This document shows, in pieces, positions 1-64,000 of a stretch of 64,000 nucleotides of DNA (its first letter is position 1; every line of letters begins with the position of its first letter). The translations under genes and the position numbers were made by a program. This DNA is from an uncultured virus (IMG/VR IMGVR_UViG_3300042505_000808). Its lineage: Duplodnaviria; Heunggongvirae; Uroviricota; Caudoviricetes. The notes beneath the pieces were generated by a model that made no database searches, was not told the origin of the DNA, and saw only the letters and a list, made by a program, of their open reading frames with translations. The DNA is taken from the IMG/VR virus record IMGVR_UViG_3300042505_000808. One strand, written 5' to 3'.

Positions 1-660
1 GTATCCTTGAGCTCCGGCATATCCTTGTGGACCAGCATATCCTTGAGCTCCGGCATATCCTTGTGGTCCCACATATCCTTGTGGTCCCACATATCCTTGT
101 GGACCAGCATATCCTTGAGCTCCGGCATATCCTTGTGGACCAGCATATCCTTGAGCTCCGGCATATCCTTGTGGACCAGCATATCCTTGTGGACCAGCAT
201 ATCCTTGAGCTCCGGCATATCCTTGTGGACCAGCATATCCTTGTGGACCAGCATATCCTTGTGGACCAGCATATCCTTGAGCTCCGGCATATCCTTGTGG
301 ACCAGCATATCCTTGAGCTCCGGCATATCCTTGAGCTCCGGCATATCCTTGTGGACCAGCATATCCTTGTGGACCAGCATATCCTTGTGGACCAGCATAT
401 CCTTGTGGACCAGCATATCCTTGTGAGCCCATGTAACCTTGAGCTCCATCGTAACCTTGTGGACCAGCATATCCTTGTGAGCCCATATAACCTTGCGGAC
501 CCGAATATCCTTGTGGACCAGCATATCCTTGTGAGCCCATATAACCTTGCGGACCAGCATATCCTTGAGCTCCATCGTAACCTTGAGCTCCATCGTAACC
601 TTGAGCTCCATCGTAACCTTGAGCTCCATCGTAACCTTGAGCTCCATCGTAACCTTGAGC
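1..660 (-). repeat. 18-bp coding tandem repeats ([24 protein letters not shown])
   Basis: Units such as catatccttgtggaccag and catatccttgagctccgg are directly visible; they encode Gly-X-Y on the minus strand. Confidence 0.95.
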
Positions 661-3600
661 ACCTCTTTTTCCTTGTGCTCCTTGTGGAGCTTGTGGAATA
701 CCAAAATCAAATTTAAATTCATACCCACACGGCTTATTACTTTGATCTGGTCCGGGGGTTAAAGACACAGAAGCAGTTGGAGCTTGATCAAATTTCAGTG
801 TTTGTATTTTTATTCCAGAGCCGGGAGATAACCAAAAATAAGGCTCACAAGCAGAAGCTCCTTGTGGTCCTTGTGGTCCTTGTGGTCCTTGTGGAATACC
901 AAATTTGAATCTAAATTCATTTCCACAGGGTTTGTTGCTTTGATCTTGGCCCGGTATTAAAGCCACAGTTGCAGTTGGCTCTTGATTAGACTTCAACGAT
1001 TGCACTGTTATTCCAGAGCCGGGAGACAACCAAAAATAAGGCTCGCAAGCAGAAGCTCCTTGCGCTCCTTGCGCTCCTTGCGCTCCTTGTGCTCCTTGCG
1101 GTCCTTGCGGGCCTTGGCAACCTGATTGAATTCCAAATGAAAATTCAAATTTATTGTCAACTGCTCCAGATCCACTTACTCCTGCTGCGGGTCCAAGATT
1201 AGTCCAATAAGTTGGGGCAATACCATTAAAAACTAAAACATCACCAATAGCAGGAGCACTGCCATCTGCACGGTTAGGGGTTAAGTCATAGGCAAGACCT
1301 TGGTCTAAGTTTGTCATTATATAGGCATCGCCTATATCGGAAGTAGGACTTACCTGCGTATATACATATTCCCAAGAATCAGAACCATAAATCGTTGGAC
1401 CACCCCCTTGACTTCCTGTACCTGTTTTGCTGGTCATTGAAACGCTAACAGTTGAAGGTGAGTGACAACCTACTTGCGTTACTTTTGTAGCACCTACATA
1501 AAAGTAAGGTTGAGTACTGTTAGCTCCTGCTGCACCTGCTACACCCGTATTACCTGTGTTACCTTTAGGCCCTTGATATCCTCTTGGTCCTTGATATCCT
1601 TGTGGTCCTCTGCGTCCTTGTGGTCCTTGTGGTCCTTGTGGTCCTCTGCGTCCTTGTGGTCCTTGTGGTCCTCTGCGTCCTTGTGGTCCTTGTGGTCCTT
1701 GTGGTCCTCTGCGTCCTTGTGGTCCTTGTGGCCCTGGTGCTCCTGCAGCTATGTTAAAATCAAAGTTTACATCAAACCAACATGGCACTTCATTTGTTTC
1801 AATCTTTGCCGTAACTCCAGGGTTACCATTATCGTAAAATCCTGTACCAACAGCTTCTCCATCAACATAGTTATATTCTTGTACTGTTGTTGAAAATGTA
1901 ACATTGTTAACGACAAGGACCGGAGAACAACCGGCTGGACCTTGTGGACCGGGTAAACCTGTAGGTATATTAAAATCAAATCTTAAATCATACCAACAAG
2001 GATTTTCATTTTCCGATATTTCTACAGTAACTCCAGGGTTACCATTATCATAAGCTTCTGGAACCGGTACAACTTCACCATCGACATAGTTAATTTCTTG
2101 TGTTGTTGTTGAAAATGCAACATTACTAATTTGAATAACCGGAGAACAACCGGCTGGACCTTGTGGCCCTGGGGGCCCTTCGGGTATAGAAAAGTCTAAA
2201 TTTAAGCTGTAAGCACAGGGTGATTCATCGTATGGCTTATTTAGTATTGCTGTAACTCCCGGTGCTCCCGGAAACCATGCATCGGGGACGGCTACAGCTT
2301 CTCCGTCAACATAGTTGTACTCTCCATGTACTGTTTCAAATGTTGTAAAAACTTCTCTAATTTCTGGGTCACAACCATCACTACCGGCACCACCTTGCGG
2401 ACCTTGTGGACCGGGTGCTCCTGCAGGAATAGAAAAATCTAAATTTAAATTGTAGGCACAAGGCGATTCGTCGTTTGTTATTGTTGCTGTAACTCCCGGT
2501 GCTCCCGGAAACCAAGCATCCGGAACCGGTATAGCTTCGCCATCTACATAATTATATTCTTGTTCTACCACTTCAAATGTTGTAAAAACTTCTTTAATTT
2601 CTGGGTCGCAACCAGCACCACCTTGTGGCCCTTGTGGACCGGGTGCTCCTCCGGGAATAGAAAAATCTAAATTTAAGTTATAGGTGCAAGCTACATCGTC
2701 TTCAATAATGTCAGCCGTAACTCCTGGAGGACCCGGAAACCAAGCATTCGGAACCGGTATGGCTTCTCCATCTACATAATTATATTCTTGTTCTACTGCT
2801 TCAAATGTAACATTGCCGATCTGGAGCACCGGATCACAACCATCACTACCGGCACCACCTTGCGGACCTTGTGGACCGGGTGCACCTCCGGGAATAGAAA
2901 AATCTAAATTTAAGTTATAGGTGCAAGCTACATCGTCTTCAATAATATCTGCTGTAACTCCGGGTGCTCCCGGAAACCAAGCATCCGGAACCGGTATGGC
3001 CTCTCCATCTACATAATTATATTCTTGCTCTACTACTTCAAATGTAACATTGCCGATCTGGAGCACCGGATCACAACCATCTGTACCATTTTGTCCTGGG
3101 GGCCCTTGTGGACCGGGGGCACCTCCGGGGATAGAAAAATCTAAATTTAAGTTATAGGTACAAGCTACATCGTCTTCAATAATGTCAGCCGTAACTCCTG
3201 GAGGACCCGGAAACCAAGCATCCGGAACCGGTATAGCTTCGCCATCTACATAATTATATTCTTGTTCTACTGCTTCAAATGTAACATTACCAATTTGAAG
3301 CACTGGATCACAACCGTCTGTACCATTATGACCCTGTGGTCCAGTTGGTCCAGTTGGTCCAGTTGGTCCAGTTGGTCCAGTTGGTCCAGTTGGTCCTTGT
3401 GGGCCTTTTGGACCTTGCGGTCCCTGTGGTCCCTGTGGTCCCTGTGGTCCCTGTGGTCCCTGTGGTCCCTGTGGTCCCTGTGGTCCCTGTGGTCCCTGTG
3501 GTCCCTGTGGTCCCTGTGGTCCTTGTGGTCCTTGTGGTCCTTGTGGACCTTGTGGGCCTTGCGGGCCTTGCGGGCCTTGTGGGCCCTGTGGTCCTTGCGG

Positions 3601-4575
3601 TCCTTGTGGGCCCTGTGGACCTTGTGGACCTTGTGGGCCTTGTGGACCTTGTGGACCTTGTGGTCCAGTTGGTCCAGTTGGTCCAGTTGGTCCAGTTGGT
3701 CCTTGTGGGCCTTGTGGTCCTTGTGGGCCTTGTGGACCTTGTGGTCCCTGTGGTCCCTGTGGACCTTGTGGACCTTGTGGGCCCTGTGGACCTTGTGGAC
3801 CTTGTGGACCTTGTGGGCCCTGTGGACCTTGTGGACCTTGTGGGCCCTGTGGACCTTGTGGGCCCTGTGGACCTTGTGGGCCCTGTGGTCCTTGCGGTCC
3901 TTGTGGGCCCTGTGGACCTTGTGGGCCTTGTGGGCCTTGTGGGCCTTGTGGTCCCTGTGGGCCTTGTGGTCCTTGTGGTCCCTGTGGTCCTTGCGGTCCT
4001 TGCGGTCCTTGTGGACCTTGCGGGCCTTGCGGTCCTTGTGGTCCTTGCGGTCCTTGTGGTCCTTGTGGTCCTTGTGGGCCTTGTGGTCCCTGTGGGCCTT
4101 GTGGTCCCTGTGGTCCTTGCGGTCCTTGCGGTCCTTGTGGTCCTTGTGGACCTTGTGGTCCTTGTGGTCCTTGTGGACCTTGTGGACCTTGTGGACCCTG
4201 TGGTCCTTGCGGTCCTTGTGGTCCTTGTGGTCCCTGTGGGCCTTGCGGATAATCTACCCACACATCGATATCAAAATCGCAACACTCTCCCTTTGTAATT
4301 CTAAAAACTGCTTTTTCTTGGCCTGGAGGTACAATACGAGTAATAGCTAAACCTTGTGCTCCACCTTGAAATGTAAGCTGTGGACACAATGGTTCTGGTT
4401 CTAAGATTGGAATTACAGTTACAGGGCAATCTGCTATATCAGCAGGGGCTTGCGGAACTTGAGGATTAACTAACCAATCACCATCAGGCACGGGAAGGAT
4501 ACTAGGAACAGCGCATTTGACAATGTCAAATACGGGTTCTTGAGGCCCCCTTGCTGAGTATGATTGATTTTCCAT
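1..4575 (-). CDS. Collagen-like segmented tail fibre/adhesin, >=1525 aa, runs off the left edge (absent from ORF track)
   Basis: ATG at 4575 preceded by AGAGGA. Translates [14 protein letters not shown]...; the same frame gives (GPQ)n, GCDP modules and GYAGAQ repeats down to base 1. Frame checked at several points; no stop seen. Confidence 0.85.
696..1059 (-). repeat. Two copies of a ~198-bp module ([17 protein letters not shown]...PC..EF.F.FGIPQ)
   Basis: Copies begin at 1059 and 861 on the minus strand, separated by GPQ triplets. Confidence 0.85.
1575..1740 (-). repeat. Collagen segment with periodic GRR triplets
   Basis: tcctctgcgtcc (GGA CGC AGA GGA) interspersed among GPQ triplets. Confidence 0.9.
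1750..3315 (-). repeat. Seven tandem ~219-237-bp modules (GCDP/GCSP...C..Y.L.LDFSIP) joined by short collagen linkers
   Basis: Module starts at 3315, 3078, 2841, 2613, 2376, 2151 and 1932, all in the same frame. Confidence 0.9.
3331..4242 (-). repeat. About 101 consecutive Gly-Pro-Gln/Thr triplets (9-bp repeat)
   Basis: 912 bp of ggtccttgt/ggaccttgt/ggtccagtt-type units. Confidence 0.95.
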
Positions 4576-4589
4576 TGTTACTATTCCTC

Positions 4590-5606
4590 TTAAATTGTCT
4601 CAGACACAGTGGCATAAGAACATGTTTGTAAATCTTTTAAATTAACATTTACGATTACAGTACTTTTTGCGTCGTTGGGAAATATAGACACACCTACACC
4701 GGCTAGCAGTGTCACGCTAGGCCCCTGCAACCCATTGATTGAGCGGAGTGTTTCATTACAGTAATAGTCCCCAGCTAATAAATTATTGCTTGTACCGATT
4801 GGTGGAGTTTCTTGCGGAAATAATTTGAATTCTGTGCAGGGTGCACCTAAGCCGGCATTTACTTTTGCTGCAAATTGAATGGTGTTGGTAGTTGAATTCT
4901 GTTTTATTTCCATGTTATAGCCGGACTGTAACCGCAAATCTCCTTGAAGGCACTCCCGCAGTACATAGCTTTGCCCAATTGGAAAAGCCCAAGAATTAGG
5001 AGCACAGTTAGAAGGGCGGGCTGCCCTTGTTCTGTCTGCATTTGAAATGTTTAAAGACACAACCTGACTTTGGTTTAAATTTTGAATTAATGCGGGTTCA
5101 ACTATAGCTTCAGCATCTCCGCTTCGCACAATCGTCTCTCCAATAAATAAACGAGATGTAACTGCCTCGAGTGGGCCTGTCACAAGATAACCAGACCAGT
5201 AAGGTTCTCCACATGTAACTATGGGAACTGAAATAGACAAGGAAAGAGATTGGCTAATTGGTTCATAAAACGGAACATCACTTTCTACGAATTCTGTTTG
5301 ATAGATTGGATCAGTAATATCTCGTCTAAACAGTAAAAAACTATTTACTAAATTAGGAGCATCTGAATGAAATTCGTACTCAATTATAGAGCTGCTGATT
5401 CTTGAAATTTTATAAAGGAAAACAGAATGAACTCCATCAATGAATCCAGATTCAGGTCCTAAGATAAAACCGCAGTCAGCAATAAAATTATCAGGTAATT
5501 GAAGCATTGTCACAGCACCACTAGTAGGAGTGTCTACGCCCACAGTTGCCCGCTGAAAGGGGAAACTACGATTGATGTTTTCATTAAAAAAGTTAGGTGT
5601 TGCCAT
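4590..5606 (-). CDS. Tail/baseplate-associated protein, paralog family member
   Basis: 338 aa; N-terminal [10 protein letters not shown]...LPDNFIAD and C-terminal C..LRSING motifs shared with neighbours. Confidence 0.6.
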
Positions 5607-5615
5607 ATTGTAACC

Positions 5616-6413
5616 TTAGGGTGCGGAGCCTTCTACATTTATTACGATGCCTTCAGAAGTTGTACGAATTCGCAAAGCGGCATCGGGAGCTAGCGAATCA
5701 TTCATTTGAATATTAAAATTACCTTGGGCATCGGGTAAACTGTCGTACACATTTGTGCCATTTACTATTCGAAGTACTCGAATAGGGTTAACTGGGGTAA
5801 ATAAATTATCAGAGGTACACAGCCGCTGCAAATAAAGCGGATCTCCCACTGCGTTTATTTGTAATGTAGTTACTGGATTGTTTTGTGAGTCTGTTGCAAC
5901 CAAAGTAGATAAGACAACACCATCATCACCAACAAACCAGACTTTACCACTTAATACTTCTCCAGTATCCAGTAGGAATCCAGTAACCCCAGGAGTCGGA
6001 ATAGGCATTTGACAAGTAGCACAAAATTCTGTTTGATCTCTTTCAAATTCATGAATACCAATTCCCCATCCTGATAACAAGGATAGGCGGGTGGGGCTAG
6101 AAACCAGTATGCCGGCAGGTCGCCCATAATTATCTTGTAGTGGCACATTTGCAGTAGTTATAGGAAAGCTAACTTCACCATATATACTTTTAGGTGTAGT
6201 CTCATCCCCGATATAAATTGTAAATTTTCCCGACTCCACCACTACTTCTGAGATGTAGTAACGAAAAAAACTTGTTGTATTGTATACATGAGCGTCTAAA
6301 AAAGTACCTTCCAACAATGAAACTTTACCATTGTTTAAAGTAGCTGTAGCTATAAATGGGTATTTAGTATTTTCTAGTGATGCTAAAAACTCTGGAAAAC
6401 GAATAGCTGTCAT
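5616..6413 (-). CDS. Tail/baseplate-associated protein, paralog family member
   Basis: 265 aa; ENTKYPF...FLD; IVNG...PDAQGNF. Confidence 0.6.
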   Translation of the reverse strand: MTAIRFPEFLASLENTKYPFIATATLNNGKVSLLEGTFLDAHVYNTTSFFRYYISEVVVESGKFTIYIGDETTPKSIYGEVSFPITTANVPLQDNYGRPAGILVSSPTRLSLLSGWGIGIHEFERDQTEFCATCQMPIPTPGVTGFLLDTGEVLSGKVWFVGDDGVVLSTLVATDSQNNPVTTLQINAVGDPLYLQRLCTSDNLFTPVNPIRVLRIVNGTNVYDSLPDAQGNFNIQMNDSLAPDAALRIRTTSEGIVINVEGSAP

Positions 6414-8197
6414 ATTGCAACTTCCTCCACTCGCCAGAAGGAAAAGTAACTGCGAGAGCGTCTAGCATAGACACCAGCATTACCTGCATCTGTTTGCCAC
6501 AAATTAGCGGAGATTGAAGTAGAAAGTACTGTTGAAATAGTTGGGTCTGTGACACCAGTCAAAATAGCGGATAACTGCACACTAGTCTGCGTAATATTAT
6601 TAGGAATAATAGCAAAACTAATACGATACCAGTCATTCACTTTCACTTTTGGAACTCCAGCTGTAACAAGGGGAGCAAGTACTAAACCATTAAAAAAATA
6701 AATGCCGAAAGTACTATTGTCAATGTCGAGAATTGCCACTAAATAATTAACTACACTAGGTAATACTTGTCGATAATTTATAACAATTCCTGCATTTTTT
6801 TTGCTACCTAACTGCCCGCTAGTTATTTTAACATCTGTAGTATATTTGCGGTACAGTGATTGAACATCCATTGTCCATATAGAAATGTTTGTTCGTGCTT
6901 GTGCATTTGGGTTTATTGTGGCATAGCTGCTTGCAATTTCTATTTGTCTTATTATTGGGACAGTGGCTACAGAATAAGACACGGAATGAGACATAGAATT
7001 AGACAGAGAATTAGACAGAGAATTAGACAGAGAATAAGATACATCGTAGTCGATAGAAGAGGAGACCGAGATTGACATGTCACAACCATAGCCAGTTAAA
7101 GCCCCTACACAACAATCGTTTTCACCAGGACTGTCTTCAGAAATAAAATCAAATAGTGAATCCCCCATGGGGTAAAAACCAACTGCTATCATCTCATCAA
7201 AAGTGTCGCAATAAGGTAAAGTTAATACCGTGCGTATCACTTCGCTAATGCTAACATCAGGCACAACTGGAGGAGTAGGAGGTCTTGTGGGAATAATAAT
7301 AACTCGTGGGGATTCGCTTGGAAGCTTGCCGGTACTTAAGGTAGGTAGATAAGCGGGGGTGCAGCTGGCGGATAAACCTAAAGAACAATCGACAATAACT
7401 CCCCCATCTTTTGTATTTCTACCAACAACCGCACACCCTTGAAAATCTAAGGTAAGTACTCCAGAGCAGTCTGGTGCCACCCCGTTAATAAATTGAATGG
7501 GCTGTGGATCACTGCAAGTCTTAGCCCCAGATCGTTTACCGCAAAGCCCAGAAAAAGTAGAAAAAACTGAGTCAGTTGTTGTGGTTACTCCTGCAGTTTG
7601 TGCTTCTTCTTTTAAACGAAAAACAACAACATTAGAATATTCAACCCCATTAATAACACGAGTTTCTTTAACTAGCTGTAGAGGAGATACTGCAGTCAAT
7701 TTTACTAGACCAGATAAAGCAACAGCATTATCTTCCACTTTGATTGTGGGCACAGGAGGGAGTCGGCTAGACCTAGCTGCTCTAGGGGTAAGTAAAGACT
7801 GAGATGGGGAACTAAAACGGCCAGAATAGTTTTGATCTAAATCGGCTCCAAATACAATGAATCCGCCAACTCCAGATTTAAAAGCAGTTAAGGCATAGGT
7901 TCTACCATTGATTATCTCTTCTTTGGGAAGAGTTATGCCAGCAATAAGCACTGAAGTACTTGGACTATTATCTAATGTGTTTGTAACTTCAATAAGTACA
8001 GTAATTAGGTTAGGAGTAATAGCTGCCGCACTAATAAAAGCATAGCGACCATATTCGGTAGGCCAACAAAGTCGCATGTCCGAGAGTAAAGAGTTAGGTA
8101 ATAAATCGCCATTGTCTGATCGTGCCGACGCTGTATCATCCAGCGGATAATAACGCTGTTCGTTAAGGTTGTACCAATGATTATTACGAATCGGCAT
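6410..8197 (-). CDS. Tail-associated protein, paralog family member with Ser-X repeat and beta-rich C-terminal domain
   Basis: 595 aa; NLNEQRYYPL...LPNSLLSD; FINGVAPDCSG; SYSLSNSLSNSLSNSMSHSVSYSV. Confidence 0.6.
   Translation of the reverse strand: MPIRNNHWYNLNEQRYYPLDDTASARSDNGDLLPNSLLSDMRLCWPTEYGRYAFISAAAITPNLITVLIEVTNTLDNSPSTSVLIAGITLPKEEIINGRTYALTAFKSGVGGFIVFGADLDQNYSGRFSSPSQSLLTPRAARSSRLPPVPTIKVEDNAVALSGLVKLTAVSPLQLVKETRVINGVEYSNVVVFRLKEEAQTAGVTTTTDSVFSTFSGLCGKRSGAKTCSDPQPIQFINGVAPDCSGVLTLDFQGCAVVGRNTKDGGVIVDCSLGLSASCTPAYLPTLSTGKLPSESPRVIIIPTRPPTPPVVPDVSISEVIRTVLTLPYCDTFDEMIAVGFYPMGDSLFDFISEDSPGENDCCVGALTGYGCDMSISVSSSIDYDVSYSLSNSLSNSLSNSMSHSVSYSVATVPIIRQIEIASSYATINPNAQARTNISIWTMDVQSLYRKYTTDVKITSGQLGSKKNAGIVINYRQVLPSVVNYLVAILDIDNSTFGIYFFNGLVLAPLVTAGVPKVKVNDWYRISFAIIPNNITQTSVQLSAILTGVTDPTISTVLSTSISANLWQTDAGNAGVYARRSRSYFSFWRVEEVAI
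6995..7035 (-). repeat. 12-bp tandem repeat x3.4 encoding (SLSN)n
   Basis: agaattagacag repeated from 6995. Confidence 0.9.
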
Positions 8198-8209
8198 ACT
8201 AATATTCCA

Positions 8210-9886
8210 TTAAATAATCACATCAGCTTCAACACAATTGCACCGGCGACAGAATGGGTTTGATTTATCACTAACTGTCAACGGAGTTATTTTTTCGTCT
8301 TTAATGTTTGTAGGTAAAGTCATTGCAGAAGCTTCCCAAATACTTCGTACTTCTGCTGGAATTGTGGTATATTGCACGGCTGGAAACACACAAACTTCTC
8401 CAGTTGCAGGATTTTTAGCTACAGATTCCCAAGATATGCACACATGTAATCTAAACTTTAACGCACCCTCAGGGTAGCTATTACAATCTGGGATACAATG
8501 CCGACCATATAAAGTTGTGACAGTTTGCGGATTGCTGTAGTCCCAATTAAACTTAGACACATTTCCGCGCACATTTGTTTGATCTGATACGATAGGGATT
8601 GGGCCATCACATTCAGCATCTCCCTCCAGCATAACAGGTAAACAATCAAACTGAGGTCGTATGGGGTTATGAGGTACACCATTAAGATACTGAAGCCAAG
8701 TCAAATATACTGTGACATTATTAATACAGCATTTACTAGCGTTGCAGAATGCAATTCCCCACCTAATTTTACAATTACCATCTAGTGATATTCGAACTCT
8801 CAGCATGTTCGCTTCTCTTATTTGTTTTTGCGCTATCCATCGATCTTTATTTTTTGCGTAGACATCTCGCACTTCTTCTGCGTTTATTGCTGTACTTTTA
8901 AATAGATACCACTGTCGCTTTAATCCTTGGTAAGTCTGTGCAAAGTAGAGGCAGTCACAACAATTGGTGCAATCATTACTAACAAGGATAGCAGAGCTGG
9001 CTTCTGCTTGTGTAAGTAGGCCCGCTGCGCTGTAGTTAAAAATACGAGGGGAGGTAGAAGTTAGAGATACAGGTCGTTGTGTTCTTATGCAACCTTCGCT
9101 GTCATATATAAAATTTTGATGCACATTACTACGAACCAAATTGATTGTACGAATGACTTTTTCTTCGTCTACGCATCCTGGAAATACACCTAATCCAGCG
9201 GTAGGTGAAGACTCTATTAAAATCTTTTTTGTAAGTCGGGTTCCTTCTATCAGCGATTTTGTTGCAGATATTCCAGCTAAGTCAACATTAGCTGCAGCTA
9301 AGTCTACAACTTGAGAAATCTTTACATTATAACCTTCTGCAAAAGTTACACTACTTTTCTTAATTTGGGTTAATCCAACACGAAGCGATAACAATCTTTT
9401 AGGAAGTTTATACCATGTATCTGCTTGTAACTCACCCCGAGTAGGAACAATGTGATTGTCATAGCTACGAGACTGCCCATCAATAATGTCTGACTCTGTC
9501 CATTCTGTGTGTAGACTACATCGACATACATTATGTTCATTAGTCCATTCAAGAATTAATAATCGGTTATCCCATACCTCTGTAGTGAATCGAATTGCGG
9601 TAGTAGAATTAAACACTATGGCATTGTTTGCGTCTAGCACCACAAGATCATGGGTATGCGTAGGCGAAGGCCAGCCCGCTGGAGGCGAAACGTTAACATT
9701 TCCAAACCCATACATCCAAGCAATACGCAGTGGATAAACAACCTCGTCAGCAAGGTCATCAAACGAAACAAAGAAATCGGCTAATAAATATATAACATCA
9801 TCGGAAGGAGATACAAACGGATAAGCAGAACCCCCACTAGGGGGCTGATTTAAACCAACCGGTTGTCTTCCTCGTGTGTTACTCAT
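8210..9886 (-). CDS. Cys-rich tail-associated protein, paralog family member
   Basis: 558 aa; SAYPF...LLAD; IRTINLV; CTNCCDC; C-terminal CRRCNC. Confidence 0.6.
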   Translation of the reverse strand: MSNTRGRQPVGLNQPPSGGSAYPFVSPSDDVIYLLADFFVSFDDLADEVVYPLRIAWMYGFGNVNVSPPAGWPSPTHTHDLVVLDANNAIVFNSTTAIRFTTEVWDNRLLILEWTNEHNVCRCSLHTEWTESDIIDGQSRSYDNHIVPTRGELQADTWYKLPKRLLSLRVGLTQIKKSSVTFAEGYNVKISQVVDLAAANVDLAGISATKSLIEGTRLTKKILIESSPTAGLGVFPGCVDEEKVIRTINLVRSNVHQNFIYDSEGCIRTQRPVSLTSTSPRIFNYSAAGLLTQAEASSAILVSNDCTNCCDCLYFAQTYQGLKRQWYLFKSTAINAEEVRDVYAKNKDRWIAQKQIREANMLRVRISLDGNCKIRWGIAFCNASKCCINNVTVYLTWLQYLNGVPHNPIRPQFDCLPVMLEGDAECDGPIPIVSDQTNVRGNVSKFNWDYSNPQTVTTLYGRHCIPDCNSYPEGALKFRLHVCISWESVAKNPATGEVCVFPAVQYTTIPAEVRSIWEASAMTLPTNIKDEKITPLTVSDKSNPFCRRCNCVEADVII

Positions 9887-9889
9887 AAT

Positions 9890-10843
9890 TTATTCGCAAG
9901 TTAAACAGCGGCGATCTCCAAGACGCGCCCCAAGCACAGTTGTGTCGAAGGTTGCAGTTTCTGCCGCTAACTGGTTAACAAAAAGCTCTAAAGCGTTTCG
10001 CTGCGTTGCAAAGCGTTCTAAATCCCTAGTAATTGCCTCTAACTCTTCACAACCACAGCAAGGAGCACAGCAAGAATCTGCGACTTTAAGTCCATTTGTC
10101 ACCGGAGCAAAACTGATACAGTCATCCCCCACAAAGTTAAAGTTACCCGCTGTGGTTGGACCTATTCCGTTAATAGTTTTAATGCAAGGAATGGCGACAG
10201 CTTCACCTGCGCACACGCATTTTTCAATAGTGCCTTCCCCGTCTAAAGCACTTATAATGATTTTAGTTTCTGACCCATTTATTGCGGTAGAAATTTGAAT
10301 GTTAGTTCCGGCAACTAACTCAATATCTCCATATAGATTCTGGCTAGTGTCACCTGTACCTGAGGATATCCGCATTGCAGATATTCCTTTAATCATAGGG
10401 CGAATGGCTTGGGGCTCAATGTGTGTACCTTCAATAGTGAAGGAGAATAGACCGCTAGGCTGTTCTTGTATAGTATCTACGCGCCCAATAATTACTTTAC
10501 CGCTTATGTCGGTATAAGCACCTATACCATTGATCGCAAAAACTTTATTTCGAATAGGATTAGTTGTAGAGATTAACCCAGTGGCCACATCTATAAGGCT
10601 GTCCCCTGTGTCATACGAAATAATTAGTTGTATACCCGAAGAAAATAAACCAAGCTGGCGTATAAAGAATCTTCCAGTTTCCATGTCCATAGCAGGGGAC
10701 ACAGGTAAATCTAATCCTACAAGAAAATCGTCTGGGATTTCAAACGAAGCTGTAACATCTTGTTTAGTTGCTTCCGCCGTCAGCGGGTAACTACGCTGCG
10801 AATTATGATTTAGAAAATCTAAATTCCACTGTGATAATGGCAT
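9890..10843 (-). CDS. Cys-rich tail-associated protein, paralog family member
   Basis: 317 aa; NHNSQRSYPL...IPDDFLV; CIKTINGIGPTTAGNF; CCAPCCGC followed by a helical heptad-like end. Confidence 0.6.
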   Translation of the reverse strand: MPLSQWNLDFLNHNSQRSYPLTAEATKQDVTASFEIPDDFLVGLDLPVSPAMDMETGRFFIRQLGLFSSGIQLIISYDTGDSLIDVATGLISTTNPIRNKVFAINGIGAYTDISGKVIIGRVDTIQEQPSGLFSFTIEGTHIEPQAIRPMIKGISAMRISSGTGDTSQNLYGDIELVAGTNIQISTAINGSETKIIISALDGEGTIEKCVCAGEAVAIPCIKTINGIGPTTAGNFNFVGDDCISFAPVTNGLKVADSCCAPCCGCEELEAITRDLERFATQRNALELFVNQLAAETATFDTTVLGARLGDRRCLTCE

Positions 10844-10855
10844 CCTTGCCCTCCA

Positions 10856-12676
10856 TTATATTGCAGTCAATATTCCTGTTTGTTGCATGATACCTAATTC
10901 ACCAGCATAAGTATCGGTAAGATCGGTAGGTGTACGCTGCACCTTAACATAAATAATTGCCCCTGCGCTTACTTCAATTAATGAGCTGTTTGCTTCTACT
11001 GCTTGATTGGCTCCAACCAAAGCTATCGTATCAATTGTAAGACTGGTATAACTTTGCACCACATTGACTGGAGTTGCTAGACCGGCAGTAGGTCTGGCAG
11101 AAATATAATAACTAACAGCAAGTTGAGGCAACGTACCCGCTGCCCTTCCAATTAAGCGTAGTCTAATTTTAAAGTTAGAATTAGAAGGAGCATCTGAAGG
11201 AACTTCAAATTTTACAACATAACTTGTAGTGATATCATTTGGCATCCCCAGATATAGCACAGGGTAGCTTTCTTCCGTGGCTCCGTCTAATCGTACAAGC
11301 TGACTAGCTAGTTCCTGCGTTGGCTGGCTTATTACACCGAGACCAACTGGACCATGATAAATGGTGCGCCCAAGTGTATCTAATGTAGTGTAGGGGCTGG
11401 ATAATACAACATTAGCAGAGTTAGCGTAAACTCCTTCAGCCACAGGTCCTGCATTAAAAGTGTTAGTTACTGGATCAAATGTTTTAAAAACACGATACCC
11501 AGTTAGATTTTGACTACCAATCATGAACGCTAAATTTAAATCAATGTCTAAGTCCCCAGTTGATCCAGGAATAGTTTGCCCTGCGCAGTTTATAACTATA
11601 CGAGGGTCTAAAGAGTTAAGACTAGTTACTGTAGAGACATCAGTAGCAAACCCAACTCGAGTGTAGTACAGCTTTAAAACATATGCACGGCCAGCAGGGG
11701 CACATTCGCTATAGCTGTTGCTTGCTGAACTATCTGTGTCGAGGTCTGTGGGCCAAGGTACTTCGTCATAGCAGTCACTCATCCACCAAATGCCATTCCT
11801 ATCAATCACAACTAAGTCATCCATTAGTTGCTGCCCATACCAACGATGTTCTGTGGCGGTGTCCCAGATGCTAGGTCGTTGCATCTGAATACAAGCTGAT
11901 TGCAAAGGCACGGGAGGGTATAGATTTTTAAGCGATAAATCTTGAGACAAGTTATACCCAAACTTAGCTCCTACTGGGGCTAAGTTATTAAAGCTAACAT
12001 GATCAGCAGGAAGCCAACCAGCGAGGTTCAAATCCGGATTTGTAATTACATGGGCTGCACCTACTGCGGGTGGGGTTACAGTACCGGAAGGAAGCATTGC
12101 TAACGAAAAAGCATAATGCCTATGATTCTCTAAGAAGTCTACAAAACTTGGGTTTACATAGACCCCGCCATTGTTGTTAGTTTTACAAACAGGGATAGTG
12201 ACTGGGGGAAGTTGACGAGTAAGCTTACCTGCACTCATGCCAGACAGATACCAAGTAGCCGCAGGAACAGCAGCTCCGGGAGCTAATGTTATGTCGAGAG
12301 CTTCTCGTATATCTATTTGGGCATAACCAAACAACAAGATGTCAGCTAGCGTAGCATTGTGCTTTATAGCCACAATACCCCATACCTGTGCTTGATCTGG
12401 GACTGTCAAATAGCCTGTAACAGTGTCAGACTCAGTAGACGCAAATGCAGCTTCAAACCGACTCGTAGTAGCATTAAAATAAACAGGTTGACCTACTTTT
12501 AAAGTAGTTTCAATTGTCTGTGCCCGTGCGTAGACTGTGGAGCCCAATGAAGCTGCTTGAATAATGCTCCACAGATACTGAATATTTTGGTCTAGTTGTT
12601 CTAGTGGTCGGTTAGCTGTACCAGGGGAGACTGGCTCTCCTTCCCTAATAAACTTAATAAAATGTTCTAAACTCAT
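10856..12676 (-). CDS. Putative baseplate/tail-fibre attachment protein
   Basis: 606 aa; beta-rich; lies between baseplate and fibre genes. Confidence 0.45.
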   Translation of the reverse strand: MSLEHFIKFIREGEPVSPGTANRPLEQLDQNIQYLWSIIQAASLGSTVYARAQTIETTLKVGQPVYFNATTSRFEAAFASTESDTVTGYLTVPDQAQVWGIVAIKHNATLADILLFGYAQIDIREALDITLAPGAAVPAATWYLSGMSAGKLTRQLPPVTIPVCKTNNNGGVYVNPSFVDFLENHRHYAFSLAMLPSGTVTPPAVGAAHVITNPDLNLAGWLPADHVSFNNLAPVGAKFGYNLSQDLSLKNLYPPVPLQSACIQMQRPSIWDTATEHRWYGQQLMDDLVVIDRNGIWWMSDCYDEVPWPTDLDTDSSASNSYSECAPAGRAYVLKLYYTRVGFATDVSTVTSLNSLDPRIVINCAGQTIPGSTGDLDIDLNLAFMIGSQNLTGYRVFKTFDPVTNTFNAGPVAEGVYANSANVVLSSPYTTLDTLGRTIYHGPVGLGVISQPTQELASQLVRLDGATEESYPVLYLGMPNDITTSYVVKFEVPSDAPSNSNFKIRLRLIGRAAGTLPQLAVSYYISARPTAGLATPVNVVQSYTSLTIDTIALVGANQAVEANSSLIEVSAGAIIYVKVQRTPTDLTDTYAGELGIMQQTGILTAI

Positions 12677-12707
12677 CCTTGAGCTCTCCCTTTTAAGCCA
12701 TCCCTAG

Positions 12708-13292
12708 TTATTCTAAAGTTAGCACCCATTCGATGCCAACTTGACTAGTTGCAAGCTTTTGTTGCTGATCTTCTGCTGCAAAATAAAAACTGCTGAATAA
12801 CAAGTCTCTAGTAGCATCCGTTGCGTCGATAAATGCCACAAGAGATGCACCGATTATAACAGAGTTAGAAGCATAAGAGAAAGGCTTACCATGTACCCCA
12901 GCTACTCCACCACTTCTAGCAAAGAATGTTATTTGGTTATTAGTTAACCCAGTTCCGGCAGAAGCCACTGGGCTAGCTGTCAAAGGAACCCGTAAATAGT
13001 CTTTAACGGCACTTCCAGATAAATTATTGTAGTAATCTACATTACGAGTACGATTAAATGAAGGTATAGCCACGGTGTCGCCTGGGCTAGCTGTGTTTTC
13101 AAATTCCAAGTACAACCCGCCAATACGGAACCGACCATCCCCTGTTGTTAATAATTTTGCAGCAATTTCTGCCCATTGATATAACACAAGATTATGTTTA
13201 TATTCTGTAAGTGCTGTCCAGTTGTCATCTGTCACATTGTAGGCACGCACCTTGCCACTAATGTTTTCACCGCCATTTAGATAATTGTTCAT
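12708..13292 (-). CDS. Putative baseplate wedge/tail protein
   Basis: 194 aa; HNLVL motif and C-terminal IEWVLTL resemble small baseplate-associated phage proteins; context. Confidence 0.4.
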   Translation of the reverse strand: MNNYLNGGENISGKVRAYNVTDDNWTALTEYKHNLVLYQWAEIAAKLLTTGDGRFRIGGLYLEFENTASPGDTVAIPSFNRTRNVDYYNNLSGSAVKDYLRVPLTASPVASAGTGLTNNQITFFARSGGVAGVHGKPFSYASNSVIIGASLVAFIDATDATRDLLFSSFYFAAEDQQQKLATSQVGIEWVLTLE

Positions 13293-13309
13293 ATAACATC
13301 CTTACTATT

Positions 13310-14866
13310 TCAAATGCAACGACCACCAATTATGGTAGCTCGTACTTGTTCAGACATATATAAAGCGGGTAGTAGGCTCTCTGCATTTACCATACATGGA
13401 AAAGAAGATAAATTCTCCTCATACCCTGCACTCGTTTCCGTACCCAAGGTCTCCATGATAACATGAGTGTCGTCATAGACCAATTCAACATTTAATAACA
13501 TTAAGGTATGTGGGGGCTGAATTTTGCGTAACTGGTCAGAAGGCACGAAAGGAAGTCGAGTTGTTCTAGAAATTCCAGCCTTAATTTTTACTACATAAGC
13601 GTTATTGCGTAAAACATTATCTGTAAGAAATTGTAGTGGGTTTATCATACCGGGGAGCATGGCAGCAGTTGGTTGCCCTATGGGGGTTGCTCGCCTATCT
13701 AAAAGCATGGCAAGCGTTTGATTTTTAGCTACCCCTGCTGCGTGCGTGTCGTCCCAAAACTTATCGGCATCAAATGGGAATCCACCAATTTTCCAAGATA
13801 CCTTGGTAAATCCATCGACTCCAAGTTCAACAATTATAGGTGTTTCAATGTTTTCAAAGACTAATTCACCTTGGAACCCATAAGGTATAAGTCCTACTCC
13901 AGCCGAAAGTGCACCTATATCCTGCGGATCAATTTGTTTGCCTTGGTTAAACTCAAATACTTGGAGAAGATCTGTAAGACTATCCCCAGCTGTTACTTGC
14001 TGATGGATAAAGACGGTAGGTGTTGCTGTTAGAGGGAAACGATAAACATGCTGATCTGTAAAGATATTAAGTTTATCTGCGTCTCTAATTATTCTTTCAA
14101 CAACTTCTTTTGCCTCTATTACTAAAGGCACTCCAAAGGCAGCAGCTAAGGCTAGCTGTTGCGTGCGAATGCTTGTTCCGCTTACAAAAGCATCAAATAT
14201 TGCATTAATGAATTGCTTATAGTTTTCGCTGGATTTTAATTGCAAGCGAAGAACATAGCCAAATTGCTTGTAAGTCGTGTACCAATCCCACTTTCCACGA
14301 TACATCCACAATACTATTTCTTTATCTACAATTTCACCGCTATCGTTTAATAAATCTCGTTTCGCTATTAGATTGTTTTTAAATGGATTCTCTCGAAAAA
14401 CGATGGTTGTGTCTTCTAACCAATAGTCCACTCCTTGAACTAGTTCCACAGTAGGGTTTGTCAGCCGATTGAATATTAATTTTACTTCTACCAGCCCTCT
14501 AGGTTTAGTAAGCACAAAATAAGGAGTGGATAAAGCTTGACCATAAGTTAGCGAATTATCGGAAATATAAGTTTGTGAAGTCTGCTCGTTATGCTTGGGC
14601 AGTAAGTTTGTATCTATATTTAAATCCGTCTCACGAAAACGCAAAGCATACCAGTTGTCTTGATGAAATATTGGTACCTTAAATCTAGATATGCTATTCA
14701 CAAGCTCCATAAGTTGAGCATAGGTTTGCTGTGCCATTTGCCCTGTCACTTCGGTTAAATCCGAAATTAACTTATTACCTTGATAAGTTGTTGCCCAAAA
14801 ACTTCCTAAAAGATTTAAAAGTAAATCGGCATTATCTAAATCATTCTGTGGGTAGCGATATGCCAT
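13310..14866 (-). CDS. Putative baseplate wedge protein
   Basis: 518 aa; position near baseplate J; C-terminal LRKIQPPHT resembles the K/R-P-A-H-T end of gpI/gp7-type wedge proteins. Confidence 0.55.
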   Translation of the reverse strand: MAYRYPQNDLDNADLLLNLLGSFWATTYQGNKLISDLTEVTGQMAQQTYAQLMELVNSISRFKVPIFHQDNWYALRFRETDLNIDTNLLPKHNEQTSQTYISDNSLTYGQALSTPYFVLTKPRGLVEVKLIFNRLTNPTVELVQGVDYWLEDTTIVFRENPFKNNLIAKRDLLNDSGEIVDKEIVLWMYRGKWDWYTTYKQFGYVLRLQLKSSENYKQFINAIFDAFVSGTSIRTQQLALAAAFGVPLVIEAKEVVERIIRDADKLNIFTDQHVYRFPLTATPTVFIHQQVTAGDSLTDLLQVFEFNQGKQIDPQDIGALSAGVGLIPYGFQGELVFENIETPIIVELGVDGFTKVSWKIGGFPFDADKFWDDTHAAGVAKNQTLAMLLDRRATPIGQPTAAMLPGMINPLQFLTDNVLRNNAYVVKIKAGISRTTRLPFVPSDQLRKIQPPHTLMLLNVELVYDDTHVIMETLGTETSAGYEENLSSFPCMVNAESLLPALYMSEQVRATIIGGRCI

Positions 14867-15198
14867 TATTTACCCTGCTCTGGATGGTACAAACGTTTTA
14901 AAAACCAGTTTAATGCCATGCTCATCACTTGGTTTAAAAGGAAACTACCAATAAAGAAAAAGATAAGACCGCCTGTGATAAACTTAACAGCTTGTTTGCG
15001 TATTTGTTCTTCTGTGCCATTAGGATTAGCTTCATACGCTTTCCTTACTGCAAGTGCAACTCGACGAACATCTTCTCGCTTTTTTAGCAGATCGTGTGTG
15101 AGCCGTTTAGCTGCAAGAGTCACCCTAGTTTTAGGGAAATTAGACATTGCACAGCCTTGCTCATTGCAACATTCTTCTGTTAATTCTGTCCAGTTCAT
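14866..15198 (-). CDS. Small protein with C-terminal hydrophobic segment
   Basis: 110 aa; FITGGLIFFFIGSFLL. Confidence 0.6.
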   Translation of the reverse strand: MNWTELTEECCNEQGCAMSNFPKTRVTLAAKRLTHDLLKKREDVRRVALAVRKAYEANPNGTEEQIRKQAVKFITGGLIFFFIGSFLLNQVMSMALNWFLKRLYHPEQGK

Positions 15199-15476
15199 TG
15201 GGGTTTCACTTTGATATTAATGGGAGAATAATCAATTTCAACTTCCACGCCATCAGCCCCTGCAGTAAGAGAAGACATAGTAGTTCTTATGTTAAGGGGG
15301 CCGACCGCCATACTTACCTTAGCCGGAGGATTAAAAGTCATCACCCCTTGTTTGATCTTAATGTCTTGCACTTCTGAAAAATCTAAACGTTTACCTTCGT
15401 GTTCCACTACACCTCGTTGCAGCAAACTGCGTAACAAGTCATAAGCAAATGAAGGAATTTTGACTGGATAGTTCAT
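15195..15476 (-). CDS. Hypothetical protein
   Basis: 93 aa; ATGA overlap with the next gene. Confidence 0.65.
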   Translation of the reverse strand: MNYPVKIPSFAYDLLRSLLQRGVVEHEGKRLDFSEVQDIKIKQGVMTFNPPAKVSMAVGPLNIRTTMSSLTAGADGVEVEIDYSPINIKVKPQ

Positions 15477-15517
15477 ATGTTTCCATTAGAACCTAACTGG
15501 TTCTTTAGAGTTTAACT

Positions 15518-15916
15518 TCATTTACTTGGGGTACCAGTAGATTGACGGACTGTGCTGCCTCTACGAAATAGCCCACGAGAAGTAGTCGAAGAAAAAGAAG
15601 GTTCGACTTCTACCGCTTCTCTAACTTCAATTAACTTAGGTGAGGTAGGAGCTACAATAGCAGGTTCTCCTACCAACCGATTTACATTTGCATCGATCTT
15701 TTGTAATATCATTTTCTGCTCGGTTAGCAGCTCTAACTGAGTCTTTTGATTGCTAAGGATAGCTTCATTTAAATCTTTATCAAAGCTAGCTTGTACGCTT
15801 GCGGGTAGCTCCGTAGATGTAGAAGCAGAGCTAATAGGTCGAAGAACTATAAAACTTATAAAGCAGATCAACCCAAATGCAAACGCATTAAGAATAACTG
15901 TTAATAGATTTTTCAT
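15518..15916 (-). CDS. Membrane-anchored/secreted coiled-coil protein
   Basis: 132 aa; N-terminal hydrophobic helix, then a heptad-like segment. Confidence 0.65.
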   Translation of the reverse strand: MKNLLTVILNAFAFGLICFISFIVLRPISSASTSTELPASVQASFDKDLNEAILSNQKTQLELLTEQKMILQKIDANVNRLVGEPAIVAPTSPKLIEVREAVEVEPSFSSTTSRGLFRRGSTVRQSTGTPSK

Positions 15917-16734
15917 TCTGGTTTTAACCTCATTTTGTAGTAAGGAGAATTATTATACCAATCAACTGGAACAGCTTCCTTGTTGCCCATCAACCCAATT
16001 GCAGCCGTATCTGAATACTCTATCATCTGTTTCCAAGCCTTGGGTGTAATCAAATAACCGCCATCTGCCCATGAGTTGGCAGCTCTAAGATTACCATCTT
16101 TGTCATAGCCTAAAACACACATTGCATGCCCACCGCCACTGCGTCGTGGTTGATAACTCCGCACAATTCGATCATCAGGTATATATCCATCGTAATAAGC
16201 AATACCAAAGTTAATTGCACCTCCGCCACCAATAAAATCTAATACCTTGTCATGATCATCTGGAACTTCCCATAAAGACAGTGCCTTGTAAGGAAGTGCA
16301 GCTTCATAGTTGGCAGCGCTTAAAATAGCTTCTCGATCTGCCCTTCTAGGATAACCACTAGGATAACCAGTAAGAGATTCAGGACAACAGCCATATTCAA
16401 GACCAACTTGGCATCCTCCGGAGATAGTAGAGCCATCATCGGAGCCAAGAAGTCCATCTAATTTCTGAGAAGAAAGATAAGCAAAAATCTCAGATAGCTG
16501 TACAGTTTCACCTCGTACCAAGGCTAATCGTTCTAGCACTGAGCTAAGTGAATGACCTTGGCAACTTCCAATTTGTCCTTGGTCTTCGTTGCGATGCCAC
16601 TTAATGTCTACTTCTGCGGGGCGGGCAAATGCTTTCCATAAAGGGGTAGACATGGGAACTCGAGAAAGACTACGAATAAAGCTGTAATCTTCTTTTTCTT
16701 TTTTCCAATTACCTGACATTTTTGTTTCACTCAT
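15913..16734 (-). CDS. Papain-like (family C1) cysteine peptidase
   Basis: DQGQIGSC (Gln/Cys), GGHAM (His) and NSW (Asn) catalytic motifs. Confidence 0.85.
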   Translation of the reverse strand: MSETKMSGNWKKEKEDYSFIRSLSRVPMSTPLWKAFARPAEVDIKWHRNEDQGQIGSCQGHSLSSVLERLALVRGETVQLSEIFAYLSSQKLDGLLGSDDGSTISGGCQVGLEYGCCPESLTGYPSGYPRRADREAILSAANYEAALPYKALSLWEVPDDHDKVLDFIGGGGAINFGIAYYDGYIPDDRIVRSYQPRRSGGGHAMCVLGYDKDGNLRAANSWADGGYLITPKAWKQMIEYSDTAAIGLMGNKEAVPVDWYNNSPYYKMRLKPE

Positions 16735-17087
16735 TTTGCATAGCTCCTTAATAGTTTTTCATGTGCCTTGGCAGACCATCCGCCTTGTTTGACAAAATAA
16801 TCTTGTTCGCTTTTTGCTAGCTCTTTAAAGGCAGCTTTGCGGGCAGGTTCTTGTCCTGCTGCAATAAAATCCCAAGCTTCTTGTTCTGTCTTAATATCGC
16901 CAGAAGCCAGCTTGTCCGCTGCAGCTTGAGCATGGGCCCGCCATAGCTGCTCATAGGTCGCAAATACTTGCTTAGGAGAGGCAACGGGGGTACTTGGAAC
17001 AAATGCAGTTGAATCGCATTGAAAAGGCCCAATCAATAAGAATAGCCCAAAAGCACCACTCAGCAGTCCTAGATAACGCAAAGACAT
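16731..17087 (-). CDS. Putative exported/membrane protein
   Basis: 118 aa; N-terminal hydrophobic stretch followed by a Cys. Confidence 0.6.
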   Translation of the reverse strand: MSLRYLGLLSGAFGLFLLIGPFQCDSTAFVPSTPVASPKQVFATYEQLWRAHAQAAADKLASGDIKTEQEAWDFIAAGQEPARKAAFKELAKSEQDYFVKQGGWSAKAHEKLLRSYAK

Positions 17088-17102
17088 AGTAAGTCTCCTA
17101 AG

Positions 17103-17498
17103 TTAATTTTTTACTTCTTCAGGTTTAACGACATTAGGGGTACAGTCATTGCGTCTAGCTAGTTTAGCTTCCGTAATGGCTACTTGTGCTTCTGTCATCT
17201 CGGCTTTCGCATACTCCCACCAAATGGAAGGATTAGCATTAGGTGAAGTCGCTTCAATAATTTTAAGAAACTCCCCAATACCTGCAGGTGCAGGGGCATC
17301 GCTATTGCGAGTTTTAGGAGCGGGGGTAGGTGCGGGAGGAAGAATGTTTGGAATATCAGAAACAAAGCGAGAGGTTAGCTCTTTAATCCAAGGAATTGCA
17401 AAAAAAACTATTCCAATAGCTAGCAGCACAATGGTTAAAATAGGTTTAACCCAAGGAATTAACCCTGCCAAATCTATTACAATTTCACCTATAATCAC
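17103..17498 (-). CDS. Membrane protein (possible holin-like)
   Basis: GTG start with AGGAGG; TM segment ILTIVLLAIGIVFFAIPW. Holin role is only a guess. Confidence 0.55.
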   Translation of the reverse strand: MIIGEIVIDLAGLIPWVKPILTIVLLAIGIVFFAIPWIKELTSRFVSDIPNILPPAPTPAPKTRNSDAPAPAGIGEFLKIIEATSPNANPSIWWEYAKAEMTEAQVAITEAKLARRNDCTPNVVKPEEVKN

Positions 17499-17510
17499 AG
17501 GACACCTCCT

Positions 17511-18413
17511 TTAAACACAAGTGACAACTAATTTCTGCCCTTTGTGCAACTCTACGGCTAATGTATTTTTTGTTTCTTTCTTAACCCCTACTGCATTTTC
17601 ATTTTTCCCATATAGTTTTTGAATGCGCTTAATATCATCATTATCTTGGGGACCGCTTACAAAAGGGTTATAGTAGGGGGCCATCAGTGCCCCAGCATTC
17701 TTTGAGTGGTCTAACCCAAGAAGATGCCCAAATTCATGGCAAGCAACATTTAACATCATAACTCCACGATCCGTAGGCTGAGAAATCCAAGTTTCATCCA
17801 GATCGAACCGCATTGTTAGTTGTTGGTCATTCCCTTTTGGCATATAAGCCCAAGCTAGCGTACCACCTCTCCCATCAAAATTATGCTGTATTCCCTTACC
17901 TGTAGCAATCGCAATGTCTGCTTTCTTTGCGTCTTTGATTCGGGTAATGTTTAAACCGCACACATCGTCCCAAGCTTTAAAGGCTGCAGCTAGTATTTTA
18001 TCTTGCGTTGGCTTGCCTAGCCCTGTGACATACTGTTGAACAGCAAAAGTAAGCCCATTCTTATTCCATCGATTACGCTGCTTCTCCGCAACATCTTGAG
18101 CTTCCATAAACTGGATATGTTGTTTATTTTTAGGATCAAGCTTATCAGGGCAGCCACAACGAGGAGTTTCCATGGCTCGTAAAGTTTTAGGCCCAATAAC
18201 CCCATCTACTTTCAAATTAAACATGCGTTGAAATGTTTTGACTGCTGCTTCGAGCTTGGCATAGTCCATGTTCTGAAGCAAATCAATGGCGACATAACCA
18301 AAGAAAGTTAGGTAGTCCATCGCAAAGTGCATTGCTTGTGGAGAGTTTTTATCACTTCCATTTTTCTTAAATAAACGGATAGCTTCTACCCGCCCTTTTT
18401 GCTCTAGTGACAT
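17511..18413 (-). CDS. Matrixin (M10/MMP-like) zinc metalloprotease with PG-binding-like propeptide
   Basis: AVKTFQRMFNLKVDGVIGPKT (PG-binding-like), PRCGCPD cysteine switch, HEFGHLLGLDH zinc motif, ALMAP Met-turn. Confidence 0.9.
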   Translation of the reverse strand: MSLEQKGRVEAIRLFKKNGSDKNSPQAMHFAMDYLTFFGYVAIDLLQNMDYAKLEAAVKTFQRMFNLKVDGVIGPKTLRAMETPRCGCPDKLDPKNKQHIQFMEAQDVAEKQRNRWNKNGLTFAVQQYVTGLGKPTQDKILAAAFKAWDDVCGLNITRIKDAKKADIAIATGKGIQHNFDGRGGTLAWAYMPKGNDQQLTMRFDLDETWISQPTDRGVMMLNVACHEFGHLLGLDHSKNAGALMAPYYNPFVSGPQDNDDIKRIQKLYGKNENAVGVKKETKNTLAVELHKGQKLVVTCV

Positions 18414-18427
18414 ATGTCAACTCCTAT

Positions 18428-20089
18428 TTATTTTGCCGTATAAATGGTCGAAACAATATTAACTGATACCTTAGAAATTTCTGTAAAAAACTGTACAGTT
18501 TTAGCCGTAACCATTTTAGCCGGTTGGTCTGGTATTATCAACGAATCTGAATCTCTTAGATACTGCATTGTCCCATCTGGATTGCGTATGCGTCCAAACA
18601 AGTCTAAGCCAGTTACACTTAAACTATTTTGTAAAAATCCGTGTACTGCTTCAATAATTCGGGAACCGTCTAACCTACCTATAAAATCGGTGCTGTTCAC
18701 TACATCCACAACAGCTGCCTTGATCGCTGCAATCGAAGGAGCAGTATCACCCGCTGTTTTATTAATGGTTAAAGTAACTTCAACAAAACAAGGAATAGGG
18801 GCTTTAACTAATGCGTCTGCAGCATAACTTCGCACATCCCGACTTCCAATCAGTTCTTGAATTTGTCGGATAAAAGGTGTTCCCGTAACATCACAAAAAT
18901 ATTGAGCTGTTTGTCCTATTGTAAGTGTAGTAACAGAAGTGGAGGTATCTACAAAGCGTATAACTGTAGCTTGGAATGCCGAATAAGCACCTTCAGCTAC
19001 CGTTGCGATATCTGGTAAAAAACCCGCTGCGGTTAAATCGTTAGAGCGGGTATCACTAATAGGTTCAAATCCGGAATTTAAACCTGCATCTATTACATTT
19101 TTTATTTTTGTAACTTCATAAAATCCAGGTACATCGTCCTTACCTATTGAAAATTGCCAAGTGCTACTAGTTGCTGCAATTTCAACGCATACTGCTGTAA
19201 CTAATAAGCGGGTACGCTGTAAAGGCAATTGACCTCGAATATACCAGTCTACCCTTCCACCATAACTAATGGGGAACACTGTATGCCTATCCCGTAGCAT
19301 TTCTGCATCGCCATACCCAATGATAGATTGGTTAGTAACTGAATCAAATGCGGGTATTGATCGTAGAAAAGATCGCATATTAGTGCGGTTAGATAAAGTT
19401 TTTGCAGCAATACCTAATTGAAGTTCTTGCAGCAATTCTGTATTAGTTTCCGCCCCTGTGCCATCTAAGAAATTAGAAGTAACATAGCTAGTCACATAAT
19501 TTGTAATAGATCGGGTAGGTACAATCGAATCACCAGCGTTTAACTTGTAAGTAGCCCCAATGCTCTCTGCTTCCACCTCTATGGTAAATGCCCAATTACC
19601 ATTGCTTAAAAGCTGTAATAATCGGTCAGTGTCTAAAGATACTTGTGTGGTTACTGGCCGAGATGTAAATGTTTTGGTAGCAAAATATCGTTTACCATTA
19701 GACTCGAATGAAAAGTTAATTGGGATATTAATGGAGCGTGCTTGGTTCAACTCAATAGTAATGGACCCAATTGCTTTAGTTCCAATTTTACGAGTTATAC
19801 CCCAGTTAGATAGCACTTCGTCTACTACGGTATCGTCCGCTAATGTAGGGTCTATCTGAATCTGCTGTAAGCTTCTTGCAGATTGATAACGGCGTAAACT
19901 AGCACGGATTGAAGCCTCTAGCACGGCATGGTAATAGGCAACAGTATCCTTAAATACCCCTCGCTTTAGATCCAGACTAGGATTTAATTCCTGCAGCTGA
20001 GTCGCAAGCCGGTCTAACAGCTGTTGCACATCTGCTGAATTTAATGAAGTTAGGCTGGACAAGTCTGCACTAGAAAAACTTAATGCCAT
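18428..20089 (-). CDS. Baseplate wedge protein (baseplate J / gp6-like)
   Basis: 553 aa; N-terminal helical part, RKIGTKAIGSITI, VEAESIG..Y, GTGAETNTEL, GGRVDWYI motifs. Confidence 0.8.
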   Translation of the reverse strand: MALSFSSADLSSLTSLNSADVQQLLDRLATQLQELNPSLDLKRGVFKDTVAYYHAVLEASIRASLRRYQSARSLQQIQIDPTLADDTVVDEVLSNWGITRKIGTKAIGSITIELNQARSINIPINFSFESNGKRYFATKTFTSRPVTTQVSLDTDRLLQLLSNGNWAFTIEVEAESIGATYKLNAGDSIVPTRSITNYVTSYVTSNFLDGTGAETNTELLQELQLGIAAKTLSNRTNMRSFLRSIPAFDSVTNQSIIGYGDAEMLRDRHTVFPISYGGRVDWYIRGQLPLQRTRLLVTAVCVEIAATSSTWQFSIGKDDVPGFYEVTKIKNVIDAGLNSGFEPISDTRSNDLTAAGFLPDIATVAEGAYSAFQATVIRFVDTSTSVTTLTIGQTAQYFCDVTGTPFIRQIQELIGSRDVRSYAADALVKAPIPCFVEVTLTINKTAGDTAPSIAAIKAAVVDVVNSTDFIGRLDGSRIIEAVHGFLQNSLSVTGLDLFGRIRNPDGTMQYLRDSDSLIIPDQPAKMVTAKTVQFFTEISKVSVNIVSTIYTAK

Positions 20090-20099
20090 CTTATTATCC

Positions 20100-20588
20100 T
20101 CAGTTAGCTATAACACGAAGCGGGTAAATAACAGTACGAGATTCTTCTGCCATGCTTTGTACTTGTATAGATAGCGTGGCAAAGTCACCAAGCAACGATG
20201 CAGCGAGTAGCGTAGCTTGTTTGTAGCATTCATCCGCAGGTTCATTTAGTTTATCTTCTTCCATTTTCAGAGTATTGCGTAATTCCAACTCAGCTGCATT
20301 AAAAACCGCAAACAATGACTGTGAAGTGTTGACCATGCCTGCCCGAATCTTAGTTATAAAAAATGTACCACGTTGTAGATCGTAGTGTAGTGAGCCCCGC
20401 TCAGTTAATAACTCTAGTAAAAACCTTTGAACTAGCTTTTCAATCCCAGTAATTAAAGCCCCTGCCTGCCCTGGGAGCACTAGAGCTTGGGTTAATTGAG
20501 TATCCCCACTAGCCTTCATGTCTTCAAATGCTAAAAAATCAACAGTGCGCCCCTCATACTGAGCCAGAGTTCCTGATAATTGTGTCAT
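20100..20588 (-). CDS. gp25/gpW-like baseplate protein
   Basis: 162 aa; ITGIEKLVQRFLLELLTERGS...GT; immediately upstream of baseplate J. Confidence 0.7.
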   Translation of the reverse strand: MTQLSGTLAQYEGRTVDFLAFEDMKASGDTQLTQALVLPGQAGALITGIEKLVQRFLLELLTERGSLHYDLQRGTFFITKIRAGMVNTSQSLFAVFNAAELELRNTLKMEEDKLNEPADECYKQATLLAASLLGDFATLSIQVQSMAEESRTVIYPLRVIAN

Positions 20589-21343
20589 ACGCCCTCCCCT
20601 TCAGCTGATGCCCCTTGTTTTAATAGTAGTATAAAATAGTCTAAAGCTTGCCCTAAGAAAACACCGGTCGGCTGGCTGTGCCCCTTTTCCCTACTTGCAA
20701 CATGGGCTAGCGTGCGAGGAAAGGTGTGTGTGGCACGGGATCGGTAAGCTCTTTCTGCCTGCGCCATATAATCGATTTGTAAAGGTAAAAGAATACCATC
20801 TGAAGAATTTCCAGGGTCACTTACATTATAAGTAGACATCAATCTTTCTTCTGCTATCTGCGTTTCAAATGCAGCATGAATTGCGATTAAATCTGCTTCA
20901 GTCTGCAAGCTGCCCTCCCAAGTAACTTCTGCTGCTGCTACTGGTACTTTGTCAATCCCACGCTGATTCCAGTCTGCCGCAAGTTCTGCGTCTACTGGCA
21001 CCATAAGTAGAGGAGACTCATTAGCAACAAAGCGATCTCCTTGGCTGTTTAAAGGTATATCAACACTAACAATACGCCCCTCTGCGTCAGTTGTAACATT
21101 TGCAACACATCTTTCGCCTGATTCTTTACTGGTTATAAAAACTTGAAATGTTGTAGAAGGTGGACCATGCCCTACTATATCTTTTAAATTGTCAAAGTTT
21201 ACTTTGACCAACCGCCCAACTACAGGACGAAACCATCCTACAGCCTTATTTTCCGTTCGGGCTGCAGCTGATTCTTTTTTTAAGGCAGCAAACTTCTTTA
21301 AAGTTCTTTCAACATTAGCATCAATAAGACCTTTTTGTGCCAT
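20585..21343 (-). CDS. Hypothetical protein (baseplate cluster)
   Basis: 252 aa ORF with ATGA overlap. Confidence 0.65.
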   Translation of the reverse strand: MAQKGLIDANVERTLKKFAALKKESAAARTENKAVGWFRPVVGRLVKVNFDNLKDIVGHGPPSTTFQVFITSKESGERCVANVTTDAEGRIVSVDIPLNSQGDRFVANESPLLMVPVDAELAADWNQRGIDKVPVAAAEVTWEGSLQTEADLIAIHAAFETQIAEERLMSTYNVSDPGNSSDGILLPLQIDYMAQAERAYRSRATHTFPRTLAHVASREKGHSQPTGVFLGQALDYFILLLKQGASAEGEGV

Positions 21344-21346
21344 GAT

Positions 21347-22084
21347 TTACCTCGGAATAAAAGGAGACAATTTTTGTTCTTGATCCAGCAATTGCTGTAT
21401 CTTAGTTTTACGCTGGGTAATAGCACCTGGGCTGCGATTAAGCTTGGCAGCAATTTCTTGATTTGATAGTTTTTTATTTCCACGCATTCCCAATGTCAGT
21501 TCCATGATGCGCTGGTCTAAAGGACTTAGCCCTTGATAAACTACTTCACCCCATAGGTCTGCACTAGCTTGCTGGTTAGGAACTACACTTGGAGCACCTC
21601 CCGCTAATGGGTCAATTGCATCTAATCTTCCTGTGTTAACTCCGGGCTGATAGCTACGAATCTTTGCAAGACGGGGCATAGCTATCCCCAGCTTGTCTGA
21701 TAGTTCTGCGTCAGTAGGATCTCGCCCAAGCTCGTCTGACAGCTCTTGTGTAGATCCGTGTAACCTTTGATTCTCTAGCAAGATGCGTTCAGGTACGCTT
21801 ATTACTTGATGCTGCTGCTGGTTAATCCTACGAAGCCCTTGCATCTGGGTTAACAAGTGCGACTGAAGGCGGGACCGCTTTGGATCGTACTTACGCACTG
21901 CGTCCAATGCTAACAGCTTGGCACGGCTAGACGTTAATGGACTATCTGCACCATACATCTTGACCCCCTTTTGTACTATTGGATCAAGTGCTTTTAGTAA
22001 GGCAGCGTTGCCTTCTGGTGTTTGATTCTGCTGCCAGCTTTGAAATGCTGGTTTATATTCGTCTTCTAAATAATCGTCCATCAT
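21347..22084 (-). CDS. RNA polymerase sigma factor, sigma70 family (group 3, FliA/SigF-like layout)
   Basis: Region 2 DAVRKYDPKR; ISVPE; region 3 ELGRDPTDAELSDKLG; region 4 LSPLDQRIMEL...LSNQEIAAKLNRSPGAITQR HTH; SD AAGGAG. Confidence 0.85.
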   Translation of the reverse strand: MMDDYLEDEYKPAFQSWQQNQTPEGNAALLKALDPIVQKGVKMYGADSPLTSSRAKLLALDAVRKYDPKRSRLQSHLLTQMQGLRRINQQQHQVISVPERILLENQRLHGSTQELSDELGRDPTDAELSDKLGIAMPRLAKIRSYQPGVNTGRLDAIDPLAGGAPSVVPNQQASADLWGEVVYQGLSPLDQRIMELTLGMRGNKKLSNQEIAAKLNRSPGAITQRKTKIQQLLDQEQKLSPFIPR

Positions 22085-22100
22085 GGCTAATTTCTCCTTG

Positions 22101-24071
22101 TTAAACTATTACAGTTTGTCCCGCTTCTCCAGGGTCGCTTATAGGAAGTGGAAAGCCACCTCCTGTTTCCGCAGGGAGTGGAAAACCCCCACCGGTAATG
22201 GGTTCACCAGCTAAAGCTGGGTTATAAGGAGGAGCAGCCATTGATGGTCCAGCTCCAAGGTCTTCGATGCCTCCGGCTAGATCGTCTCCTGCGCTTGTCT
22301 CGTCTTCTTCCCCAGCAACTACCATGTCATTTGGAACCCCAACTACAGCTACAGATTTTTTAGCTTTGGTAAGTGCAGGTACTAGCGGGGCATATTTGAA
22401 ATAGTTTTCCATAAAGAATGGGTGTTCTATCATTGAAAACCTTTGTGATTCATTTTCTTTTGCTGTGCGTAGATTAGTTACCTCAAAAGCGGTAGTGGCC
22501 GAAGCTTGCTCCGCATTAATGGAAATATGCACCTTGGCTACGAATCCGTATAGATCTGTGGCTAGCGTGTCTACTCCTTCCGATAAATAGGTATCACCTC
22601 TAGCTTGAATCATCACAGTAGTGCCAGGAGCAATGTCAAATCGCAGCTTGCCAACTACCGTCCCTTCTCGCCCCGCCAGTGCATTGACGGCATACATCAT
22701 TCGTGCGTATTGTTGCATCACGTTATTCCACTCAACCACTTCTGTGCCCGGCTCTCGTTTTATTGCGGGTTTATCCGCACCAGTGGCATCGTGGGAGGGT
22801 TGATTAAGTGTTTTGTTTATATCTGCATCTCCGGTTGCAGCTTCGGGATCAAAATTTGCCCAGTCGTCTATCCAAGCAGGGGCATTAACAAACAACCACA
22901 TGCCATCGTTAAAGGGGTCACCCTCTTGGCTTTTAGCTACAAAAATAGCTCCTGCACAAAGCTTTGCATCTTCAGCCTTATTGATGGTCCCCATTTGATA
23001 ATTACCAAGCACACCTACCCCGTACAGCGGGCGTTGGGATTGGGTAGTTAAATCAAAATCTACATATTCTTCTGCTTTAATTATTATTTGTGCATCGCTA
23101 GCCATAGTAAGAATAGGGGCTACAATCGCCCCCGAGGCCCAAGGAACAATACCGCAACCAAAGTTAGGTAAAATTGAACCAATTAGCATACCCCACATAC
23201 TATTGCTAGCAAGTGATGCAGCAACTTGGTTTCCAATGAATGTAGCTGCTTTTTCATACCCATTACTTTGTATTTTAAGTGGATAATCTTTAACATACTT
23301 ATCTACATCAGTGCCTTTCGCTAAATTAGAAATACCTTGCCATTTACCTCCGTTACCATTTATTACCGCTGCCGCTCTTCCATTTGTTTCTGTGTTATTA
23401 ATTGGAGCACCTGCAGGATTATTACCGCACCAAAACTCATGATTGTGACTTTGAACTTGATTTTTCTGTGAAACCTCATCTAAAACTTTAAGCACACCTT
23501 TGCTAAAATCAGTTTGCATACCGACTGGTAAGTCCTCTGTAAATTTTTCAGCGGCTGTCCCCGCAGCTCCTGCGCCCTCTGCATAAACAGACAACATTAA
23601 ATCGTTAGGGGCTCCTGGCACCACATCTTTACTACCACCAGAAGAAAGAGCCAAATCTATTAATTGACCTACTAAATTTAAAACTAAACTGATCCTACCG
23701 GAAGAACGGCGATAGCTCATGCCTGCAACATACCCAATAAATATCGTGGCATCGTTTACAACTGGAAAAGATTCTTTAGCCCCATTATTTCCTTGAGGAG
23801 ACCAGTCTCCTAATTCACCTCGAACAAATACCCGAACTGGAGCCATCTGCTTAATGACATTTACTTGCGAGTAGATAGGAGATTGCACACCTGTCCGAGC
23901 ATTACGCCCTAGTGCTACGAGTGCAGTAGCTCTTGGAATATCGTTTAAGCCATAGCTCATACTAAATTGTGACATTGGAATTTCTGTTTCAGCTACATAC
24001 AGAATTACTTCTGCTCCGCCTACTTTTGCAGACAAATCCACCATTGCCCAGTTATTTGATTTATCTGCCAT
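22101..24071 (-). CDS. Putative baseplate hub protein (gp27/gpD-like)
   Basis: 656 aa; N-terminal beta strands with IFIGYVAG; C-terminal LRFDIAPGTTV...GFVAKVHI; downstream of TMP. Confidence 0.55.
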   Translation of the reverse strand: MADKSNNWAMVDLSAKVGGAEVILYVAETEIPMSQFSMSYGLNDIPRATALVALGRNARTGVQSPIYSQVNVIKQMAPVRVFVRGELGDWSPQGNNGAKESFPVVNDATIFIGYVAGMSYRRSSGRISLVLNLVGQLIDLALSSGGSKDVVPGAPNDLMLSVYAEGAGAAGTAAEKFTEDLPVGMQTDFSKGVLKVLDEVSQKNQVQSHNHEFWCGNNPAGAPINNTETNGRAAAVINGNGGKWQGISNLAKGTDVDKYVKDYPLKIQSNGYEKAATFIGNQVAASLASNSMWGMLIGSILPNFGCGIVPWASGAIVAPILTMASDAQIIIKAEEYVDFDLTTQSQRPLYGVGVLGNYQMGTINKAEDAKLCAGAIFVAKSQEGDPFNDGMWLFVNAPAWIDDWANFDPEAATGDADINKTLNQPSHDATGADKPAIKREPGTEVVEWNNVMQQYARMMYAVNALAGREGTVVGKLRFDIAPGTTVMIQARGDTYLSEGVDTLATDLYGFVAKVHISINAEQASATTAFEVTNLRTAKENESQRFSMIEHPFFMENYFKYAPLVPALTKAKKSVAVVGVPNDMVVAGEEDETSAGDDLAGGIEDLGAGPSMAAPPYNPALAGEPITGGGFPLPAETGGGFPLPISDPGEAGQTVIV

Positions 24072-24852
24072 TATAAATTTCTTCCGTGCGGTAAATCATT
24101 GCAAGTACGATGCCACCTAATCGATAAGCAAACTCAGGATGTTTTTCCCAACAATTTCTAAAAGTGGCATAAGGCTCAGCAGAGGATGTTCCAAATAGCT
24201 GGAGTAAGTAAGGTTCTCCTATGCTATGTAATCCCTTTTCAATTTCCGATAAGCTATTTTGTGGCCTAAGATATCCCTGTATCCGCCATGACACCGCTTC
24301 ATCTGTTGTGTTGACACAAAATTTATAACCAGATAAAGGCAGTGCAAAATACGGGCTAAGGCCATCAGTTAAATCTAATAGATGTTGTACATCTATCAAA
24401 GGAAAGGTAAGGCGTTTTATCTGAATGTTTGGGTTAACTATATTGATTTGGTAATCAAAGGTAGCTTTTCCCGAAGCATCGGGTTTAATTGGGGTGCCTG
24501 CTATTGTAAGGGTCTGTGCGGAAGTCCCACCTTGTCGAATAACTTTAGGTAAAAATGTATTCTGCAAACTAAGTCTATTAATATTTAAGTCATAAGTAAT
24601 GCGGGAGTCTAACGCAAGGATATGCGATTGCAACTCCGTAGCCTCAACCAATTGCAGTAACTGCCAAGACCGGTAATTTAACATAGCTCGATCAGGATCT
24701 GCACCGAAGAAACGAGATCGAAACACATCTAGGTAAGTAGGAAGTTCTAACTTTTGATAACCACCTGGGATTAATTCTTCACCAGGGCACTCAGGGAAAT
24801 AACCTGGACCTCCATCTAAATTCAAAAGCAGTGTGCGTGCGTGATTAAACAT
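24061..24852 (-). CDS. Hypothetical baseplate-region protein
   Basis: 263 aa ORF in the tail operon. Confidence 0.65.
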   Translation of the reverse strand: MFNHARTLLLNLDGGPGYFPECPGEELIPGGYQKLELPTYLDVFRSRFFGADPDRAMLNYRSWQLLQLVEATELQSHILALDSRITYDLNINRLSLQNTFLPKVIRQGGTSAQTLTIAGTPIKPDASGKATFDYQINIVNPNIQIKRLTFPLIDVQHLLDLTDGLSPYFALPLSGYKFCVNTTDEAVSWRIQGYLRPQNSLSEIEKGLHSIGEPYLLQLFGTSSAEPYATFRNCWEKHPEFAYRLGGIVLAMIYRTEEIYNGR

Positions 24853-24863
24853 GATTAACCTTA

Positions 24864-25337
24864 TTATGTTGGGGGCAGCAGAGATATAGTTAGTTGAAAA
24901 TTTATAGTTCTAGTCTGTGAGTCCTGTGCGTCGCCGGTCAATGCCGTAACAAAACCTTGGAAAGATTTGTTAACCCCGATAGTCACTGTCACAGGCTCCT
25001 TACGCACTGAGATTCGGTTTAATTCATACCATTGGAACAGTTTTTCAAATCCATGTTCTGCCCCGTTTGAACCACAACTTTGCGCAAAGCTTATACCGTG
25101 TAAGTCTACTTGACCCATTCTGTCCCCAAAAACATAAACATAAACATCATTACCGATTGTATGCAGAAATTGAAAATTACCTGCAGCAGCGACACCAATG
25201 CGAGTAATAATAGTAGTGTGCTGTGTGTAAGTGATTGGGGAATTACCAACTACTTTCCCCATTGATATTGCACCTTCAGCAACTGCATCATTAAGCATGA
25301 ATACTCGCCCAGTATTTCTTGAAAAAATGACTGGCAT
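24864..25337 (-). CDS. Putative tail tube initiator / tube-fold protein
   Basis: 157 aa, beta-rich, directly after TMP; VYVFGDRMGQVDLHG and FQGFVTAL pattern. Confidence 0.5.
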   Translation of the reverse strand: MPVIFSRNTGRVFMLNDAVAEGAISMGKVVGNSPITYTQHTTIITRIGVAAAGNFQFLHTIGNDVYVYVFGDRMGQVDLHGISFAQSCGSNGAEHGFEKLFQWYELNRISVRKEPVTVTIGVNKSFQGFVTALTGDAQDSQTRTINFQLTISLLPPT

Positions 25338-25348
25338 ATTTTACTCCT

Positions 25349-28300
25349 TTAGCGTGTTGGGGCTAAAATGGTTTCACTCATATTGCCCTCGCCATTAACT
25401 GTGCCTTTGATTGTCAGTGTACCAGTTAACTTCATGGTCTTATCTGCTTCTTTTTTAACATCTGCAGCAATATCTTGCGTACTAACTCGGCCTAAGGATT
25501 CTTTTAGATCTTTTTCCCCATACTTTCCTGGAGCCTTATCTTTCAGCCCCATAAACTCAGTCTTTTTCATCATACTGTCTAATGCGTCTTCAGACATACC
25601 ATGCGTCTTTGCTAAAGCCTTCTTTTGCTCTGGAGTTTTAGCCTTAGCGTACTCGTCTGTGAGCATATCCAACTTATCAATAGCAGTAGCATCTTTACCC
25701 CCAATTGTGAGTTTGCCTACATCTTTAAGTACATTCGCAACCATCTGTCTATTTCTATCGCCAGCAACACCCCCACTTTTTCCAAGATCTGCACTAAACT
25801 TTTGCCTATCTTCTTTAGTCGTCTTACCGAAAGCATCGGCTAGCGTGTTCATGGAATCACTGCCCAAGTCTTTATCCTTAGCTTCCTTGGCAATCTTTTG
25901 AGCATCTTTTTCTAAACCAGTCATAGTTCCAAGGTTCTTAACAATGTCCGACTCGGACATACCACCAGCTCTCAGTTTTGTGGCTTCTGCTGTGTATTCC
26001 GCTTTTCGTTTTTCAAGCTGCTCTACCACACCTTGGTTGTTTAGGCGTTGTTCATACTTTTTAACATCTTCAGGTTTGTTGATGTCGAGTCCAGCTTCCT
26101 TCATCCGTGCTTCCTTAGAAGCAGTTTTCTTCTCAACAACCCCAGACAACCTTGCTACTTCTTGCTGTGCATTTGGGGAGTTTGGATTTCTAGCTAACAT
26201 TTCTTTTGCGTTTGCTAGCTGGGTTTTTGATCCAGATAGTGACGATTCATCTTGTCTTGCTGCTTGTAACTGTGCTTTAGCTGTCCCCTTTGTTGGATCA
26301 TCTTTAAACATTTTAAGATTAGGATCGATCTCGCCACCTCTAACCGCTTTTCGATAGTCTTCTTCTTTCATGCCCAAAGCTGCTGCATCTTTTGAGACAT
26401 CTCTTGCGTCTTCTTTGGCCATCTTATCTAACGAGGTAATTTGATCTTTGTTTAACCCTGTTAAACCTTGCATGCCTTCTGCCGATTTGATTAGCTCTTT
26501 CTGTTCTGGGGTCATACCATCTGTATTAACTGGCTTACCCGCTGCGATTTGGTTGGTGATTGTTTTCAGATCTAGCCCAGCAGTAGCCTTCTTTAAATCC
26601 GTACCTTTTAAAGTGGCAGCCGAGCTTAAAGCTTGCAGCCCTTTTTCTTGTTCACTTGATGCGTCTTTACCTACCATTGTTTTTGCCAATGTCTTAGTTG
26701 CTTCTGTCGGCTTAAGCATATCTGCGTAGGTCTTATTGGCTGCTCCGGACATACCTTCTACGGAATCTTTCATGTTTCCAACTAAGTCTTTAGATTTAAG
26801 CGAAAGATAAGCAGCATAATCTTTTTCAGTAAGGTTACTTCCGCCAAACATGCCTGTGCCAACATCTTTACCAGCGGCTTTCAACCGCTCCGTTACTGTG
26901 GTCTTCTCTGCATCAGACAATTTATTGAAATCGGCTTTTACTTGGTCTTGCCCCTTCTTATCAAGAGCCACACCACCGCTGCTCACCATCTTGCCGACAT
27001 CACCACCAAAATACTTATTTGCCATCGACTGCAGTTGTTCTTCAGACTCTTGACTTTGCTTAGCAGCTATTATTGCGCGTGCCCCACCACGGCTAACGGC
27101 TTTAGAGTCAGATAAGAATTCTCGTCTCATTTCTGAAAGACTGCCTATTCGAGATTCTGTATCTTGGGCCGCTCGCTTGCCCTCGGCAGAATCTGCGTAA
27201 GTGTTAGCTGCGTCCCGCTTCTTTGTGACATCTGCTTCGGTTTTTCCATAAAACTGTTCAATTTGTTTGTTGTCGATATACTTGCTAACAATTGCTGCTC
27301 TGTCTTCAGATTTGGCTGCAACTAAGTCTTTCTTCAATTGAGCTTTATCCGCCCCATCTAGACCCTTATATTTGGCAATATCTGCACCCTTACCGCTTAA
27401 TTTTTCATCTGCTCCAAGCACACCGAGGCTGCGTAATTGATTTTCTGCAAGTAATTGATCTTCGGCTTTTTGAGTTAATTGTTTTTCACTGCTGTTGTAA
27501 GCTTTGAGAGCAGCTGGATCTAGGGCCTTTAACTCTTCTTTAGTTAATTTCTTTTGCCCCGCTGCTTCTGTTCGCATCAACTCTGTGCGTTCATCTACCG
27601 CCTTGGCAGTCGGCTTCAGCTCCACCCCACCTCGCCTACCTTGAATAATAGCATCTTGGGTTTTCTCATCCTTTAACCCCCCAACTGTTGCGTCTGCTCC
27701 AAGCTCTTCCCTCATCTCTTTAGCCCGAACATCTACGGAGACTACATCACCCCGTAACTTTTCCTTTACTCGGGCACGCGCTGTTTCTTCATTAGCCCCG
27801 CTTTTAATCGCTTTGTCATAAACTGCTTTAGCTTCTGGGGACAGATTTTTTATGGCACCAGCTGACAGCTTATCTGCTTCTTCTAATTGCTTAGTTCGAT
27901 CCTTTTCCGCTAGTACTCGCATATCGCTGTCTGTAAGTTTTGTTGTTCCAGCATCTTTTCTTTCTTGCTTGGTTACTTCAGCAGTAGACCCAGCTGCCCG
28001 CACTTGTTCCATTCGGTTAAAGTGATCTAATTCTCGAGCAGCAGTTTTACCTTTAGCAATATCTGCTTGATTGAACTCCCCTTCTTTATCTGTGAGACCT
28101 AGACTATCTGACATCTCTCGGCTGGCTGTTACATGTTGCTTCAGCAATGCTGTTTCTTCTTTGATTTCCTTTTGAATTTTCTTTTTCTCTTCAGGGCTAG
28201 CACCTTGCAGTTTAGCGGTTAAACTTTCAATTTTAGACTGGCTTGCTCGTACACTTTCCAATGGTTTATTTAACTTAGCTGCGGCCTCATCCATATCTCC

Positions 28301-30544
28301 AGCAAACATATCTCCCATTAAAGTAGCTAAGTTAGCATCTTCTCCTTTATCCCCTTGCTTCTGTATTCCAGTAGACAATCGTTGTAAAATGCTACCTTTA
28401 GGTCCGAGCCCAGACATTGCTTCATTTAAACCAGCTCTTGCACCCACTTCAGCTTGTTTCTCTTCTCGGCTTTCTCGCACAGCCTTACCATGCACTTGTG
28501 CGTAAGAAGTAGCATCCATTCCCAGCTTATTGCGTAGTACTGTCTCCCTCTGCCCAAAAGAAGTAGCAGCCATATTCTGAGCTTCTGCCTCACTTAAGAC
28601 TACTCCACGGTTAGCCGCCTCTGCTTGTATTGCATCGGCAATCGCTCGGTTTCTTTGTTTTGGATCTTGCAACTGTGCCATAGTCAATTCGTCAGTAGCA
28701 TCCGTGGCCGCTTTACCAAGTGCAGCTGCAATTTCTGTGCGTTGCTTAGGATCTGCCACTTGTTCTTGAAGTGCTTTGCTTGACGATAGACGATTGCCGG
28801 TAGTTCTAGCAATTTGCTTTGCAATTTCAGCAGGCTGCTGTCTCATCGCAGCCTGTTGCCGCTCTTCATTAGTAGACAAAGCACGTAGGTTAGAAGTTCG
28901 ATCCCCTAACATCATGTTAAAGTCCGAGGTGTTCATTCCATTCACAGCACCTCGCCCGACCATACTTCTAAATTCACCCTCTTTTGTTGGGGTGTTCTTT
29001 GTATGTGATTTACCTGAATCATCTACAAATGTGTAATTCGGTGCCCCAGAATCAGCGGCAGCTAATGCAGCTTTCATCTCTCGCCCAGCTTGATTCTCGG
29101 AAAAACCACCAGCTTCTTCGATGCGGGTTAAGGCTCCTAAAGAGTTAGCCATTTCAGAACCCATCCCACGAGAGAATAGGCCCATGGATGCCTGCTCTGC
29201 TTGTTCTCGGTTTAGTGCTCCAAATCCAGTAGCTCCACCATGCTCTGCAAAAGCCATACCTGTAGTAGTTCCAACCTTAAGCGATGTAGGATTAAAATGA
29301 ACTCCATGACCCCCCATCATCTGAGTGTTCTGCGAGTTGGCATATTGATTCATTGCAGTCAATTGATCGATACTTTTACCCGAAAGTTGAGACATGGCCT
29401 GCATATCTCGTACCATCGAAGTAAGCTGCCCTGGTGTAAATTTCTGCATCTGCCCCGAGGTCATGGCTTTAAGTGCATTTATTAATTTTGGAACAGGTGC
29501 GTTTGGATCTCCATTCTCACCGAACACCTCACGAATAGCCGAAAGCGATCCAACATAATTTTGTAGTTGGTCTGATATCTGCCTAGCGTCGTCCTTGCCC
29601 ATTTTAGCTGAGACACCTGAATCTTTTCTCAGTTTAGATAATTGTTCATTGGACAAGCTAGCAAGGTTGGTATCGTCTCCGATTTCAACTCCAACTTTTT
29701 TACCTATCGCTTTTAAATCCATCCCTTGTTCTCTACCTTCTTGTAAAGATTGAAGGGTGCGATCCCGCAAACTTCCGGTAGGACCAACCAAGCCTTCTGC
29801 GGATAATTGTCTATATGCTTGCCCCATATCTCCAGCCCGCATCCCATTCATTTGGGCCATGTTGTCCCTAGAAAACATGTTTTCAAAAACATTATTAACT
29901 AAGTTTTTATTGGAGTCAGTGCTGTATCCCATTTTACCTGTGATGGGGTCCGCTCGGTAGCGGTTTGCTTCCATCATCTGCCCAGCCATTGCTTGTACGC
30001 TGCCTTTTTCCCCAGAAATTGCATCCATGAAATCAGGAGCGACCATTGATAAAGTAGGCCCAAGCGAAGAAATAGTATCCGCCATATTGCGTGCGGCTTC
30101 TCGTTGTCTACGATCAAAAGGAACGCCAGCTAAAGCAGCGGCTCCTCGGAAAGAACGATAAATACCCTCGGAGTCTTGCCCCGCCACCCCTGCACCTACT
30201 TCATTTTTCATCCGTAAGTGTTCACGAGTGCGGTGTGCTTGCATGTAGGAACCAGCGTTACCCATAGGCATTAAGCCTTGCTGCTGCATCTGCTGAGATA
30301 AGTAAGCATTACCAGCACCCGCAGCTAGCATTCCACCTATGCCAAATTGTTGTAAGTTTAGAGGAGCTAAAGGAGATGTGTCGGGTAATGCATTACCTTG
30401 GATCGGAGAGGAATATCCTCGTGCCAACTGAGCTAAATACCCAGCACCCCCAGTGGGATGGGGACTAAATGCTCCACCTGGGAGCATCCCTAGTCCTTGT
30501 GTTGCATCTTGCATCCACTCTAATTGGCTGGGATCCATGGTCAT
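25349..30544 (-). CDS. Tail tape measure protein
   Basis: 1731 aa; Ala/Lys/Gln/Glu-rich helical; follows the chaperone pair; no Cys. Confidence 0.8.
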   Translation of the reverse strand: MTMDPSQLEWMQDATQGLGMLPGGAFSPHPTGGAGYLAQLARGYSSPIQGNALPDTSPLAPLNLQQFGIGGMLAAGAGNAYLSQQMQQQGLMPMGNAGSYMQAHRTREHLRMKNEVGAGVAGQDSEGIYRSFRGAAALAGVPFDRRQREAARNMADTISSLGPTLSMVAPDFMDAISGEKGSVQAMAGQMMEANRYRADPITGKMGYSTDSNKNLVNNVFENMFSRDNMAQMNGMRAGDMGQAYRQLSAEGLVGPTGSLRDRTLQSLQEGREQGMDLKAIGKKVGVEIGDDTNLASLSNEQLSKLRKDSGVSAKMGKDDARQISDQLQNYVGSLSAIREVFGENGDPNAPVPKLINALKAMTSGQMQKFTPGQLTSMVRDMQAMSQLSGKSIDQLTAMNQYANSQNTQMMGGHGVHFNPTSLKVGTTTGMAFAEHGGATGFGALNREQAEQASMGLFSRGMGSEMANSLGALTRIEEAGGFSENQAGREMKAALAAADSGAPNYTFVDDSGKSHTKNTPTKEGEFRSMVGRGAVNGMNTSDFNMMLGDRTSNLRALSTNEERQQAAMRQQPAEIAKQIARTTGNRLSSSKALQEQVADPKQRTEIAAALGKAATDATDELTMAQLQDPKQRNRAIADAIQAEAANRGVVLSEAEAQNMAATSFGQRETVLRNKLGMDATSYAQVHGKAVRESREEKQAEVGARAGLNEAMSGLGPKGSILQRLSTGIQKQGDKGEDANLATLMGDMFAGDMDEAAAKLNKPLESVRASQSKIESLTAKLQGASPEEKKKIQKEIKEETALLKQHVTASREMSDSLGLTDKEGEFNQADIAKGKTAARELDHFNRMEQVRAAGSTAEVTKQERKDAGTTKLTDSDMRVLAEKDRTKQLEEADKLSAGAIKNLSPEAKAVYDKAIKSGANEETARARVKEKLRGDVVSVDVRAKEMREELGADATVGGLKDEKTQDAIIQGRRGGVELKPTAKAVDERTELMRTEAAGQKKLTKEELKALDPAALKAYNSSEKQLTQKAEDQLLAENQLRSLGVLGADEKLSGKGADIAKYKGLDGADKAQLKKDLVAAKSEDRAAIVSKYIDNKQIEQFYGKTEADVTKKRDAANTYADSAEGKRAAQDTESRIGSLSEMRREFLSDSKAVSRGGARAIIAAKQSQESEEQLQSMANKYFGGDVGKMVSSGGVALDKKGQDQVKADFNKLSDAEKTTVTERLKAAGKDVGTGMFGGSNLTEKDYAAYLSLKSKDLVGNMKDSVEGMSGAANKTYADMLKPTEATKTLAKTMVGKDASSEQEKGLQALSSAATLKGTDLKKATAGLDLKTITNQIAAGKPVNTDGMTPEQKELIKSAEGMQGLTGLNKDQITSLDKMAKEDARDVSKDAAALGMKEEDYRKAVRGGEIDPNLKMFKDDPTKGTAKAQLQAARQDESSLSGSKTQLANAKEMLARNPNSPNAQQEVARLSGVVEKKTASKEARMKEAGLDINKPEDVKKYEQRLNNQGVVEQLEKRKAEYTAEATKLRAGGMSESDIVKNLGTMTGLEKDAQKIAKEAKDKDLGSDSMNTLADAFGKTTKEDRQKFSADLGKSGGVAGDRNRQMVANVLKDVGKLTIGGKDATAIDKLDMLTDEYAKAKTPEQKKALAKTHGMSEDALDSMMKKTEFMGLKDKAPGKYGEKDLKESLGRVSTQDIAADVKKEADKTMKLTGTLTIKGTVNGEGNMSETILAPTR

Positions 30545-31035
30545 TTTATGCGTCCTTGCTGCCTAAGCCGCTTTAACCTTAAGTTTTCTAACTTGGTATA
30601 GAATGCGGTTTCCTTTCCTGCAGTTTCATCTTCAGCTTTTTTAATCCTATCTGACACGGCTGAAGCTAATCCTTCTATCTCTTTTTCCCATTTTGCTTTA
30701 GCTTCTGCATCGTCAGGATCAAAACCCGCTAGAGCTTTCCATTGCTCTTTAAAATTTATAACATCCTTAGTATGACGATCTTCTGAAGATCGACCAAGCC
30801 AAGGCCGCAAACTTCCTTCTAAATCTGCAAAAAGTTCTTTACATTCTTTTTGTAATTTAGAAAAATCCTCTGAAGAAAGTTTTGAACTAGAAACTAATGA
30901 CAGTTGGAATTCGTAGGCATGATATAAAAGTTTTTCTCGAGAATCTTCCTCTAGTGCTCGAATTAAATATTTCCAACGAGTCCACCACATACTGCTATGT
31001 AAGTCTGCCTTACTGTAATCAATCATGCCACGCAT
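30541..31035 (-). CDS. Tail assembly chaperone, T part (probably made as a G-T frameshift fusion)
   Basis: In the -1 frame of the upstream ORF and open from the slippery site; abuts TMP. Confidence 0.7.
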   Translation of the reverse strand: MRGMIDYSKADLHSSMWWTRWKYLIRALEEDSREKLLYHAYEFQLSLVSSSKLSSEDFSKLQKECKELFADLEGSLRPWLGRSSEDRHTKDVINFKEQWKALAGFDPDDAEAKAKWEKEIEGLASAVSDRIKKAEDETAGKETAFYTKLENLRLKRLRQQGRIK

Positions 31036-31049
31036 CGCCGACCGAACAG

Positions 31050-31994
31050 TTAAGACAGCTGCTCGATCCCGTTCATAAAATTTGGGTCGTCAACGCACAC
31101 CTCCAGCTTGACAACTAAACGATTAAATTTACTGCAGCTGTGCGAAACAATACGATGTAGATGTTCTGTGCATAACACATTAGTAAGTATGTAATCTTTT
31201 ATCTGTTCTATAAGACTTGGGCCGTTATCTGCTTCTTCCTTGTAGCAACCTTTTTCTTTTAAAAAAGTATCCCAGAAGGATTCTGCGTTAGGATGTGTTT
31301 CTTTAGTCAACCCATCTGGAAGCGTCATGTGTAACGAACTCTGCTGCGCAGACAGACTAGTAAGCTGAAGGTAAAGGCGTAATCGGTTTAAGTATTCGTA
31401 ATAGTCATCCCTTGTTGCAATGACCCCCATCTTTGATGCTCTAAATGTTTCTTGGTAAAGTACATCAATTTCTCTTAAAGTTAACGAGCGGAAAGTTATG
31501 CGTAAATGTCCTGAATATAGTAGGTATCGCTTTGTAAAAACTTTTTGCCCTAACAGCATTTGTAGAAATCCAAGCTTGTCAATATGGCTCGGTTCTTCAA
31601 TAACTGGCATATTATTATCCCACCCGCATTGGGGACAAATATGTAAAACAGAACCTAATTCATCGTCATCTTTCTTGTCTTCTTCTACTTCTGTTTCCAC
31701 AGCAGCGGGAGGCGGTGGAGGTGCAAAGTCGCTAGGTAAGTCGGGTACAACATCTACAATAGGTGCGTCAGTTTCTACTTGTAGTCGTAAAGGTGGTTCG
31801 AGCACCATTGGAGGTGTGTCAGCAGTGTCCTCTGTAGCGGCAATACCTACAAATTCTATCTTTGCATCTTGCTTAGGTGGAGGTACATGCCCAAGAGAAA
31901 TTAACGCTTCCTCTAAAGTTTGTCCTTTAGCTTTAGCCACTTCTTCTAATAGCTGTCGTTCTTCATCAGATATTCGGCTCAAATCTAGCATCAC
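31050..31994 (-). CDS. Tail assembly chaperone, G part
   Basis: 314 aa; ITFRSLT..E motif; ends DDPNF at a slippery site; upstream of TMP. Confidence 0.7.
   Translation of the reverse strand: MMLDLSRISDEERQLLEEVAKAKGQTLEEALISLGHVPPPKQDAKIEFVGIAATEDTADTPPMVLEPPLRLQVETDAPIVDVVPDLPSDFAPPPPPAAVETEVEEDKKDDDELGSVLHICPQCGWDNNMPVIEEPSHIDKLGFLQMLLGQKVFTKRYLLYSGHLRITFRSLTLREIDVLYQETFRASKMGVIATRDDYYEYLNRLRLYLQLTSLSAQQSSLHMTLPDGLTKETHPNAESFWDTFLKEKGCYKEEADNGPSLIEQIKDYILTNVLCTEHLHRIVSHSCSKFNRLVVKLEVCVDDPNFMNGIEQLS
31077..31086 (-). other. -1 programmed ribosomal frameshift site CCCAAATTTT
   Basis: In-frame C CCA AAT and A AAT TTT (both X XXY YYZ); the -1 frame reads YERDRAAVLTVRSA into MRGM without a stop. 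Confidence 0.8.
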
Positions 31995-32000
31995 TACTCC

Positions 32001-34808
32001 TTACATTGAATAATTTCCGTCACATACCCGTTCTTTCCATTGAGGAAAACTAGGCTCCTCATACTTTTTCGTATTATCTTTTCGACTTCTTGCCTTCTTA
32101 GTCTCAAACAATTTAAATTTGTTTTCATCGCTATACCCTAGGAATACTTTTTTAGTTACCCAGTTAATTTTGCCGGGCCATGGGTATAATTCTTTACCTT
32201 GATACTTCACCACCTTCTCTGTCCAAGTTCTACCGGCTGATGCTAGCATACCCATGCGTTCCAATTGTTGCCACCTAGTTTCTAATAAGAAAAACCCAGT
32301 TGCAGAATAACCATAAGCATTACCTCTAATCGAAGTATCTCGGTAAGAAAATCCAATTTGATTTCCAAGTAAATTACTGTTACCAGGTTGAGAAGGTTTC
32401 CAGTAAAAATTAGAGTAGAATCCTAAAAAAATAGGATTACCGTCTTTAATATGATCTCTAGCTGATTTTGTAAATTGAGCAATGGATTTAGAAAGTATTT
32501 CAGATAAATTACTCTTGGAGCTATCTCCAACTTTGGGGTAACCGCCTTTACATGCCATCCCCCCAACAGATTGAATATCTCTTAGAGAGTATATGCCACC
32601 AGCTGCTGTAAGACTTCCACCATTAACAATTCCCACGTGACCTTCTATGACGGCTGGACCATGCACCTTAGCAAAGCCAGCACCAAAATAGTGAGAGGCT
32701 GTCATCTGCGTGGCCCCTTGACCAGAAGGTGAATGCCATATGCCAACCCCGCCAGTACAAAAAAAGTCAAACGATCTAGCATAAGAAACCATGCTAGAAC
32801 GACCATTGGCACAGTCTATGATTAAATCGCCAGTGCTTTCTGGGTTACCTTCATCCACCCCAGTGCGAATGTAGGCAGTTTTTGACATAGTGTTTACAGA
32901 ACCACCACGACTGAGCAGCGTAATACCTGTTGCCCTTACTTCTTCCCCAATAAGACCTTGATAAACTTGAGCTACTCCCTTCCCTTTCGATTCTAAAAGC
33001 ATGCCACCGGCTCCAGAATTACCGGCAAGCAGCTGCATATTACGCTCAGCTTTAATTCTAACATCGTATTCGTTTGAGGAAATATCTACGCTACCTCTTG
33101 CTCTAATTATCGCTTCGTTAGCTAATGTGACTACACGCGCACCCGACATCAACATCACATCACCACCAGCTTCTAGCCTAATTTGTCCTCCGCCCATCAG
33201 CAACTGAGAACCATATCCATCTGCAATAACAATGCTTCCATCCTCTGCAATCGTAATAAATGCAGCGGTGTTATAGTAATTTACATCTTTATACCGTTCA
33301 TCAATGAGAAGCTTTTGCGGTGTAACTTCAACATATGCTTTGGACATTTCCCCACGATAAAAACGAATCTCTGTTAATGGGCTCTTGTTATCCCCTTCTT
33401 CTGGGTAATCATAATCTTTTTTATGATAGAAAAAGGGATGAGTAGACTTCCAGTTATAATGATGTGTAAGTAAATCCATAATGCCAGCGGGGCGCAGTAT
33501 ATTTTTAAGGACAGCAACACTATCGTCTTTCCAGTCTAGAACTACATGGTTTGGACCTCCTCCGAATTTACCGCTAAACTTATATTGGCCTCTGTTAGGT
33601 CTTTCTGTTAAATCTTCGCCTTGAGTATCTTCTGTTAATCGTTTGCGTCTAGGATTGGGGATTAGTGGATATTTAGCCAGCATAATCTGTTTAGCCGACC
33701 TCACCGAATAACTTCCATCTAATGCTATTAATTCTTGAAATAACCCTATATCTTTATCTTTTGCAGCATCAGTCATTAATCTTTTGCCACTGTCTTTAGC
33801 TGGCTTAATTAATGTGCGGTTAAATCCTTGACCAAGATATCCCGTGTAATCAGTTAAACGATACAGTGGAGTTTGACTCTGATCTTGTACTTCCTCTAAT
33901 CCAAACGGAAATAGCCTATCCATCTGAACTGCTTCTGCACTGTTAGTCTTAGTGAACTTTTCAAGGGGAGCATACATCCCAGCAGCTTCCCATGGATAAG
34001 TTGCATGTCCAATTAATGAGAAGTTTTCACCCTCATCGTACTGCTGTATATTGTGGGTACAATACGACATAATGTTTAAAGATAAGCCAGCTAGCTTAGT
34101 GTAATTATCAAAGTAGTTTAACCAGAGACCGCAAGTTTCATTCACACGCAGATAAGTTTGAAAAGAGTCAATTAAAAGGCCGATACCCGTTTCAGACATA
34201 CGGACATATTCACCAATAGTCCCATCCATTGGCCGTCCGCAAGATTGAGAAACCCAACCATGCCCTCTTGCTGCTGTCCTTGGAATATTACGATAAGCAT
34301 CTACTTTCTTAGGGCCGGAGTTGCCACCCTGTTGAATATGATCTGACGCATTAAAGTCATCATGGAGCACAGGGGAAGGGAGCACTGCTAAGATGTAAGC
34401 TAACTCTGAGGAGGCTGGATTCCAAATCAACACATTAGAATTAGGTGCAATTACTTCGCCCGAGCGTACACCTAGCGGAGTGCGGGAATGATTAGAGGCA
34501 GAAGTTGCAATGCAAGTGCCTTGCCTTCCAGTTAATTGAACTTTGTAACAATGAACATATGGAAGAGCTAAAAGAACACGGCCTACCCGTAAAGGCGTGT
34601 CTGAGGCTAAAGGAGATGAGTGGTTGGCTGCGTTATTTTTTGAGTCGCTGACTTGACCGCCAGCTAGTAATTGATCCCAAGAGGAAGCCCCATCTAGTCT
34701 AGATCTGAGTGCAGAGATTAAACCAAGATCACCAGCATTAGCCCCTGTAGACTTTTCATTGTACACTGCTGGTTTACTATCAACAGAAGATCCTGGACTG
34801 TATGCCAT
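32001..34808 (-). CDS. Putative baseplate spike protein (gp5/gpV/VgrG-like)
   Basis: 935 aa; N-terminal OB-like beta region; ITIAEDGSIVIADGYGSQLLMGGGQIRLEAGGDVML beta-helix-like repeats. Confidence 0.55.
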   Translation of the reverse strand: MAYSPGSSVDSKPAVYNEKSTGANAGDLGLISALRSRLDGASSWDQLLAGGQVSDSKNNAANHSSPLASDTPLRVGRVLLALPYVHCYKVQLTGRQGTCIATSASNHSRTPLGVRSGEVIAPNSNVLIWNPASSELAYILAVLPSPVLHDDFNASDHIQQGGNSGPKKVDAYRNIPRTAARGHGWVSQSCGRPMDGTIGEYVRMSETGIGLLIDSFQTYLRVNETCGLWLNYFDNYTKLAGLSLNIMSYCTHNIQQYDEGENFSLIGHATYPWEAAGMYAPLEKFTKTNSAEAVQMDRLFPFGLEEVQDQSQTPLYRLTDYTGYLGQGFNRTLIKPAKDSGKRLMTDAAKDKDIGLFQELIALDGSYSVRSAKQIMLAKYPLIPNPRRKRLTEDTQGEDLTERPNRGQYKFSGKFGGGPNHVVLDWKDDSVAVLKNILRPAGIMDLLTHHYNWKSTHPFFYHKKDYDYPEEGDNKSPLTEIRFYRGEMSKAYVEVTPQKLLIDERYKDVNYYNTAAFITIAEDGSIVIADGYGSQLLMGGGQIRLEAGGDVMLMSGARVVTLANEAIIRARGSVDISSNEYDVRIKAERNMQLLAGNSGAGGMLLESKGKGVAQVYQGLIGEEVRATGITLLSRGGSVNTMSKTAYIRTGVDEGNPESTGDLIIDCANGRSSMVSYARSFDFFCTGGVGIWHSPSGQGATQMTASHYFGAGFAKVHGPAVIEGHVGIVNGGSLTAAGGIYSLRDIQSVGGMACKGGYPKVGDSSKSNLSEILSKSIAQFTKSARDHIKDGNPIFLGFYSNFYWKPSQPGNSNLLGNQIGFSYRDTSIRGNAYGYSATGFFLLETRWQQLERMGMLASAGRTWTEKVVKYQGKELYPWPGKINWVTKKVFLGYSDENKFKLFETKKARSRKDNTKKYEEPSFPQWKERVCDGNYSM

Positions 34809-34847
34809 ATGTGTCTCACCTTAGGGTGCGTTTGGAGCTTAAAGCTC

Positions 34848-34878
34848 AAAAAACTGGCCCAACCTAAGTTGAGCCAGT
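34848..34878 (-). terminator. Intrinsic terminator after tail tube gene
   Basis: Minus strand ACTGGCTCAAC-TTAG-GTTGGGCCAGT running into a T tract. Confidence 0.8.
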
Positions 34879-34882
34879 CGGT

Positions 34883-34900
34883 TTAAAATCCGGATTTTAA
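34883..34900. promoter_or_regulatory. Perfect 18-bp palindrome TTAAAATCCGGATTTTAA
   Basis: Seen directly; near-copies at 58948-58965, 42953-42967 and 54046-54063. Function unknown. Confidence 0.45.
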
Positions 34901-34901
34901 C

Positions 34902-35438
34902 TTATGCTGTTTCACATGTTAGGTTTGCAAACATGAGTGTAATATTTTCATTTACAAGCATGTCTTGCGATCCAACAGTAACGCTTAAGTTAGTCATTAA
35001 AGCACCCGTAATGGAATACTTTACTTTATTAAAGTTTGCTGCCCCTACTGCATTTTTAAAAGGCGCAGGTTTTGAGGTACCTGAAGCTGCGTCACACCCT
35101 CCTGCGAAGGTGAATGAAAAATCTTGAGGGGAACAAACATTACCCATTTTGTTATAAAAATCACAAAGTGCACCAGACTGCGGTCCAAGTATTCGAGCAA
35201 TCGTACCTTGTCCTTGAGTACGACCACCTACATAGAATACAGGAACAACACCACCTGCTGCCCCACCGCTACCACCATTTGAAACATCGTAGATGCGTGC
35301 AACTTGCTGAGAGAATGACATGTTGACGTTCTGTACGATGCCTACATTAGTAGGGGTGCCTGCAATTGTTAATGCAGCAACATCCGAGGCAAAAGCTCCG
35401 GCAAACTGCGTTCGTTGTCTTTGATAGATATCTGACAT
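34902..35438 (-). CDS. Tail tube protein
   Basis: 178 aa right after the sheath; VGIVQNVNMSFSQQVARIYDV...VNENITLMF tube-like pattern; SD AAGGAG. Confidence 0.75.
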   Translation of the reverse strand: MSDIYQRQRTQFAGAFASDVAALTIAGTPTNVGIVQNVNMSFSQQVARIYDVSNGGSGGAAGGVVPVFYVGGRTQGQGTIARILGPQSGALCDFYNKMGNVCSPQDFSFTFAGGCDAASGTSKPAPFKNAVGAANFNKVKYSITGALMTNLSVTVGSQDMLVNENITLMFANLTCETA

Positions 35439-35498
35439 AGAAGTTACTCCTTGAAATTATAAAGCTATAAAGCCACTTATAGCGGTTAGCCACTAGGG

Positions 35499-35528
35499 AA
35501 AATCTAGGGGGCTGGCAGGCCCCCTAGA
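35499..35528 (-). terminator. Intrinsic terminator/hairpin after tail sheath gene
   Basis: Perfect 10-bp stem TCTAGGGGGC/GCCCCCTAGA with 6-nt loop, then TTTT on the minus strand. Confidence 0.75.
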
Positions 35529-35538
35529 AAAGGCCACA

Positions 35539-38346
35539 TTAAACTACAAGGTGTAATTCAATGTTATTTAATGCGTATGGCACTTCCAAGGTAATGTAAG
35601 CGACATACCGATCTTTAAACACTTCTGAAATAAAGAAACGATCAACGGTTGCGGTGATTAGCTGCCCGCCGAGTTGGGGAGTGGTCCGCTCTATTCGCAA
35701 CGCACGAATTAGCCTATCCATCCCGCCAAGAATAATATCGCTCATTGTTGGGGTCACATTAGTAACACCAATAAAGGGAGCAAAGTAATCCTTGAACCGG
35801 TAGCTAATGCTGTCCACATTACGAGTCAGCATTTCTTCACGCTGGTTGATATCTGCATAGTCCCCAGTTGTTACAGCATGTCGAGTGTAAATTTGACCTG
35901 CTGCATCCTGTTGCACAACCCACACGCCAGCAAGAGCTAGAATATCTCGCTGTGGCTTGTTGAACTTATCGTTTGTCCGTTGTGTGCTGGAAAAACCAGT
36001 AATTTCCACATTGGTCAAACCTTGTTGTGGAAGTACAGCGGAAGCCAAACCGGCAAGTGCTGCATTCAAAAAGTAACCCGATTGAATGGTACCTGAGGAT
36101 TCGATTCGGTCAGGCCATGTGGCTCTAACACGTCGATCTCCATAAGCACCAGCAGTCTTGGCAATTTCAACAGCTTCTTCACCAGCCGACAAAGTTCGCC
36201 AAACTTCAATTTTAGATGGAACCAACTGTTCTACAGCAGGACCAGTCTTAACTCGAAGTTGACCTTCAGACTGAACTTCATCTACAACAAATTCGCTGTA
36301 AGTGTAGTTGCCAAAGCCGTCACCAGTGTACAACGCACGAACGATGTCTCCAGGTCTTACGCCATTTTCTTCAAACCCAGCATTACCTGCGGGAACATAG
36401 CAAATGGTGTAGTCAACTGCAGTAGTAGTAGGATCAGCTTCAAATCTAGCTAAAACAACTTCTCCATCGGTGCTAGTTGCTTCCGTATGATTAGGTACGG
36501 TAGAACCGGCTGCTACGACTGGGATTTCAGGAATGCCGTGCAAGTTTGCCCAGAGCACTCGCCATAACCCTTCAGAAGCGGATGAACAACTATTAACATG
36601 AGCTTGGAATAACCCAAGTACTGTTGCATCGTTGGTCAATGGTACTAGATTGTAGGTGTCATCTCGGCTTAACAACACTTCTAGCACTTCATCCCAATAA
36701 TTGACATCGTTAGGATCATTAACTGCAGTGTAAAGTACGGGAGTACCATTACTGTTTGATAATGCCTTAAACACGCCCCACTTAAGAGGATTGTCGGGAG
36801 TTAAAGAACCAGAAATATCATCAATGTTGCCAACATCGACAATGCTGTTAACCTTGCCAGCCAAGTCGGGCAACCAAGCACGATACTCAACATACAACTC
36901 ACCATAGCCTGCCTCGTCAGACGAGTAGACATCTAGTGCAGTAGCTGTGCCAATCTCAGCATCGTAAGCTACAATTCCGGATTTTACAGAAAGCTCAACA
37001 TCAGACTGTTCCCAGTTGGTAAGAGGAGCCATACCTATACGATTTGCAGTCACTTCAAGAAGTGGTTTGCGAATGTACAAATCAATGCCGACTTCTTCAT
37101 TACCACCAAAGGTTTGATCTAAATTATTCCCAAGCACAATGGTACGAATTTCACCTTCGCTAGTGCCATTAGCTTGAACATAAAATCGATCACCTTTGCG
37201 TAAACCTGCAGTACTGATAAGCTTGAACGAAACACCACGAGTTCCGATAGGAAGACAAGTGTTATTAGCGATTACTGAAGGGCCACTTTGATCAACACCA
37301 TCAGTGGTAGCAACAGAGATCTCAGGATAAGCACCCCAAGCACCACCTTTAGTGACTGTTACAATATAGTTGGTGTCTGAGTTGCTTACATAAGTTCCGC
37401 AAGATGTCGAGGCAGGAGCATCGAACAATTGTGAAACTGTCATGGTAAACACTTGACCAACAAGGATGTCCACATCGCTAACACCTGCTGCGGCAGAGGC
37501 TGCAACAGTACCTGCGTCAGGAGTGCTACCAAAAGTGACAAGCAAGCCACGGGTTCCAACTGCAGTTGCACCTGACAACGCCAAAGAGGACTGATTGTCA
37601 GTTCCACTTGCAGTAGTTACACGGAAACGAGCGGTAGTCAAGTCTCCGCCAATGGAACCATCGATAACCGTAAGCGTATAAACTTCATTAATTACACCAG
37701 AAGGTAACCCATTGTAGGTACCAGAAGGTGTGATAGTGATAGAGTTAGCAACACCAGTAGTGCGTACTGCGACAGAGACAGCAGCTTGGGAAGCACTATT
37801 AGTAGAAGCTGCGATAGGTGCATCAATGGAGGAGGCAACTACGTTTGCAACAAACCCACGGACATAAGTCCATAAGGTAAGCACATCAGAAGTAGCCCCA
37901 GAACCATCTGCAACACCTCGTACTCGAACAATATCACCAATTTTTACATCTCGATTACCCAAAGCGGCATTACGAGCAAACCCACCATTAGACACAAAGT
38001 TCACAGTAGCTGATGCAACTCGGTTACGATACCCACTTACTACCGTAATAGTAGAACCGCTAGTAGAGGGGTCAGAAAAATACTTTAACAAAGCATCTTT
38101 GATAAACAGCTTGGTGTAGCTTGCGTCAACCACGGCACCAGCTGGGCGCTCAGGCCAAGGGAAAGCCGAGTCAGTACCATTGTCATAAAAACCCAAGTTA
38201 CCAAATTCTCTTTCGTTTTCATCGCTGTAACGAACGAGTTTGGCATGACCGCCAGAGATATGTGCTGACAGCGGGTTAGCTGCTGCAGCTGGTTGAATAG
38301 TAAAATCTTGGAAAACAAGAACTTGCGGAAGAACATAAGTTGCCAT
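35539..38346 (-). CDS. Contractile tail sheath protein
   Basis: 935 aa; N-terminal YVLPQVLV; C-terminal AALAGL...QQGLTN...GVWVVQQ...RHAVTT...EEMLTRNVD...VPYALNNIELHL. Confidence 0.85.
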   Translation of the reverse strand: MATYVLPQVLVFQDFTIQPAAAANPLSAHISGGHAKLVRYSDENEREFGNLGFYDNGTDSAFPWPERPAGAVVDASYTKLFIKDALLKYFSDPSTSGSTITVVSGYRNRVASATVNFVSNGGFARNAALGNRDVKIGDIVRVRGVADGSGATSDVLTLWTYVRGFVANVVASSIDAPIAASTNSASQAAVSVAVRTTGVANSITITPSGTYNGLPSGVINEVYTLTVIDGSIGGDLTTARFRVTTASGTDNQSSLALSGATAVGTRGLLVTFGSTPDAGTVAASAAAGVSDVDILVGQVFTMTVSQLFDAPASTSCGTYVSNSDTNYIVTVTKGGAWGAYPEISVATTDGVDQSGPSVIANNTCLPIGTRGVSFKLISTAGLRKGDRFYVQANGTSEGEIRTIVLGNNLDQTFGGNEEVGIDLYIRKPLLEVTANRIGMAPLTNWEQSDVELSVKSGIVAYDAEIGTATALDVYSSDEAGYGELYVEYRAWLPDLAGKVNSIVDVGNIDDISGSLTPDNPLKWGVFKALSNSNGTPVLYTAVNDPNDVNYWDEVLEVLLSRDDTYNLVPLTNDATVLGLFQAHVNSCSSASEGLWRVLWANLHGIPEIPVVAAGSTVPNHTEATSTDGEVVLARFEADPTTTAVDYTICYVPAGNAGFEENGVRPGDIVRALYTGDGFGNYTYSEFVVDEVQSEGQLRVKTGPAVEQLVPSKIEVWRTLSAGEEAVEIAKTAGAYGDRRVRATWPDRIESSGTIQSGYFLNAALAGLASAVLPQQGLTNVEITGFSSTQRTNDKFNKPQRDILALAGVWVVQQDAAGQIYTRHAVTTGDYADINQREEMLTRNVDSISYRFKDYFAPFIGVTNVTPTMSDIILGGMDRLIRALRIERTTPQLGGQLITATVDRFFISEVFKDRYVAYITLEVPYALNNIELHLVV

Positions 38347-38377
38347 TAGTGGCCTCCTGCCTAAAAATGTATAAGAG

Positions 38378-39109
38378 TTATGGACCTTGGTACCGAGAGT
38401 TTAAACTAACTTGATCTCCGTCCAAGACACCAGTAAAAGAGAAACCCTGAGCCGGAAGTGAATCTCGTTTAAGCTGCCAGACATGCTCGTAAGCCCATCC
38501 AACAGTTATCGGAATCACATAATTCTCTGTGGACTCTTCAAGTTCTTGAATAGCCCCTACGTCGGTGACTGAGAAGTTTCTCAATCCAAGGTTCTGGCGA
38601 ATCGGCCACATACAGGCAATTAAATGCCCCATGACTTCCGCAGCTAGAACCTCCGTTGAAGCACCCGTTCCATGGATGCAGAAAAGAGTGTGCGAACCAA
38701 CAAACATGGTGGCATGTCGAGTAATCGCACCCTTTTCGTTTTCGTATGCCGCTTCTCCACCCCCAAAGATAAACCCGCCACCTAGACCAAGGGGCGTATC
38801 CCTAAAGGCATTGCGTTTTATCATTATAGCTGGCCGTTTTTCAACAAGATCAGGTCTATAACGATACACACTTTCAATGAGTATACCCGAGTTGACTTGT
38901 TCTTTCCAGATGTATTGCTTCATTTCTGGAGTAATAATATTTTCTGGATTAGACCATTGTCTTATAAGCAAATCACGAAGAAATCCGGTGATAAGAAGAG
39001 GTTGCCAGCCATTGTCACACAAATAGCTAGTGTCAATCGTACTTTGTACTTTTGGAGCATCTCTCTCAGGAGGAGGGACGCTTGGGGGACACCAATTTGC
39101 TGTATTCAT
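38378..39109 (-). CDS. Putative tail terminator/completion protein
   Basis: 243 aa directly upstream of the sheath; RPAIMIKR motif. Confidence 0.55.
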   Translation of the reverse strand: MNTANWCPPSVPPPERDAPKVQSTIDTSYLCDNGWQPLLITGFLRDLLIRQWSNPENIITPEMKQYIWKEQVNSGILIESVYRYRPDLVEKRPAIMIKRNAFRDTPLGLGGGFIFGGGEAAYENEKGAITRHATMFVGSHTLFCIHGTGASTEVLAAEVMGHLIACMWPIRQNLGLRNFSVTDVGAIQELEESTENYVIPITVGWAYEHVWQLKRDSLPAQGFSFTGVLDGDQVSLNSRYQGP

Positions 39110-39335
39110 CGATATTTAACTCCTTATCTGTAATGTGTTTATAAATTTTAGCTGCAGGGACATCAAATTTCATCATGCTTAATCGCCCTATTAGCGAACT
39201 TGACTTTCTCCCAGTAGATGGCTCAGGTTTAGTGTAAGGTACAGTGGGCTTCTCTAAACTCGTGCGAGAAGGCGCACGAGGTACGCTACCAAAGTCAGGA
39301 GTGCTAGGAGATATAAATCTTGGTATGTATGGCAT
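39066..39335 (-). CDS. Small Pro/Ser-rich hypothetical protein
   Basis: 89 aa; fills the gap and overlaps the next gene by 44 bp. Confidence 0.45.
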   Translation of the reverse strand: MPYIPRFISPSTPDFGSVPRAPSRTSLEKPTVPYTKPEPSTGRKSSSLIGRLSMMKFDVPAAKIYKHITDKELNIDEYSKLVSPKRPSS

Positions 39336-39342
39336 AAGTATC

Positions 39343-40209
39343 TCAGGTTAATGATTGCAACCAGTCATCTTGCTGCGGTATCGCAATTTTGTAAACTATG
39401 TCTGAAAACGGAGCAGGGCGTAACACTACATTAGCAATTAAAGGAACGCCTCTTATTTCAGCAGTATGCTGAATAGACTGTATGTAGTAGCGGTCATCTG
39501 TTTTTCGGTTAACCCATACATCCTGTTCCCCAATTAAAGGCAGCATTAACATTCGTGCCGATACTTTAATGTCTTGAACTGTACCTCGCATGCCTTGGTC
39601 ATCTATATTCATGTTTTGAGACTGAGGTGAAAAGTCCGCCCAAATGCAGCCAACCGGATAAAAATAACCACACTCTTTGCCAGTTCCCCAGCATTGAGGG
39701 CAATAAGGATCAAGAGTTTCTAATGTTTGAAAATCGGAGCATACGGGACAATTAGCTCCCATCACTCGACGCTTTAGCAAATAACCATCTTGTGAAATAT
39801 GTTTAAATCGTAGCTTTTCTTTTCTTACAATTTCTTTTGCTATTCTCCAGTCTCTAACAGACAGAATACCAGCTTTTGCAACTGGGTCGGAATAGTAAAC
39901 TCCAACGGAAGTAGTCAGTTTGACTCGATAATAAATCGGTAAGGTTATAACGCTGTAGGTGTCTTGGCCGGGATCAACGGCATAACAAGCATTAACAAGA
40001 GGAAGCCCAACATTTTCCCAATCATCTGCAGTTGGGCTACCACCATGCCCGACTTGTAGTTGAAAAGTCCAAGGGGTTGGATCTACAAAAGTGGGGAGCA
40101 ATGACCACATAACATGGGTGCCCCCTCTTATTAGGTAGGAAACATGCACCATATCGAAAACATTTTCGCAGGAAGGCGGGCATTGATCTGTTTCGCAGTT
40201 GTTGTACAT
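39343..40209 (-). CDS. Putative head closure (stopper) protein with Cys4 zinc finger
   Basis: 288 aa; CPVC...CPQCWGTG; C-terminal DVWV...DRYYIQSI beta-barrel pattern; neck position. Confidence 0.55.
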   Translation of the reverse strand: MYNNCETDQCPPSCENVFDMVHVSYLIRGGTHVMWSLLPTFVDPTPWTFQLQVGHGGSPTADDWENVGLPLVNACYAVDPGQDTYSVITLPIYYRVKLTTSVGVYYSDPVAKAGILSVRDWRIAKEIVRKEKLRFKHISQDGYLLKRRVMGANCPVCSDFQTLETLDPYCPQCWGTGKECGYFYPVGCIWADFSPQSQNMNIDDQGMRGTVQDIKVSARMLMLPLIGEQDVWVNRKTDDRYYIQSIQHTAEIRGVPLIANVVLRPAPFSDIVYKIAIPQQDDWLQSLT

Positions 40210-40225
40210 ATCAAGCTCCTCTGCG

Positions 40226-41176
40226 TTAATTATAGAATATGCCAGAATAACTTGAATTTAAGTTGCCAGAGAACAACCCAATATTAATTTCCATCTTCTT
40301 AGCACGGAGCATTTCTCTAAATTGCTGAGTTAGCTGATTGCTTGCTGCTCGGTATTGTTGTTCTTTATTCTTGTCATCAATAGATAACCCACCTGCGTTG
40401 TAGGCAAGCTGATTACGACGATAGTGGCTAGATACCATATCAAATAGATAAGACTGAATCCCAACCATCCACATCTCTCTAAAAGGAAATGTTTTTGTAG
40501 TAAGCAATGGTTGAATAGGAGGTGGAGTTTCATTCCAATACATAATTGGGCGCAAAACTGCTTGTGTAATTTCAGCTGCATCAAACTCTACATCGTCTAA
40601 CAAAGAGTTATCTGCTGGGCCATTATCTCGCATAGACAAGCGGATTTCTTCGATTGTAGGAGGCCCAAGCGTTCGCTTAGTCATGTCATCACTTACACCG
40701 AACAAACCGCGCCTTACAAACGCACAACTTTGATTACTAAACAGCATGTTGCCATTAGAATCAAACACTGCCCACTCTTCTAAATACACTCCGGGATTTC
40801 GTACAATTTCGTCAGGAAGAGCGTCAGCTTTAACCAGTCCCGTAGCGGGGTTGATAATAGTAACATCTATGGAATGAATCGGGTCATTAGCTGGATCAAC
40901 CCCTGTTAATTCCCTCATCCGCAAAGTAACGCCACAAGGTGGGTTACCCACATCGTCAAAGGAAACATTAGGCTGGCTGATTGCAGCACTATCGGAACAG
41001 CTTGCAACTGCGGATAAATCTACAAGTATTCCTTGTGGATCTTTCAAATTCCAAAGTAATCGAGCATATTGTCCCATTTGAATCTCATGACATTGGATTT
41101 TGGCAAGCACAGGGCAGCCATCGACCAAAGTCTGTTTGGGTCTAAGATTATTTTGATTAGTACTTTCATTCGGCAT
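40226..41176 (-). CDS. Putative head-tail adaptor/neck protein
   Basis: 316 aa; IEEIRLSMRD...NSLLDDVEFD..EI helical domain; GGLSIDD. Confidence 0.55.
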   Translation of the reverse strand: MPNESTNQNNLRPKQTLVDGCPVLAKIQCHEIQMGQYARLLWNLKDPQGILVDLSAVASCSDSAAISQPNVSFDDVGNPPCGVTLRMRELTGVDPANDPIHSIDVTIINPATGLVKADALPDEIVRNPGVYLEEWAVFDSNGNMLFSNQSCAFVRRGLFGVSDDMTKRTLGPPTIEEIRLSMRDNGPADNSLLDDVEFDAAEITQAVLRPIMYWNETPPPIQPLLTTKTFPFREMWMVGIQSYLFDMVSSHYRRNQLAYNAGGLSIDDKNKEQQYRAASNQLTQQFREMLRAKKMEINIGLFSGNLNSSYSGIFYN

Positions 41177-41247
41177 AGCAGGTACTCCTATTTATGTCAT
41201 TGTAATTTGTTACGCAAGAAATCTGAATAGAAGTCCTAGGCTTCACC

Positions 41248-42468
41248 CTAAATATGCTGTAGGCCAGGGTGTCGCTGTCCTTTTAAAGCCACAAGCTCAA
41301 AACGTAAGAATTTAAGGTTATTATCTTTGTGGTAGTCCGAAGGAAACACTTCTAAACAATTAATCTGCTGAAATCTGCAATTAATCTTTCCATTAACTTT
41401 AGCGACATTTTTACGAGTGTATGGGGCCATGCTTATTGCACCAAAATGAGATTGCCACTCTACATCTCCATACCCCATTCCAGAATGCACCTCTGGCACA
41501 GTGATTGTCAAATATCCCCCAGGCACTAATGCAGTGTAAGCTGCGTTCATAAACTCTCTAACTTGCCGTCCCGTTAACCATTGCAATTCAGTATCTGCTT
41601 TAATGTGGCCGTAGTTATCAGCACCAAATCCTTGTAGCAGTTGCCTATCTGCGTCCCACCCGCTGGCTTTTAATTTAGTAATGTCTAGCGTGGGTAAGCT
41701 GTTTCGTTGCACCCAAGATTCGATTAAGGGTTGCACATATTTCTGGCGTAAGCTTAGGGTAGTGTCTTGAATTAATTGGTTTCGAGCCCACACTGTATTA
41801 TGTGCAAACATTCGATATAGGTACTGACAACCACCTGTATGCTCAAAATTAGCCCCGCTTATGTATGTCTTAATCATCAACTCGTGATCATCGCAGACAG
41901 CTAACTCAGGATTGTGTCCGCCAGCTTTGTAATAAGCTTTTCGAGACCAACTTCTCACATGGTCGGGACAATAGTAAATCTCAGCTAAAGATCGAGGAGA
42001 TATGGGAAAGCACCGAGTAGCCTTCAACTTATGCCCATACACTTTGATCTCGTAATCTTGCCAGCCATGGTGGGAGGAGTAAGTAAATGGAGAAAAACCA
42101 ATATTGTCCTTGTGCTTAAATACCGCAGTGTCCGAATAGACAAAGTCAGCTCCTTCATCAAACTTATCATGTATTTTCTGGAGGCTATCTCCAGGAACAA
42201 ATAAATCATCATGATCAAATTCAACAAACACATCTCCGGTTGCCGCATCACAAGCACTGCGTTTTAAAGCTCCAATATTACTGGAGTTAGTTACATCAGC
42301 TATCAGCTTTACCCTTGAGTCTTTTCGTATAACTTCTGGTATTTTAACATCTTTACCATTGGGCAAAATAACCCATTCCCAATCGGTAATTGTCTGCAAT
42401 TTTAAAGAATTATAAGCTTCAACTAGATATGTAGGTTTGTGTGTTGGGGTGAACAAACTTAGTTTCAT
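41248..42468 (-). CDS. GT2 (GT-A fold) glycosyltransferase with C-terminal methyltransferase-like remnant
   Basis: LSLFTPTH, SLKLQT..DWEWVIL, FDHDD (DxD), CDDHEL; C-terminal FMNAAYTALVPGGYLTITVP. Confidence 0.85.
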   Translation of the reverse strand: MKLSLFTPTHKPTYLVEAYNSLKLQTITDWEWVILPNGKDVKIPEVIRKDSRVKLIADVTNSSNIGALKRSACDAATGDVFVEFDHDDLFVPGDSLQKIHDKFDEGADFVYSDTAVFKHKDNIGFSPFTYSSHHGWQDYEIKVYGHKLKATRCFPISPRSLAEIYYCPDHVRSWSRKAYYKAGGHNPELAVCDDHELMIKTYISGANFEHTGGCQYLYRMFAHNTVWARNQLIQDTTLSLRQKYVQPLIESWVQRNSLPTLDITKLKASGWDADRQLLQGFGADNYGHIKADTELQWLTGRQVREFMNAAYTALVPGGYLTITVPEVHSGMGYGDVEWQSHFGAISMAPYTRKNVAKVNGKINCRFQQINCLEVFPSDYHKDNNLKFLRFELVALKGQRHPGLQHI

Positions 42469-42482
42469 AACTACTACTTTCT

Positions 42483-42524
42483 AAAATGAAAGATCGACCG
42501 GTCATATTGTAACCAGTCGATCTT
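42483..42524 (-). terminator. Hairpin/terminator between capsid cluster and glycosyltransferase
   Basis: AAGATCGAC...GTCGATCTT inverted repeat followed by TCATTTT on the minus strand. Confidence 0.6.
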
Positions 42525-42565
42525 AAATTGCACACTTTTATAGAAAGTTTTTCTAAGTAGATGTC

Positions 42566-42940
42566 TTAGCTATTGCCAGCTAAAACAGCCGCTTCATGGG
42601 CTTTCAAAGAAAGTATTGAGCTGTAAATAGCGGGGTCGTTAGCTAGATCATATGTTGCCTGCTTCACTGCAAAATCCTGTGCTTCTGGTGTAGAAGTTAA
42701 AGCAGCATTAAGACCAGCGACAGCAGAGCCAAAACGGCTATGGTCGGCAGCTTGCTTCTCAGGACTTTCAATGTGACGAAGTTGTCCAGCAAGTGCAAAT
42801 AAGTCTGAGACTTCTGCTTCAGTACTAGGAACAATGCCGTAACTGGCCAACTTGTTCAAAAATACTTGAGCATGCACATTGTTAAACAAATAGTTGTAAG
42901 CATCATTAGGATTAGGTAGACCGTTTGAATTCGCAGACAT
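42566..42940 (-). CDS. Head-associated protein
   Basis: 124 aa after MCP; K-x-A motifs KLA, KQA, KQA. Confidence 0.6.
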   Translation of the reverse strand: MSANSNGLPNPNDAYNYLFNNVHAQVFLNKLASYGIVPSTEAEVSDLFALAGQLRHIESPEKQAADHSRFGSAVAGLNAALTSTPEAQDFAVKQATYDLANDPAIYSSILSLKAHEAAVLAGNS

Positions 42941-42970
42941 GTTAATTTCTCCAATTCTGGATTTTAAGAT

Positions 42971-43000
42971 AAGTTAGCCCCACAAATGTAGGGCTAACTT
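42971..43000 (-). terminator. Hairpin 3' of major capsid gene
   Basis: AAGTTAGCCC...GGGCTAACTT inverted repeat. Confidence 0.65.
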
Positions 43001-43010
43001 AAACCTATGT

Positions 43011-43958
43011 TTAGGTAAAGTCAACCCTAGCAAGACCAGAGGTATGACCAATGGTGCCACCTAAGGTTTCATAAGCAAAGAATTCGATAAAATACGCTTC
43101 ACGACGGATGTACATCGTGGTGTCTTCTATCAGGTAGCTCTTGCCGATAAATTTAGGGTCAGCGAAATGATACATCGTACCAGTTGGGACAAGTCCCTTC
43201 TTAATAGTGATGATCCACTGAACACCCATAAATTCGCTGTAGGTCCAACCATTACGCATAATCTCTTCACTAAGATCGCCACCCATATCATTACGATTGA
43301 GTTTGGCAACTTCTTTGATAGTGATGTTATTAAGCAAAACGGAATGAACTTCAAGATTAGAAGGAGTGCCTGGCATAATCTTAAAGCTGTCCCACAGGTT
43401 GCTGCGGGTTACCCCACCGCTAAGCTGTTTGTACTGGATTACTCCAGAAGTAGGAACAGTTGTTCCTGCGCCAACAAGAGCAGTGTTGACCGCAGAAATA
43501 AATTTGCCATCTTCTTCCGCTAACATATCCTTAATGGCATTATCGGATAGGATTTGTCTGATATCCATATGCCATGTGCGAAGTTCATCCACATCCTTCG
43601 TGAATTTAGGGGTCACGATGCGGTCAAAGGTAACTCGGTACCTATCACCACGGATGTACAAGTTGGTAGGAAGCGTGGCAAAAGGAATTGAGATTGCTGC
43701 TGGAGAATCTGGTTCCTTGTCCACGATCTTTACAGGCTTGTCCGTGTCAACTTGACGATCAAGATCGTCGTTGCTGAGTGGGATTGGTGGCATAATACGT
43801 CTGTAGAAGCCATCTTCACGCATCTTAGTCCTAGTGAAGTCGTTGACAGCGTCAACAGCTTGCTTTTCTAGGTTAGAGTCACGGGAAGCCAATTTTTCAA
43901 AAATTGTCTGACTAAGAAGTTTGCTTTCTTCTTGAGTCATGATACTAGAATTAGCCAT
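43011..43958 (-). CDS. Major capsid protein (probable HK97 fold)
   Basis: 315 aa; order protease-scaffold-decoration-MCP; strong SD AAGGAGG; AEEDGKFI long helix; C-terminal FAYETLGGTIGH..GLARVDF. Confidence 0.75.
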   Translation of the reverse strand: MANSSIMTQEESKLLSQTIFEKLASRDSNLEKQAVDAVNDFTRTKMREDGFYRRIMPPIPLSNDDLDRQVDTDKPVKIVDKEPDSPAAISIPFATLPTNLYIRGDRYRVTFDRIVTPKFTKDVDELRTWHMDIRQILSDNAIKDMLAEEDGKFISAVNTALVGAGTTVPTSGVIQYKQLSGGVTRSNLWDSFKIMPGTPSNLEVHSVLLNNITIKEVAKLNRNDMGGDLSEEIMRNGWTYSEFMGVQWIITIKKGLVPTGTMYHFADPKFIGKSYLIEDTTMYIRREAYFIEFFAYETLGGTIGHTSGLARVDFT

Positions 43959-43981
43959 TTATAAGAACCTCCTTGTTATAC

Positions 43982-44011
43982 CAGTCAAGCTTGCGGCTTG
44001 ACTGAGTCAAG
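43982..44011 (-). promoter_or_regulatory. 5'-leader hairpin upstream of the MCP ribosome-binding site
   Basis: CAGTCAAGC-CGCAA-GCTTGACTG plus an extra CTTGACT copy upstream. Confidence 0.5.
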
Positions 44012-44027
44012 ATTAAGAGAAAAGTTA

Positions 44028-44558
44028 TTAAGCAGTAGGGAACACAGGGCAAGGCCAGAATGCCAAAGCATTCTTGCCGTAACCATTGTCCACAACGCCA
44101 CGGGAAACAAGACCAACAATCATGTTGGTGTACATTGTGCCTGCAGAAAGCTTGCCTGCGTTACCACCACTGGTAGCAGAGGTTAAAGCAGCATTGGGGG
44201 CATAAGAACCAGATACATACGAAGTCGTTACCAACTCATATGCACCAGTTGCAACCAACGCTAATGCTTGGCCGGTGGGGCCAATTGGGATGAATACACC
44301 CTTAACAGTGGAGGCATCGCCACCATCGTTAACAATATCTGGGTCATCAGAATTGGCGAAGAGAAACATAGGCATAACCTTAAGGTTGCCAACGCCAAGA
44401 ATGAATTTACCAGAAGAATTCAAAGAAACGACAGAACCTGCAGGAACAACAGAAGTTACACTAGCATCGAATGCTGCGGTGTAATCTACTGCGTTCATCT
44501 GTGGCCAACCCTTCAACGCATTGAGAGTGTTGGCAGTCATTTGCCGTGGAGCAGCCAT
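44028..44558 (-). CDS. Putative capsid decoration/cement protein
   Basis: 176 aa, Gly/Ala beta-rich, immediately upstream of MCP; SD AGGAGG. Confidence 0.6.
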   Translation of the reverse strand: MAAPRQMTANTLNALKGWPQMNAVDYTAAFDASVTSVVPAGSVVSLNSSGKFILGVGNLKVMPMFLFANSDDPDIVNDGGDASTVKGVFIPIGPTGQALALVATGAYELVTTSYVSGSYAPNAALTSATSGGNAGKLSAGTMYTNMIVGLVSRGVVDNGYGKNALAFWPCPVFPTA

Positions 44559-44614
44559 AATTGTCCTCCTAAGACCAAATTAAGACTCATAACGAGTCTT
44601 TAGTGTTAAAGTAG

Positions 44615-45055
44615 TTAAGAACGAGGGGCGTCCATAACCGCCCAAATTGCCACATCCGATGCCTTCTTTTCAGAAGTACGTCGGCCTACATACGGATCAT
44701 TTAAACTGGTACGGCCTTTGAGACCGGGCTTAATGCCTGCCTCTCTGTCCGAAACAGCTTGTCCAAGGTCAGAGCCAGTCTTCTCAGCAGCAGTTTTAAA
44801 CTGATACATTTTGTCAACGGCATTGACCAACAAGTCTAAACTTTGGGCATGATTGCTCAACATCGCAACAGCTGCCTGTTTTTGATGGGGAGCAACACAA
44901 CCAGTCCGCTCTAACTGAGCAAGAACAGCAGACTGCTTATCGGCAGCTTGCTTATCTTGCACATAGCGTGCTTTTGCGTGCTTCAATAATCGATCATTTA
45001 ATGTCGAGGTGACAGCAATGTATTCGATCATCTGAGCTGCTAACTTTGTGTTCAC
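44615..45055 (-). CDS. Head assembly/scaffold-like protein
   Basis: 146 aa helical; GTG start with GGAGG; dense K-x-A motifs. Confidence 0.55.
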   Translation of the reverse strand: MNTKLAAQMIEYIAVTSTLNDRLLKHAKARYVQDKQAADKQSAVLAQLERTGCVAPHQKQAAVAMLSNHAQSLDLLVNAVDKMYQFKTAAEKTGSDLGQAVSDREAGIKPGLKGRTSLNDPYVGRRTSEKKASDVAIWAVMDAPRS

Positions 45056-45091
45056 TGTATAAATCCTCCAAGAATAGATTTTAAAGAAAGA

Positions 45092-46297
45092 TTAACGGCG
45101 GGAACGTTCTAGAACTTCTTGAATGTAATCCCGCACATTTTTATTAGCTGCACCTTTTTTAGCTGCTGCTTGTTTATAAGCGGCTTCAACTTCCATGTTA
45201 GGGGCAGCATTAGCCATCTCTGGAGGAGCACCACCGCCCATGGAAGGATCCATAGGAGAAGCGCCACCTTCACCACCTTCAGAACCTTGGCCGGCCATGG
45301 CCGCTTCTAGTTCTTCGGGAGAAATGCCAAGTTGGTCTAAAACAGCTGCTAACTGCTCTACATCGTCGCCACCTTCGCCCTCTGGAGCTGCGCCACCGCC
45401 CATGGCACCAGCCATGGCAGCTTCGTCACCACCACTCGCAGGAGTCATACCACCAGCAGAAGGATCCATCTCTGGAGGCATTTCTTCGCCTTCAGCTTGC
45501 TTACGCAATTCATTTTGATAACTGTGTAAGTAAACTGCGGCTTTGTCTGCATCGTCATTAGCAGTCTTGATGATTTCGCTCAAAGTAGAATACACAAGGG
45601 AGTCAGCAGCTCGTTTATCGAACTGACCACTCAATAATCCTGCAAGTTCCCAGCCAGCTTGGCCAGCAAGATCTACTGCACCTTTTTCTTCCATTATGTC
45701 AGATGCAGAGTCAGAATCTGAATCAGATTTGCGGGCTTCTTCGTCATCATCGTGGAATTCTGCGTTCTTTGTCAAAGAGACAAGAACACGGTTTCCAAGA
45801 TCATTAGAAAGCTTGTGCAATTCTGCAGTGGACATAGATGCATATTTATTGCCATCTAATTCACTATTGTCAGTGCTAGCAGGATGTGAAGTTTCCACAT
45901 CGTCTTTTTCAGCTTTTACTGAAGAGGTTTCCACTGAAGGATCCTCTCCGGTTGGTTGCTTATTCGTGCCAATCTGCAGCTGATCATCTGCAGCAGATCC
46001 AGTAGGATCCTTTTCAGCAGCCCACTTATTTGCAGAAGCTCGCTTCTTAGCTGCAGCTTTTTTAGCATTTTCAACAGATGCTGGGCCTTGGTCGGCCTTT
46101 ACATCTGCTGTGTTTTCTGCAGAACGTGCACCTTCTGATGCATCTTCTGTAGAATCATCCACGTCTTTCACAGGGTGGGTGGTTTCTCCGCCAATGCTGC
46201 CTGCTTCTGTATTAGCCGCTGCATTCTTTTCGGAATAACCAACCGCCTTTAGAAAGCGATCAATAGAGTCTATTTGATTCTTAACTGTTGTCGCCAT
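45092..46297 (-). CDS. Putative capsid scaffolding protein
   Basis: 401 aa, acidic and low-complexity, directly after the protease; many K-x-A motifs. Confidence 0.6.
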   Translation of the reverse strand: MATTVKNQIDSIDRFLKAVGYSEKNAAANTEAGSIGGETTHPVKDVDDSTEDASEGARSAENTADVKADQGPASVENAKKAAAKKRASANKWAAEKDPTGSAADDQLQIGTNKQPTGEDPSVETSSVKAEKDDVETSHPASTDNSELDGNKYASMSTAELHKLSNDLGNRVLVSLTKNAEFHDDDEEARKSDSDSDSASDIMEEKGAVDLAGQAGWELAGLLSGQFDKRAADSLVYSTLSEIIKTANDDADKAAVYLHSYQNELRKQAEGEEMPPEMDPSAGGMTPASGGDEAAMAGAMGGGAAPEGEGGDDVEQLAAVLDQLGISPEELEAAMAGQGSEGGEGGASPMDPSMGGGAPPEMANAAPNMEVEAAYKQAAAKKGAANKNVRDYIQEVLERSRR

Positions 46298-46338
46298 TTA
46301 AAAATACTCCTTACAAAACGGCACCGAGTTTCGATGAC

Positions 46339-47817
46339 CTAGTTAAATATTCGATTCTGACGCAGACTTAACTTAACTGTTGAGGTAAAGTCATTGTCTG
46401 TTGCAGCTAGCCTCCACAATCCTGCTAGCTTATACATTGCATATTCTTTGGCTAGGCTTTCACCTTCCAAATTACATGCAGCTGCTTTTTGACGAATCAC
46501 AGGGGCAGCCTGCCCCCGGATACAACTCAAGAAACTTCGGTCTTCAACCGCAGATCGATGAAGCGAATGACTCGCAGTCAAAGTAGCGGCGAATGCCTTA
46601 GAACTTTCATTAGCTGTCTTGTCAATAAATGAACATGCACCACGTTCAATCTCAATAGGCAAAGATTCATCCGCAGCCATTCTTGTATATATTTCTGGAA
46701 GTATTAAAGCTGCAGATTTCATATGCTCTTCGTGTCCTGCCAATCGTGCATAATCAAATAATGTTAAAAATATTTTATTATCTGCCAACGCAGCTAACTG
46801 TTTGCTGCATTGCTCCGAACCTAGTTTCGCCAGCCTTTCTATAGGGAAAGCTGAGGTTGCTACCGCTCGATAAGTACCAGCATCTCCCATCTCAGCAAAT
46901 TTTTCAAGAGCAGCTAGCCCATATCCTAATTTAACTTGAGCAGTATTTTTCTCTGACCATAAACCATTTCTTCCCGATTGATAAAGAATTACATCCAGCG
47001 GAGCGGTAGAGGCAGAAGCCAACTTAATATAATCTTGCAATTCAAATATGCCGGAATCTGCTGCAGCTTTTGTTAAGTAATCCGCCCTAGCCCCATAAGC
47101 AATACGATCCGCAGGCCGAAATACTCGGCTAATATCGAACCATACAGGGTTAGGATTGTCTACATGTAGGTGATGCACATCGCTGCCTACTTTTACTAAT
47201 CTAGTAAGATTATCCTTACAGCCACCTGCTGCACACTTTTCTCTTGTGCAGTATTCCTCCCTAGTCTTAGCTGCGTGTTTGCAGAAGGAACAAACATCAT
47301 GAGGAACACGGCAAGCCATGCTCACTGGAATGTCATCTCCCTTTGCAATCTTTTCTAATTCTGTGTCTGCAACAAAACCACCATTTCGATCTGCTGCAGA
47401 TTTACTAGCATTCAACGCACAAAGCAACTCCACTCGACGCATATCTTCGTTGTAGGCAGAAGCTTTAACAACCCCATAGAAAGGGTCGCCTCGTTCTGCT
47501 TTGTTTTTATGATTGCGGAAGAACTTGGCAAATTTAACAAAGGTAGCATGATGATCTCGGCAAGTGGCTTCTTTAAAACCATCACCATTGCGGTTAGGGC
47601 CATAAGCTTCACTAGCACCTAATGCAATCAAATGCACAGGAACCTCATCTTTGGCAAACTTGACATTGTCTAACTGAGGTAAGAAGGTATGACTAGCCCG
47701 CTTTAAAAAATCTTGTCGATCATTACCAATCAACCCACGACTGCTCACCTTGATCGGTGAAACGATTTGTTCTGCAAAATCCCAACCAGACGGAGAAACA
47801 AATTTAATCAGTGCCAT
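46339..47817 (-). CDS. Prohead maturation protease (HK97/assemblin-like serine protease) with Cys-rich insert
   Basis: NRNGDGF, FRNH (candidate His), VSMAC (candidate Ser), CSFC...C...C insert, DISRVFRPAD (cf. EISxVxxPA). Confidence 0.75.
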   Translation of the reverse strand: MALIKFVSPSGWDFAEQIVSPIKVSSRGLIGNDRQDFLKRASHTFLPQLDNVKFAKDEVPVHLIALGASEAYGPNRNGDGFKEATCRDHHATFVKFAKFFRNHKNKAERGDPFYGVVKASAYNEDMRRVELLCALNASKSAADRNGGFVADTELEKIAKGDDIPVSMACRVPHDVCSFCKHAAKTREEYCTREKCAAGGCKDNLTRLVKVGSDVHHLHVDNPNPVWFDISRVFRPADRIAYGARADYLTKAAADSGIFELQDYIKLASASTAPLDVILYQSGRNGLWSEKNTAQVKLGYGLAALEKFAEMGDAGTYRAVATSAFPIERLAKLGSEQCSKQLAALADNKIFLTLFDYARLAGHEEHMKSAALILPEIYTRMAADESLPIEIERGACSFIDKTANESSKAFAATLTASHSLHRSAVEDRSFLSCIRGQAAPVIRQKAAACNLEGESLAKEYAMYKLAGLWRLAATDNDFTSTVKLSLRQNRIFN

Positions 47818-47829
47818 AGTTATTCTCCA

Positions 47830-48951
47830 TTACTGCATTGTGTTAGCTGTTTGATCGGGCATGACTAGTGCATTTAATACATCTTTAGCACTGTTGCGAT
47901 TTGCATCACCTTGTCTGTAGTGGTTACGTATGATTCCGCTTCCAACGCCCCAACCACCAGCTAACAATCCTAGTAAACCTAATTTCCCAGGTCGTAGCTT
48001 CCCGAGTGCATTACGCATCCCCGTTACTTTAGAGGCTTCTATAATTTCTTTAGCTGCTGCATCGCCCATGGCCGATTGTAATTTAGTGTTCAACAAACCT
48101 GGAGCTACACCTGGAATTAAACTTTTAGGCAACATTGCCCTAATCTCATCAACGGTTAAACTAGCTGGTTTTCCCGTACTCGGAAACACCTTCTGAAATC
48201 GAGCAGTGTCTATTAGAGGGGGACCGGAAGTGCCAGCGGCAGACCCCTTAGGAGGCGGTCCTAAAGTTTGCAATCTTGCACTTATGTTTTCTGCAGCTGC
48301 GGTAGGATCATATACTCCCTTAGCGGCTACATAAGCCCCAGCCCCACCAGCTGCCGCTGTGTTTAGCCCATGTGCAGTGTAGTTGACAATTTCTGGCATA
48401 CTACTTTCTGCGGTGTTTTGTAATTCGTTTATTTCATTTAATTGTTCAGCTGGTGACTTGCTTTTAATGTGAGCGGCTATTTGTCTGGATTTAGAAGCAT
48501 CAGGAGGAAGGGCAGAAGTTAGCCCAGGCTTTTTTTCAAAGTGTAAAGCTTTGCCTAGTGCATCCGGATTAAATGCCAACCCAAGACCACCACCTAGCGC
48601 ACCACCAGCCAACCCACCTTGCAATGCTTTCCAGCCTGCACCTTCTTCGCCATTCAATAAAGCAGAGGCTCCGCCTGCACCTGCCCCAAGACCTGCTCCA
48701 GCTAGCCCAGATAGCAGAACATTACGAGTAGAGTCGTCCATTCCGCCAAATCCGGATTTTAAAGAATCAAGCAATCCAGATTCTGCAAGCTTTTCTATGT
48801 AGTCAGCACCGATATCTCTTAAAGGAAAAGAAGTAGCCATAGCCTCTTTGGACATACGCTGAATATGCCCAGAGTCTAAAGCTTGCTTCCTAGCAGCCAA
48901 TAGCTGCAAACCTTGGGAATAAGTAATGTTACTTAGAGTTATCGGTGTCAT
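47830..48951 (-). CDS. Putative internal virion/ejection protein with glycine-zipper segments
   Basis: 373 aa; GLAGAGLGAGAGG, GGLAGGALGGGLG, LGLLGLLAGGWGVG; no Cys. Confidence 0.5.
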   Translation of the reverse strand: MTPITLSNITYSQGLQLLAARKQALDSGHIQRMSKEAMATSFPLRDIGADYIEKLAESGLLDSLKSGFGGMDDSTRNVLLSGLAGAGLGAGAGGASALLNGEEGAGWKALQGGLAGGALGGGLGLAFNPDALGKALHFEKKPGLTSALPPDASKSRQIAAHIKSKSPAEQLNEINELQNTAESSMPEIVNYTAHGLNTAAAGGAGAYVAAKGVYDPTAAAENISARLQTLGPPPKGSAAGTSGPPLIDTARFQKVFPSTGKPASLTVDEIRAMLPKSLIPGVAPGLLNTKLQSAMGDAAAKEIIEASKVTGMRNALGKLRPGKLGLLGLLAGGWGVGSGIIRNHYRQGDANRNSAKDVLNALVMPDQTANTMQ

Positions 48952-50308
48952 TTTTTGCCTTTACTCTTTGTGCTTGGTTGGAAATATTAGAGTCACTTTG
49001 AGTATCTTTAAGACTTCCTTCCATTTTAAGCAATTCAGCAACTTCGAAAGGTTCTGTGTTGCCTATCATACGCTTGTTCAACAATGGCCCAATACCCCCA
49101 GACTGATCGGCTAGACGAGGAGACAGCTGAACCATTTCATTATATTTACTTAGCACATCCTCAGGATCATACTGACTTAAAGGGTTATCAGGATCACTCA
49201 TTAACTGAGTAAGTACTGTCTGTGCCCTAATCTTACGCAGTTCATTTACATGCTCAGGGCTATCTAACTTATTTATTTGGCGTTCCACATCTTTGTCATG
49301 CTCGCCACCTACGCCCTCTGCTAGATTGCGTGCTAACCCAAACCCAGCTCCGCTAGCAAACATACCTGAGGCCGTACCCCCTTGTTTTTCTCCCATAATA
49401 TTAGAATGGAGAGGCAAACAAGGTTCGCTATTAGAGTACGGCTGGTAAAAAGAAGCTGTAAGCTCTTTGGCTTCTGCTAATTTAATTTCGGCTTTTTGCA
49501 AAGCTTCTGAAGCTTTGTAATAGTCTTTAGCTTGTTTTATCGTGGCATCGATTAAGGTGTAGGGTTCTTTTTTCCAATCTGCTTCTTGTTGAAACCCTGC
49601 CCAACTAGCTTTGTGATCTGATGCTCTTTTTTCTTTCGTAAACTGCCCTGCAACATGGTCCATAAGCGACTTGCCTACAGCACCACGACAGACAGAAACT
49701 GCGTGTTCTACTTGTGCTAAGGGCAAGCGATCTTGAGCAAACTTACGGAAGTAGCTTTCCAACAAATGAAGCTTAAGGTTTAGCCTATCTTCATTTGCTG
49801 ACTTTTCTCGTCTAGCTTCTTCAGCCATTCGACGACAGTAGTCAAAGTTTGAATAGCTTTTTGCAATTTTATTGGTGGCATGTTCTGCTGCTGCTAGCGG
49901 GTGAGGTTCCACCTCTGCTGCTGATTTCTCTAATGTACTTAAATCCATGCTAAGCAATTGCTGTCTTGCTTGCTCTTCATACGAAGCAAAAGTAGGAGGA
50001 AAAAAAGATACTGAAGCAACTTTCTCTACCTTTTGCCCCCAGATCTGATCATGAACAGTAGCGTAGTCCGCTAGACTAAAACTAGCGAGCTTATCCAGCA
50101 CGGAATCATTAGCGTTCCATTGTGCTAGCTGTCTCCCAGTATTAAAAGCGTTGCAAGCTGCTTTTAAAAAGCCTGGGGAAAACTGCATATGTTTAGCTAC
50201 CTTGTGCATGGCATCATTAGGCAGCATGTTTTGGTTATCCACCAAATCCACGGCCATTTTAACGCCATCCAGTAGCTGCTGTTCGTCTGACTTACTTAGT
50301 GCTTGCAT
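48929..50308 (-). CDS. Putative inner-head protein
   Basis: Helical; about a dozen K-x-A motifs; start moved to ATG 50308 (MQALSK) because GGAGGAG precedes it. Confidence 0.55.
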   Translation of the reverse strand: MQALSKSDEQQLLDGVKMAVDLVDNQNMLPNDAMHKVAKHMQFSPGFLKAACNAFNTGRQLAQWNANDSVLDKLASFSLADYATVHDQIWGQKVEKVASVSFFPPTFASYEEQARQQLLSMDLSTLEKSAAEVEPHPLAAAEHATNKIAKSYSNFDYCRRMAEEARREKSANEDRLNLKLHLLESYFRKFAQDRLPLAQVEHAVSVCRGAVGKSLMDHVAGQFTKEKRASDHKASWAGFQQEADWKKEPYTLIDATIKQAKDYYKASEALQKAEIKLAEAKELTASFYQPYSNSEPCLPLHSNIMGEKQGGTASGMFASGAGFGLARNLAEGVGGEHDKDVERQINKLDSPEHVNELRKIRAQTVLTQLMSDPDNPLSQYDPEDVLSKYNEMVQLSPRLADQSGGIGPLLNKRMIGNTEPFEVAELLKMEGSLKDTQSDSNISNQAQRVKAKNDTDNSK

Positions 50309-51314
50309 TTTTTTCTGGCTCCTCCCGTTTGTAAACATCAACACCTGTATCGTGTTCCAATACGGGTAAATTAGTTCCAGCTGCGATCAAAATAGCTTCT
50401 TCTGAATTCAACTCAACTGGTCCCATATCATACTTACCAACAGGGGTTCCTTGATATAACTGTTCCCCGTTTTTCCCAATACTCCAAGGAATTTCTAACA
50501 TCATTGCACTGACATTCTTCTCGAACTCATTGTGCCTTACTTCTTGGCTCTTATCCGATCTTTGCAATTCCATCAGCCTTACATGTGTGTTGAGCAATTC
50601 CATCACATTGTACTTGTTCACTTCAAACTGACCCGCTGCTTGTGCACTGCGGCGCTGTACTTGAAGAGTGAGCTGGCTGTTAAAGAACTCCGATAAATTA
50701 TCTGTATTTAATACATGATTATTACGACGAAATCCACTAATCATTACATCGCACACCAAGGGTCCGCCAAAATATGCAAAGAATTTTAAAGGTAAGTCTA
50801 ACTGTGATCGCATAAGCCCAGCAGCGATAATTGGCTGAGATGCTTCATCACTGTCATGTGGTGCCTGCTCCACAAATCGGTCGGATGCGGGCAGAAGCAC
50901 ATTCTTTACAATCCAATCATGATGAGACAAGAAATCAGATACATTAAAGAATAATCGCTCATACCATTGGATAGTTTCAGGTATAGTTTTGCAATCATTA
51001 GCTATGCTCTCGATAGATGCCCCAGCTAGCAGTCTAGCCTCGATCATCAATGTCAACTCAGGTTCAACAGCTAATCGGTCATACAAACTATAGGCAAAGT
51101 ATAAGCCAGGGTTTTCATAGAGAAGCTTCTCTCTATGCCCTTCACCTTTGTTCCAGAAAAACAAGAACTTCTTATATTCTTGAATCCACTGATCATCAAA
51201 TCGTTTACATCGCTCGGGAGGAACACTTCGAAGCATACGAAGTACCCGCTCATGCCTCCAGTAGGGGCGAAGAAATGGGTCAGCGAGGCGTACGTCCTTG
51301 TAACTTTTCAACAC
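50292..51314 (-). CDS. Hypothetical protein
   Basis: 340 aa; SD AGGAG overlapping the upstream stop. Confidence 0.7.
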   Translation of the reverse strand: MLKSYKDVRLADPFLRPYWRHERVLRMLRSVPPERCKRFDDQWIQEYKKFLFFWNKGEGHREKLLYENPGLYFAYSLYDRLAVEPELTLMIEARLLAGASIESIANDCKTIPETIQWYERLFFNVSDFLSHHDWIVKNVLLPASDRFVEQAPHDSDEASQPIIAAGLMRSQLDLPLKFFAYFGGPLVCDVMISGFRRNNHVLNTDNLSEFFNSQLTLQVQRRSAQAAGQFEVNKYNVMELLNTHVRLMELQRSDKSQEVRHNEFEKNVSAMMLEIPWSIGKNGEQLYQGTPVGKYDMGPVELNSEEAILIAAGTNLPVLEHDTGVDVYKREEPEKNASTK

Positions 51315-51320
51315 TAACTC

Positions 51321-52139
51321 CTAATCAACGCTATTAGTTTTGCAGGTGTAAGCAACTTCCCATCCCAACGCTATATTAGGATCTAGGGCATCCGCTGTAA
51401 ATTCTAACCAGAGACCTGTATGGCGGCTTCGTAGATTGATGTCTTGGTTATCTTTGTTCTCATATCCACGATTTAAATCAAATGCTTGAAAAGTTGTTCC
51501 AGCAGTTACAGTGCCGGCATAGACTAGGCTAGTTGGTGGGGAAGTTCTTGGGTTAAATGGTGTTGTCTGCCATACCCCTGTAGTAATCGCAGCGGTTGAA
51601 GCAGCAGAAACGGAAACAGTTACAGCAACAGAAGAAGTTACGCTAGTGACTGTATATGTGGTGTTATATGCAGCAATATCGCAGTCTTTGATCGAAAATG
51701 AAGATCCTACTTTTAAACCATGTGCTGTGCTAAAAACTATACTGGCCGGTGTGCTAATAGGGGTCGCTTCCCAATATTCTGTACCTGGGGCATAACCTGT
51801 ATTTGGGCCAAGTAGCCTACGCCACAAAACACCAGCATAAGATACAATGTCCCCAATACTGTAATCAGCGCCACCAGCATATTCCCCGAGAAAAAGATTA
51901 CTAGTTACAGTTATTGACGAAACAGTTCCCGAGTTTTCCACATTAAGATCAGTCAATCCAATACACGCAGATCTGCGGTCATAAACTTTGAAGGTACCGC
52001 TACCAGTATTACTTGCAGGGCTAGTCTGCGTAATAATAAAGCGGTCCAGCGTTCCATAAGATGGAGCAGGGAGTTCCAAAGTTTGGATCGCATTTGAGTT
52101 GCCAGAAAATGCAACCACACGAGAATATTCTGAAGCCAT
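51321..52139 (-). CDS. Putative virion surface protein with carbohydrate-binding-like motif
   Basis: 272 aa Thr/Ser-rich; YSIGDIVSYAGVLW...PGTEYW (CBM5/12-like); TAHGLKVG motif. Confidence 0.5.
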   Translation of the reverse strand: MASEYSRVVAFSGNSNAIQTLELPAPSYGTLDRFIITQTSPASNTGSGTFKVYDRRSACIGLTDLNVENSGTVSSITVTSNLFLGEYAGGADYSIGDIVSYAGVLWRRLLGPNTGYAPGTEYWEATPISTPASIVFSTAHGLKVGSSFSIKDCDIAAYNTTYTVTSVTSSVAVTVSVSAASTAAITTGVWQTTPFNPRTSPPTSLVYAGTVTAGTTFQAFDLNRGYENKDNQDINLRSRHTGLWLEFTADALDPNIALGWEVAYTCKTNSVD

Positions 52140-52142
52140 GTT

Positions 52143-54674
52143 TTAGTTCCTTGAAACTTCGTCTAAGTTAATGTCACCTTTATCAAATGATGACTCAATA
52201 GTCTTCTCTTTCAAGAAGAGTGTAATATCACCAAGAGATTCAAAGGCATTCCGTAAACTATCTTCTAATTCTGGAAGATCACTTTTACCATATCTATCTT
52301 CAAATTCTTCTTGATGCCAGTAGAAATTCATCAACAACCGGCCTAGCGAATCCAAGGCTGCCATTAAGTCGCCCAAGTGGCGGTCTACCAGTGAATCTTG
52401 TCTTACTGTTTTTAACATACCTGCCATCATTGAAACATCAAATACTTCTTTCTGACCATCTTTGCCAGCAGTTTGTGCTGATTGCAGATTTTGTTGAAAA
52501 TCTTTAGCTTCAAAGTTCTGCCAGTTGTCCCACTTGGATCTATTTGTATTCTTACCACTCATTGAGGGTATAGGTGAATTCTTTTCCGTAGGATAGCGAG
52601 TCAAGGCAGATGTGCTTGGCCCAAATGTCTCGCTACCACGATCCCCAGAAGTGTCCGTATCAAGGGGGAACGAAGGACCTCCAGCTAACACACTAGTATT
52701 AGGTGCAGCTTGTTTCTCTGTGCCATAGCCAGCAGCATACAGCACACGATAAATTGCATGCCCTGACTTCTCTGCTTTTTGCAGCATATCCATAGCAACT
52801 TTTTCACGAAGTCCATGTGTGTCTACCAACCGGCATAATGCTGCTTTTTTGCTTAATTGAACGGCACCGATTACAGAGTCTAAGTACACATCGGTGCCGT
52901 TATTGAATATTTTGAGCCTAGCTGTCTTTTCAACTAATAAGCGTTTGATGTCAGATAAGCCACCTAACTTAATAGGATTTGATTCATCGTCAAAAGGTGA
53001 ACAGCCACACCCACCAAAGATGCTGGAAGAAGAACCATCCGACAATTTGATGAACTTGAAAGAAGCTGGCACACGAAGTTGCCCGGAGACAGGTCTAAGT
53101 CTAAGGCCGCTCTTATCTTCTTTGCCAATGATTAGAGTAGCCCCATAATTACTATTACTATTGAAAGAACTTATTAGATTAGCACCTGCTGCCATGCCCC
53201 GCCTAGAAGGAGCATACCGATCTTGTATCTTAGGCATCAGCTCGCTACGTGAAGCTGAATAATCTTTATTCGTGCGAAAATCTACTTTGTACTCACCATC
53301 ACCCATGTCCGTAGTTACACGGAAAGGCGCAGTAGCCGAACGACTGTAGTTTATAGCGATATATTCTGCATCCTCGTCTAAGTCTGTGTCAGAGGATAAG
53401 CCGTCAAACCAATCTTTCCATTCGTCTTTGTCCGAAACTTGTGTAGCAAAAACTGATGTGCTGTCGGCATTTAACCAGCTTTTATTAGCTCCATCCTTTT
53501 TATCTATCCGTACAACTGTGGTCATGGACTCTGCTCCACGACTGCTGATACCATTCAAGACCACCAGCATTTTGCTAAATTCACCAGAGCTTTCTAAAAC
53601 AGAATATAATTCAGTTTCAGAGGGGTTAGTGAGGCTAATATCATTTTCAGTGGTGTAAAGCTTACTTACTTCTGTATCTTCTCTACGATCTTTGATGACT
53701 ACTTTGCCTTGCAGCAATTTCTCTCGGTCTGAAGTGCCCAAATCAGATTTGTTCGTAACCACCGATGCGGACATATAGATCTCTAACTTACCTTCTTTAA
53801 TGTGATCGGTAATAGGCTGGGGCTGGGAGAGCGTACCCAGCAAGGTAGTAGGCACAAGTGTGACGGTAGTAGGCGTAGGAAGAATGCTGCTAGCCTGCTT
53901 GATTGTGTTACTTCGAAGTTCTTTAGCCCAGCGGGAAAAACAATCAACACCATAAAAGTCACTAGTAGCTTTTTTAATGGTGGGATAGCGTTCTGCTAAG
54001 TCGTAAGCTGCTTCAAGTAATGCCAAGCTTTTAGGGAGCACTTGGTTAAAATCCAGATTTGAAGCTGTCTTTGCTAGCGCCGCTTCAAATGGCACTTGGA
54101 CAACTGCCTTTTGATCCAACTTGCGATTACCTGCGCCACGATACAAGGATCCGGCAAATTTTACTTTGAAGGCGGCAAGCATAGGAAGCACAGGTGCTAG
54201 CCAATGAGAATCACTTGCGTGCTTGTTGCCTTGGGGCGAAATAGACAAAGAGTTAATGTCAGGGGCAATGCCTCCGAGCTCTTGTAATTTGCCTACAGAA
54301 GGTTCTCCTAAAATATGAGGTTTCCGGCTCATAAGATAGTTGATCCAATTTTCTTTCATTGGAACAAATGAATCATTATTTTTTATGTAGAGTAGCTCGT
54401 GTCCTTTTAAATCACCATTTAAGAAAAAGACAGGAGCATACAACCACTGCTTACCGATTTGAAAGCCAAAAACACCAATAGCTTTAGTATTGTCTTCATT
54501 ACGATCAATTAGCTGGAAGCCCAACATATAATCAAGAAGTCTTGGTGCCTTATCTTTTAGATAAGCATAGGCTAAGCTAGAGAAAGCTTGTTCAAATTCT
54601 GTTTCTCCTCCCTTACCGCCGATACTAGCATTCTTCAATAAATTATTTTTTCTAGACATTTTCATGAGCCACAT
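52143..54674 (-). CDS. Large putative head/inner-body protein
   Basis: 843 aa; K-x-A motifs (KNAS, KHAS, KTAS, KQAS, KTAR, KQAA) at apparent domain boundaries. Confidence 0.55.
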   Translation of the reverse strand: MWLMKMSRKNNLLKNASIGGKGGETEFEQAFSSLAYAYLKDKAPRLLDYMLGFQLIDRNEDNTKAIGVFGFQIGKQWLYAPVFFLNGDLKGHELLYIKNNDSFVPMKENWINYLMSRKPHILGEPSVGKLQELGGIAPDINSLSISPQGNKHASDSHWLAPVLPMLAAFKVKFAGSLYRGAGNRKLDQKAVVQVPFEAALAKTASNLDFNQVLPKSLALLEAAYDLAERYPTIKKATSDFYGVDCFSRWAKELRSNTIKQASSILPTPTTVTLVPTTLLGTLSQPQPITDHIKEGKLEIYMSASVVTNKSDLGTSDREKLLQGKVVIKDRREDTEVSKLYTTENDISLTNPSETELYSVLESSGEFSKMLVVLNGISSRGAESMTTVVRIDKKDGANKSWLNADSTSVFATQVSDKDEWKDWFDGLSSDTDLDEDAEYIAINYSRSATAPFRVTTDMGDGEYKVDFRTNKDYSASRSELMPKIQDRYAPSRRGMAAGANLISSFNSNSNYGATLIIGKEDKSGLRLRPVSGQLRVPASFKFIKLSDGSSSSIFGGCGCSPFDDESNPIKLGGLSDIKRLLVEKTARLKIFNNGTDVYLDSVIGAVQLSKKAALCRLVDTHGLREKVAMDMLQKAEKSGHAIYRVLYAAGYGTEKQAAPNTSVLAGGPSFPLDTDTSGDRGSETFGPSTSALTRYPTEKNSPIPSMSGKNTNRSKWDNWQNFEAKDFQQNLQSAQTAGKDGQKEVFDVSMMAGMLKTVRQDSLVDRHLGDLMAALDSLGRLLMNFYWHQEEFEDRYGKSDLPELEDSLRNAFESLGDITLFLKEKTIESSFDKGDINLDEVSRN

Positions 54675-54690
54675 TCCTCGATTGTATTAC

Positions 54691-54909
54691 TTACTGATTA
54701 TTAGAGTGCATCTGCTGTCTAAGTAAAGAAAGGCGCGCATTTACAATGGCATTACCCAAGGCTGCTGCCACCTTTTCAACATCCGTTTCTTCTTCCTCTA
54801 GTGGCGTTTTCTTTTTCTTTTTCTTCATGGTAGTTGGAGGCAACAAGTATGCTGCAGCATATTTTATGTCAAGCCCACCAAGCAATGGTTTATTCCACAT
54901 AATATTCAC
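54691..54909 (-). CDS. Small hypothetical protein
   Basis: 72 aa; poly-Lys then poly-Glu; KYAA and KVAA. Confidence 0.5.
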   Translation of the reverse strand: MNIMWNKPLLGGLDIKYAAAYLLPPTTMKKKKKKTPLEEEETDVEKVAAALGNAIVNARLSLLRQQMHSNNQ

Positions 54910-54955
54910 CTAAATTTAAAACTTGAAATTATTAGACTAGTTTAGCCACACAAGG

Positions 54956-54975
54956 GCTTGTACCGCAATACAAGC
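54956..54975 (-). terminator. Short hairpin 3' of the beta' C-terminal gene
   Basis: GCTTGTA-CCGCAA-TACAAGC; weak U-tract. Confidence 0.35.
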
Positions 54976-54987
54976 ACTCAACTAATA

Positions 54988-57900
54988 TCATTTAGAACTT
55001 TCTGCCCATCCTCGATACTCCGCTAGATCTTCATTGTTAGTTCTCAATTGGGATTCTAGTTTCGCCCTTTGTTCTGGCGGAAGAGAAGTATCTCGAAGTT
55101 GTGCTTCAACTGCCACAATGTTTTCTTTAAGCCCATTAACTCGATTACGCATGTCCGTGCTAAACAAGCCCTTACCTGAAGAACCACCCTCTCGCTCGTA
55201 AGTACCCATCATCTGCTTACGCTGTGCCTGTCTATTTAATAACTGCTCCTGCCTTGCTTGCCCCCCTGCGTCTAGCTCCCCCTTAGCTTTTAACTCTGCT
55301 AGTTCTGTGTCCGCAGCTGTAACCGAATTTTGCATGGCATCACGGAATTTGTGTCCGCCACTACCAAACCAATTTTGTTGGCCTAGTCTCCAGTTAGCTG
55401 TTTCATCCGCTGTATTTCCTTGTCTAGTTTTAGCGTCTTGTATTTGTGCTTTTAAATCTGCAGTACCTTCTAAATTCTGCGGTTTAGTCAAAGCTAATTG
55501 TGCTTCTAGACCTTTTTGCTTTTCTACTTCCATTGCATTAACTTGCGTTTTGTCTGCCACCGAGGCACGGGAACGAGCATCAGTTCCAGTTACTTTGTCA
55601 CGAATAGCTTCACCGGCCATCCCAGCCTGCTCCCCAAGCATCCCCGCTGTCTGAGTTGCACCCCCAGCTATTAGCTGCGCATTAGCCACTGGGTTAAGAG
55701 CTTGTGCAGGGGCTTGCCATGCTGTATGCAGCCCATCTTTAAACGAAAGAATGTCTCTCCAGTTTTGTGCTGCATCATTGGTTGTATTATCCCAACCTTT
55801 ATCTACTATGTCTGAACCAACGCTATAAGCTTCCATACCTGCACCAAGGAATGGCAGAGCTTTTCCTACTCCTTTAGTAAGTGCTGAAAATCCTTTACCT
55901 ACATAACCTGCAGGTGCTTTAGGTAATGGGGGTGGACCTTTAGGCAATGGCGGGGGGCTACCAGGCACAGGTGGTGGAGTTGTAGGAAAGGGGGGCGGGC
56001 TTCCGGGTATAGGAGGCGGAGTGGTAGGAAATGCAGGTGGTTTAGGTGCCATAATTGTATTTTTTATACCATTGTAGCCAATTGGAGCAGCATACCCAAA
56101 TGCTGTACCTGTATCTGGACCCGAGCGGGCTGCTGGTTTTTCCTCTGTAGGCGAGTCTACTGTAGGAGCAGATGCTGTAGGGGCACTAGGCTGGGAACCG
56201 CCACCAAACATATTAAGCATGCTATTCCACATCCCACCTTGGTTTGCAGCTGGGGTAGGACTGCTGCTAGGTGCATTAGATTGCGGGCTTTGGTTTAAAT
56301 TTTGTTGTCCTTGTCCGCTGTTGTTTTGGGCACCACCCCCAAACATATTAAGCATATTACCCCACAACCCATTATTATTACTTGTAGCTAATCCTTGTGA
56401 GGGTCTCGAATTAAATAGCTGTTGAAAATTACCACCACCAGCCATCCCACCTAACATCATAAGCCCCATTAAAGGATTTTGATTTAACATCTGCCCAGCT
56501 TGCCCTGCAAAATTAGAATTATTTTGCATCAAATAATTAAAGTGATTAAATTGATCCGAATTTGAGGTTGGGGTAGGTGTAGATGCGGGCGGAGGGGCTA
56601 AAGCAGAAGTGCCCTGATCGCCCTTTGCGTCAGTATCTTTGTATGTGTCATACAGTGATGGGGCGGGGGCAGGAGTAGGTGCAGGCGCAGGAGTAGGTGC
56701 AGGGGTAGGTGGCAGAGCTGGCATGATATTTGGGCTAAGGTCAGCTGCTGGGGTATAAGGATGAGGTTCAGTATTATTACGAGGGGCAACCCCGCCTTCC
56801 ATATGTTCTGGGGAATTTGACCCATTCCTTGGGGCTGGTCCGCCCATATATTCTGTAGCAGGGGTATTGGGTATCGGTTTAGAGACGGCAGGAGGCTTAG
56901 AAACGGAAGGTGGTTTAGAAACATCTGGAACAGAGTCCATCGCAAGCTTAGTTTGGCCAGGGGTAAAACGACCGCCAAAAAAAGGAGCGTTGCTAGGTGC
57001 TATAGGCTTTAATGCAGGAGGAGTAGGAGTTGCAGGTAGCTCATAGCTAGGTTTAGGTTTTATTACCGCATGGTCTTTACCTTCTCCAAAATCAAGACCC
57101 ATTGCTAAACTAGGAACAAAGCTTGTACCTCGTTCTTCGCTGATAGCCCCATGAGTCACAGAATCTAAGAAACTTTTCTTTAAACCAGACCCATACATTT
57201 GAGTCATCCAGTCAGGATCATGCTGCATTTGATACAAACCACGAACCATGTGGGGCTCAAATGGCGGAGGGTTCTTGTGTACTGGAATTTCATTGATTTC
57301 AAAATCTTGAAAATTCTTAAGCATAGAAGGTCGAATTTTAGTACCAATAGTGTAATGCAGTATAGGTCGTTCAAGATATTGACCTAGTGCTCGCTTAGGA
57401 GTTAATCGCTGGTGGTCTTCTCGTGGTTTGTAAGTGTGCTCAAGCGTAGAGTAAGGAACAATATCGTCAGGTACATGGTCATCTGTTTCTTCTGTCAGCC
57501 TTACATGGTTAATAAGACCTCGAGCTAATACCTCTATGTTTCGTCTGTGCCCGAACATTCCGCTGTCACCCATTGCCTTACGAAACTCATTAACAAAATA
57601 GCGTCTTCCTTCGCCTACCCCTTTGTGCTCTGTAATAGTAGCAGGGTTAGGAATTCCTGAGCTAATTACATCCCCAGCCTCTACCTCGTCTCCTTTTTTT
57701 ACTTTAAGATCAAACCCAGCCCCTACATAATGTTGTTTATCTCCAATGGTTACATAGCTACCACCCGCAGGAGCTTCCTCAATACGCTGTACTACTCCAT
57801 CTTTTAGTGCATGCGCTGCCCCGCCTTGCATCTTCTTTGGAACTTGCACTAATTGGTTTAAATACTGGAAACCGCTGACAGCTTTTTCTTGACCTGCCAC

Positions 57901-58920
57901 TCCACCCGAATGTTTTGCAGATAGCTGACCTTGGCTAATCGGTTCACTTAAAGCATGTGCAGCCTGTAACCCAACTTGCTCGCCAAGCCCTGGAAGCTTT
58001 CCAGTTTCCCGAATACCTACATCCCTAGAATAAACACCACCATCGGGAGATCCACCTACGAGGGCAGATCGTACTAAGATTTTAGATGTGCCAAGCCGTT
58101 TTAAATGATTCAGTATTTTCGGAGTAAGGGGAGTGTTTCGAGCATAAGGGCCAACAGCCCGAGCTAGCAGTGCTCCTTCGTTATCTGCGTCATCAGTGTC
58201 TACTACCAATCCTCGAATAGGTGCATCTTCTGCCTCTTCGGCATCTTCTCCGGTTACCACTAATCTATGGCTAGTTTGATTAAGTTGTTTGTTAAAAAAT
58301 CCGGCATCTTGTGTGGCAAACTTAGTTGCCATAATACCTTTACGTGCCCCATAGGTTCCGGCCCAATACTCGGCAGGGGACAACCCTTCGCTGTAGCTAC
58401 GCAGTACAGGGATTGGAATCACATCATCCCGCTGATCCGAATACAGCATGTCTGAACCTAACAAACTAGTTAAATTCATAGACTTACCGCGCGTACCTGA
58501 CATTACCTGCATCCCAAGCGGATTCTTATTTAGCAATGCCTCTGCAAGTACTTGTTTTTGTTGTTCTGGACTTTCTTTACCAACGGCACGAATAATCTGC
58601 TCATTTCGCTGCTGATCTGTCAAAGATTCGTCAGATAGAATGTTGGTAAGTGTTGCTCTAACTTTCTGGCGAGAAGCTAATGCCGCTTTGCTTACTTGCA
58701 AATGGCGAAGACCAAAAGACATGCCACCCTGCTCTTGAGCCATGCTTTGGCCAAGACCACTTAGCTTAAAAGAAATGTCTTTATAACGCTCTGGGTGTTG
58801 TTGTGCCACTTGCTGTAATAAAGATTGCAGCCCTTTTTTATCTAGCACACGATGAGAGTCTCTCAACTCTTCCGGAAGGACATCATTAATTAACAGTTGT
58901 CCAACGGTCGTATTCAACAT
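54988..58920 (-). CDS. rpoC: RNA polymerase beta' subunit, C-terminal half, fused to a 650-aa low-complexity extension
   Basis: TTVGQLL; SGTRG; bridge helix EGLSPAEYWAGTYGARKG; trigger loop GEQVGLQAAHALSEPISQGQLSAKHSGG; NIEVLAR. Confidence 0.9.
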   Translation of the reverse strand: MLNTTVGQLLINDVLPEELRDSHRVLDKKGLQSLLQQVAQQHPERYKDISFKLSGLGQSMAQEQGGMSFGLRHLQVSKAALASRQKVRATLTNILSDESLTDQQRNEQIIRAVGKESPEQQKQVLAEALLNKNPLGMQVMSGTRGKSMNLTSLLGSDMLYSDQRDDVIPIPVLRSYSEGLSPAEYWAGTYGARKGIMATKFATQDAGFFNKQLNQTSHRLVVTGEDAEEAEDAPIRGLVVDTDDADNEGALLARAVGPYARNTPLTPKILNHLKRLGTSKILVRSALVGGSPDGGVYSRDVGIRETGKLPGLGEQVGLQAAHALSEPISQGQLSAKHSGGVAGQEKAVSGFQYLNQLVQVPKKMQGGAAHALKDGVVQRIEEAPAGGSYVTIGDKQHYVGAGFDLKVKKGDEVEAGDVISSGIPNPATITEHKGVGEGRRYFVNEFRKAMGDSGMFGHRRNIEVLARGLINHVRLTEETDDHVPDDIVPYSTLEHTYKPREDHQRLTPKRALGQYLERPILHYTIGTKIRPSMLKNFQDFEINEIPVHKNPPPFEPHMVRGLYQMQHDPDWMTQMYGSGLKKSFLDSVTHGAISEERGTSFVPSLAMGLDFGEGKDHAVIKPKPSYELPATPTPPALKPIAPSNAPFFGGRFTPGQTKLAMDSVPDVSKPPSVSKPPAVSKPIPNTPATEYMGGPAPRNGSNSPEHMEGGVAPRNNTEPHPYTPAADLSPNIMPALPPTPAPTPAPAPTPAPAPSLYDTYKDTDAKGDQGTSALAPPPASTPTPTSNSDQFNHFNYLMQNNSNFAGQAGQMLNQNPLMGLMMLGGMAGGGNFQQLFNSRPSQGLATSNNNGLWGNMLNMFGGGAQNNSGQGQQNLNQSPQSNAPSSSPTPAANQGGMWNSMLNMFGGGSQPSAPTASAPTVDSPTEEKPAARSGPDTGTAFGYAAPIGYNGIKNTIMAPKPPAFPTTPPPIPGSPPPFPTTPPPVPGSPPPLPKGPPPLPKAPAGYVGKGFSALTKGVGKALPFLGAGMEAYSVGSDIVDKGWDNTTNDAAQNWRDILSFKDGLHTAWQAPAQALNPVANAQLIAGGATQTAGMLGEQAGMAGEAIRDKVTGTDARSRASVADKTQVNAMEVEKQKGLEAQLALTKPQNLEGTADLKAQIQDAKTRQGNTADETANWRLGQQNWFGSGGHKFRDAMQNSVTAADTELAELKAKGELDAGGQARQEQLLNRQAQRKQMMGTYEREGGSSGKGLFSTDMRNRVNGLKENIVAVEAQLRDTSLPPEQRAKLESQLRTNNEDLAEYRGWAESSK

Positions 58921-58961
58921 GGATAGTTCTCAGCGTGTGCAAATTATTTAAAATCTGGATT

Positions 58962-59531
58962 TTAGTCGTCACTATCGTCACCACCAAAGGCGGCTTCGAT
59001 ATCTTTAAGAGTAATTTCTTCACTCTTGCCACGCTTTGCTTTCTTACGAGATGGCTTAGGTTCATCTTGTATAATAGCAGCCGCCTCTGGCATACTCTCA
59101 ACAACTTTGACTACTTCTTCTTTAATAGCTTCAGGAGCTAGTATAGAAAAAGATATGGAGTCTGCCTGATCACGGGTTAATTCTCCCCGTCCAACCGACA
59201 TGTCTACAACGATTTGCAGCTGTGTAATTATATATTCAGTGGCCTTCACTGTGATAAGCGTGGCTCCGTTTTCAAATTCAGCTTGTATGGCTGCGAGCCC
59301 ATAGCAATTATCAAGTATTTCTAACTCTACTTCTTTTTTTGGAGGAAGTTGAAGTTTAGCAATAAGAGGGGCATCTTCTAATATAGGTAGTGACATCTCG
59401 GCATAATACTTATTATTAGAAGAGTTTAAGTTAGAAGATTGTTGATAAGTAGGAGCAGGGATAGCTGTAAGGCTAACCTCTGGTTTTCGGTCTCGATAGT
59501 AGCAGTCAGAAGATCGTAAAGAATCGTCCAT
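58962..59531 (-). CDS. Hypothetical protein
   Basis: 189 aa between the RNAP genes. Confidence 0.65.
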   Translation of the reverse strand: MDDSLRSSDCYYRDRKPEVSLTAIPAPTYQQSSNLNSSNNKYYAEMSLPILEDAPLIAKLQLPPKKEVELEILDNCYGLAAIQAEFENGATLITVKATEYIITQLQIVVDMSVGRGELTRDQADSISFSILAPEAIKEEVVKVVESMPEAAAIIQDEPKPSRKKAKRGKSEEITLKDIEAAFGGDDSDD

Positions 59532-59532
59532 A

Positions 59533-59757
59533 TTACACCTGTATCTTAGTAGAAATAACGGTTTCGTTAATACCTAGTTTACGCAAATTATCATTGAAAC
59601 TGGCATCTTCACAATGAGACACCATAACGCTGGAAGAACCACCAAAAAGTGCAGCTACGCTAACTGGAGTACCATCTAGCATACGCACTACAACCTGAGA
59701 AGCAGGTATCCTAAGTGGAGGTTTACCAATACTTTCAAGTACCTCCACGATAAACAT
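59533..59757 (-). CDS. Hypothetical protein
   Basis: 74 aa; tightly packed with an SD-like AAGGGA. Confidence 0.6.
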   Translation of the reverse strand: MFIVEVLESIGKPPLRIPASQVVVRMLDGTPVSVAALFGGSSSVMVSHCEDASFNDNLRKLGINETVISTKIQV

Positions 59758-59769
59758 ATAATAAATCCC

Positions 59770-60504
59770 TTACTTGTTATTATTACGCATTAAAAGTGCA
59801 GTAGCCAACGCTGCTACACTGCCACTTTTAACAGAAGTATGTTGAGGGTAATAATCCGCAGGCAAGCTGAAAGCTGTACCACTTTCCCACGCCTCCGCTG
59901 ACTTCATAGGAGCAATAGGTTGAATCTGCCCAAGACCACCACCCGACTTACCATCGGGAGTAGCTGCCGCTAATCCTGGCCCACCTTGTGCAATCTGGTT
60001 TAAGTCTTCAGGTGTTACCACCATATCAGACACAGGTACATGGATGCCAAGTGCATCAATAATCTTAGCAAGCATTTTCTTAATCTGTACGATTTCGACA
60101 TTGATGTCAATTTTAGGTTTAAGACCGGGGCCTGCGCCTTGTGGTTGCCCGCCACCATTAGCTGACATTGCTTGTTGCACTGCCTGTTGAACCATCGGCA
60201 TTATTGCTGCCATGGGGTCCATAGGGGGAGGAGGTGGAGCACCGCCACCCATAGAAGGATCCATAGGAGGAGGTGGGGCACCACCGCCCATAGAAGGATC
60301 CATAGGAGGAGCACCGCCCATTGAAGGGTCAGGAGGTGGAGCACCACCGCCCATAGAAGGATCCATAGGAGGAGCACCGCCAGAAGGCATAGGAGCCCCC
60401 ATAGCAGGATCGCCTGCCGCAACAAATGCATATTTAGATAGGTGTCGTTTTCCTACATGTTGTCGGGCCATCTTTAACAATTCCAAATTAACTGCCATAA
60501 ACAT
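59770..60504 (-). CDS. Pro/Gly/Met-rich protein (GGAPPPMDPSM repeats)
   Basis: 244 aa; SD AAGGAG; KYA and KSA motifs flank the repeat core. Confidence 0.7.
   Translation of the reverse strand: MFMAVNLELLKMARQHVGKRHLSKYAFVAAGDPAMGAPMPSGGAPPMDPSMGGGAPPPDPSMGGAPPMDPSMGGGAPPPPMDPSMGGGAPPPPPMDPMAAIMPMVQQAVQQAMSANGGGQPQGAGPGLKPKIDINVEIVQIKKMLAKIIDALGIHVPVSDMVVTPEDLNQIAQGGPGLAAATPDGKSGGGLGQIQPIAPMKSAEAWESGTAFSLPADYYPQHTSVKSGSVAALATALLMRNNNK
60212..60385 (-). repeat. About five imperfect 30-40-bp coding repeats (GGAPP..DPSM)
   Basis: Repeated atagaaggatccataggaggag / gcaccgccc units. Confidence 0.85.
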
Positions 60505-60570
60505 ACTCCTTGTGTGATCTCATCTTATGATTCTAAGTTCTAATCAAAATCTAGGATAGAGATATATTGC

Positions 60571-63500
60571 CTAACCATTTAAAATTCGTACGGGATCGTT
60601 GATCGAAATATCTCCACGTGCATGCGCTCGTCTTACATCCTGTATATTCTGGAAAATCCTTAATGGTCGATCAGATTTACGAGAAGGATCTGTACCCATA
60701 AATAAACCACCAATGTACTCATTAGCAGGGGCATGCATTACAGACTTCATATCACCCACACTAAAAAGATTACGACTTGGCAATAAGCGGTCAAATGCTT
60801 CTTGCCTAGCTTTTTCCGTACTTGGCACATGATAGTTCATGGTGTCGCCATCAAAGTCAGCACCAAATCCCTTCACGATCAAAGGACTTACTTGTAGGGT
60901 ATTCCCTTTAGTCAATCTTGGCCTCATCGCCATAATCCCAAACTTATGCAAAACAGGAGCACGACTAATATATACAGGACGATGCTCCATCTCTTCAAGC
61001 AAGAATTTGCGTGCTACCGGAGTCTTATCTTCTAATTGAGTACGAGCCTGCAGCATCGACATGCCTTGTCGCACCAATCTTCTAGTAACAAATTTCTCAT
61101 AGACCTTAAATGCTTTATCTTCGGGCAGCCCTACCGAGTCCATGTCCAATTCCGGATTTGGAGTAATTACCGCTCGACCTACATTGTCTACCGTAGACGA
61201 AATCAGTTTGCGTTGTACAACCCCGAACTTAGGGCTTGCACCAAACACATTTTTTAAAGCCCCACGAACATTCTTCTCTTGGCTTTTTGCACTAATAGGA
61301 TCACCTAACCCAGTCACCGCTTTAAATGCTTGATAGGTAGAAAGACGCTCCGATCCCGAAGCTTCTTCCCCTACTTCTTGCTGCATTTTGCTAAAATTCT
61401 GATTAGCCTCAAACAGTTCTTTATAAAGGTGATTAGCGTCGTTAACCAATGGCATGCCATTGCTCATCAAGCTAACTGGACGAAACATTGGAGGAAGAAC
61501 TGGCACTTTGGTCAGCATGTAGTCCGCAGGCTTCAGCCCTAGTTTATGTGCAGATTTAAAATAGCTAAGCTTACGAATTGCGGCATCTCGTTGCGCCCCT
61601 CGCCCTGCGGCTATCATAGCTCGAGCTTTAGGGATTTCTGCTTCTGGATTAAGATTCTCTAATGCCTTTTGTAAAGCTTTCGTACCGGTGCCATATTTCT
61701 CTAAAAATTCTGTACCTGCCACAATGCCTTCAAACTTTTTCTGTGTTAGCCCAAGCATATGACGAATAGGTTCTTCCATTACTGGGTTAGGTAAAGGTTC
61801 GTGCAAACGCATAAACGACCAACGAGTGCCCCCGTGTCCACCAGTTTTAGCCTTGTCAAATAAGCCACCATTAATCTCTTTAAGCTGATTTCCCCATTCT
61901 ACTCCGTCTGCGCTGCTAAGCTCACGATCCCCAGCTAAGTTGTCAATGTCCTTGTCCGTCAATGCCATGATTTGAGTCTGCGTTCCTTGCTTAACCACAT
62001 TAACTCCAGCAGATTGCAGCTGGGCTACAAACTTCTGATAAGCAAAAGGAACTTTAGTAACCTTAGGGTTATACCCAGACATGTACTGCATCCAATAATC
62101 ATCATTCTTCTGCCTACGAATTGTAAAAATGTCCTGCAGTGTGTCCGTAGCTCCGTGAGAAAGTAATGCGTTGGCATCCATTAGCCCAATACGCTTAGAA
62201 CCTTCAACACCACCTTTAGCCGGTGCATCTTCCATCGTGTAAGCTCCACCACTTCTACCTTGTCCTTTAGACTCAGAGGTGTGATGCAGTTTCATGAAGA
62301 AACGATTACCCGTTGCCACATTTTTAATTTTTTGATCTTTAGATGGGTCTATAATGTCTTCTAAGTCCGACAAACCTTCCTTAGCTAATTCTTGCATAAC
62401 CCATTGAGTCATATCTTTTTTAGTGTCAAAATCATCCACCTTAATAGGCATGCCACGCTTAGCTGCTATTTTACCTAGAAACAATTCAGACATTTGAGCT
62501 GGGTTGGTTCGGCTAATAATCCCAAGAGGATTAAGAAGCACTTCAAAAGGTTGTTTATTTGAATCATGGGGCATTTCGCTATCTGGGATGATGTCAGCAA
62601 TAACACCTTTATCCCCATAACGACCCGACAGCTTATCTCCAACCTGCGTTGGCGATTCTGCCTTAACTACAACGACTGGACCTTTCTTACCCATTACCAC
62701 ATCAGTAACAACACCACTATCGTGATGCTGCCAAAGTACTGCTGCGTCGTTGAATCCAGATTGACCCTTCTTATGCACTTTGTTGTATACATTTTCCTTT
62801 TGTGTGATCCCCAATACCAAAGGATCTCCAAAGTTAACTACTGTACCAGGCTTGACCACTCCTTGATCGTCTATGTTCGCTAATATGTCTTTTTTAAAGG
62901 TAGCTGGAAATGCTTGAATAAATTGTCTTTTACCGACTTGTGTTTTGTCATCCACTTCCAACTCATGCTGGTACATATGGGAAGAAGCTGTCTTCTTTGC
63001 AAAGCTTTCTGAGATAACAACCGCATCTTCAAAGTTTTTACCCTGCCATGGGATATAGGCAGTGCGAGCATTTCGGCCTAAAGCCATTGTTCCAGTACTG
63101 TCCGTGAAGTTAGAGCTAGCTAATAACTGATTTGGTCTAAATGTGTCACCGGGTTTAACTGCGGCAGTTTGATGAAAAAAGGTTTTACGATTGAAAGGAA
63201 AATTATGATAAAGTTCGTGCGTTTCTTCTGTTCCGTCTGCATTACGCACTTTAATCTCTTCATCCGTCACCGAGGTAACTGTACCTCCTTGTGTTGCCCT
63301 TAAAGCTCCCATCCCAGATGAGTATAGCTCTTCATAACTTTGTTTACCGCCTGTGTGCGGAACTGCAGACTGTACCAAAGGAGCTTCAGGAGAAGCTAAA
63401 GGTAATGCTTGTGTGGTCATACGAGATGCCATCACTAATCGCTGACCTTTTACCTGACTCTTCATGGGGATGACATTAGAAAGAGGATTAAATGCTTCTT

Positions 63501-63999
63501 CCATGTCAGGAAGCTCTAAATCAATGCTTGATTTAGGTACATGTAACATCTTACCGCCACGCATCGCCACTACACGGGCATCTTCACCATCTTGGCTTCC
63601 GGGAAAACCAACGGTTAAGTCTGCTACATCTTGAGGAGTTTTAAAAGTCATTTCCCCGCTACGCAGATCCTTAAACTGAGCATAGAGCTTACCATCGCTT
63701 CCTTTACGAGATCCCCTAGCTAGATATGTGTCCACCCCTACACGACCCGACTCGGGAGTACGCACAGGATCCACATAACCCAACATGCTTGACTGTACAT
63801 TTCTGGATTCCATGGGAATTGCATCCATAGAACCAATACCACCCTCACCCACTCGAGTAACAGACATTGTCTTTTCATAAATGTCTGTAGGATTAATTTC
63901 TTCAATCGCTTGCCCTAGCCCGCTACCGAGCAAAGCACTTTTTAACTGTTTTTCTAATGCTGAAGACGGCATCGAATCCAAATTACCTTTGCCTGACAT
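60571..63999 (-). CDS. rpoBC: RNA polymerase beta (C-terminal half)-beta' (N-terminal half) fusion, probably 5'-truncated by the window edge
   Basis: Beta motifs RTPESG, RMTTQALPL, NFEDAVVIS, GDKLSGRYGDKG, LNPLGIISR, MKLHH; then beta' motifs VPVLPPMFRP, GRAVI, RAPVLHK and catalytic ADFDGD (DFDGD at 60844-60858). Confidence 0.92.
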   Translation of the reverse strand: MSGKGNLDSMPSSALEKQLKSALLGSGLGQAIEEINPTDIYEKTMSVTRVGEGGIGSMDAIPMESRNVQSSMLGYVDPVRTPESGRVGVDTYLARGSRKGSDGKLYAQFKDLRSGEMTFKTPQDVADLTVGFPGSQDGEDARVVAMRGGKMLHVPKSSIDLELPDMEEAFNPLSNVIPMKSQVKGQRLVMASRMTTQALPLASPEAPLVQSAVPHTGGKQSYEELYSSGMGALRATQGGTVTSVTDEEIKVRNADGTEETHELYHNFPFNRKTFFHQTAAVKPGDTFRPNQLLASSNFTDSTGTMALGRNARTAYIPWQGKNFEDAVVISESFAKKTASSHMYQHELEVDDKTQVGKRQFIQAFPATFKKDILANIDDQGVVKPGTVVNFGDPLVLGITQKENVYNKVHKKGQSGFNDAAVLWQHHDSGVVTDVVMGKKGPVVVVKAESPTQVGDKLSGRYGDKGVIADIIPDSEMPHDSNKQPFEVLLNPLGIISRTNPAQMSELFLGKIAAKRGMPIKVDDFDTKKDMTQWVMQELAKEGLSDLEDIIDPSKDQKIKNVATGNRFFMKLHHTSESKGQGRSGGAYTMEDAPAKGGVEGSKRIGLMDANALLSHGATDTLQDIFTIRRQKNDDYWMQYMSGYNPKVTKVPFAYQKFVAQLQSAGVNVVKQGTQTQIMALTDKDIDNLAGDRELSSADGVEWGNQLKEINGGLFDKAKTGGHGGTRWSFMRLHEPLPNPVMEEPIRHMLGLTQKKFEGIVAGTEFLEKYGTGTKALQKALENLNPEAEIPKARAMIAAGRGAQRDAAIRKLSYFKSAHKLGLKPADYMLTKVPVLPPMFRPVSLMSNGMPLVNDANHLYKELFEANQNFSKMQQEVGEEASGSERLSTYQAFKAVTGLGDPISAKSQEKNVRGALKNVFGASPKFGVVQRKLISSTVDNVGRAVITPNPELDMDSVGLPEDKAFKVYEKFVTRRLVRQGMSMLQARTQLEDKTPVARKFLLEEMEHRPVYISRAPVLHKFGIMAMRPRLTKGNTLQVSPLIVKGFGADFDGDTMNYHVPSTEKARQEAFDRLLPSRNLFSVGDMKSVMHAPANEYIGGLFMGTDPSRKSDRPLRIFQNIQDVRRAHARGDISINDPVRILNG

Positions 64000-64000
64000 C

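Follow-up and report, generated by a model that had tools for sequence, protein, structure and literature searches.

Phage RNA polymerases (RNAPs) that are packed into the particle and ejected into the host include N4 gp50 and its counterparts in the Schitoviridae, such as DEV gp71. In the available portions of the reports on these enzymes (PMC11445570, PMC2784036), they contain no Cys, their partner ejection proteins are purged as well, and Cys is suppressed across the Schitoviridae ejected proteins (0.00075% vs. 0.865%). The original prediction relied on the N4 virion RNAP being Cys-free and injected, which is thus in print; the N4 enzyme serves as the working model for the one described here. 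N4 gp50 is a single-subunit, T7-like protein of ~3500 aa that uses no sigma, and its fold is unrelated to the beta/beta' two-barrel core discussed below. The virion RNAPs of phiKZ-like and AR9-like phages are, as far as the available descriptions extend, beta/beta'-derived, devoid of alpha and omega and split in beta' as is the present enzyme; they are packaged and injected, as is proposed here. According to the same descriptions, the phiKZ enzymes have four or five very divergent chains, no sigma-70-family factor and a second, non-virion set, whereas the present phage has one set (one fusion and one further chain) that is easily recognized by Pfam, together with a sigma factor. The phiKZ virion enzyme (which we take to be gp80/149/178/180) has chains with 'structural head protein' notes in their records and is only mildly depleted in Cys, with 16 Cys in 2614 aa (0.61%) vs. 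1.16% in the non-virion RNAP. Cys is scarce in the phiKZ inner-body proteins (7 Cys in 3016 aa).

In the accessible part of its description (PMC10770324), Thermus phage P23-45 has a virion RNAP that is akin to cellular RNAPs and joined to a long, non-polymerase portion of an ejected protein; it is a minimal single-chain two-barrel enzyme within the tape measure, whereas here a full bacterial-type core is separate from the putative tape measure. Among cellular enzymes, the rpoC1/rpoC2 split of cyanobacteria and plastids lies near the break found here (query residue 1480 is opposite gamma residue 552 of 624, and beta'C residue 23 is opposite RpoC2 residue 5). The rpoB–rpoC fusion of Helicobacter and Wolbachia is a precedent for the layout. 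Both kinds of cellular enzyme differ from the present one in keeping both zinc sites, alpha2 and omega, and both beta' zinc sites count as structural features of nearly all cellular RNAPs. Searches of the openly accessible literature returned no account of a multisubunit phage RNAP free of Cys or zinc.

The locus belongs to an uncultured phage with a genome of ~180 kb (the record is 83% complete), of which a 64,000-nucleotide window was analysed. Two genes on the minus strand, at the head of a structural block on that same strand, encode the only detectable RNAP of this phage: a two-barrel bacterial-type core in which all of beta and the catalytic front half of beta' form one chain (1488 aa) and the back half of beta' is separate (1310 aa). 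The first gene (60571-63999) runs past the window end, so that the 1142-aa polypeptide of the original prediction, although Cys-free as stated, is the C-terminal part of a longer beta–beta'N fusion (complete ORF at genome positions 112695-117161). The fusion matches Pfam Rpb2_6 (E-value: 3.7e-50; about 2e-50 is also given) and Rpb1_2 (7e-24) as well as beta chains (2.8e-69; residues 35-242 opposite beta 25-231) and beta'/gamma chains (1e-44) in the PDB. As had been claimed, the RpoB/RpoC motifs are easily recognized, in contrast to the single-subunit N4 and the highly divergent phiKZ-type enzymes. The catalytic ADFDGD loop of beta', which carries the Mg-binding Asp triad, is at 60844-60861 on the minus strand (residues 1393-1398); D1394, D1396 and D1398 are invariant among 22 relatives (alignment A3).

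The beta'C ORF (54988-58920, minus strand) consists of a core (residues 1-625; 57046-58920) and a 685-aa C-terminal extension (residues 626-1310; 54988-57045). The core aligns to beta' residues ~658-1169 of PDB 8dy7_D (3e-35), alignments to solved beta' chains cover its bridge helix (58282-58368) and trigger loop (57892-57960), and its AF2 model (pLDDT 79.2) structurally matches beta' chains (E-value: 7e-26). The extension combines Pro-rich sequence of low complexity with a helical end rich in Ala, Gln and Glu. Its homologs are confined to the two closest relatives (L014 and L064), most relatives ending at ~625 aa; no Pfam family scored above threshold, and its atlas scores (up to 0.84) are at noise level. 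By description, the tape-measure fusion of P23-45 may be a parallel to this tail.

A single Rpb1_2 locus is present in the record and no second RNAP was found in it. Alpha and omega families (PF01000, PF01193, PF01192) are unmatched in the 83%-complete record, while controls matched in 14/14 genomes; the T7-like RNAP family PF00940 is also unmatched, but its control likewise matched in 0/14 genomes, which makes that result uninformative. Because the record is 83% complete, the designations "only RNAP" and "one sigma" are provisional. A megablast search of the 9-kb span against phage records returned no match.

Loss of both beta' zinc sites, as originally predicted, is borne out. At the expected place of the N-terminal zinc ribbon is a junction segment without Cys, GGLFDKAKTGGHGGTRW (61819-61869, minus strand; full-length residues 1057-1073), whose GGLFD...W presumably corresponds to the flank of the ribbon, as judged by a motif match rather than by alignment. 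Homology to beta' begins only at full-length residue ~1108, opposite residue ~173 of E. coli beta', so that ~70 Cys-less residues stand in place of the bacterial ~170. The collapsed segment is nearly invariant across 22 relatives and is shared with phage Arash and Vibrio phage D69. The former zinc site 2 (58015-58254, minus strand) comprises TGEDAEE (58234-58254) and RSALVGGSPDGGVYSRDVG (58015-58071). In an alignment to solved beta' chains with checked columns, A, G, Y and D occupy the positions of the four bacterial Cys. The replacement pattern D/E/A-G-Y/F-D is conserved, the site being Cys-free in 45 of 51 alignment rows, and the region is modelled with pLDDT 80-94. The four Cys are kept in distant homologs, namely the Arash-like basal lineages (Arash, Vibrio D69 and four IMG/VR lineages); in Arash and D69 they are the sole Cys of that chain.

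The RNAP is entirely devoid of Cys. ORF counts agree with the original prediction in giving zero for the 1310-aa ORF, for the 1488-aa fusion with its 1142-aa window part, for the 245-aa sigma factor and for a Met-rich ORF of 1731 aa (25349-30544, minus strand). The last had been called a tape measure; that name rests on size and position, as the ORF has no family match in Pfam or PHROGs. By comparison, the 47 long ORFs of the window contain 193 Cys in 20,616 aa (0.94%) and the whole genome contains 741 in 55,710 aa (1.33%). The earlier estimate of 2e-11 for zero Cys in 2452 aa at 1% is arithmetically right, and for 2798 aa at 1.47% the probability is 1.0e-18. The tail/baseplate proteins had been described as Cys-rich, and the distal tail ORFs are (21 Cys in 558 aa at 8210-9886; 11 in 317 aa at 9890-10843). 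Nor is Cys absence general among the non-structural proteins, as seen in the DNA polymerase (19 Cys in 1163 aa), the ribonucleotide reductase (RNR; 15 in 759 aa) and the terminase (14 in 651 aa). Because the capsid protein (315 aa) and 13 of the 93 ORFs of at least 200 aa are also Cys-free, the absence is not specific to ejected proteins. One further Cys-free ORF, of 975 aa and located outside the window, gave atlas scores of at most 0.80 and TM values of at most 0.29, and no assignment was made.

The same depletion is seen throughout the family. IMG/VR holds at least 603 relatives of the fused-and-split RNAP, and for the 150 best representatives (41-65% identity) Cys makes up 0.10% of the RNAP-homologous parts (222 in 221,986 aa), as opposed to 2.14% of their internal inserts (1734 in 81,057 aa). 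Intein and LAGLIDADG domains were found in three of five representatives tested, and by a crude count Cys never occupies the +1 position at 59 putative intein ends. Of the 26 representatives shorter than 1600 aa, 19 have no Cys. Background levels are ordinary, with 1.08% Cys in 1232 neighbouring non-RNAP ORFs and 0.91% in a conserved downstream neighbour (843 aa), none of whose 47 homologs is Cys-free. The proposed partners of the RNAP are depleted as well. Like the sigma factor, the phage's own helicase has no Cys; 88 of 93 Snf2 helicase homologs of up to 530 aa are Cys-free (8 Cys in 45,797 aa), as are 119 of 120 sigma homologs (1 Cys in 29,406 aa). The purge is family-wide, with selection bearing on the mature protein rather than the gene.

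The sigma-70-family factor (245 aa; 21347-22084, minus strand; PHROG 351, E-value: 1.3e-8) is an ortholog of the Arash virion sigma Gp10, and its Pfam Sigma70_r3 score is 25.5 bits against a cut-off of 25.3. Its gene lies outside the span given in the original prediction, in the tail/baseplate module, as it does in Arash. Co-folding of sigma with beta'N (residues 1100-1488) gave weak support, with a score of 0.33 and the best of three controls reaching 0.00, although solved sigma–beta' complexes exist and the pass may reflect memorized structures. The runs share at least 40% of contacts, with a partner pLDDT of 64 or more. Of 157 solved complexes, 116 attained the mark, as did 2 of 215 mismatched pairs; scores of 0.60 or below account for only 18 of the 157 and for both passing mismatches. 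The RNAP is proposed to work with this factor and, probably, with a Snf2-type ATPase. A candidate second sigma with a weak Sigma70_r2 match (E-value: 8e-4, internal stop) was rejected since the best PHROG for that ORF is a DNA polymerase exonuclease subunit. A search for intergenically enriched exact 8-mers as promoters yielded no strong word, merely an inverted-repeat motif.

Cultured phages with this kind of enzyme are Salmonella phage Arash (OQ632216, PMC10585845), whose RNAP is Gp206 plus Gp216 with sigma Gp10 and helicase Gp217, and Vibrio phages D69, D148 and D181. At 30-32% identity, these phages share the fusion of beta to the front half of beta', the separate back half and the collapsed N-terminal ribbon, the match in layout being based on full-length alignments with Arash Gp206/Gp216 and D69. 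They also share a sigma gene in the tail module and a Snf2-type helicase. The Arash proteins are nearly Cys-free (Gp206 has 1 Cys in 1525 aa, Gp217 and Gp10 have none). Differences are the zinc site 2 Cys, kept in Arash and D69 but replaced here, the 685-aa beta'C extension, absent from Arash, and the portal gene, which adjoins the RNAP genes in Arash but is 41 kb away here. In PMC10585845, mass spectrometry of Arash particles gave 128 unique peptides for Gp206 (the most-detected protein), 40 for Gp216, 38 for Gp217 and 24 for Gp10, compared with 32 for the portal, 30 for the capsid, 11 for RNR alpha and 2 for primase. A second Arash sigma, Gp196 (3 Cys), is absent from the virion list. That list holds 116 of ~252 proteins, including RNR, ligase and primase, and the authors allow for carry-over of abundant proteins. 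The passages covered, section 16 among them, mention neither Cys nor zinc.

The proposed model is as follows. The RNAP would be synthesized late alongside the structural proteins, enter the particle and reach the host together with the DNA, so that phage transcription could begin independently of host RNAP. Removal of every Cys and both zinc sites would be an adaptation to this route: the chains may be stored in an oxidizing environment, cross the tail and envelope (probably unfolded) and refold alone, and a chain that must wait, pass and refold would benefit if it had no oxidizable thiols and needed no reloading with zinc. Standing in for the missing alpha dimer, the fusion would hold the two large subunits together. 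We give this reading a probability of about 65%. The anatomy, the intact catalytic motifs and the conserved loss of Cys and zinc sites are seen directly. We infer packaging from Arash; that the enzyme is ejected, that it transcribes early and why Cys was purged are inferences too. Indirect support of several kinds for a packaged, ejected enzyme comes from the Arash virion peptides, from a family-wide purge that spares inteins and from the published N4 precedent. The placement of sigma in the tail module and of the RNAP genes at the head of the structural block fits as well, whereas the portal gene, unlike that of Arash, is not next to them. The zinc site 2 Cys retained in distant homologs, which the original prediction had named as a refuting observation, weigh against the claim. 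Since Arash has this site and its particles contain the enzyme, a zinc site does not preclude a place in the virion. Cys-freeness is a strong signature of packaging in this family but is neither required for nor proof of it, because the Arash-like lineages keep site 2 and the injected phiKZ virion RNAP has 16 Cys.

A different, unlikely explanation is that the enzyme is a non-virion RNAP made from host-transcribed genes after infection (as are T7 RNAP and the phiKZ non-virion RNAP) and that Cys and zinc were lost through oxidative or thiol-reactive stress, escape from host factors acting at the zinc sites or zinc scarcity. The virion data do come from Arash and not from the phage studied here, its particle list is broad at 116 proteins, and the capsid and several other proteins are Cys-free too; moreover, the injected phiKZ enzyme tolerates Cys, so ejection does not demand a purge. 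However, the replication and nucleotide enzymes in the genome keep normal Cys, and the sigma gene is placed among tail genes. The Arash orthologs were sampled like portal and capsid, far above metabolic enzymes, while the Cys-bearing second sigma is unlisted. Zinc scarcity in particular leaves the loss of non-zinc Cys unexplained and would not purge sigma and helicase, which have no zinc site.

Somewhat less probable again is that the enzyme is packaged but is not an early transcriptase, being head cargo, an internal-body component or a protein used only after new synthesis, with Cys loss reflecting long oxidizing exposure instead of envelope passage. That the capsid protein and putative tape measure are also Cys-free and the phiKZ inner-body proteins Cys-poor suits such a role. 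Yet the enzyme retains an intact, conserved catalytic loop, bridge helix and trigger loop, a full initiation set (core, sigma and Snf2 ATPase) is co-purged and co-detected, which is hard to square with inert cargo, and the tail/baseplate proteins, equally exposed, are Cys-rich. Chance or a compositional effect of the genome or of low-complexity sequence is already refuted: although the 1310-aa chain includes ~685 aa of extension, low in complexity or helical, in which Cys is rare anyway, the Cys frequency of this genome gives a probability of ~1e-18, neither the 625-aa conserved core nor the 1488-aa fusion contains any Cys when taken alone, and the pattern persists in relatives to ~40% identity while inteins within the same ORFs have 2.14% Cys.

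The family is a large natural one in which a recognizably bacterial RNAP dispenses with both zinc sites, alpha, omega and any thiol. Should particles deliver the enzyme as we propose, the Cys-suppression rule, so far known from single-chain polymerases of the unrelated N4 type, would also hold for multisubunit enzymes together with their sigma. Ejected proteins of uncultured phages could then be sought with a sequence-only marker, and structural and biochemical studies would gain a bacterial-type RNAP that is small, zinc-free and self-assembling. The cultured relatives (Arash and Vibrio phages D69, D148 and D181) make the question testable. A bolder version of the model is possible, though we lean against it: a complete sigma-dependent machine (two-chain core, sigma and Snf2 ATPase) without Cys, zinc sites, alpha or omega might be stored in the virion, threaded chain by chain across tail and envelope and reassembled unaided inside the host, the fusion replacing the alpha dimer as assembly scaffold and a conserved Asp/Gly/Tyr/Asp cluster replacing zinc. 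As the sole RNAP, it might make a widespread aquatic clade, that of the at least 603 IMG/VR relatives, independent of host RNAP from the first minute.

Two further ORFs are located between the RNAP genes on the minus strand. One, of 189 aa with 2 Cys (58962-59531), has no assigned function. The other (59770-60504) encodes a 244-aa Cys-free protein with PPMDPSMGG-type repeats; it was ruled out as a sigma factor, having Pro/Met/Gly repeats and no sigma family match. Its homologs in 11 loci contain 0.10% Cys.

The RNAP genes lie on a single record of 178,753 bp in which one strand carries nearly all genes; the window corresponds to genome bases 113732-177731 in reverse complement. Genes for a 1310-aa beta'C chain (window 54988-58920, minus strand), a 189-aa protein (58962-59531, minus) and a 244-aa protein (59770-60504, minus) are found beside the last 1142 codons of a beta–beta'N fusion gene (60571-63999, minus), which continues past the window end. 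The full fusion gene (genome 112695-117161) encodes 1488 aa. The 1142-aa polypeptide of the original prediction is Cys-free as claimed, but it is the window part of this longer chain and not a whole protein. The 244-aa protein between the RNAP genes is also Cys-free and consists mostly of PPMDPSMGG-like repeats (0.10% Cys in its homologs from 11 related loci); it was considered as a sigma factor and rejected as a Pro/Met/Gly-repeat protein.

Pfam and PDB sequence searches indicate that the 1488-aa chain is an entire beta subunit with the front half of beta' fused directly to it. The beta part matches Rpb2_6 (E-value: 3.7e-50) and solved beta chains (E-values as low as 2.8e-69), while the beta' part has the ADFDGD catalytic loop and matches Rpb1_2 (1.2e-23) and solved beta'/gamma chains (1e-44). 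The back half of beta' corresponds to the first ~625 residues of beta'C, which include the bridge helix and the trigger loop. An AlphaFold model of beta'C residues 1-640, made with 30 relatives, has a mean pLDDT of 79.2 and matches solved beta' chains (E-value: 7e-26). The split in beta' is near the cyanobacterial gamma/beta' break. The virus record, which is 83% complete by CheckV, showed no alpha, no omega and no second Rpb1_2 locus. The remaining 685 aa of beta'C form an extension that is Pro-rich in its middle and helical at its end, and only the two nearest relatives have homologs of it (95% and 90% identity); long beta'C extensions in five other lineages are unrelated to it. By analogy with N4 gp50 and the P23-45 tape-measure fusion, one could speculate that this extension is a tether or ejection module.

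Both RNAP polypeptides, the 245-aa sigma factor and the 1731-aa putative tape measure contain zero Cys, as originally predicted. Across the genome, Cys makes up 741 of 55,710 aa (1.33%, simple ORF set). At 1.47%, the genome rate minus five purged proteins, the probability of zero Cys in 2798 aa is 1.0e-18. The tail proteins are indeed Cys-rich, with up to 3.5-3.8% Cys in the distal ones. Cys loss is not general among the non-structural proteins, because DNA polymerase, RNR and terminase have 19, 15 and 14 Cys, respectively. Thirteen of the 93 ORFs of at least 200 aa are Cys-free, including those for the capsid protein, a 506-aa Snf2-type helicase and a 975-aa protein. The last (genome 80296-83223, outside the window; zero Cys, P ~5e-7) has no family assignment except a weak acylphosphatase-like stretch, and may be another packaged protein.

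Both beta' zinc sites are lost, in agreement with the original prediction. At the second four-Cys site (zinc site 2), the phage sequences ..GEDAEE.. and ..VGGSPDGGVYSRDVG.. align with ..EDCGTE.. and ..TCES..GTCAFCYG.. of solved beta' chains; therefore, the four Cys are replaced by A, G, Y and D. This stretch has a pLDDT of 80-94 in the AlphaFold model. In the fusion chain, beta ends at ~1040-1058 and beta' homology does not begin until ~residue 1108, which aligns with E. coli beta' 173, so ~70 Cys-less residues stand in place of ~170. From bacterial motifs, GGLFD...W is taken to represent the flanks of the deleted N-terminal ribbon. The collapsed ribbon is common to the present phage, Salmonella phage Arash (OQ632216) and Vibrio phage D69, and its loss is therefore old. 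Arash Gp216 (beta'C) and D69_0264 have exactly four Cys each, all in zinc site 2, and four IMG/VR lineages (L062, L066, L067 and L070) also retain these four residues. Retention of zinc-site Cys in homologs, which the original prediction had set against its own reading, is thus found in 6 of 51 aligned rows, including Arash and D69, but the other 45 rows have lost them, and most of these share a D/E/A-G-Y/F-D pattern. On a quick maximum-likelihood tree, whose alignment included the four zinc-site columns, the loss of zinc site 2 is a single change (SH-aLRT 97), and the lineages that keep the site are basal with midpoint rooting.

The same RNAP architecture is found by tblastn in Arash and in Vibrio phages D69, D148 and D181 (30-32% identity). 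There are at least 603 relatives in IMG/VR, the longest contig measuring 235 kb. An exhaustive phmmer search with the fusion gene lists 150 representatives (41-65% identity, 987-3350 aa), 125 of which have at least one internal insert of at least 100 aa. With one to five inserts in each of these 125, and up to 3350 aa in total, the gene stands out as an intein hot spot. Of five representatives tested, three have intein-splicing and LAGLIDADG domains, a fourth has a weak, sub-threshold LAGLIDADG match and the fifth, which is insert-free, has none. The fusion gene of the present phage is without insert. Residue +1 at 59 putative intein C-termini (of 224 inserts), located by a crude method, is Thr in 27, Ser in 14, Tyr in 11, another residue in 7 and Cys in none; those with Tyr probably represent internal endonuclease motifs.

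The Cys purge extends across this family and acts on the mature protein. The RNAP-homologous parts of the 150 listed representatives have 222 Cys in 221,986 aa (0.10%), some of which may be junction residues because the insert boundaries were set by BLAST, and the inserts have 1734 Cys in 81,057 aa (2.14%). Among the listed representatives shorter than 1600 aa, 19 of 26 have zero Cys. For beta'C, 42 of 58 homologous ORFs (78 loci) are Cys-free, and inserts are present in 5 of the 16 that are not. The background in these relatives is 1.08% Cys over 1232 other ORFs of at least 100 aa, and a conserved 843-aa downstream neighbour has 0.91% Cys, with none of its 47 homologs Cys-free.

The sigma factor is encoded within the tail/baseplate block (window 21347-22084) and is assigned by PHROG 351 (E-value: 1.3e-8) and Sigma70_r3 (25.5 bits, cut-off 25.3). 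Of its 120 homologs, 119 lack Cys, and the set as a whole has a single Cys in 29,406 aa. Co-folding of sigma with beta'N gave a weak score of 0.33 (best of three controls: 0.00), with at least 40% of contacts shared between runs and a partner pLDDT of at least 64. Among solved complexes, 116 of 157 attained the mark used, compared with 2 of 215 mismatched pairs; at scores of 0.60 or below, it was attained by only 18 of the 157, plus both passing mismatches. As sigma–beta' complexes have already been solved, this pass may reflect structures already known to the model. Arash virion protein Gp217 has its ortholog in the 506-aa Snf2-family helicase, which is Cys-free and encoded outside the window (genome 91069-92589), at a distance of 20 kb from the RNAP genes; in Arash, the helicase gene adjoins that for beta'C. 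Helicase homologs of up to 530 aa are Cys-free in 88 of 93 cases (8 Cys in 45,797 aa), as are 18 of 27 longer ones.

By BLAST, the fusion chain, beta'C, sigma and helicase of the present phage pair with exactly Gp206, Gp216, Gp10 and Gp217 of Arash. According to the virion peptide table for that phage, Gp206 has 128 unique peptides, the highest of all proteins, and Gp216, Gp217 and Gp10 have 40, 38 and 24, compared with 32 for portal, 30 for capsid, 11 for RNR alpha and 2 for primase (PMC10585845). A second Arash sigma, Gp196, has three Cys and is absent from that table (PMC10585845). That these Arash proteins are associated with the virion is already published; the authors propose a role in early transcription but also consider carry-over possible, since 116 proteins passed their filter (PMC10585845). 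The premise that the N4 virion RNAP lacks Cys and is injected is documented for N4-like phages, in which the ejected RNAPs and partner proteins are described as Cys-free (0.00075% versus 0.865% Cys; PMC11445570, PMC2784036). The Cys purge is a strong correlate of virion packaging or ejection. It is no proof, because the injected virion RNAP of phiKZ has 16 Cys in 2614 aa (non-virion enzyme: 33 in 2850; subunits assigned partly from record notes), Arash retains a zinc site that the present phage does not, and some non-ejected virion proteins of the present phage are also Cys-free. No description of the family's Cys and zinc features or layout was found in the literature outside subscription journals. 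A 2026 review describes phage multisubunit RNAPs as without sigma homologs.

A 16-base inverted-repeat motif, TAAAATCCAGATTTTA (genome strand), precedes the beta'C start by 43 nt (window 58949-58964); further copies are at genome 59714, 65006, 142833 and elsewhere. There are 3 exact copies and 21 with up to three mismatches (1.5 expected); 9 of the 21 are intergenic, and 8 of these are followed by a start codon at a distance of 18-44 nt. Only the two closest relatives share the copy that precedes beta'C. The motif may be an operator or promoter element. A long ORF (more than 1524 aa; window 1-4575, minus, continuing beyond the window; 25 Cys) has seven collagen triple-helix repeat stretches (Pfam E-value: 1.2e-86) and probably encodes a long tail fibre. 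A 300-aa protein encoded next to a baseplate J-like gene (window 17511-18413, minus) has a peptidoglycan-binding domain together with a matrixin-type zinc metalloprotease (Peptidase_M10, E-value: 3.3e-36), and is an unusual candidate virion-associated cell-wall enzyme. Further genes beyond the window code for a 431-aa tubulin/FtsZ-family protein (genome 74778-76073) and an 1163-aa protein (genome 51578-55069) with a uracil-DNA-glycosylase-superfamily domain and a family A DNA polymerase.

Follow-up and report, generated by a model that had tools for sequence, protein, structure and literature searches.

How is a multisubunit RNA polymerase (RNAP) organized in a phage whose beta gene appears to continue, without a stop codon, into the gene for beta'? 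In bacteria, RNAP normally assembles around an alpha dimer, is stabilized by omega, and contains two structural zinc sites. The locus addressed here belongs to an uncultured lake phage, represented by a virus record of 178,753 bases (C1; 83% complete), and the window that we analyzed comprises 64,000 bases of its minus strand (C1:113732–177731). A first-pass annotation of this window proposed that beta is fused to the catalytic half of beta' and that beta' is itself split, its remainder being encoded by a second gene. We found that this architecture is real and conserved, that the alpha N-domain and omega are absent, and that neither chain contains cysteine. We infer that the phage probably carries in its particle an active, sigma-using, two-polypeptide minimal RNAP of the bacterial type.

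Architecture of the Two Polymerase Chains

Read in the full record, the fusion ORF spans C1:112695 to 117161 and encodes 1488 aa; its first 346 codons (C1:112695–113732) lie outside the window and supply the N-terminus of beta. Alignment to RpoB and RpoC domain models showed beta domains followed by beta'N domains: Rpb2_3 (residues 376–440) and Rpb2_6 (582–935, E 3.7e-50), then Rpb1_1 (1167–1222) and Rpb1_2 (1334–1414, E 1.2e-23). This Pfam order bears out the proposal that the C-terminus of beta runs without a stop into beta'. Beta is whole, compact, and bacterial-type to about residue 1015, where its C-terminal motif PFAYQKFVAQLQSAGVNVV ends; beta' starts at I1023 (IMALTDKD...), and the linker between them (Table 1) falls within the stretch, ~61960–62010, where the stop-free junction had been placed.

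This single chain carries the two double-psi barrels (Rpb2_6, and Rpb1_2 with DFDGD), as had been expected. The GDKLSGRYGDKG motif inside the Rpb2_6 region holds K802 and K810, which, like D1394, D1396, and D1398 of beta', are invariant among 66 aligned homologues; the catalytic motif reads GADFDGD here and NADFDGD in the family consensus. The zinc-binding domain of beta'N is deleted (no Cys). The best PDB matches of both chains are bacterial beta, beta', and gamma. That of beta'N is a cyanobacterial gamma (8syi_D, E 1.1e-44), but the margin over non-cyanobacterial beta' is small (1e-44 vs. 2e-41), so no specific ancestry is shown.

The second gene begins with MLNTTVGQLL, thus at the TTVGQLL start first suggested, and contains Rpb1_5 (Pfam). 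Its residues 2–494 align to residues 658–1169 of beta' in 8dy7_D, an alignment that takes in ARKG... (bridge helix) and SEP...HSGG (trigger loop). The NF007172 profile is followed up to position 1941 by the first gene and from 1946 onward by the second; therefore, nothing of beta' has been lost or duplicated. The break lies at the same profile position in the cultured phages Arash and D69 and in a 205-kb relative: on TIGR02386, it falls at ~533|548 in the phage studied, 534|547 in the relative L016, and 534|563 in D69, while the first gene of Arash ends at 533 (break 1938|1949 on NF007172). These results show one ancestral break point in beta'. Furthermore, the first gene stops at ~550 of the 619-position rpoC1 model (TIGR02387), while the rpoC2 model (TIGR02388) is entered at its position 4 by residue 23 of the second gene. 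The break thus lies in the inter-domain region where the cyanobacterial one is found, but ~20 residues upstream of it, in line with the first-pass annotation ("slightly upstream").

The combination of fusion and split is thus supported, with one amendment: the two RNAP genes are not adjacent but separated by three small conserved genes, which have no match in Pfam or PHROGs. A 264-aa membrane-like protein encoded upstream is likewise without a match in both. Beyond its beta' part, the product of the second gene carries a lineage-specific tail, in which a low-complexity stretch rich in Pro, Gln, Asn, and Gly is followed by a conserved helical C-terminal domain. The tail has no family match in Pfam or PHROGs, and a search of the ESM Atlas with residues 940–1310 gave, at best, unnamed viral clusters at 0.83, below the meaningful level. 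The gene product has 1310 aa here, 1239, 1206, 1208, 1060, and 654 aa in five relatives, and 606 and 609 aa in Arash and D69, which lack the ~690-aa tail.

Table 1. Coordinates of the polymerase genes, their parts, and other features in the 64,000-base window.
Feature	Position	Strand	Basis or remark
beta::beta'N fusion gene, C-terminal 1142 codons and stop	60571..63999	(-)	ORF open at window end; ends ...GDISINDPVRILNG
Beta double-psi barrel region (Rpb2_6, residues 582–935)	62233..63294	(-)	Pfam
Motif with K802 and K810	62605–62640		
Junction linker KQGTQTQ (residues 1016–1022)	61972..61992	(-)	Alignment of homologues
beta' N-terminal half (residues 1023–1488)	60574..61971	(-)	Profile/PDB mapping
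Clamp helices of beta'N (residues 1195–1236)	61330–61455		
Catalytic GADFDGD (residues 1392–1398)	60844–60864		
244-aa Cys-free protein, PPMDPSMGGGA-type repeats, between RNAP genes	59770..60504	(-)	Same place in 5/5 IMG/VR relatives
Conserved 74-aa protein between RNAP genes	59533..59757	(-)	ORF list and relatives
Conserved 189-aa protein, acidic C-terminus, between RNAP genes	58962..59531	(-)	ORF list and relatives
Second RNAP gene (beta'C and tail)	54988..58920	(-)	ORF, 1310 aa
beta' C-terminal half (residues 1–620)	57061..58920	(-)	Profile/PDB mapping
Bridge helix of beta'C	58255–58362		
Trigger loop start	57901–57948		
Lineage-specific beta'C tail, ~690 aa, including stop codon	54988..57060	(-)	Composition
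843-aa protein distantly like Arash gp218	52143..54674	(-)	Two segments, E 1e-5 and 2e-5
Cys-free sigma-70-family-like protein, 245 aa	21347..22084	(-)	phrog_351 E 1.3e-8; Arash gp10 E 6e-18

The Junction Is Read Through across the Family

Could a stop codon between rpoB and rpoC be masked by a frameshift, a sequencing error, or a chimeric assembly? Residues 1000–1045 were covered by a single BLAST segment in 264/264 family proteins fetched, none of which (0/264) contained beta'C. Of 95 aligned homologues, 86 had a junction segment of the same length; the mean column identity was 0.75–0.82. Contigs from 4/4 further lake metagenome runs spanned the junction without insertion or deletion (window 61400–62600), and the sole change near it was a synonymous one (61834 G>A). 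As the cultured Arash and D69 also carry the same single ORF, the probability of an artefact, which the first-pass annotation had allowed for, is negligible: the fused ORF is not an artefact.

Both PF00562 and PF00623 were present in all but two (P0097 and P0099) of the best 120 junction-spanning matches, and all of the best 150 representatives at 50% identity matched at E < 1e-234. The fused-and-split layout is real and widespread. The chain has 1440–1520 aa in 94 of the best 120 matches; we take a size of about 1450–1530 aa, inteins aside, as a criterion of the Arash-type family. Many intein and homing-endonuclease insertions also occur in this family, which is common in lake and other metagenomes.

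Comparison with Known Polymerases

Had this architecture already been described as a phage RNAP family? It occurs in cultured phages, but we found no description of it in print. Salmonella phage Arash (OQ632216.1) has the same beta::beta'N fusion (gp206, 1525 aa) and the same beta' break point, with gp216 (606 aa) as the second chain, and the fusions of Arash and of the cultured Vibrio phages D69, D148, and D181 align with residues 65–1485 of the chain studied here (29–30% identity). Arash resembles this phage in having a single RNAP set without alpha N-domain or omega, and its genes for a sigma-like protein and for a helicase of the SNF2 type are orthologous; the two RNAP genes are separated by a different number of genes. 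In Arash and the Vibrio phages, the annotation of the fusion and beta'C genes does not go beyond "beta", "beta'", or hypothetical, and the Arash paper, in its available parts, labels the chains "beta" and "beta'" and mentions neither fusion nor split (PMC10585845). A literature search in which subscription journals were thinly represented returned no account of a phage beta::beta'N fusion with a separate beta'C, and the accessible portion of one review contained no such layout (PMC13282480).

The whole rpoB-rpoC fusions modeled by NF007172 and NF011417 ("subunit beta/beta'"), which we take to be the Helicobacter and Wolbachia types, likewise join the C-terminus of beta directly to the N-terminus of beta'. 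NF007172 is the best NCBIfam match of the fusion chain (E 1e-99; 334 bits vs. a cut-off of 5372). Those chains, however, carry all of beta' (~2850–2890 positions), whereas the phage chain ends at 1941 of 2890. In cyanobacteria and plastids, beta' is also broken just after the catalytic barrel (RpoC1/gamma and RpoC2), but in cyanobacteria beta is unfused and alpha and omega are present; in the phage studied, beta is fused and neither an alpha N-domain nor omega was found.

The phiKZ/AR9-type RNAPs are also phage-encoded without alpha or omega, and their beta' split after the barrel is reported to coincide with the cyanobacterial site (PMC7598289, available text). A helicase gene adjoins beta'C in both groups (phiKZ gp75 by gp74; Arash gp217 by gp216). 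On the other hand, the phiKZ type has beta in 2–3 pieces, two paralogous sets, and no sigma homologue, whereas here beta is whole and fused, a single set is present, and a sigma-like gene exists; PHROG matches to phiKZ-type families are much weaker (E 1e-9 to 1e-25 vs. 8e-74). The mReC metagenomic phages are likewise uncultured tailed phages with recognizable bacterial-type beta and beta', selected by a beta' match of at least 800 aa with NADxDGD; in the 43 metagenomic-phage rows covered (supplementary file 5, part 11), beta (999–1487 aa) and beta' (887–1391 aa) are separate proteins throughout (PMC7481178). Finally, the RNAPs of crAss-like phages, YonO, and P23-45 also have both barrels in one polypeptide, that of P23-45 being a virion RNAP reportedly fused to a structural (tape-measure) protein (PMC10770324, in part). 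Such single-chain enzymes are described in the accessible text as highly diverged, beyond the reach of beta/beta' models (PMC7481178); the phage enzyme studied, in contrast, is recognized by bacterial models at E 1e-50 to 1e-99.

Missing Subunits and Loss of Cysteine

The first-pass annotation recognized no alpha or omega in the window, and we found neither there. PF01000 (alpha N-domain) and PF01192 (omega) gave no match at E ≤ 1 in the whole 83%-complete record or in the records of 5/5 relatives, among them the complete genome of Arash and a record that is 100% complete and has terminal repeats; as a control, the same searches gave matches in 14/14 control genomes. A stand-alone alpha-CTD-like protein of 104 aa is, however, encoded outside the window. 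The claim therefore stands for the alpha N-domain and omega and is amended for the alpha CTD. One RNAP set is present per genome, both here and in 5/5 relatives.

The two chains contain no Cys in 2798 residues, compared with 1.34% in the proteome (chance probabilities of about 2e-9 and 2e-8 for the two chains). Consequently, both beta' zinc sites, of four Cys each, are gone. Cysteine is also absent from 88/95 fused homologues and from the beta'C proteins of 5/5 relatives, while Arash gp216 and the D69 beta'C have 4 Cys each. The virion RNAP subunits of phiKZ contain 16 Cys in 2614 aa (0.61%) and its nvRNAP 33 in 2850 aa (1.16%; five polymerase-annotated genes and gp68, which we presume to be a member), against a crude phiKZ background of 0.79% (ORFs of at least 150 aa in three loci). 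Loss of cysteine does not mark ejected polymerases in general, and, because the contrast between the two phiKZ enzymes is weak, we would read a cysteine-free chain as suggestive, rather than diagnostic, of ejection.

Sigma-Like Protein, Helicase, and Structural Neighbors

NCBIfam sigma models matched the 245-aa sigma-like protein at E 2.4e-7 and weaker, all under the curated cut-off, and its relatives carry Sigma70_r3. It is likely to be the initiation factor of the two-chain polymerase. A complex model of this protein with the clamp region scored 0.71, vs. 0.20 for the best control, in a benchmark whose mark was reached by 116/157 solved complexes and 2/215 mismatched pairs; the runs shared at least 54% of contacts, the partner pLDDT was at least 69, and the modeled contacts lay on residues 1188–1248, the clamp helices. 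Since the score may reflect likeness to solved holoenzymes, it would point to a conserved interface rather than to binding. The Arash sigma gp196 shows no similarity to the 245-aa protein (E 0.66). A Sigma70_r2 match at C1:63725–63853 (E 8e-4) was rejected as spurious, since the 51-codon frame that holds it agrees with the reading frame of neither neighboring ORF.

A Cys-free SNF2 helicase matches Arash gp217 (32% identity, E 1e-65). Judged by sequence similarity, the sigma-like protein and the helicase are orthologous to the Arash virion proteins gp10 and gp217. The Arash structural protein gp218, which the 843-aa protein distantly resembles, is encoded two genes after gp216 and directly after the helicase gp217. 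The similarity of the 843-aa protein to the Arash portal gp204 is not significant (E 0.07).

In the available part of the Arash particle data (PMC10585845), gp206 has the most spectra of all (3516; 100% coverage and 128 unique peptides reported), accompanied by gp216 (1210), sigma gp10 (467), helicase gp217 (1148), and gp218 (1149). This proteome comprises 116 proteins, including ribonucleotide reductases, ligase, and primase, and its authors allow for carry-over of abundant proteins (PMC10585845); virion residence is thus unproven even for Arash. Presence of an Arash-type RNAP in the particle is known only from this proteomics and is predicted here from the genes.

A Probable Particle-Carried Polymerase and Its Alternatives

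In the particle-carried enzyme that we propose, chain 1 (1488 aa) consists of beta, the 7-residue linker, and beta'N, which holds the clamp helices and the DFDGD barrel that binds Mg; chain 2 (1310 aa) consists of beta'C with the bridge helix and trigger loop, followed by the tail. The covalent beta–beta' link would serve in assembly in place of the absent alpha dimer, and the sigma-like protein would dock on the clamp helices for initiation. The enzyme, the sigma-like protein, and the SNF2 helicase would be packed in the particle and delivered with the DNA for early genes; as the sole phage polymerase, the enzyme would be synthesized and active later in infection as well. A more specific version is possible but tentative: a zinc-free, Cys-free holoenzyme of beta::beta'N, beta'C, sigma-like factor, and SNF2 helicase might be packed in the head and ejected with the DNA, the covalent link replacing the alpha-dimer platform, the enzyme re-forming from chains unfolded in passage through the tail, and the variable, low-complexity beta'C tail serving packaging or ejection.

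Might the two-chain RNAP instead be made after infection for middle and late genes, while the host RNAP, perhaps redirected by sigma, transcribes the early ones? The single RNAP set would fit this, as phiKZ-type phages have separate virion and non-virion enzymes, and so would the many obviously non-structural enzymes in the Arash particle proteome, as far as available, and the usual view of phage sigma factors as redirecting host RNAP (PMC7598289 and PMC7824862, accessible portions). We nevertheless regard an unpackaged enzyme as unlikely: gp206 tops the Arash particle spectra in the portion available, the RNAP genes are located among structural genes, and the polymerase, sigma-like protein, and helicase are selectively Cys-free within a proteome containing 1.34% Cys.

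Less probable still is a hybrid enzyme, in which the two phage chains would recruit host alpha2, omega, and/or host sigma. Although the chains are clearly bacterial-type by their best PDB matches, retain the sigma-docking clamp helices, and come from genomes in which searches for a phage alpha N-domain or omega gave no match (the 83%-complete record and 5/5 relatives), phiKZ-type RNAPs are reported, in the published text available, to function without alpha and omega. In addition, the family has its own sigma-like gene, four contigs in the match list of the sigma-like protein equal in size contigs in the RNAP match lists, and the covalent fusion may stand in for the alpha scaffold.

Large phages commonly process their head proteins, and the fusion could be genetic only, the 1488-aa product being cut at or near the junction, e.g., by a head-maturation protease, into beta and beta'N, although nothing in our results points directly to this. 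It is very unlikely given the conserved linker of just 7 residues, fixed in length in 86/95 homologues; the 100% coverage reported for Arash gp206 would also speak against cleavage if it includes peptides across the junction.

Implications

A phage family without alpha dimer, omega, and zinc sites, in which the catalytic motifs are nevertheless strongly conserved in hundreds of lineages, would offer a natural minimal bacterial-type polymerase of two chains. It bears on core assembly, on which components can be lost, and on how the boundaries between subunits move in evolution, as fusion, split, and intein or homing-endonuclease insertions all occur in one family. Cultured members (Salmonella phage Arash and Vibrio phage D69) make packaging, rifampicin resistance, and sigma use testable. 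Because the family is common in lakes and other environments sampled by metagenomics, how it organizes transcription is relevant to a large group of environmental phages. If the more specific version of the proposal is true, virion RNAPs of the N4 and phiKZ types would be joined by a third, independently evolved design, which would be the first to use a sigma-family factor.

Results

Two genes encode a complete set of RNA polymerase catalytic elements

The window corresponds to G000:C1:113732-177731 read on the minus strand, where G000 is a linear virus record of 178,753 bases (completeness estimate 83%) and C1 is its contig. The first-pass annotation had described beta joined to the catalytic half of beta', so that one chain holds both barrels and a second gene, starting at TTVGQLL, encodes the remainder of beta', and this description was right in every particular that could be checked in our analysis. 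In the whole record, the fusion gene begins at C1:112695 and encodes a product of 1488 aa (P0001) that holds both Rpb2_6 and Rpb1_2. In a search of solved structures, P0001 residues ~120–1036 matched bacterial beta (top structure 8x6f_C, E 2.8e-69), with cyanobacterial beta chains aligning as a single stretch from residue 120, and residues 1114–1486 matched beta' or cyanobacterial gamma (top structure 8syi_D, E 1.1e-44, its 184–552 of 624). Residues 2–494 of the second product, P0002, aligned to residues 658–1169 of the beta' chain 8dy7_D (E 3.3e-35), bridge helix and trigger loop included. The complete set of catalytic elements is present in the two chains.

Features of the RNA polymerase genes, their surroundings and other genes of the record
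Feature	Location	Strand	Length	Remarks
Fusion gene, part in window	60571..63999	-	1142 aa	open at window end
Rpb2_3	P0001 residues 376-440			Pfam
Rpb2_6	P0001 residues 582-935			Pfam, E 3.7e-50
Rpb1_1	P0001 residues 1167-1222			Pfam
Rpb1_2	P0001 residues 1334-1414			Pfam, E 1.2e-23
Linker KQGTQTQ	window 61972-61992			joins beta to beta'N
beta'C gene (P0002)	54988..58920	-	1310 aa	N-terminus MLNTTVGQLL
Sigma-like gene	window 21347-22084		245 aa	tail/baseplate region; phrog_351, E 1.3e-8
SNF2-type helicase	C1:91069-92589		506 aa	Cys-free
Cys-free protein	window 25349-30544	-	1731 aa	
Cys-free protein	G000:C1:80296-83223		975 aa	
Protein between RNAP genes	window 59770-60504	-	244 aa	tandem PPMDPSMGGGA-like repeats
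alpha-CTD-only protein	L006:18058-18369 = G000:C1:37075-37389	+	104 aa	outside window; PF03118, E 2.9e-11
Tubulin/FtsZ-family protein	L008:17090-18382 = G000:C1:74778-76073	+	431 aa	PF00091, E 8.6e-11
Family-A DNA polymerase	L007:12772-16260 = G000:C1:51578-55069	+	1163 aa	PF03167, E 7.8e-14, residues 144-295
SET-domain protein	L010:8735-9178	+	148 aa	PF00856, E 1e-7; upstream of RNAP region
Sulfotransferase-family protein	L010:5516-6289	+	258 aa	PF13469, E 4e-9; upstream of RNAP region
Neighbour 1			260-324 aa	precedes fusion gene; hydrophobic Gly-rich segments
Neighbour 2			1479-1494 aa in five relatives	fusion gene
Neighbour 3			216-250 aa	Pro/Gly-repeat protein
Neighbour 4			74 aa	
Neighbour 5			190-236 aa	acidic end
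Neighbour 6				beta'C
Neighbour 7			~840 aa	

The final motif conserved in beta, PFAYQKFVAQLQSAGVNVV, extends to residue 1015, and beta' homology begins at I1023; the linker lies within ~61960–62010, where beta had been seen to run without a stop into beta'. Alignment to RpoB/RpoC models, proposed as a check with the first-pass annotation, placed the end of P0001 at position 1941 and the start of P0002 at position 1946 of NF007172 (2890 positions), the NCBIfam model for whole beta/beta' fusions, and the two genes covered 157–533 and 548–1061 of the rpoC model TIGR02386. Thus, beta' is cleanly partitioned between P0001 and P0002. P0001 ends near position ~550 of 619 in the rpoC1 model, and P0002 residue 23 corresponds to rpoC2-model position 4, which puts the break in the inter-domain stretch that is also broken in cyanobacteria, but ~20 residues further upstream, as the first reading ("slightly upstream") had it. 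According to a review of jumbo-phage RNAPs (PMC7598289), the cyanobacterial site is likewise where phiKZ-type beta' subunits are divided, and the inter-domain stretch, broken in all three cases, is therefore a recurrent permissive site. The break falls at one and the same profile position in the cultured phages Arash and D69 and in a 205-kb IMG/VR relative (L016). This shared position, at ~30% identity in the cultured relatives, points to one ancient fusion-plus-split event.

Could a sequencing error have hidden a stop at the junction? With P0001 residues 900–1488 as the query, 5859 of 8000 scored candidates matched at E ≤ 1e-10; the best 120 of the 5859 were 57–97% identical to the fusion protein, 94 of the 120 were 1440–1520 aa long, and all but P0097 and P0099 carried PF00562 and PF00623 together. 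When 1.84 billion 50%-identity representatives were scanned in full with residues 560–1488, 2191 matched at E ≤ 1e-30, many of which will be ordinary beta or beta', and the best 150 of the 2191 all had E < 1e-234. A single BLAST segment spanned residues 1000–1045 in 264/264 fetched family proteins, and the beta' C-half was found in 0/264. The junction is under strong purifying selection: its segment is identical in length in 86 of 95 aligned homologues, with a mean column identity of 0.75–0.82. The stretch was also present in 20 lake-water or unlabelled metagenome runs (0.90–1.00 of sampled words), 15 of which are possible sources of the DNA itself. Contigs from four runs that were not flagged as potential sources covered the junction without an indel, the near-identical one from run X17 being one that may still be source DNA, and their sole difference near the junction was synonymous (H1068, CAC>CAT). 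An artefact is ruled out by the read-through in all 264 proteins together with these indel-free contigs.

The same 264 proteins (P0003–P0266) carry 248 insertions longer than 100 aa, with hot spots at residues ~1400 (44 insertions, beside DFDGD) and ~800 (22, beside the catalytic lysines) and further ones at ~470, ~1270, ~430, ~950 and ~620. Several of the proteins contain intein or LAGLIDADG Pfam domains.

One polymerase set per genome and a sigma-like protein

We called 211 ORFs in the record and searched all of them with Pfam and the 76 from C1:87185 on with PHROGs. Within the record, PF00562 and PF00623 were restricted to the 1488-aa frame. No alpha or omega had been recognisable in the window, and even in the whole record the alpha N-domain (PF01000) and omega (PF01192) gave 0 matches at E ≤ 1, each search being positive in 14/14 control genomes. 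The records of five relatives, including a 100%-complete one with terminal repeats and the complete Arash genome, had one Rpb1_2 locus each (5/5), with the alpha N-domain in 0/5 and omega in 0/5. These results show one polymerase set per genome, with no alpha N-domain or omega. The record also encodes an alpha-CTD-only protein, which matches NCBIfam rpoA at positions 239–312 of 320 and might either serve the phage enzyme as an accessory or act as a decoy towards host activators or UP elements.

The sigma-like protein matched many NCBIfam sigma-70-family models (E 2.4e-7 and weaker, all below cut-off) and resembles Arash gp10 (E 6e-18). As a query, it retrieved 175 proteins at E ≤ 1e-5, with Sigma70_r3 in nearly all of the best 120 of the 175, and the sizes 204,794, 156,975, 233,405 and 85,087 were common to contigs bearing sigma-like genes and contigs of the RNAP family. 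The helicase and Arash gp217 share 32% identity (E 1e-65). Both genes are shown to be co-inherited with the polymerase.

A complex model of fusion residues 1020–1488 (66-row alignment) with the sigma-like protein (52-row alignment) scored 0.71, against 0.20 for the top of three controls, and passed a mark that most solved complexes (116 of 157) and few mismatched pairs (2 of 215) attain; the runs had at least 54% of contacts in common, and the partner pLDDT was at least 69. The confident contacts connect partner residues 23–60 and 91–101 with fusion residues 1188–1248, which align with the beta' clamp helices (NDLYRRVINRNNRL... in PDB alignments). Since sigma region 2 on the clamp helices is the textbook sigma interface, the pass may stem from likeness to solved holoenzymes. 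What the model shows is a kept sigma-docking surface; binding of the two proteins is putative.

Both chains lack cysteine

P0001 and P0002 together have 0 cysteines in 2798 residues. The mean over the 211 ORFs is 1.34% (756 of 56,484), and at this rate P0001 would lack cysteine by chance with a probability of about 2e-9, and P0002 with one of about 2e-8. Bacterial beta' carries two four-cysteine zinc sites, both of which must be gone here because neither chain has a cysteine; in a by-eye alignment to the flanking GLF... and ...PNPV, the N-terminal site is replaced by a short Gly-rich loop, TGGHGGTRW. Cysteine is absent from 88 of 95 fused homologues (1–3 in the remaining seven) and from beta'C in 5/5 IMG/VR relatives. 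Arash gp206 has one and the D69 fusion two, and each beta'C of these phages has four, perhaps representing the second zinc site.

Cysteine is likewise missing from the sigma-like protein, the helicase, two neighbours of the fusion gene (244 and 264 aa) and two further proteins of 1731 and 975 aa. At the proteome mean of 1.34%, the chance of this is 7e-11 for the 1731-aa protein, 2e-6 for the 975-aa protein and 1e-3 for the helicase. Together with the RNAP chains and the sigma-like protein, these three may make up a set delivered into the host. Unfolded travel through the tail would account for the lack of cysteine in the polymerase.

As a control, we counted 33 cysteines in 2850 aa of the non-virion RNAP set of phage phiKZ, to which we take gp68 to belong. 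In PMC10612078, gp55 is named as a member of this set, and Gp178, Gp80, Gp149 and Gp180 as the virion RNAP; the remaining non-virion genes were chosen by record annotation. The virion subunits have 16 cysteines in 2614 aa, a depletion in the expected direction relative to the non-virion set, and ejection clearly does not demand zero cysteine, since these 16 are kept.

Cultured relatives and novelty of the layout

A tblastn search of 50,697 phage records found matches in 53, and query coverage was at least 80% in four of the 53, namely Vibrio phages D181, D148 and D69 and Salmonella phage Arash, at 29–30% identity. The D69 genes (1527 and 609 aa) are both annotated as 'hypothetical'; the fusion gene, whole in D69, is split in D181 (L021:2857-8371) into ORFs of 514 and 1006 aa by a homing-endonuclease gene. 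Arash gp206 and gp216 are named beta and beta' where they are listed, with no remark there on layout (PMC10585845). In Arash particles, gp206 gave the most spectra (3516), with 1210 for gp216, 467 for the sigma factor gp10 and 1148 for the helicase gp217; the 'particle' list has 116 proteins, including ribonucleotide reductases, ligase and primase, and its authors allow for carry-over (PMC10585845).

The first-pass annotation had asked whether this might be an already described RNAP family. The same layout does occur in cultured phages, but no description of both barrels in one chain with the rest of beta' apart was found in the literature searched. Its parts are known separately (whole rpoBC fusions, the cyanobacterial/phiKZ beta' split and phage RNAPs lacking alpha and omega), the sequences are public, and proteomics has been published for one cultured member, Arash. 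The mReC phages of Weinheimer and Aylward, which are metagenomic phages with recognisable bacterial-type beta and beta', differ in having these as separate proteins in 43/43 supplementary rows examined.

Gene neighbourhood

The gene order in the table is common to five IMG/VR relatives, whose fusion proteins are 70–96% identical. The beta'C product has 1310 aa in this phage, compared with 1239, 1206, 1208, 1060 and 654 aa in relatives, which makes its tail (~690 aa, rich in Pro, Gln, Asn and Gly and then helical) a variable, dispensable addition; no family match to the tail was found in Pfam, PHROG and ESM Atlas searches. The gene after beta'C encodes an 843-aa protein with distant similarity to the Arash structural protein gp218. 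Long ORFs also arise from the repeat DNA of the 244-aa gene, both in its other frames and on the complementary strand; they are unlikely to be genes. In phiKZ (gp74–gp75, L023:26626-30256) and Arash (gp216–gp217, L003:19247-22485), a helicase gene directly follows the gene for the beta' C-half, whereas here the orthologous helicase gene is found ~26 kb upstream of beta'C.

Elsewhere in the record, the DNA polymerase has an N-terminal uracil-DNA-glycosylase-superfamily domain (PF03167) preceding its exonuclease and polymerase domains, and there are several glycosyltransferases. Tubulin/FtsZ-family proteins such as the one listed also occur in nucleus-forming jumbo phages; other hallmarks of those phages gave no match with Pfam in all ORFs or with PHROGs in the 76 ORFs from C1:87185 on.

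Discussion

How might such an enzyme work? In bacteria, an alpha dimer nucleates the assembly of beta with beta', and rpoB-rpoC fusions, both artificial and natural, are functional. We propose that the covalent beta–beta' link would stand in for the alpha dimer and that the enzyme would initiate with the phage sigma-like factor. Arash proteomics, the place of the genes among structural genes and the selective loss of cysteine suggest that the polymerase would be packed in the particle and delivered along with the DNA. That the two chains form a genuine phage RNAP core we regard as nearly certain. The statement as a whole, a two-chain core that is packaged and uses sigma, appears likely to us, and packaging and sigma use, each judged separately, are readings towards which we lean slightly. 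As the only polymerase of the phage, the enzyme would serve later in infection too.
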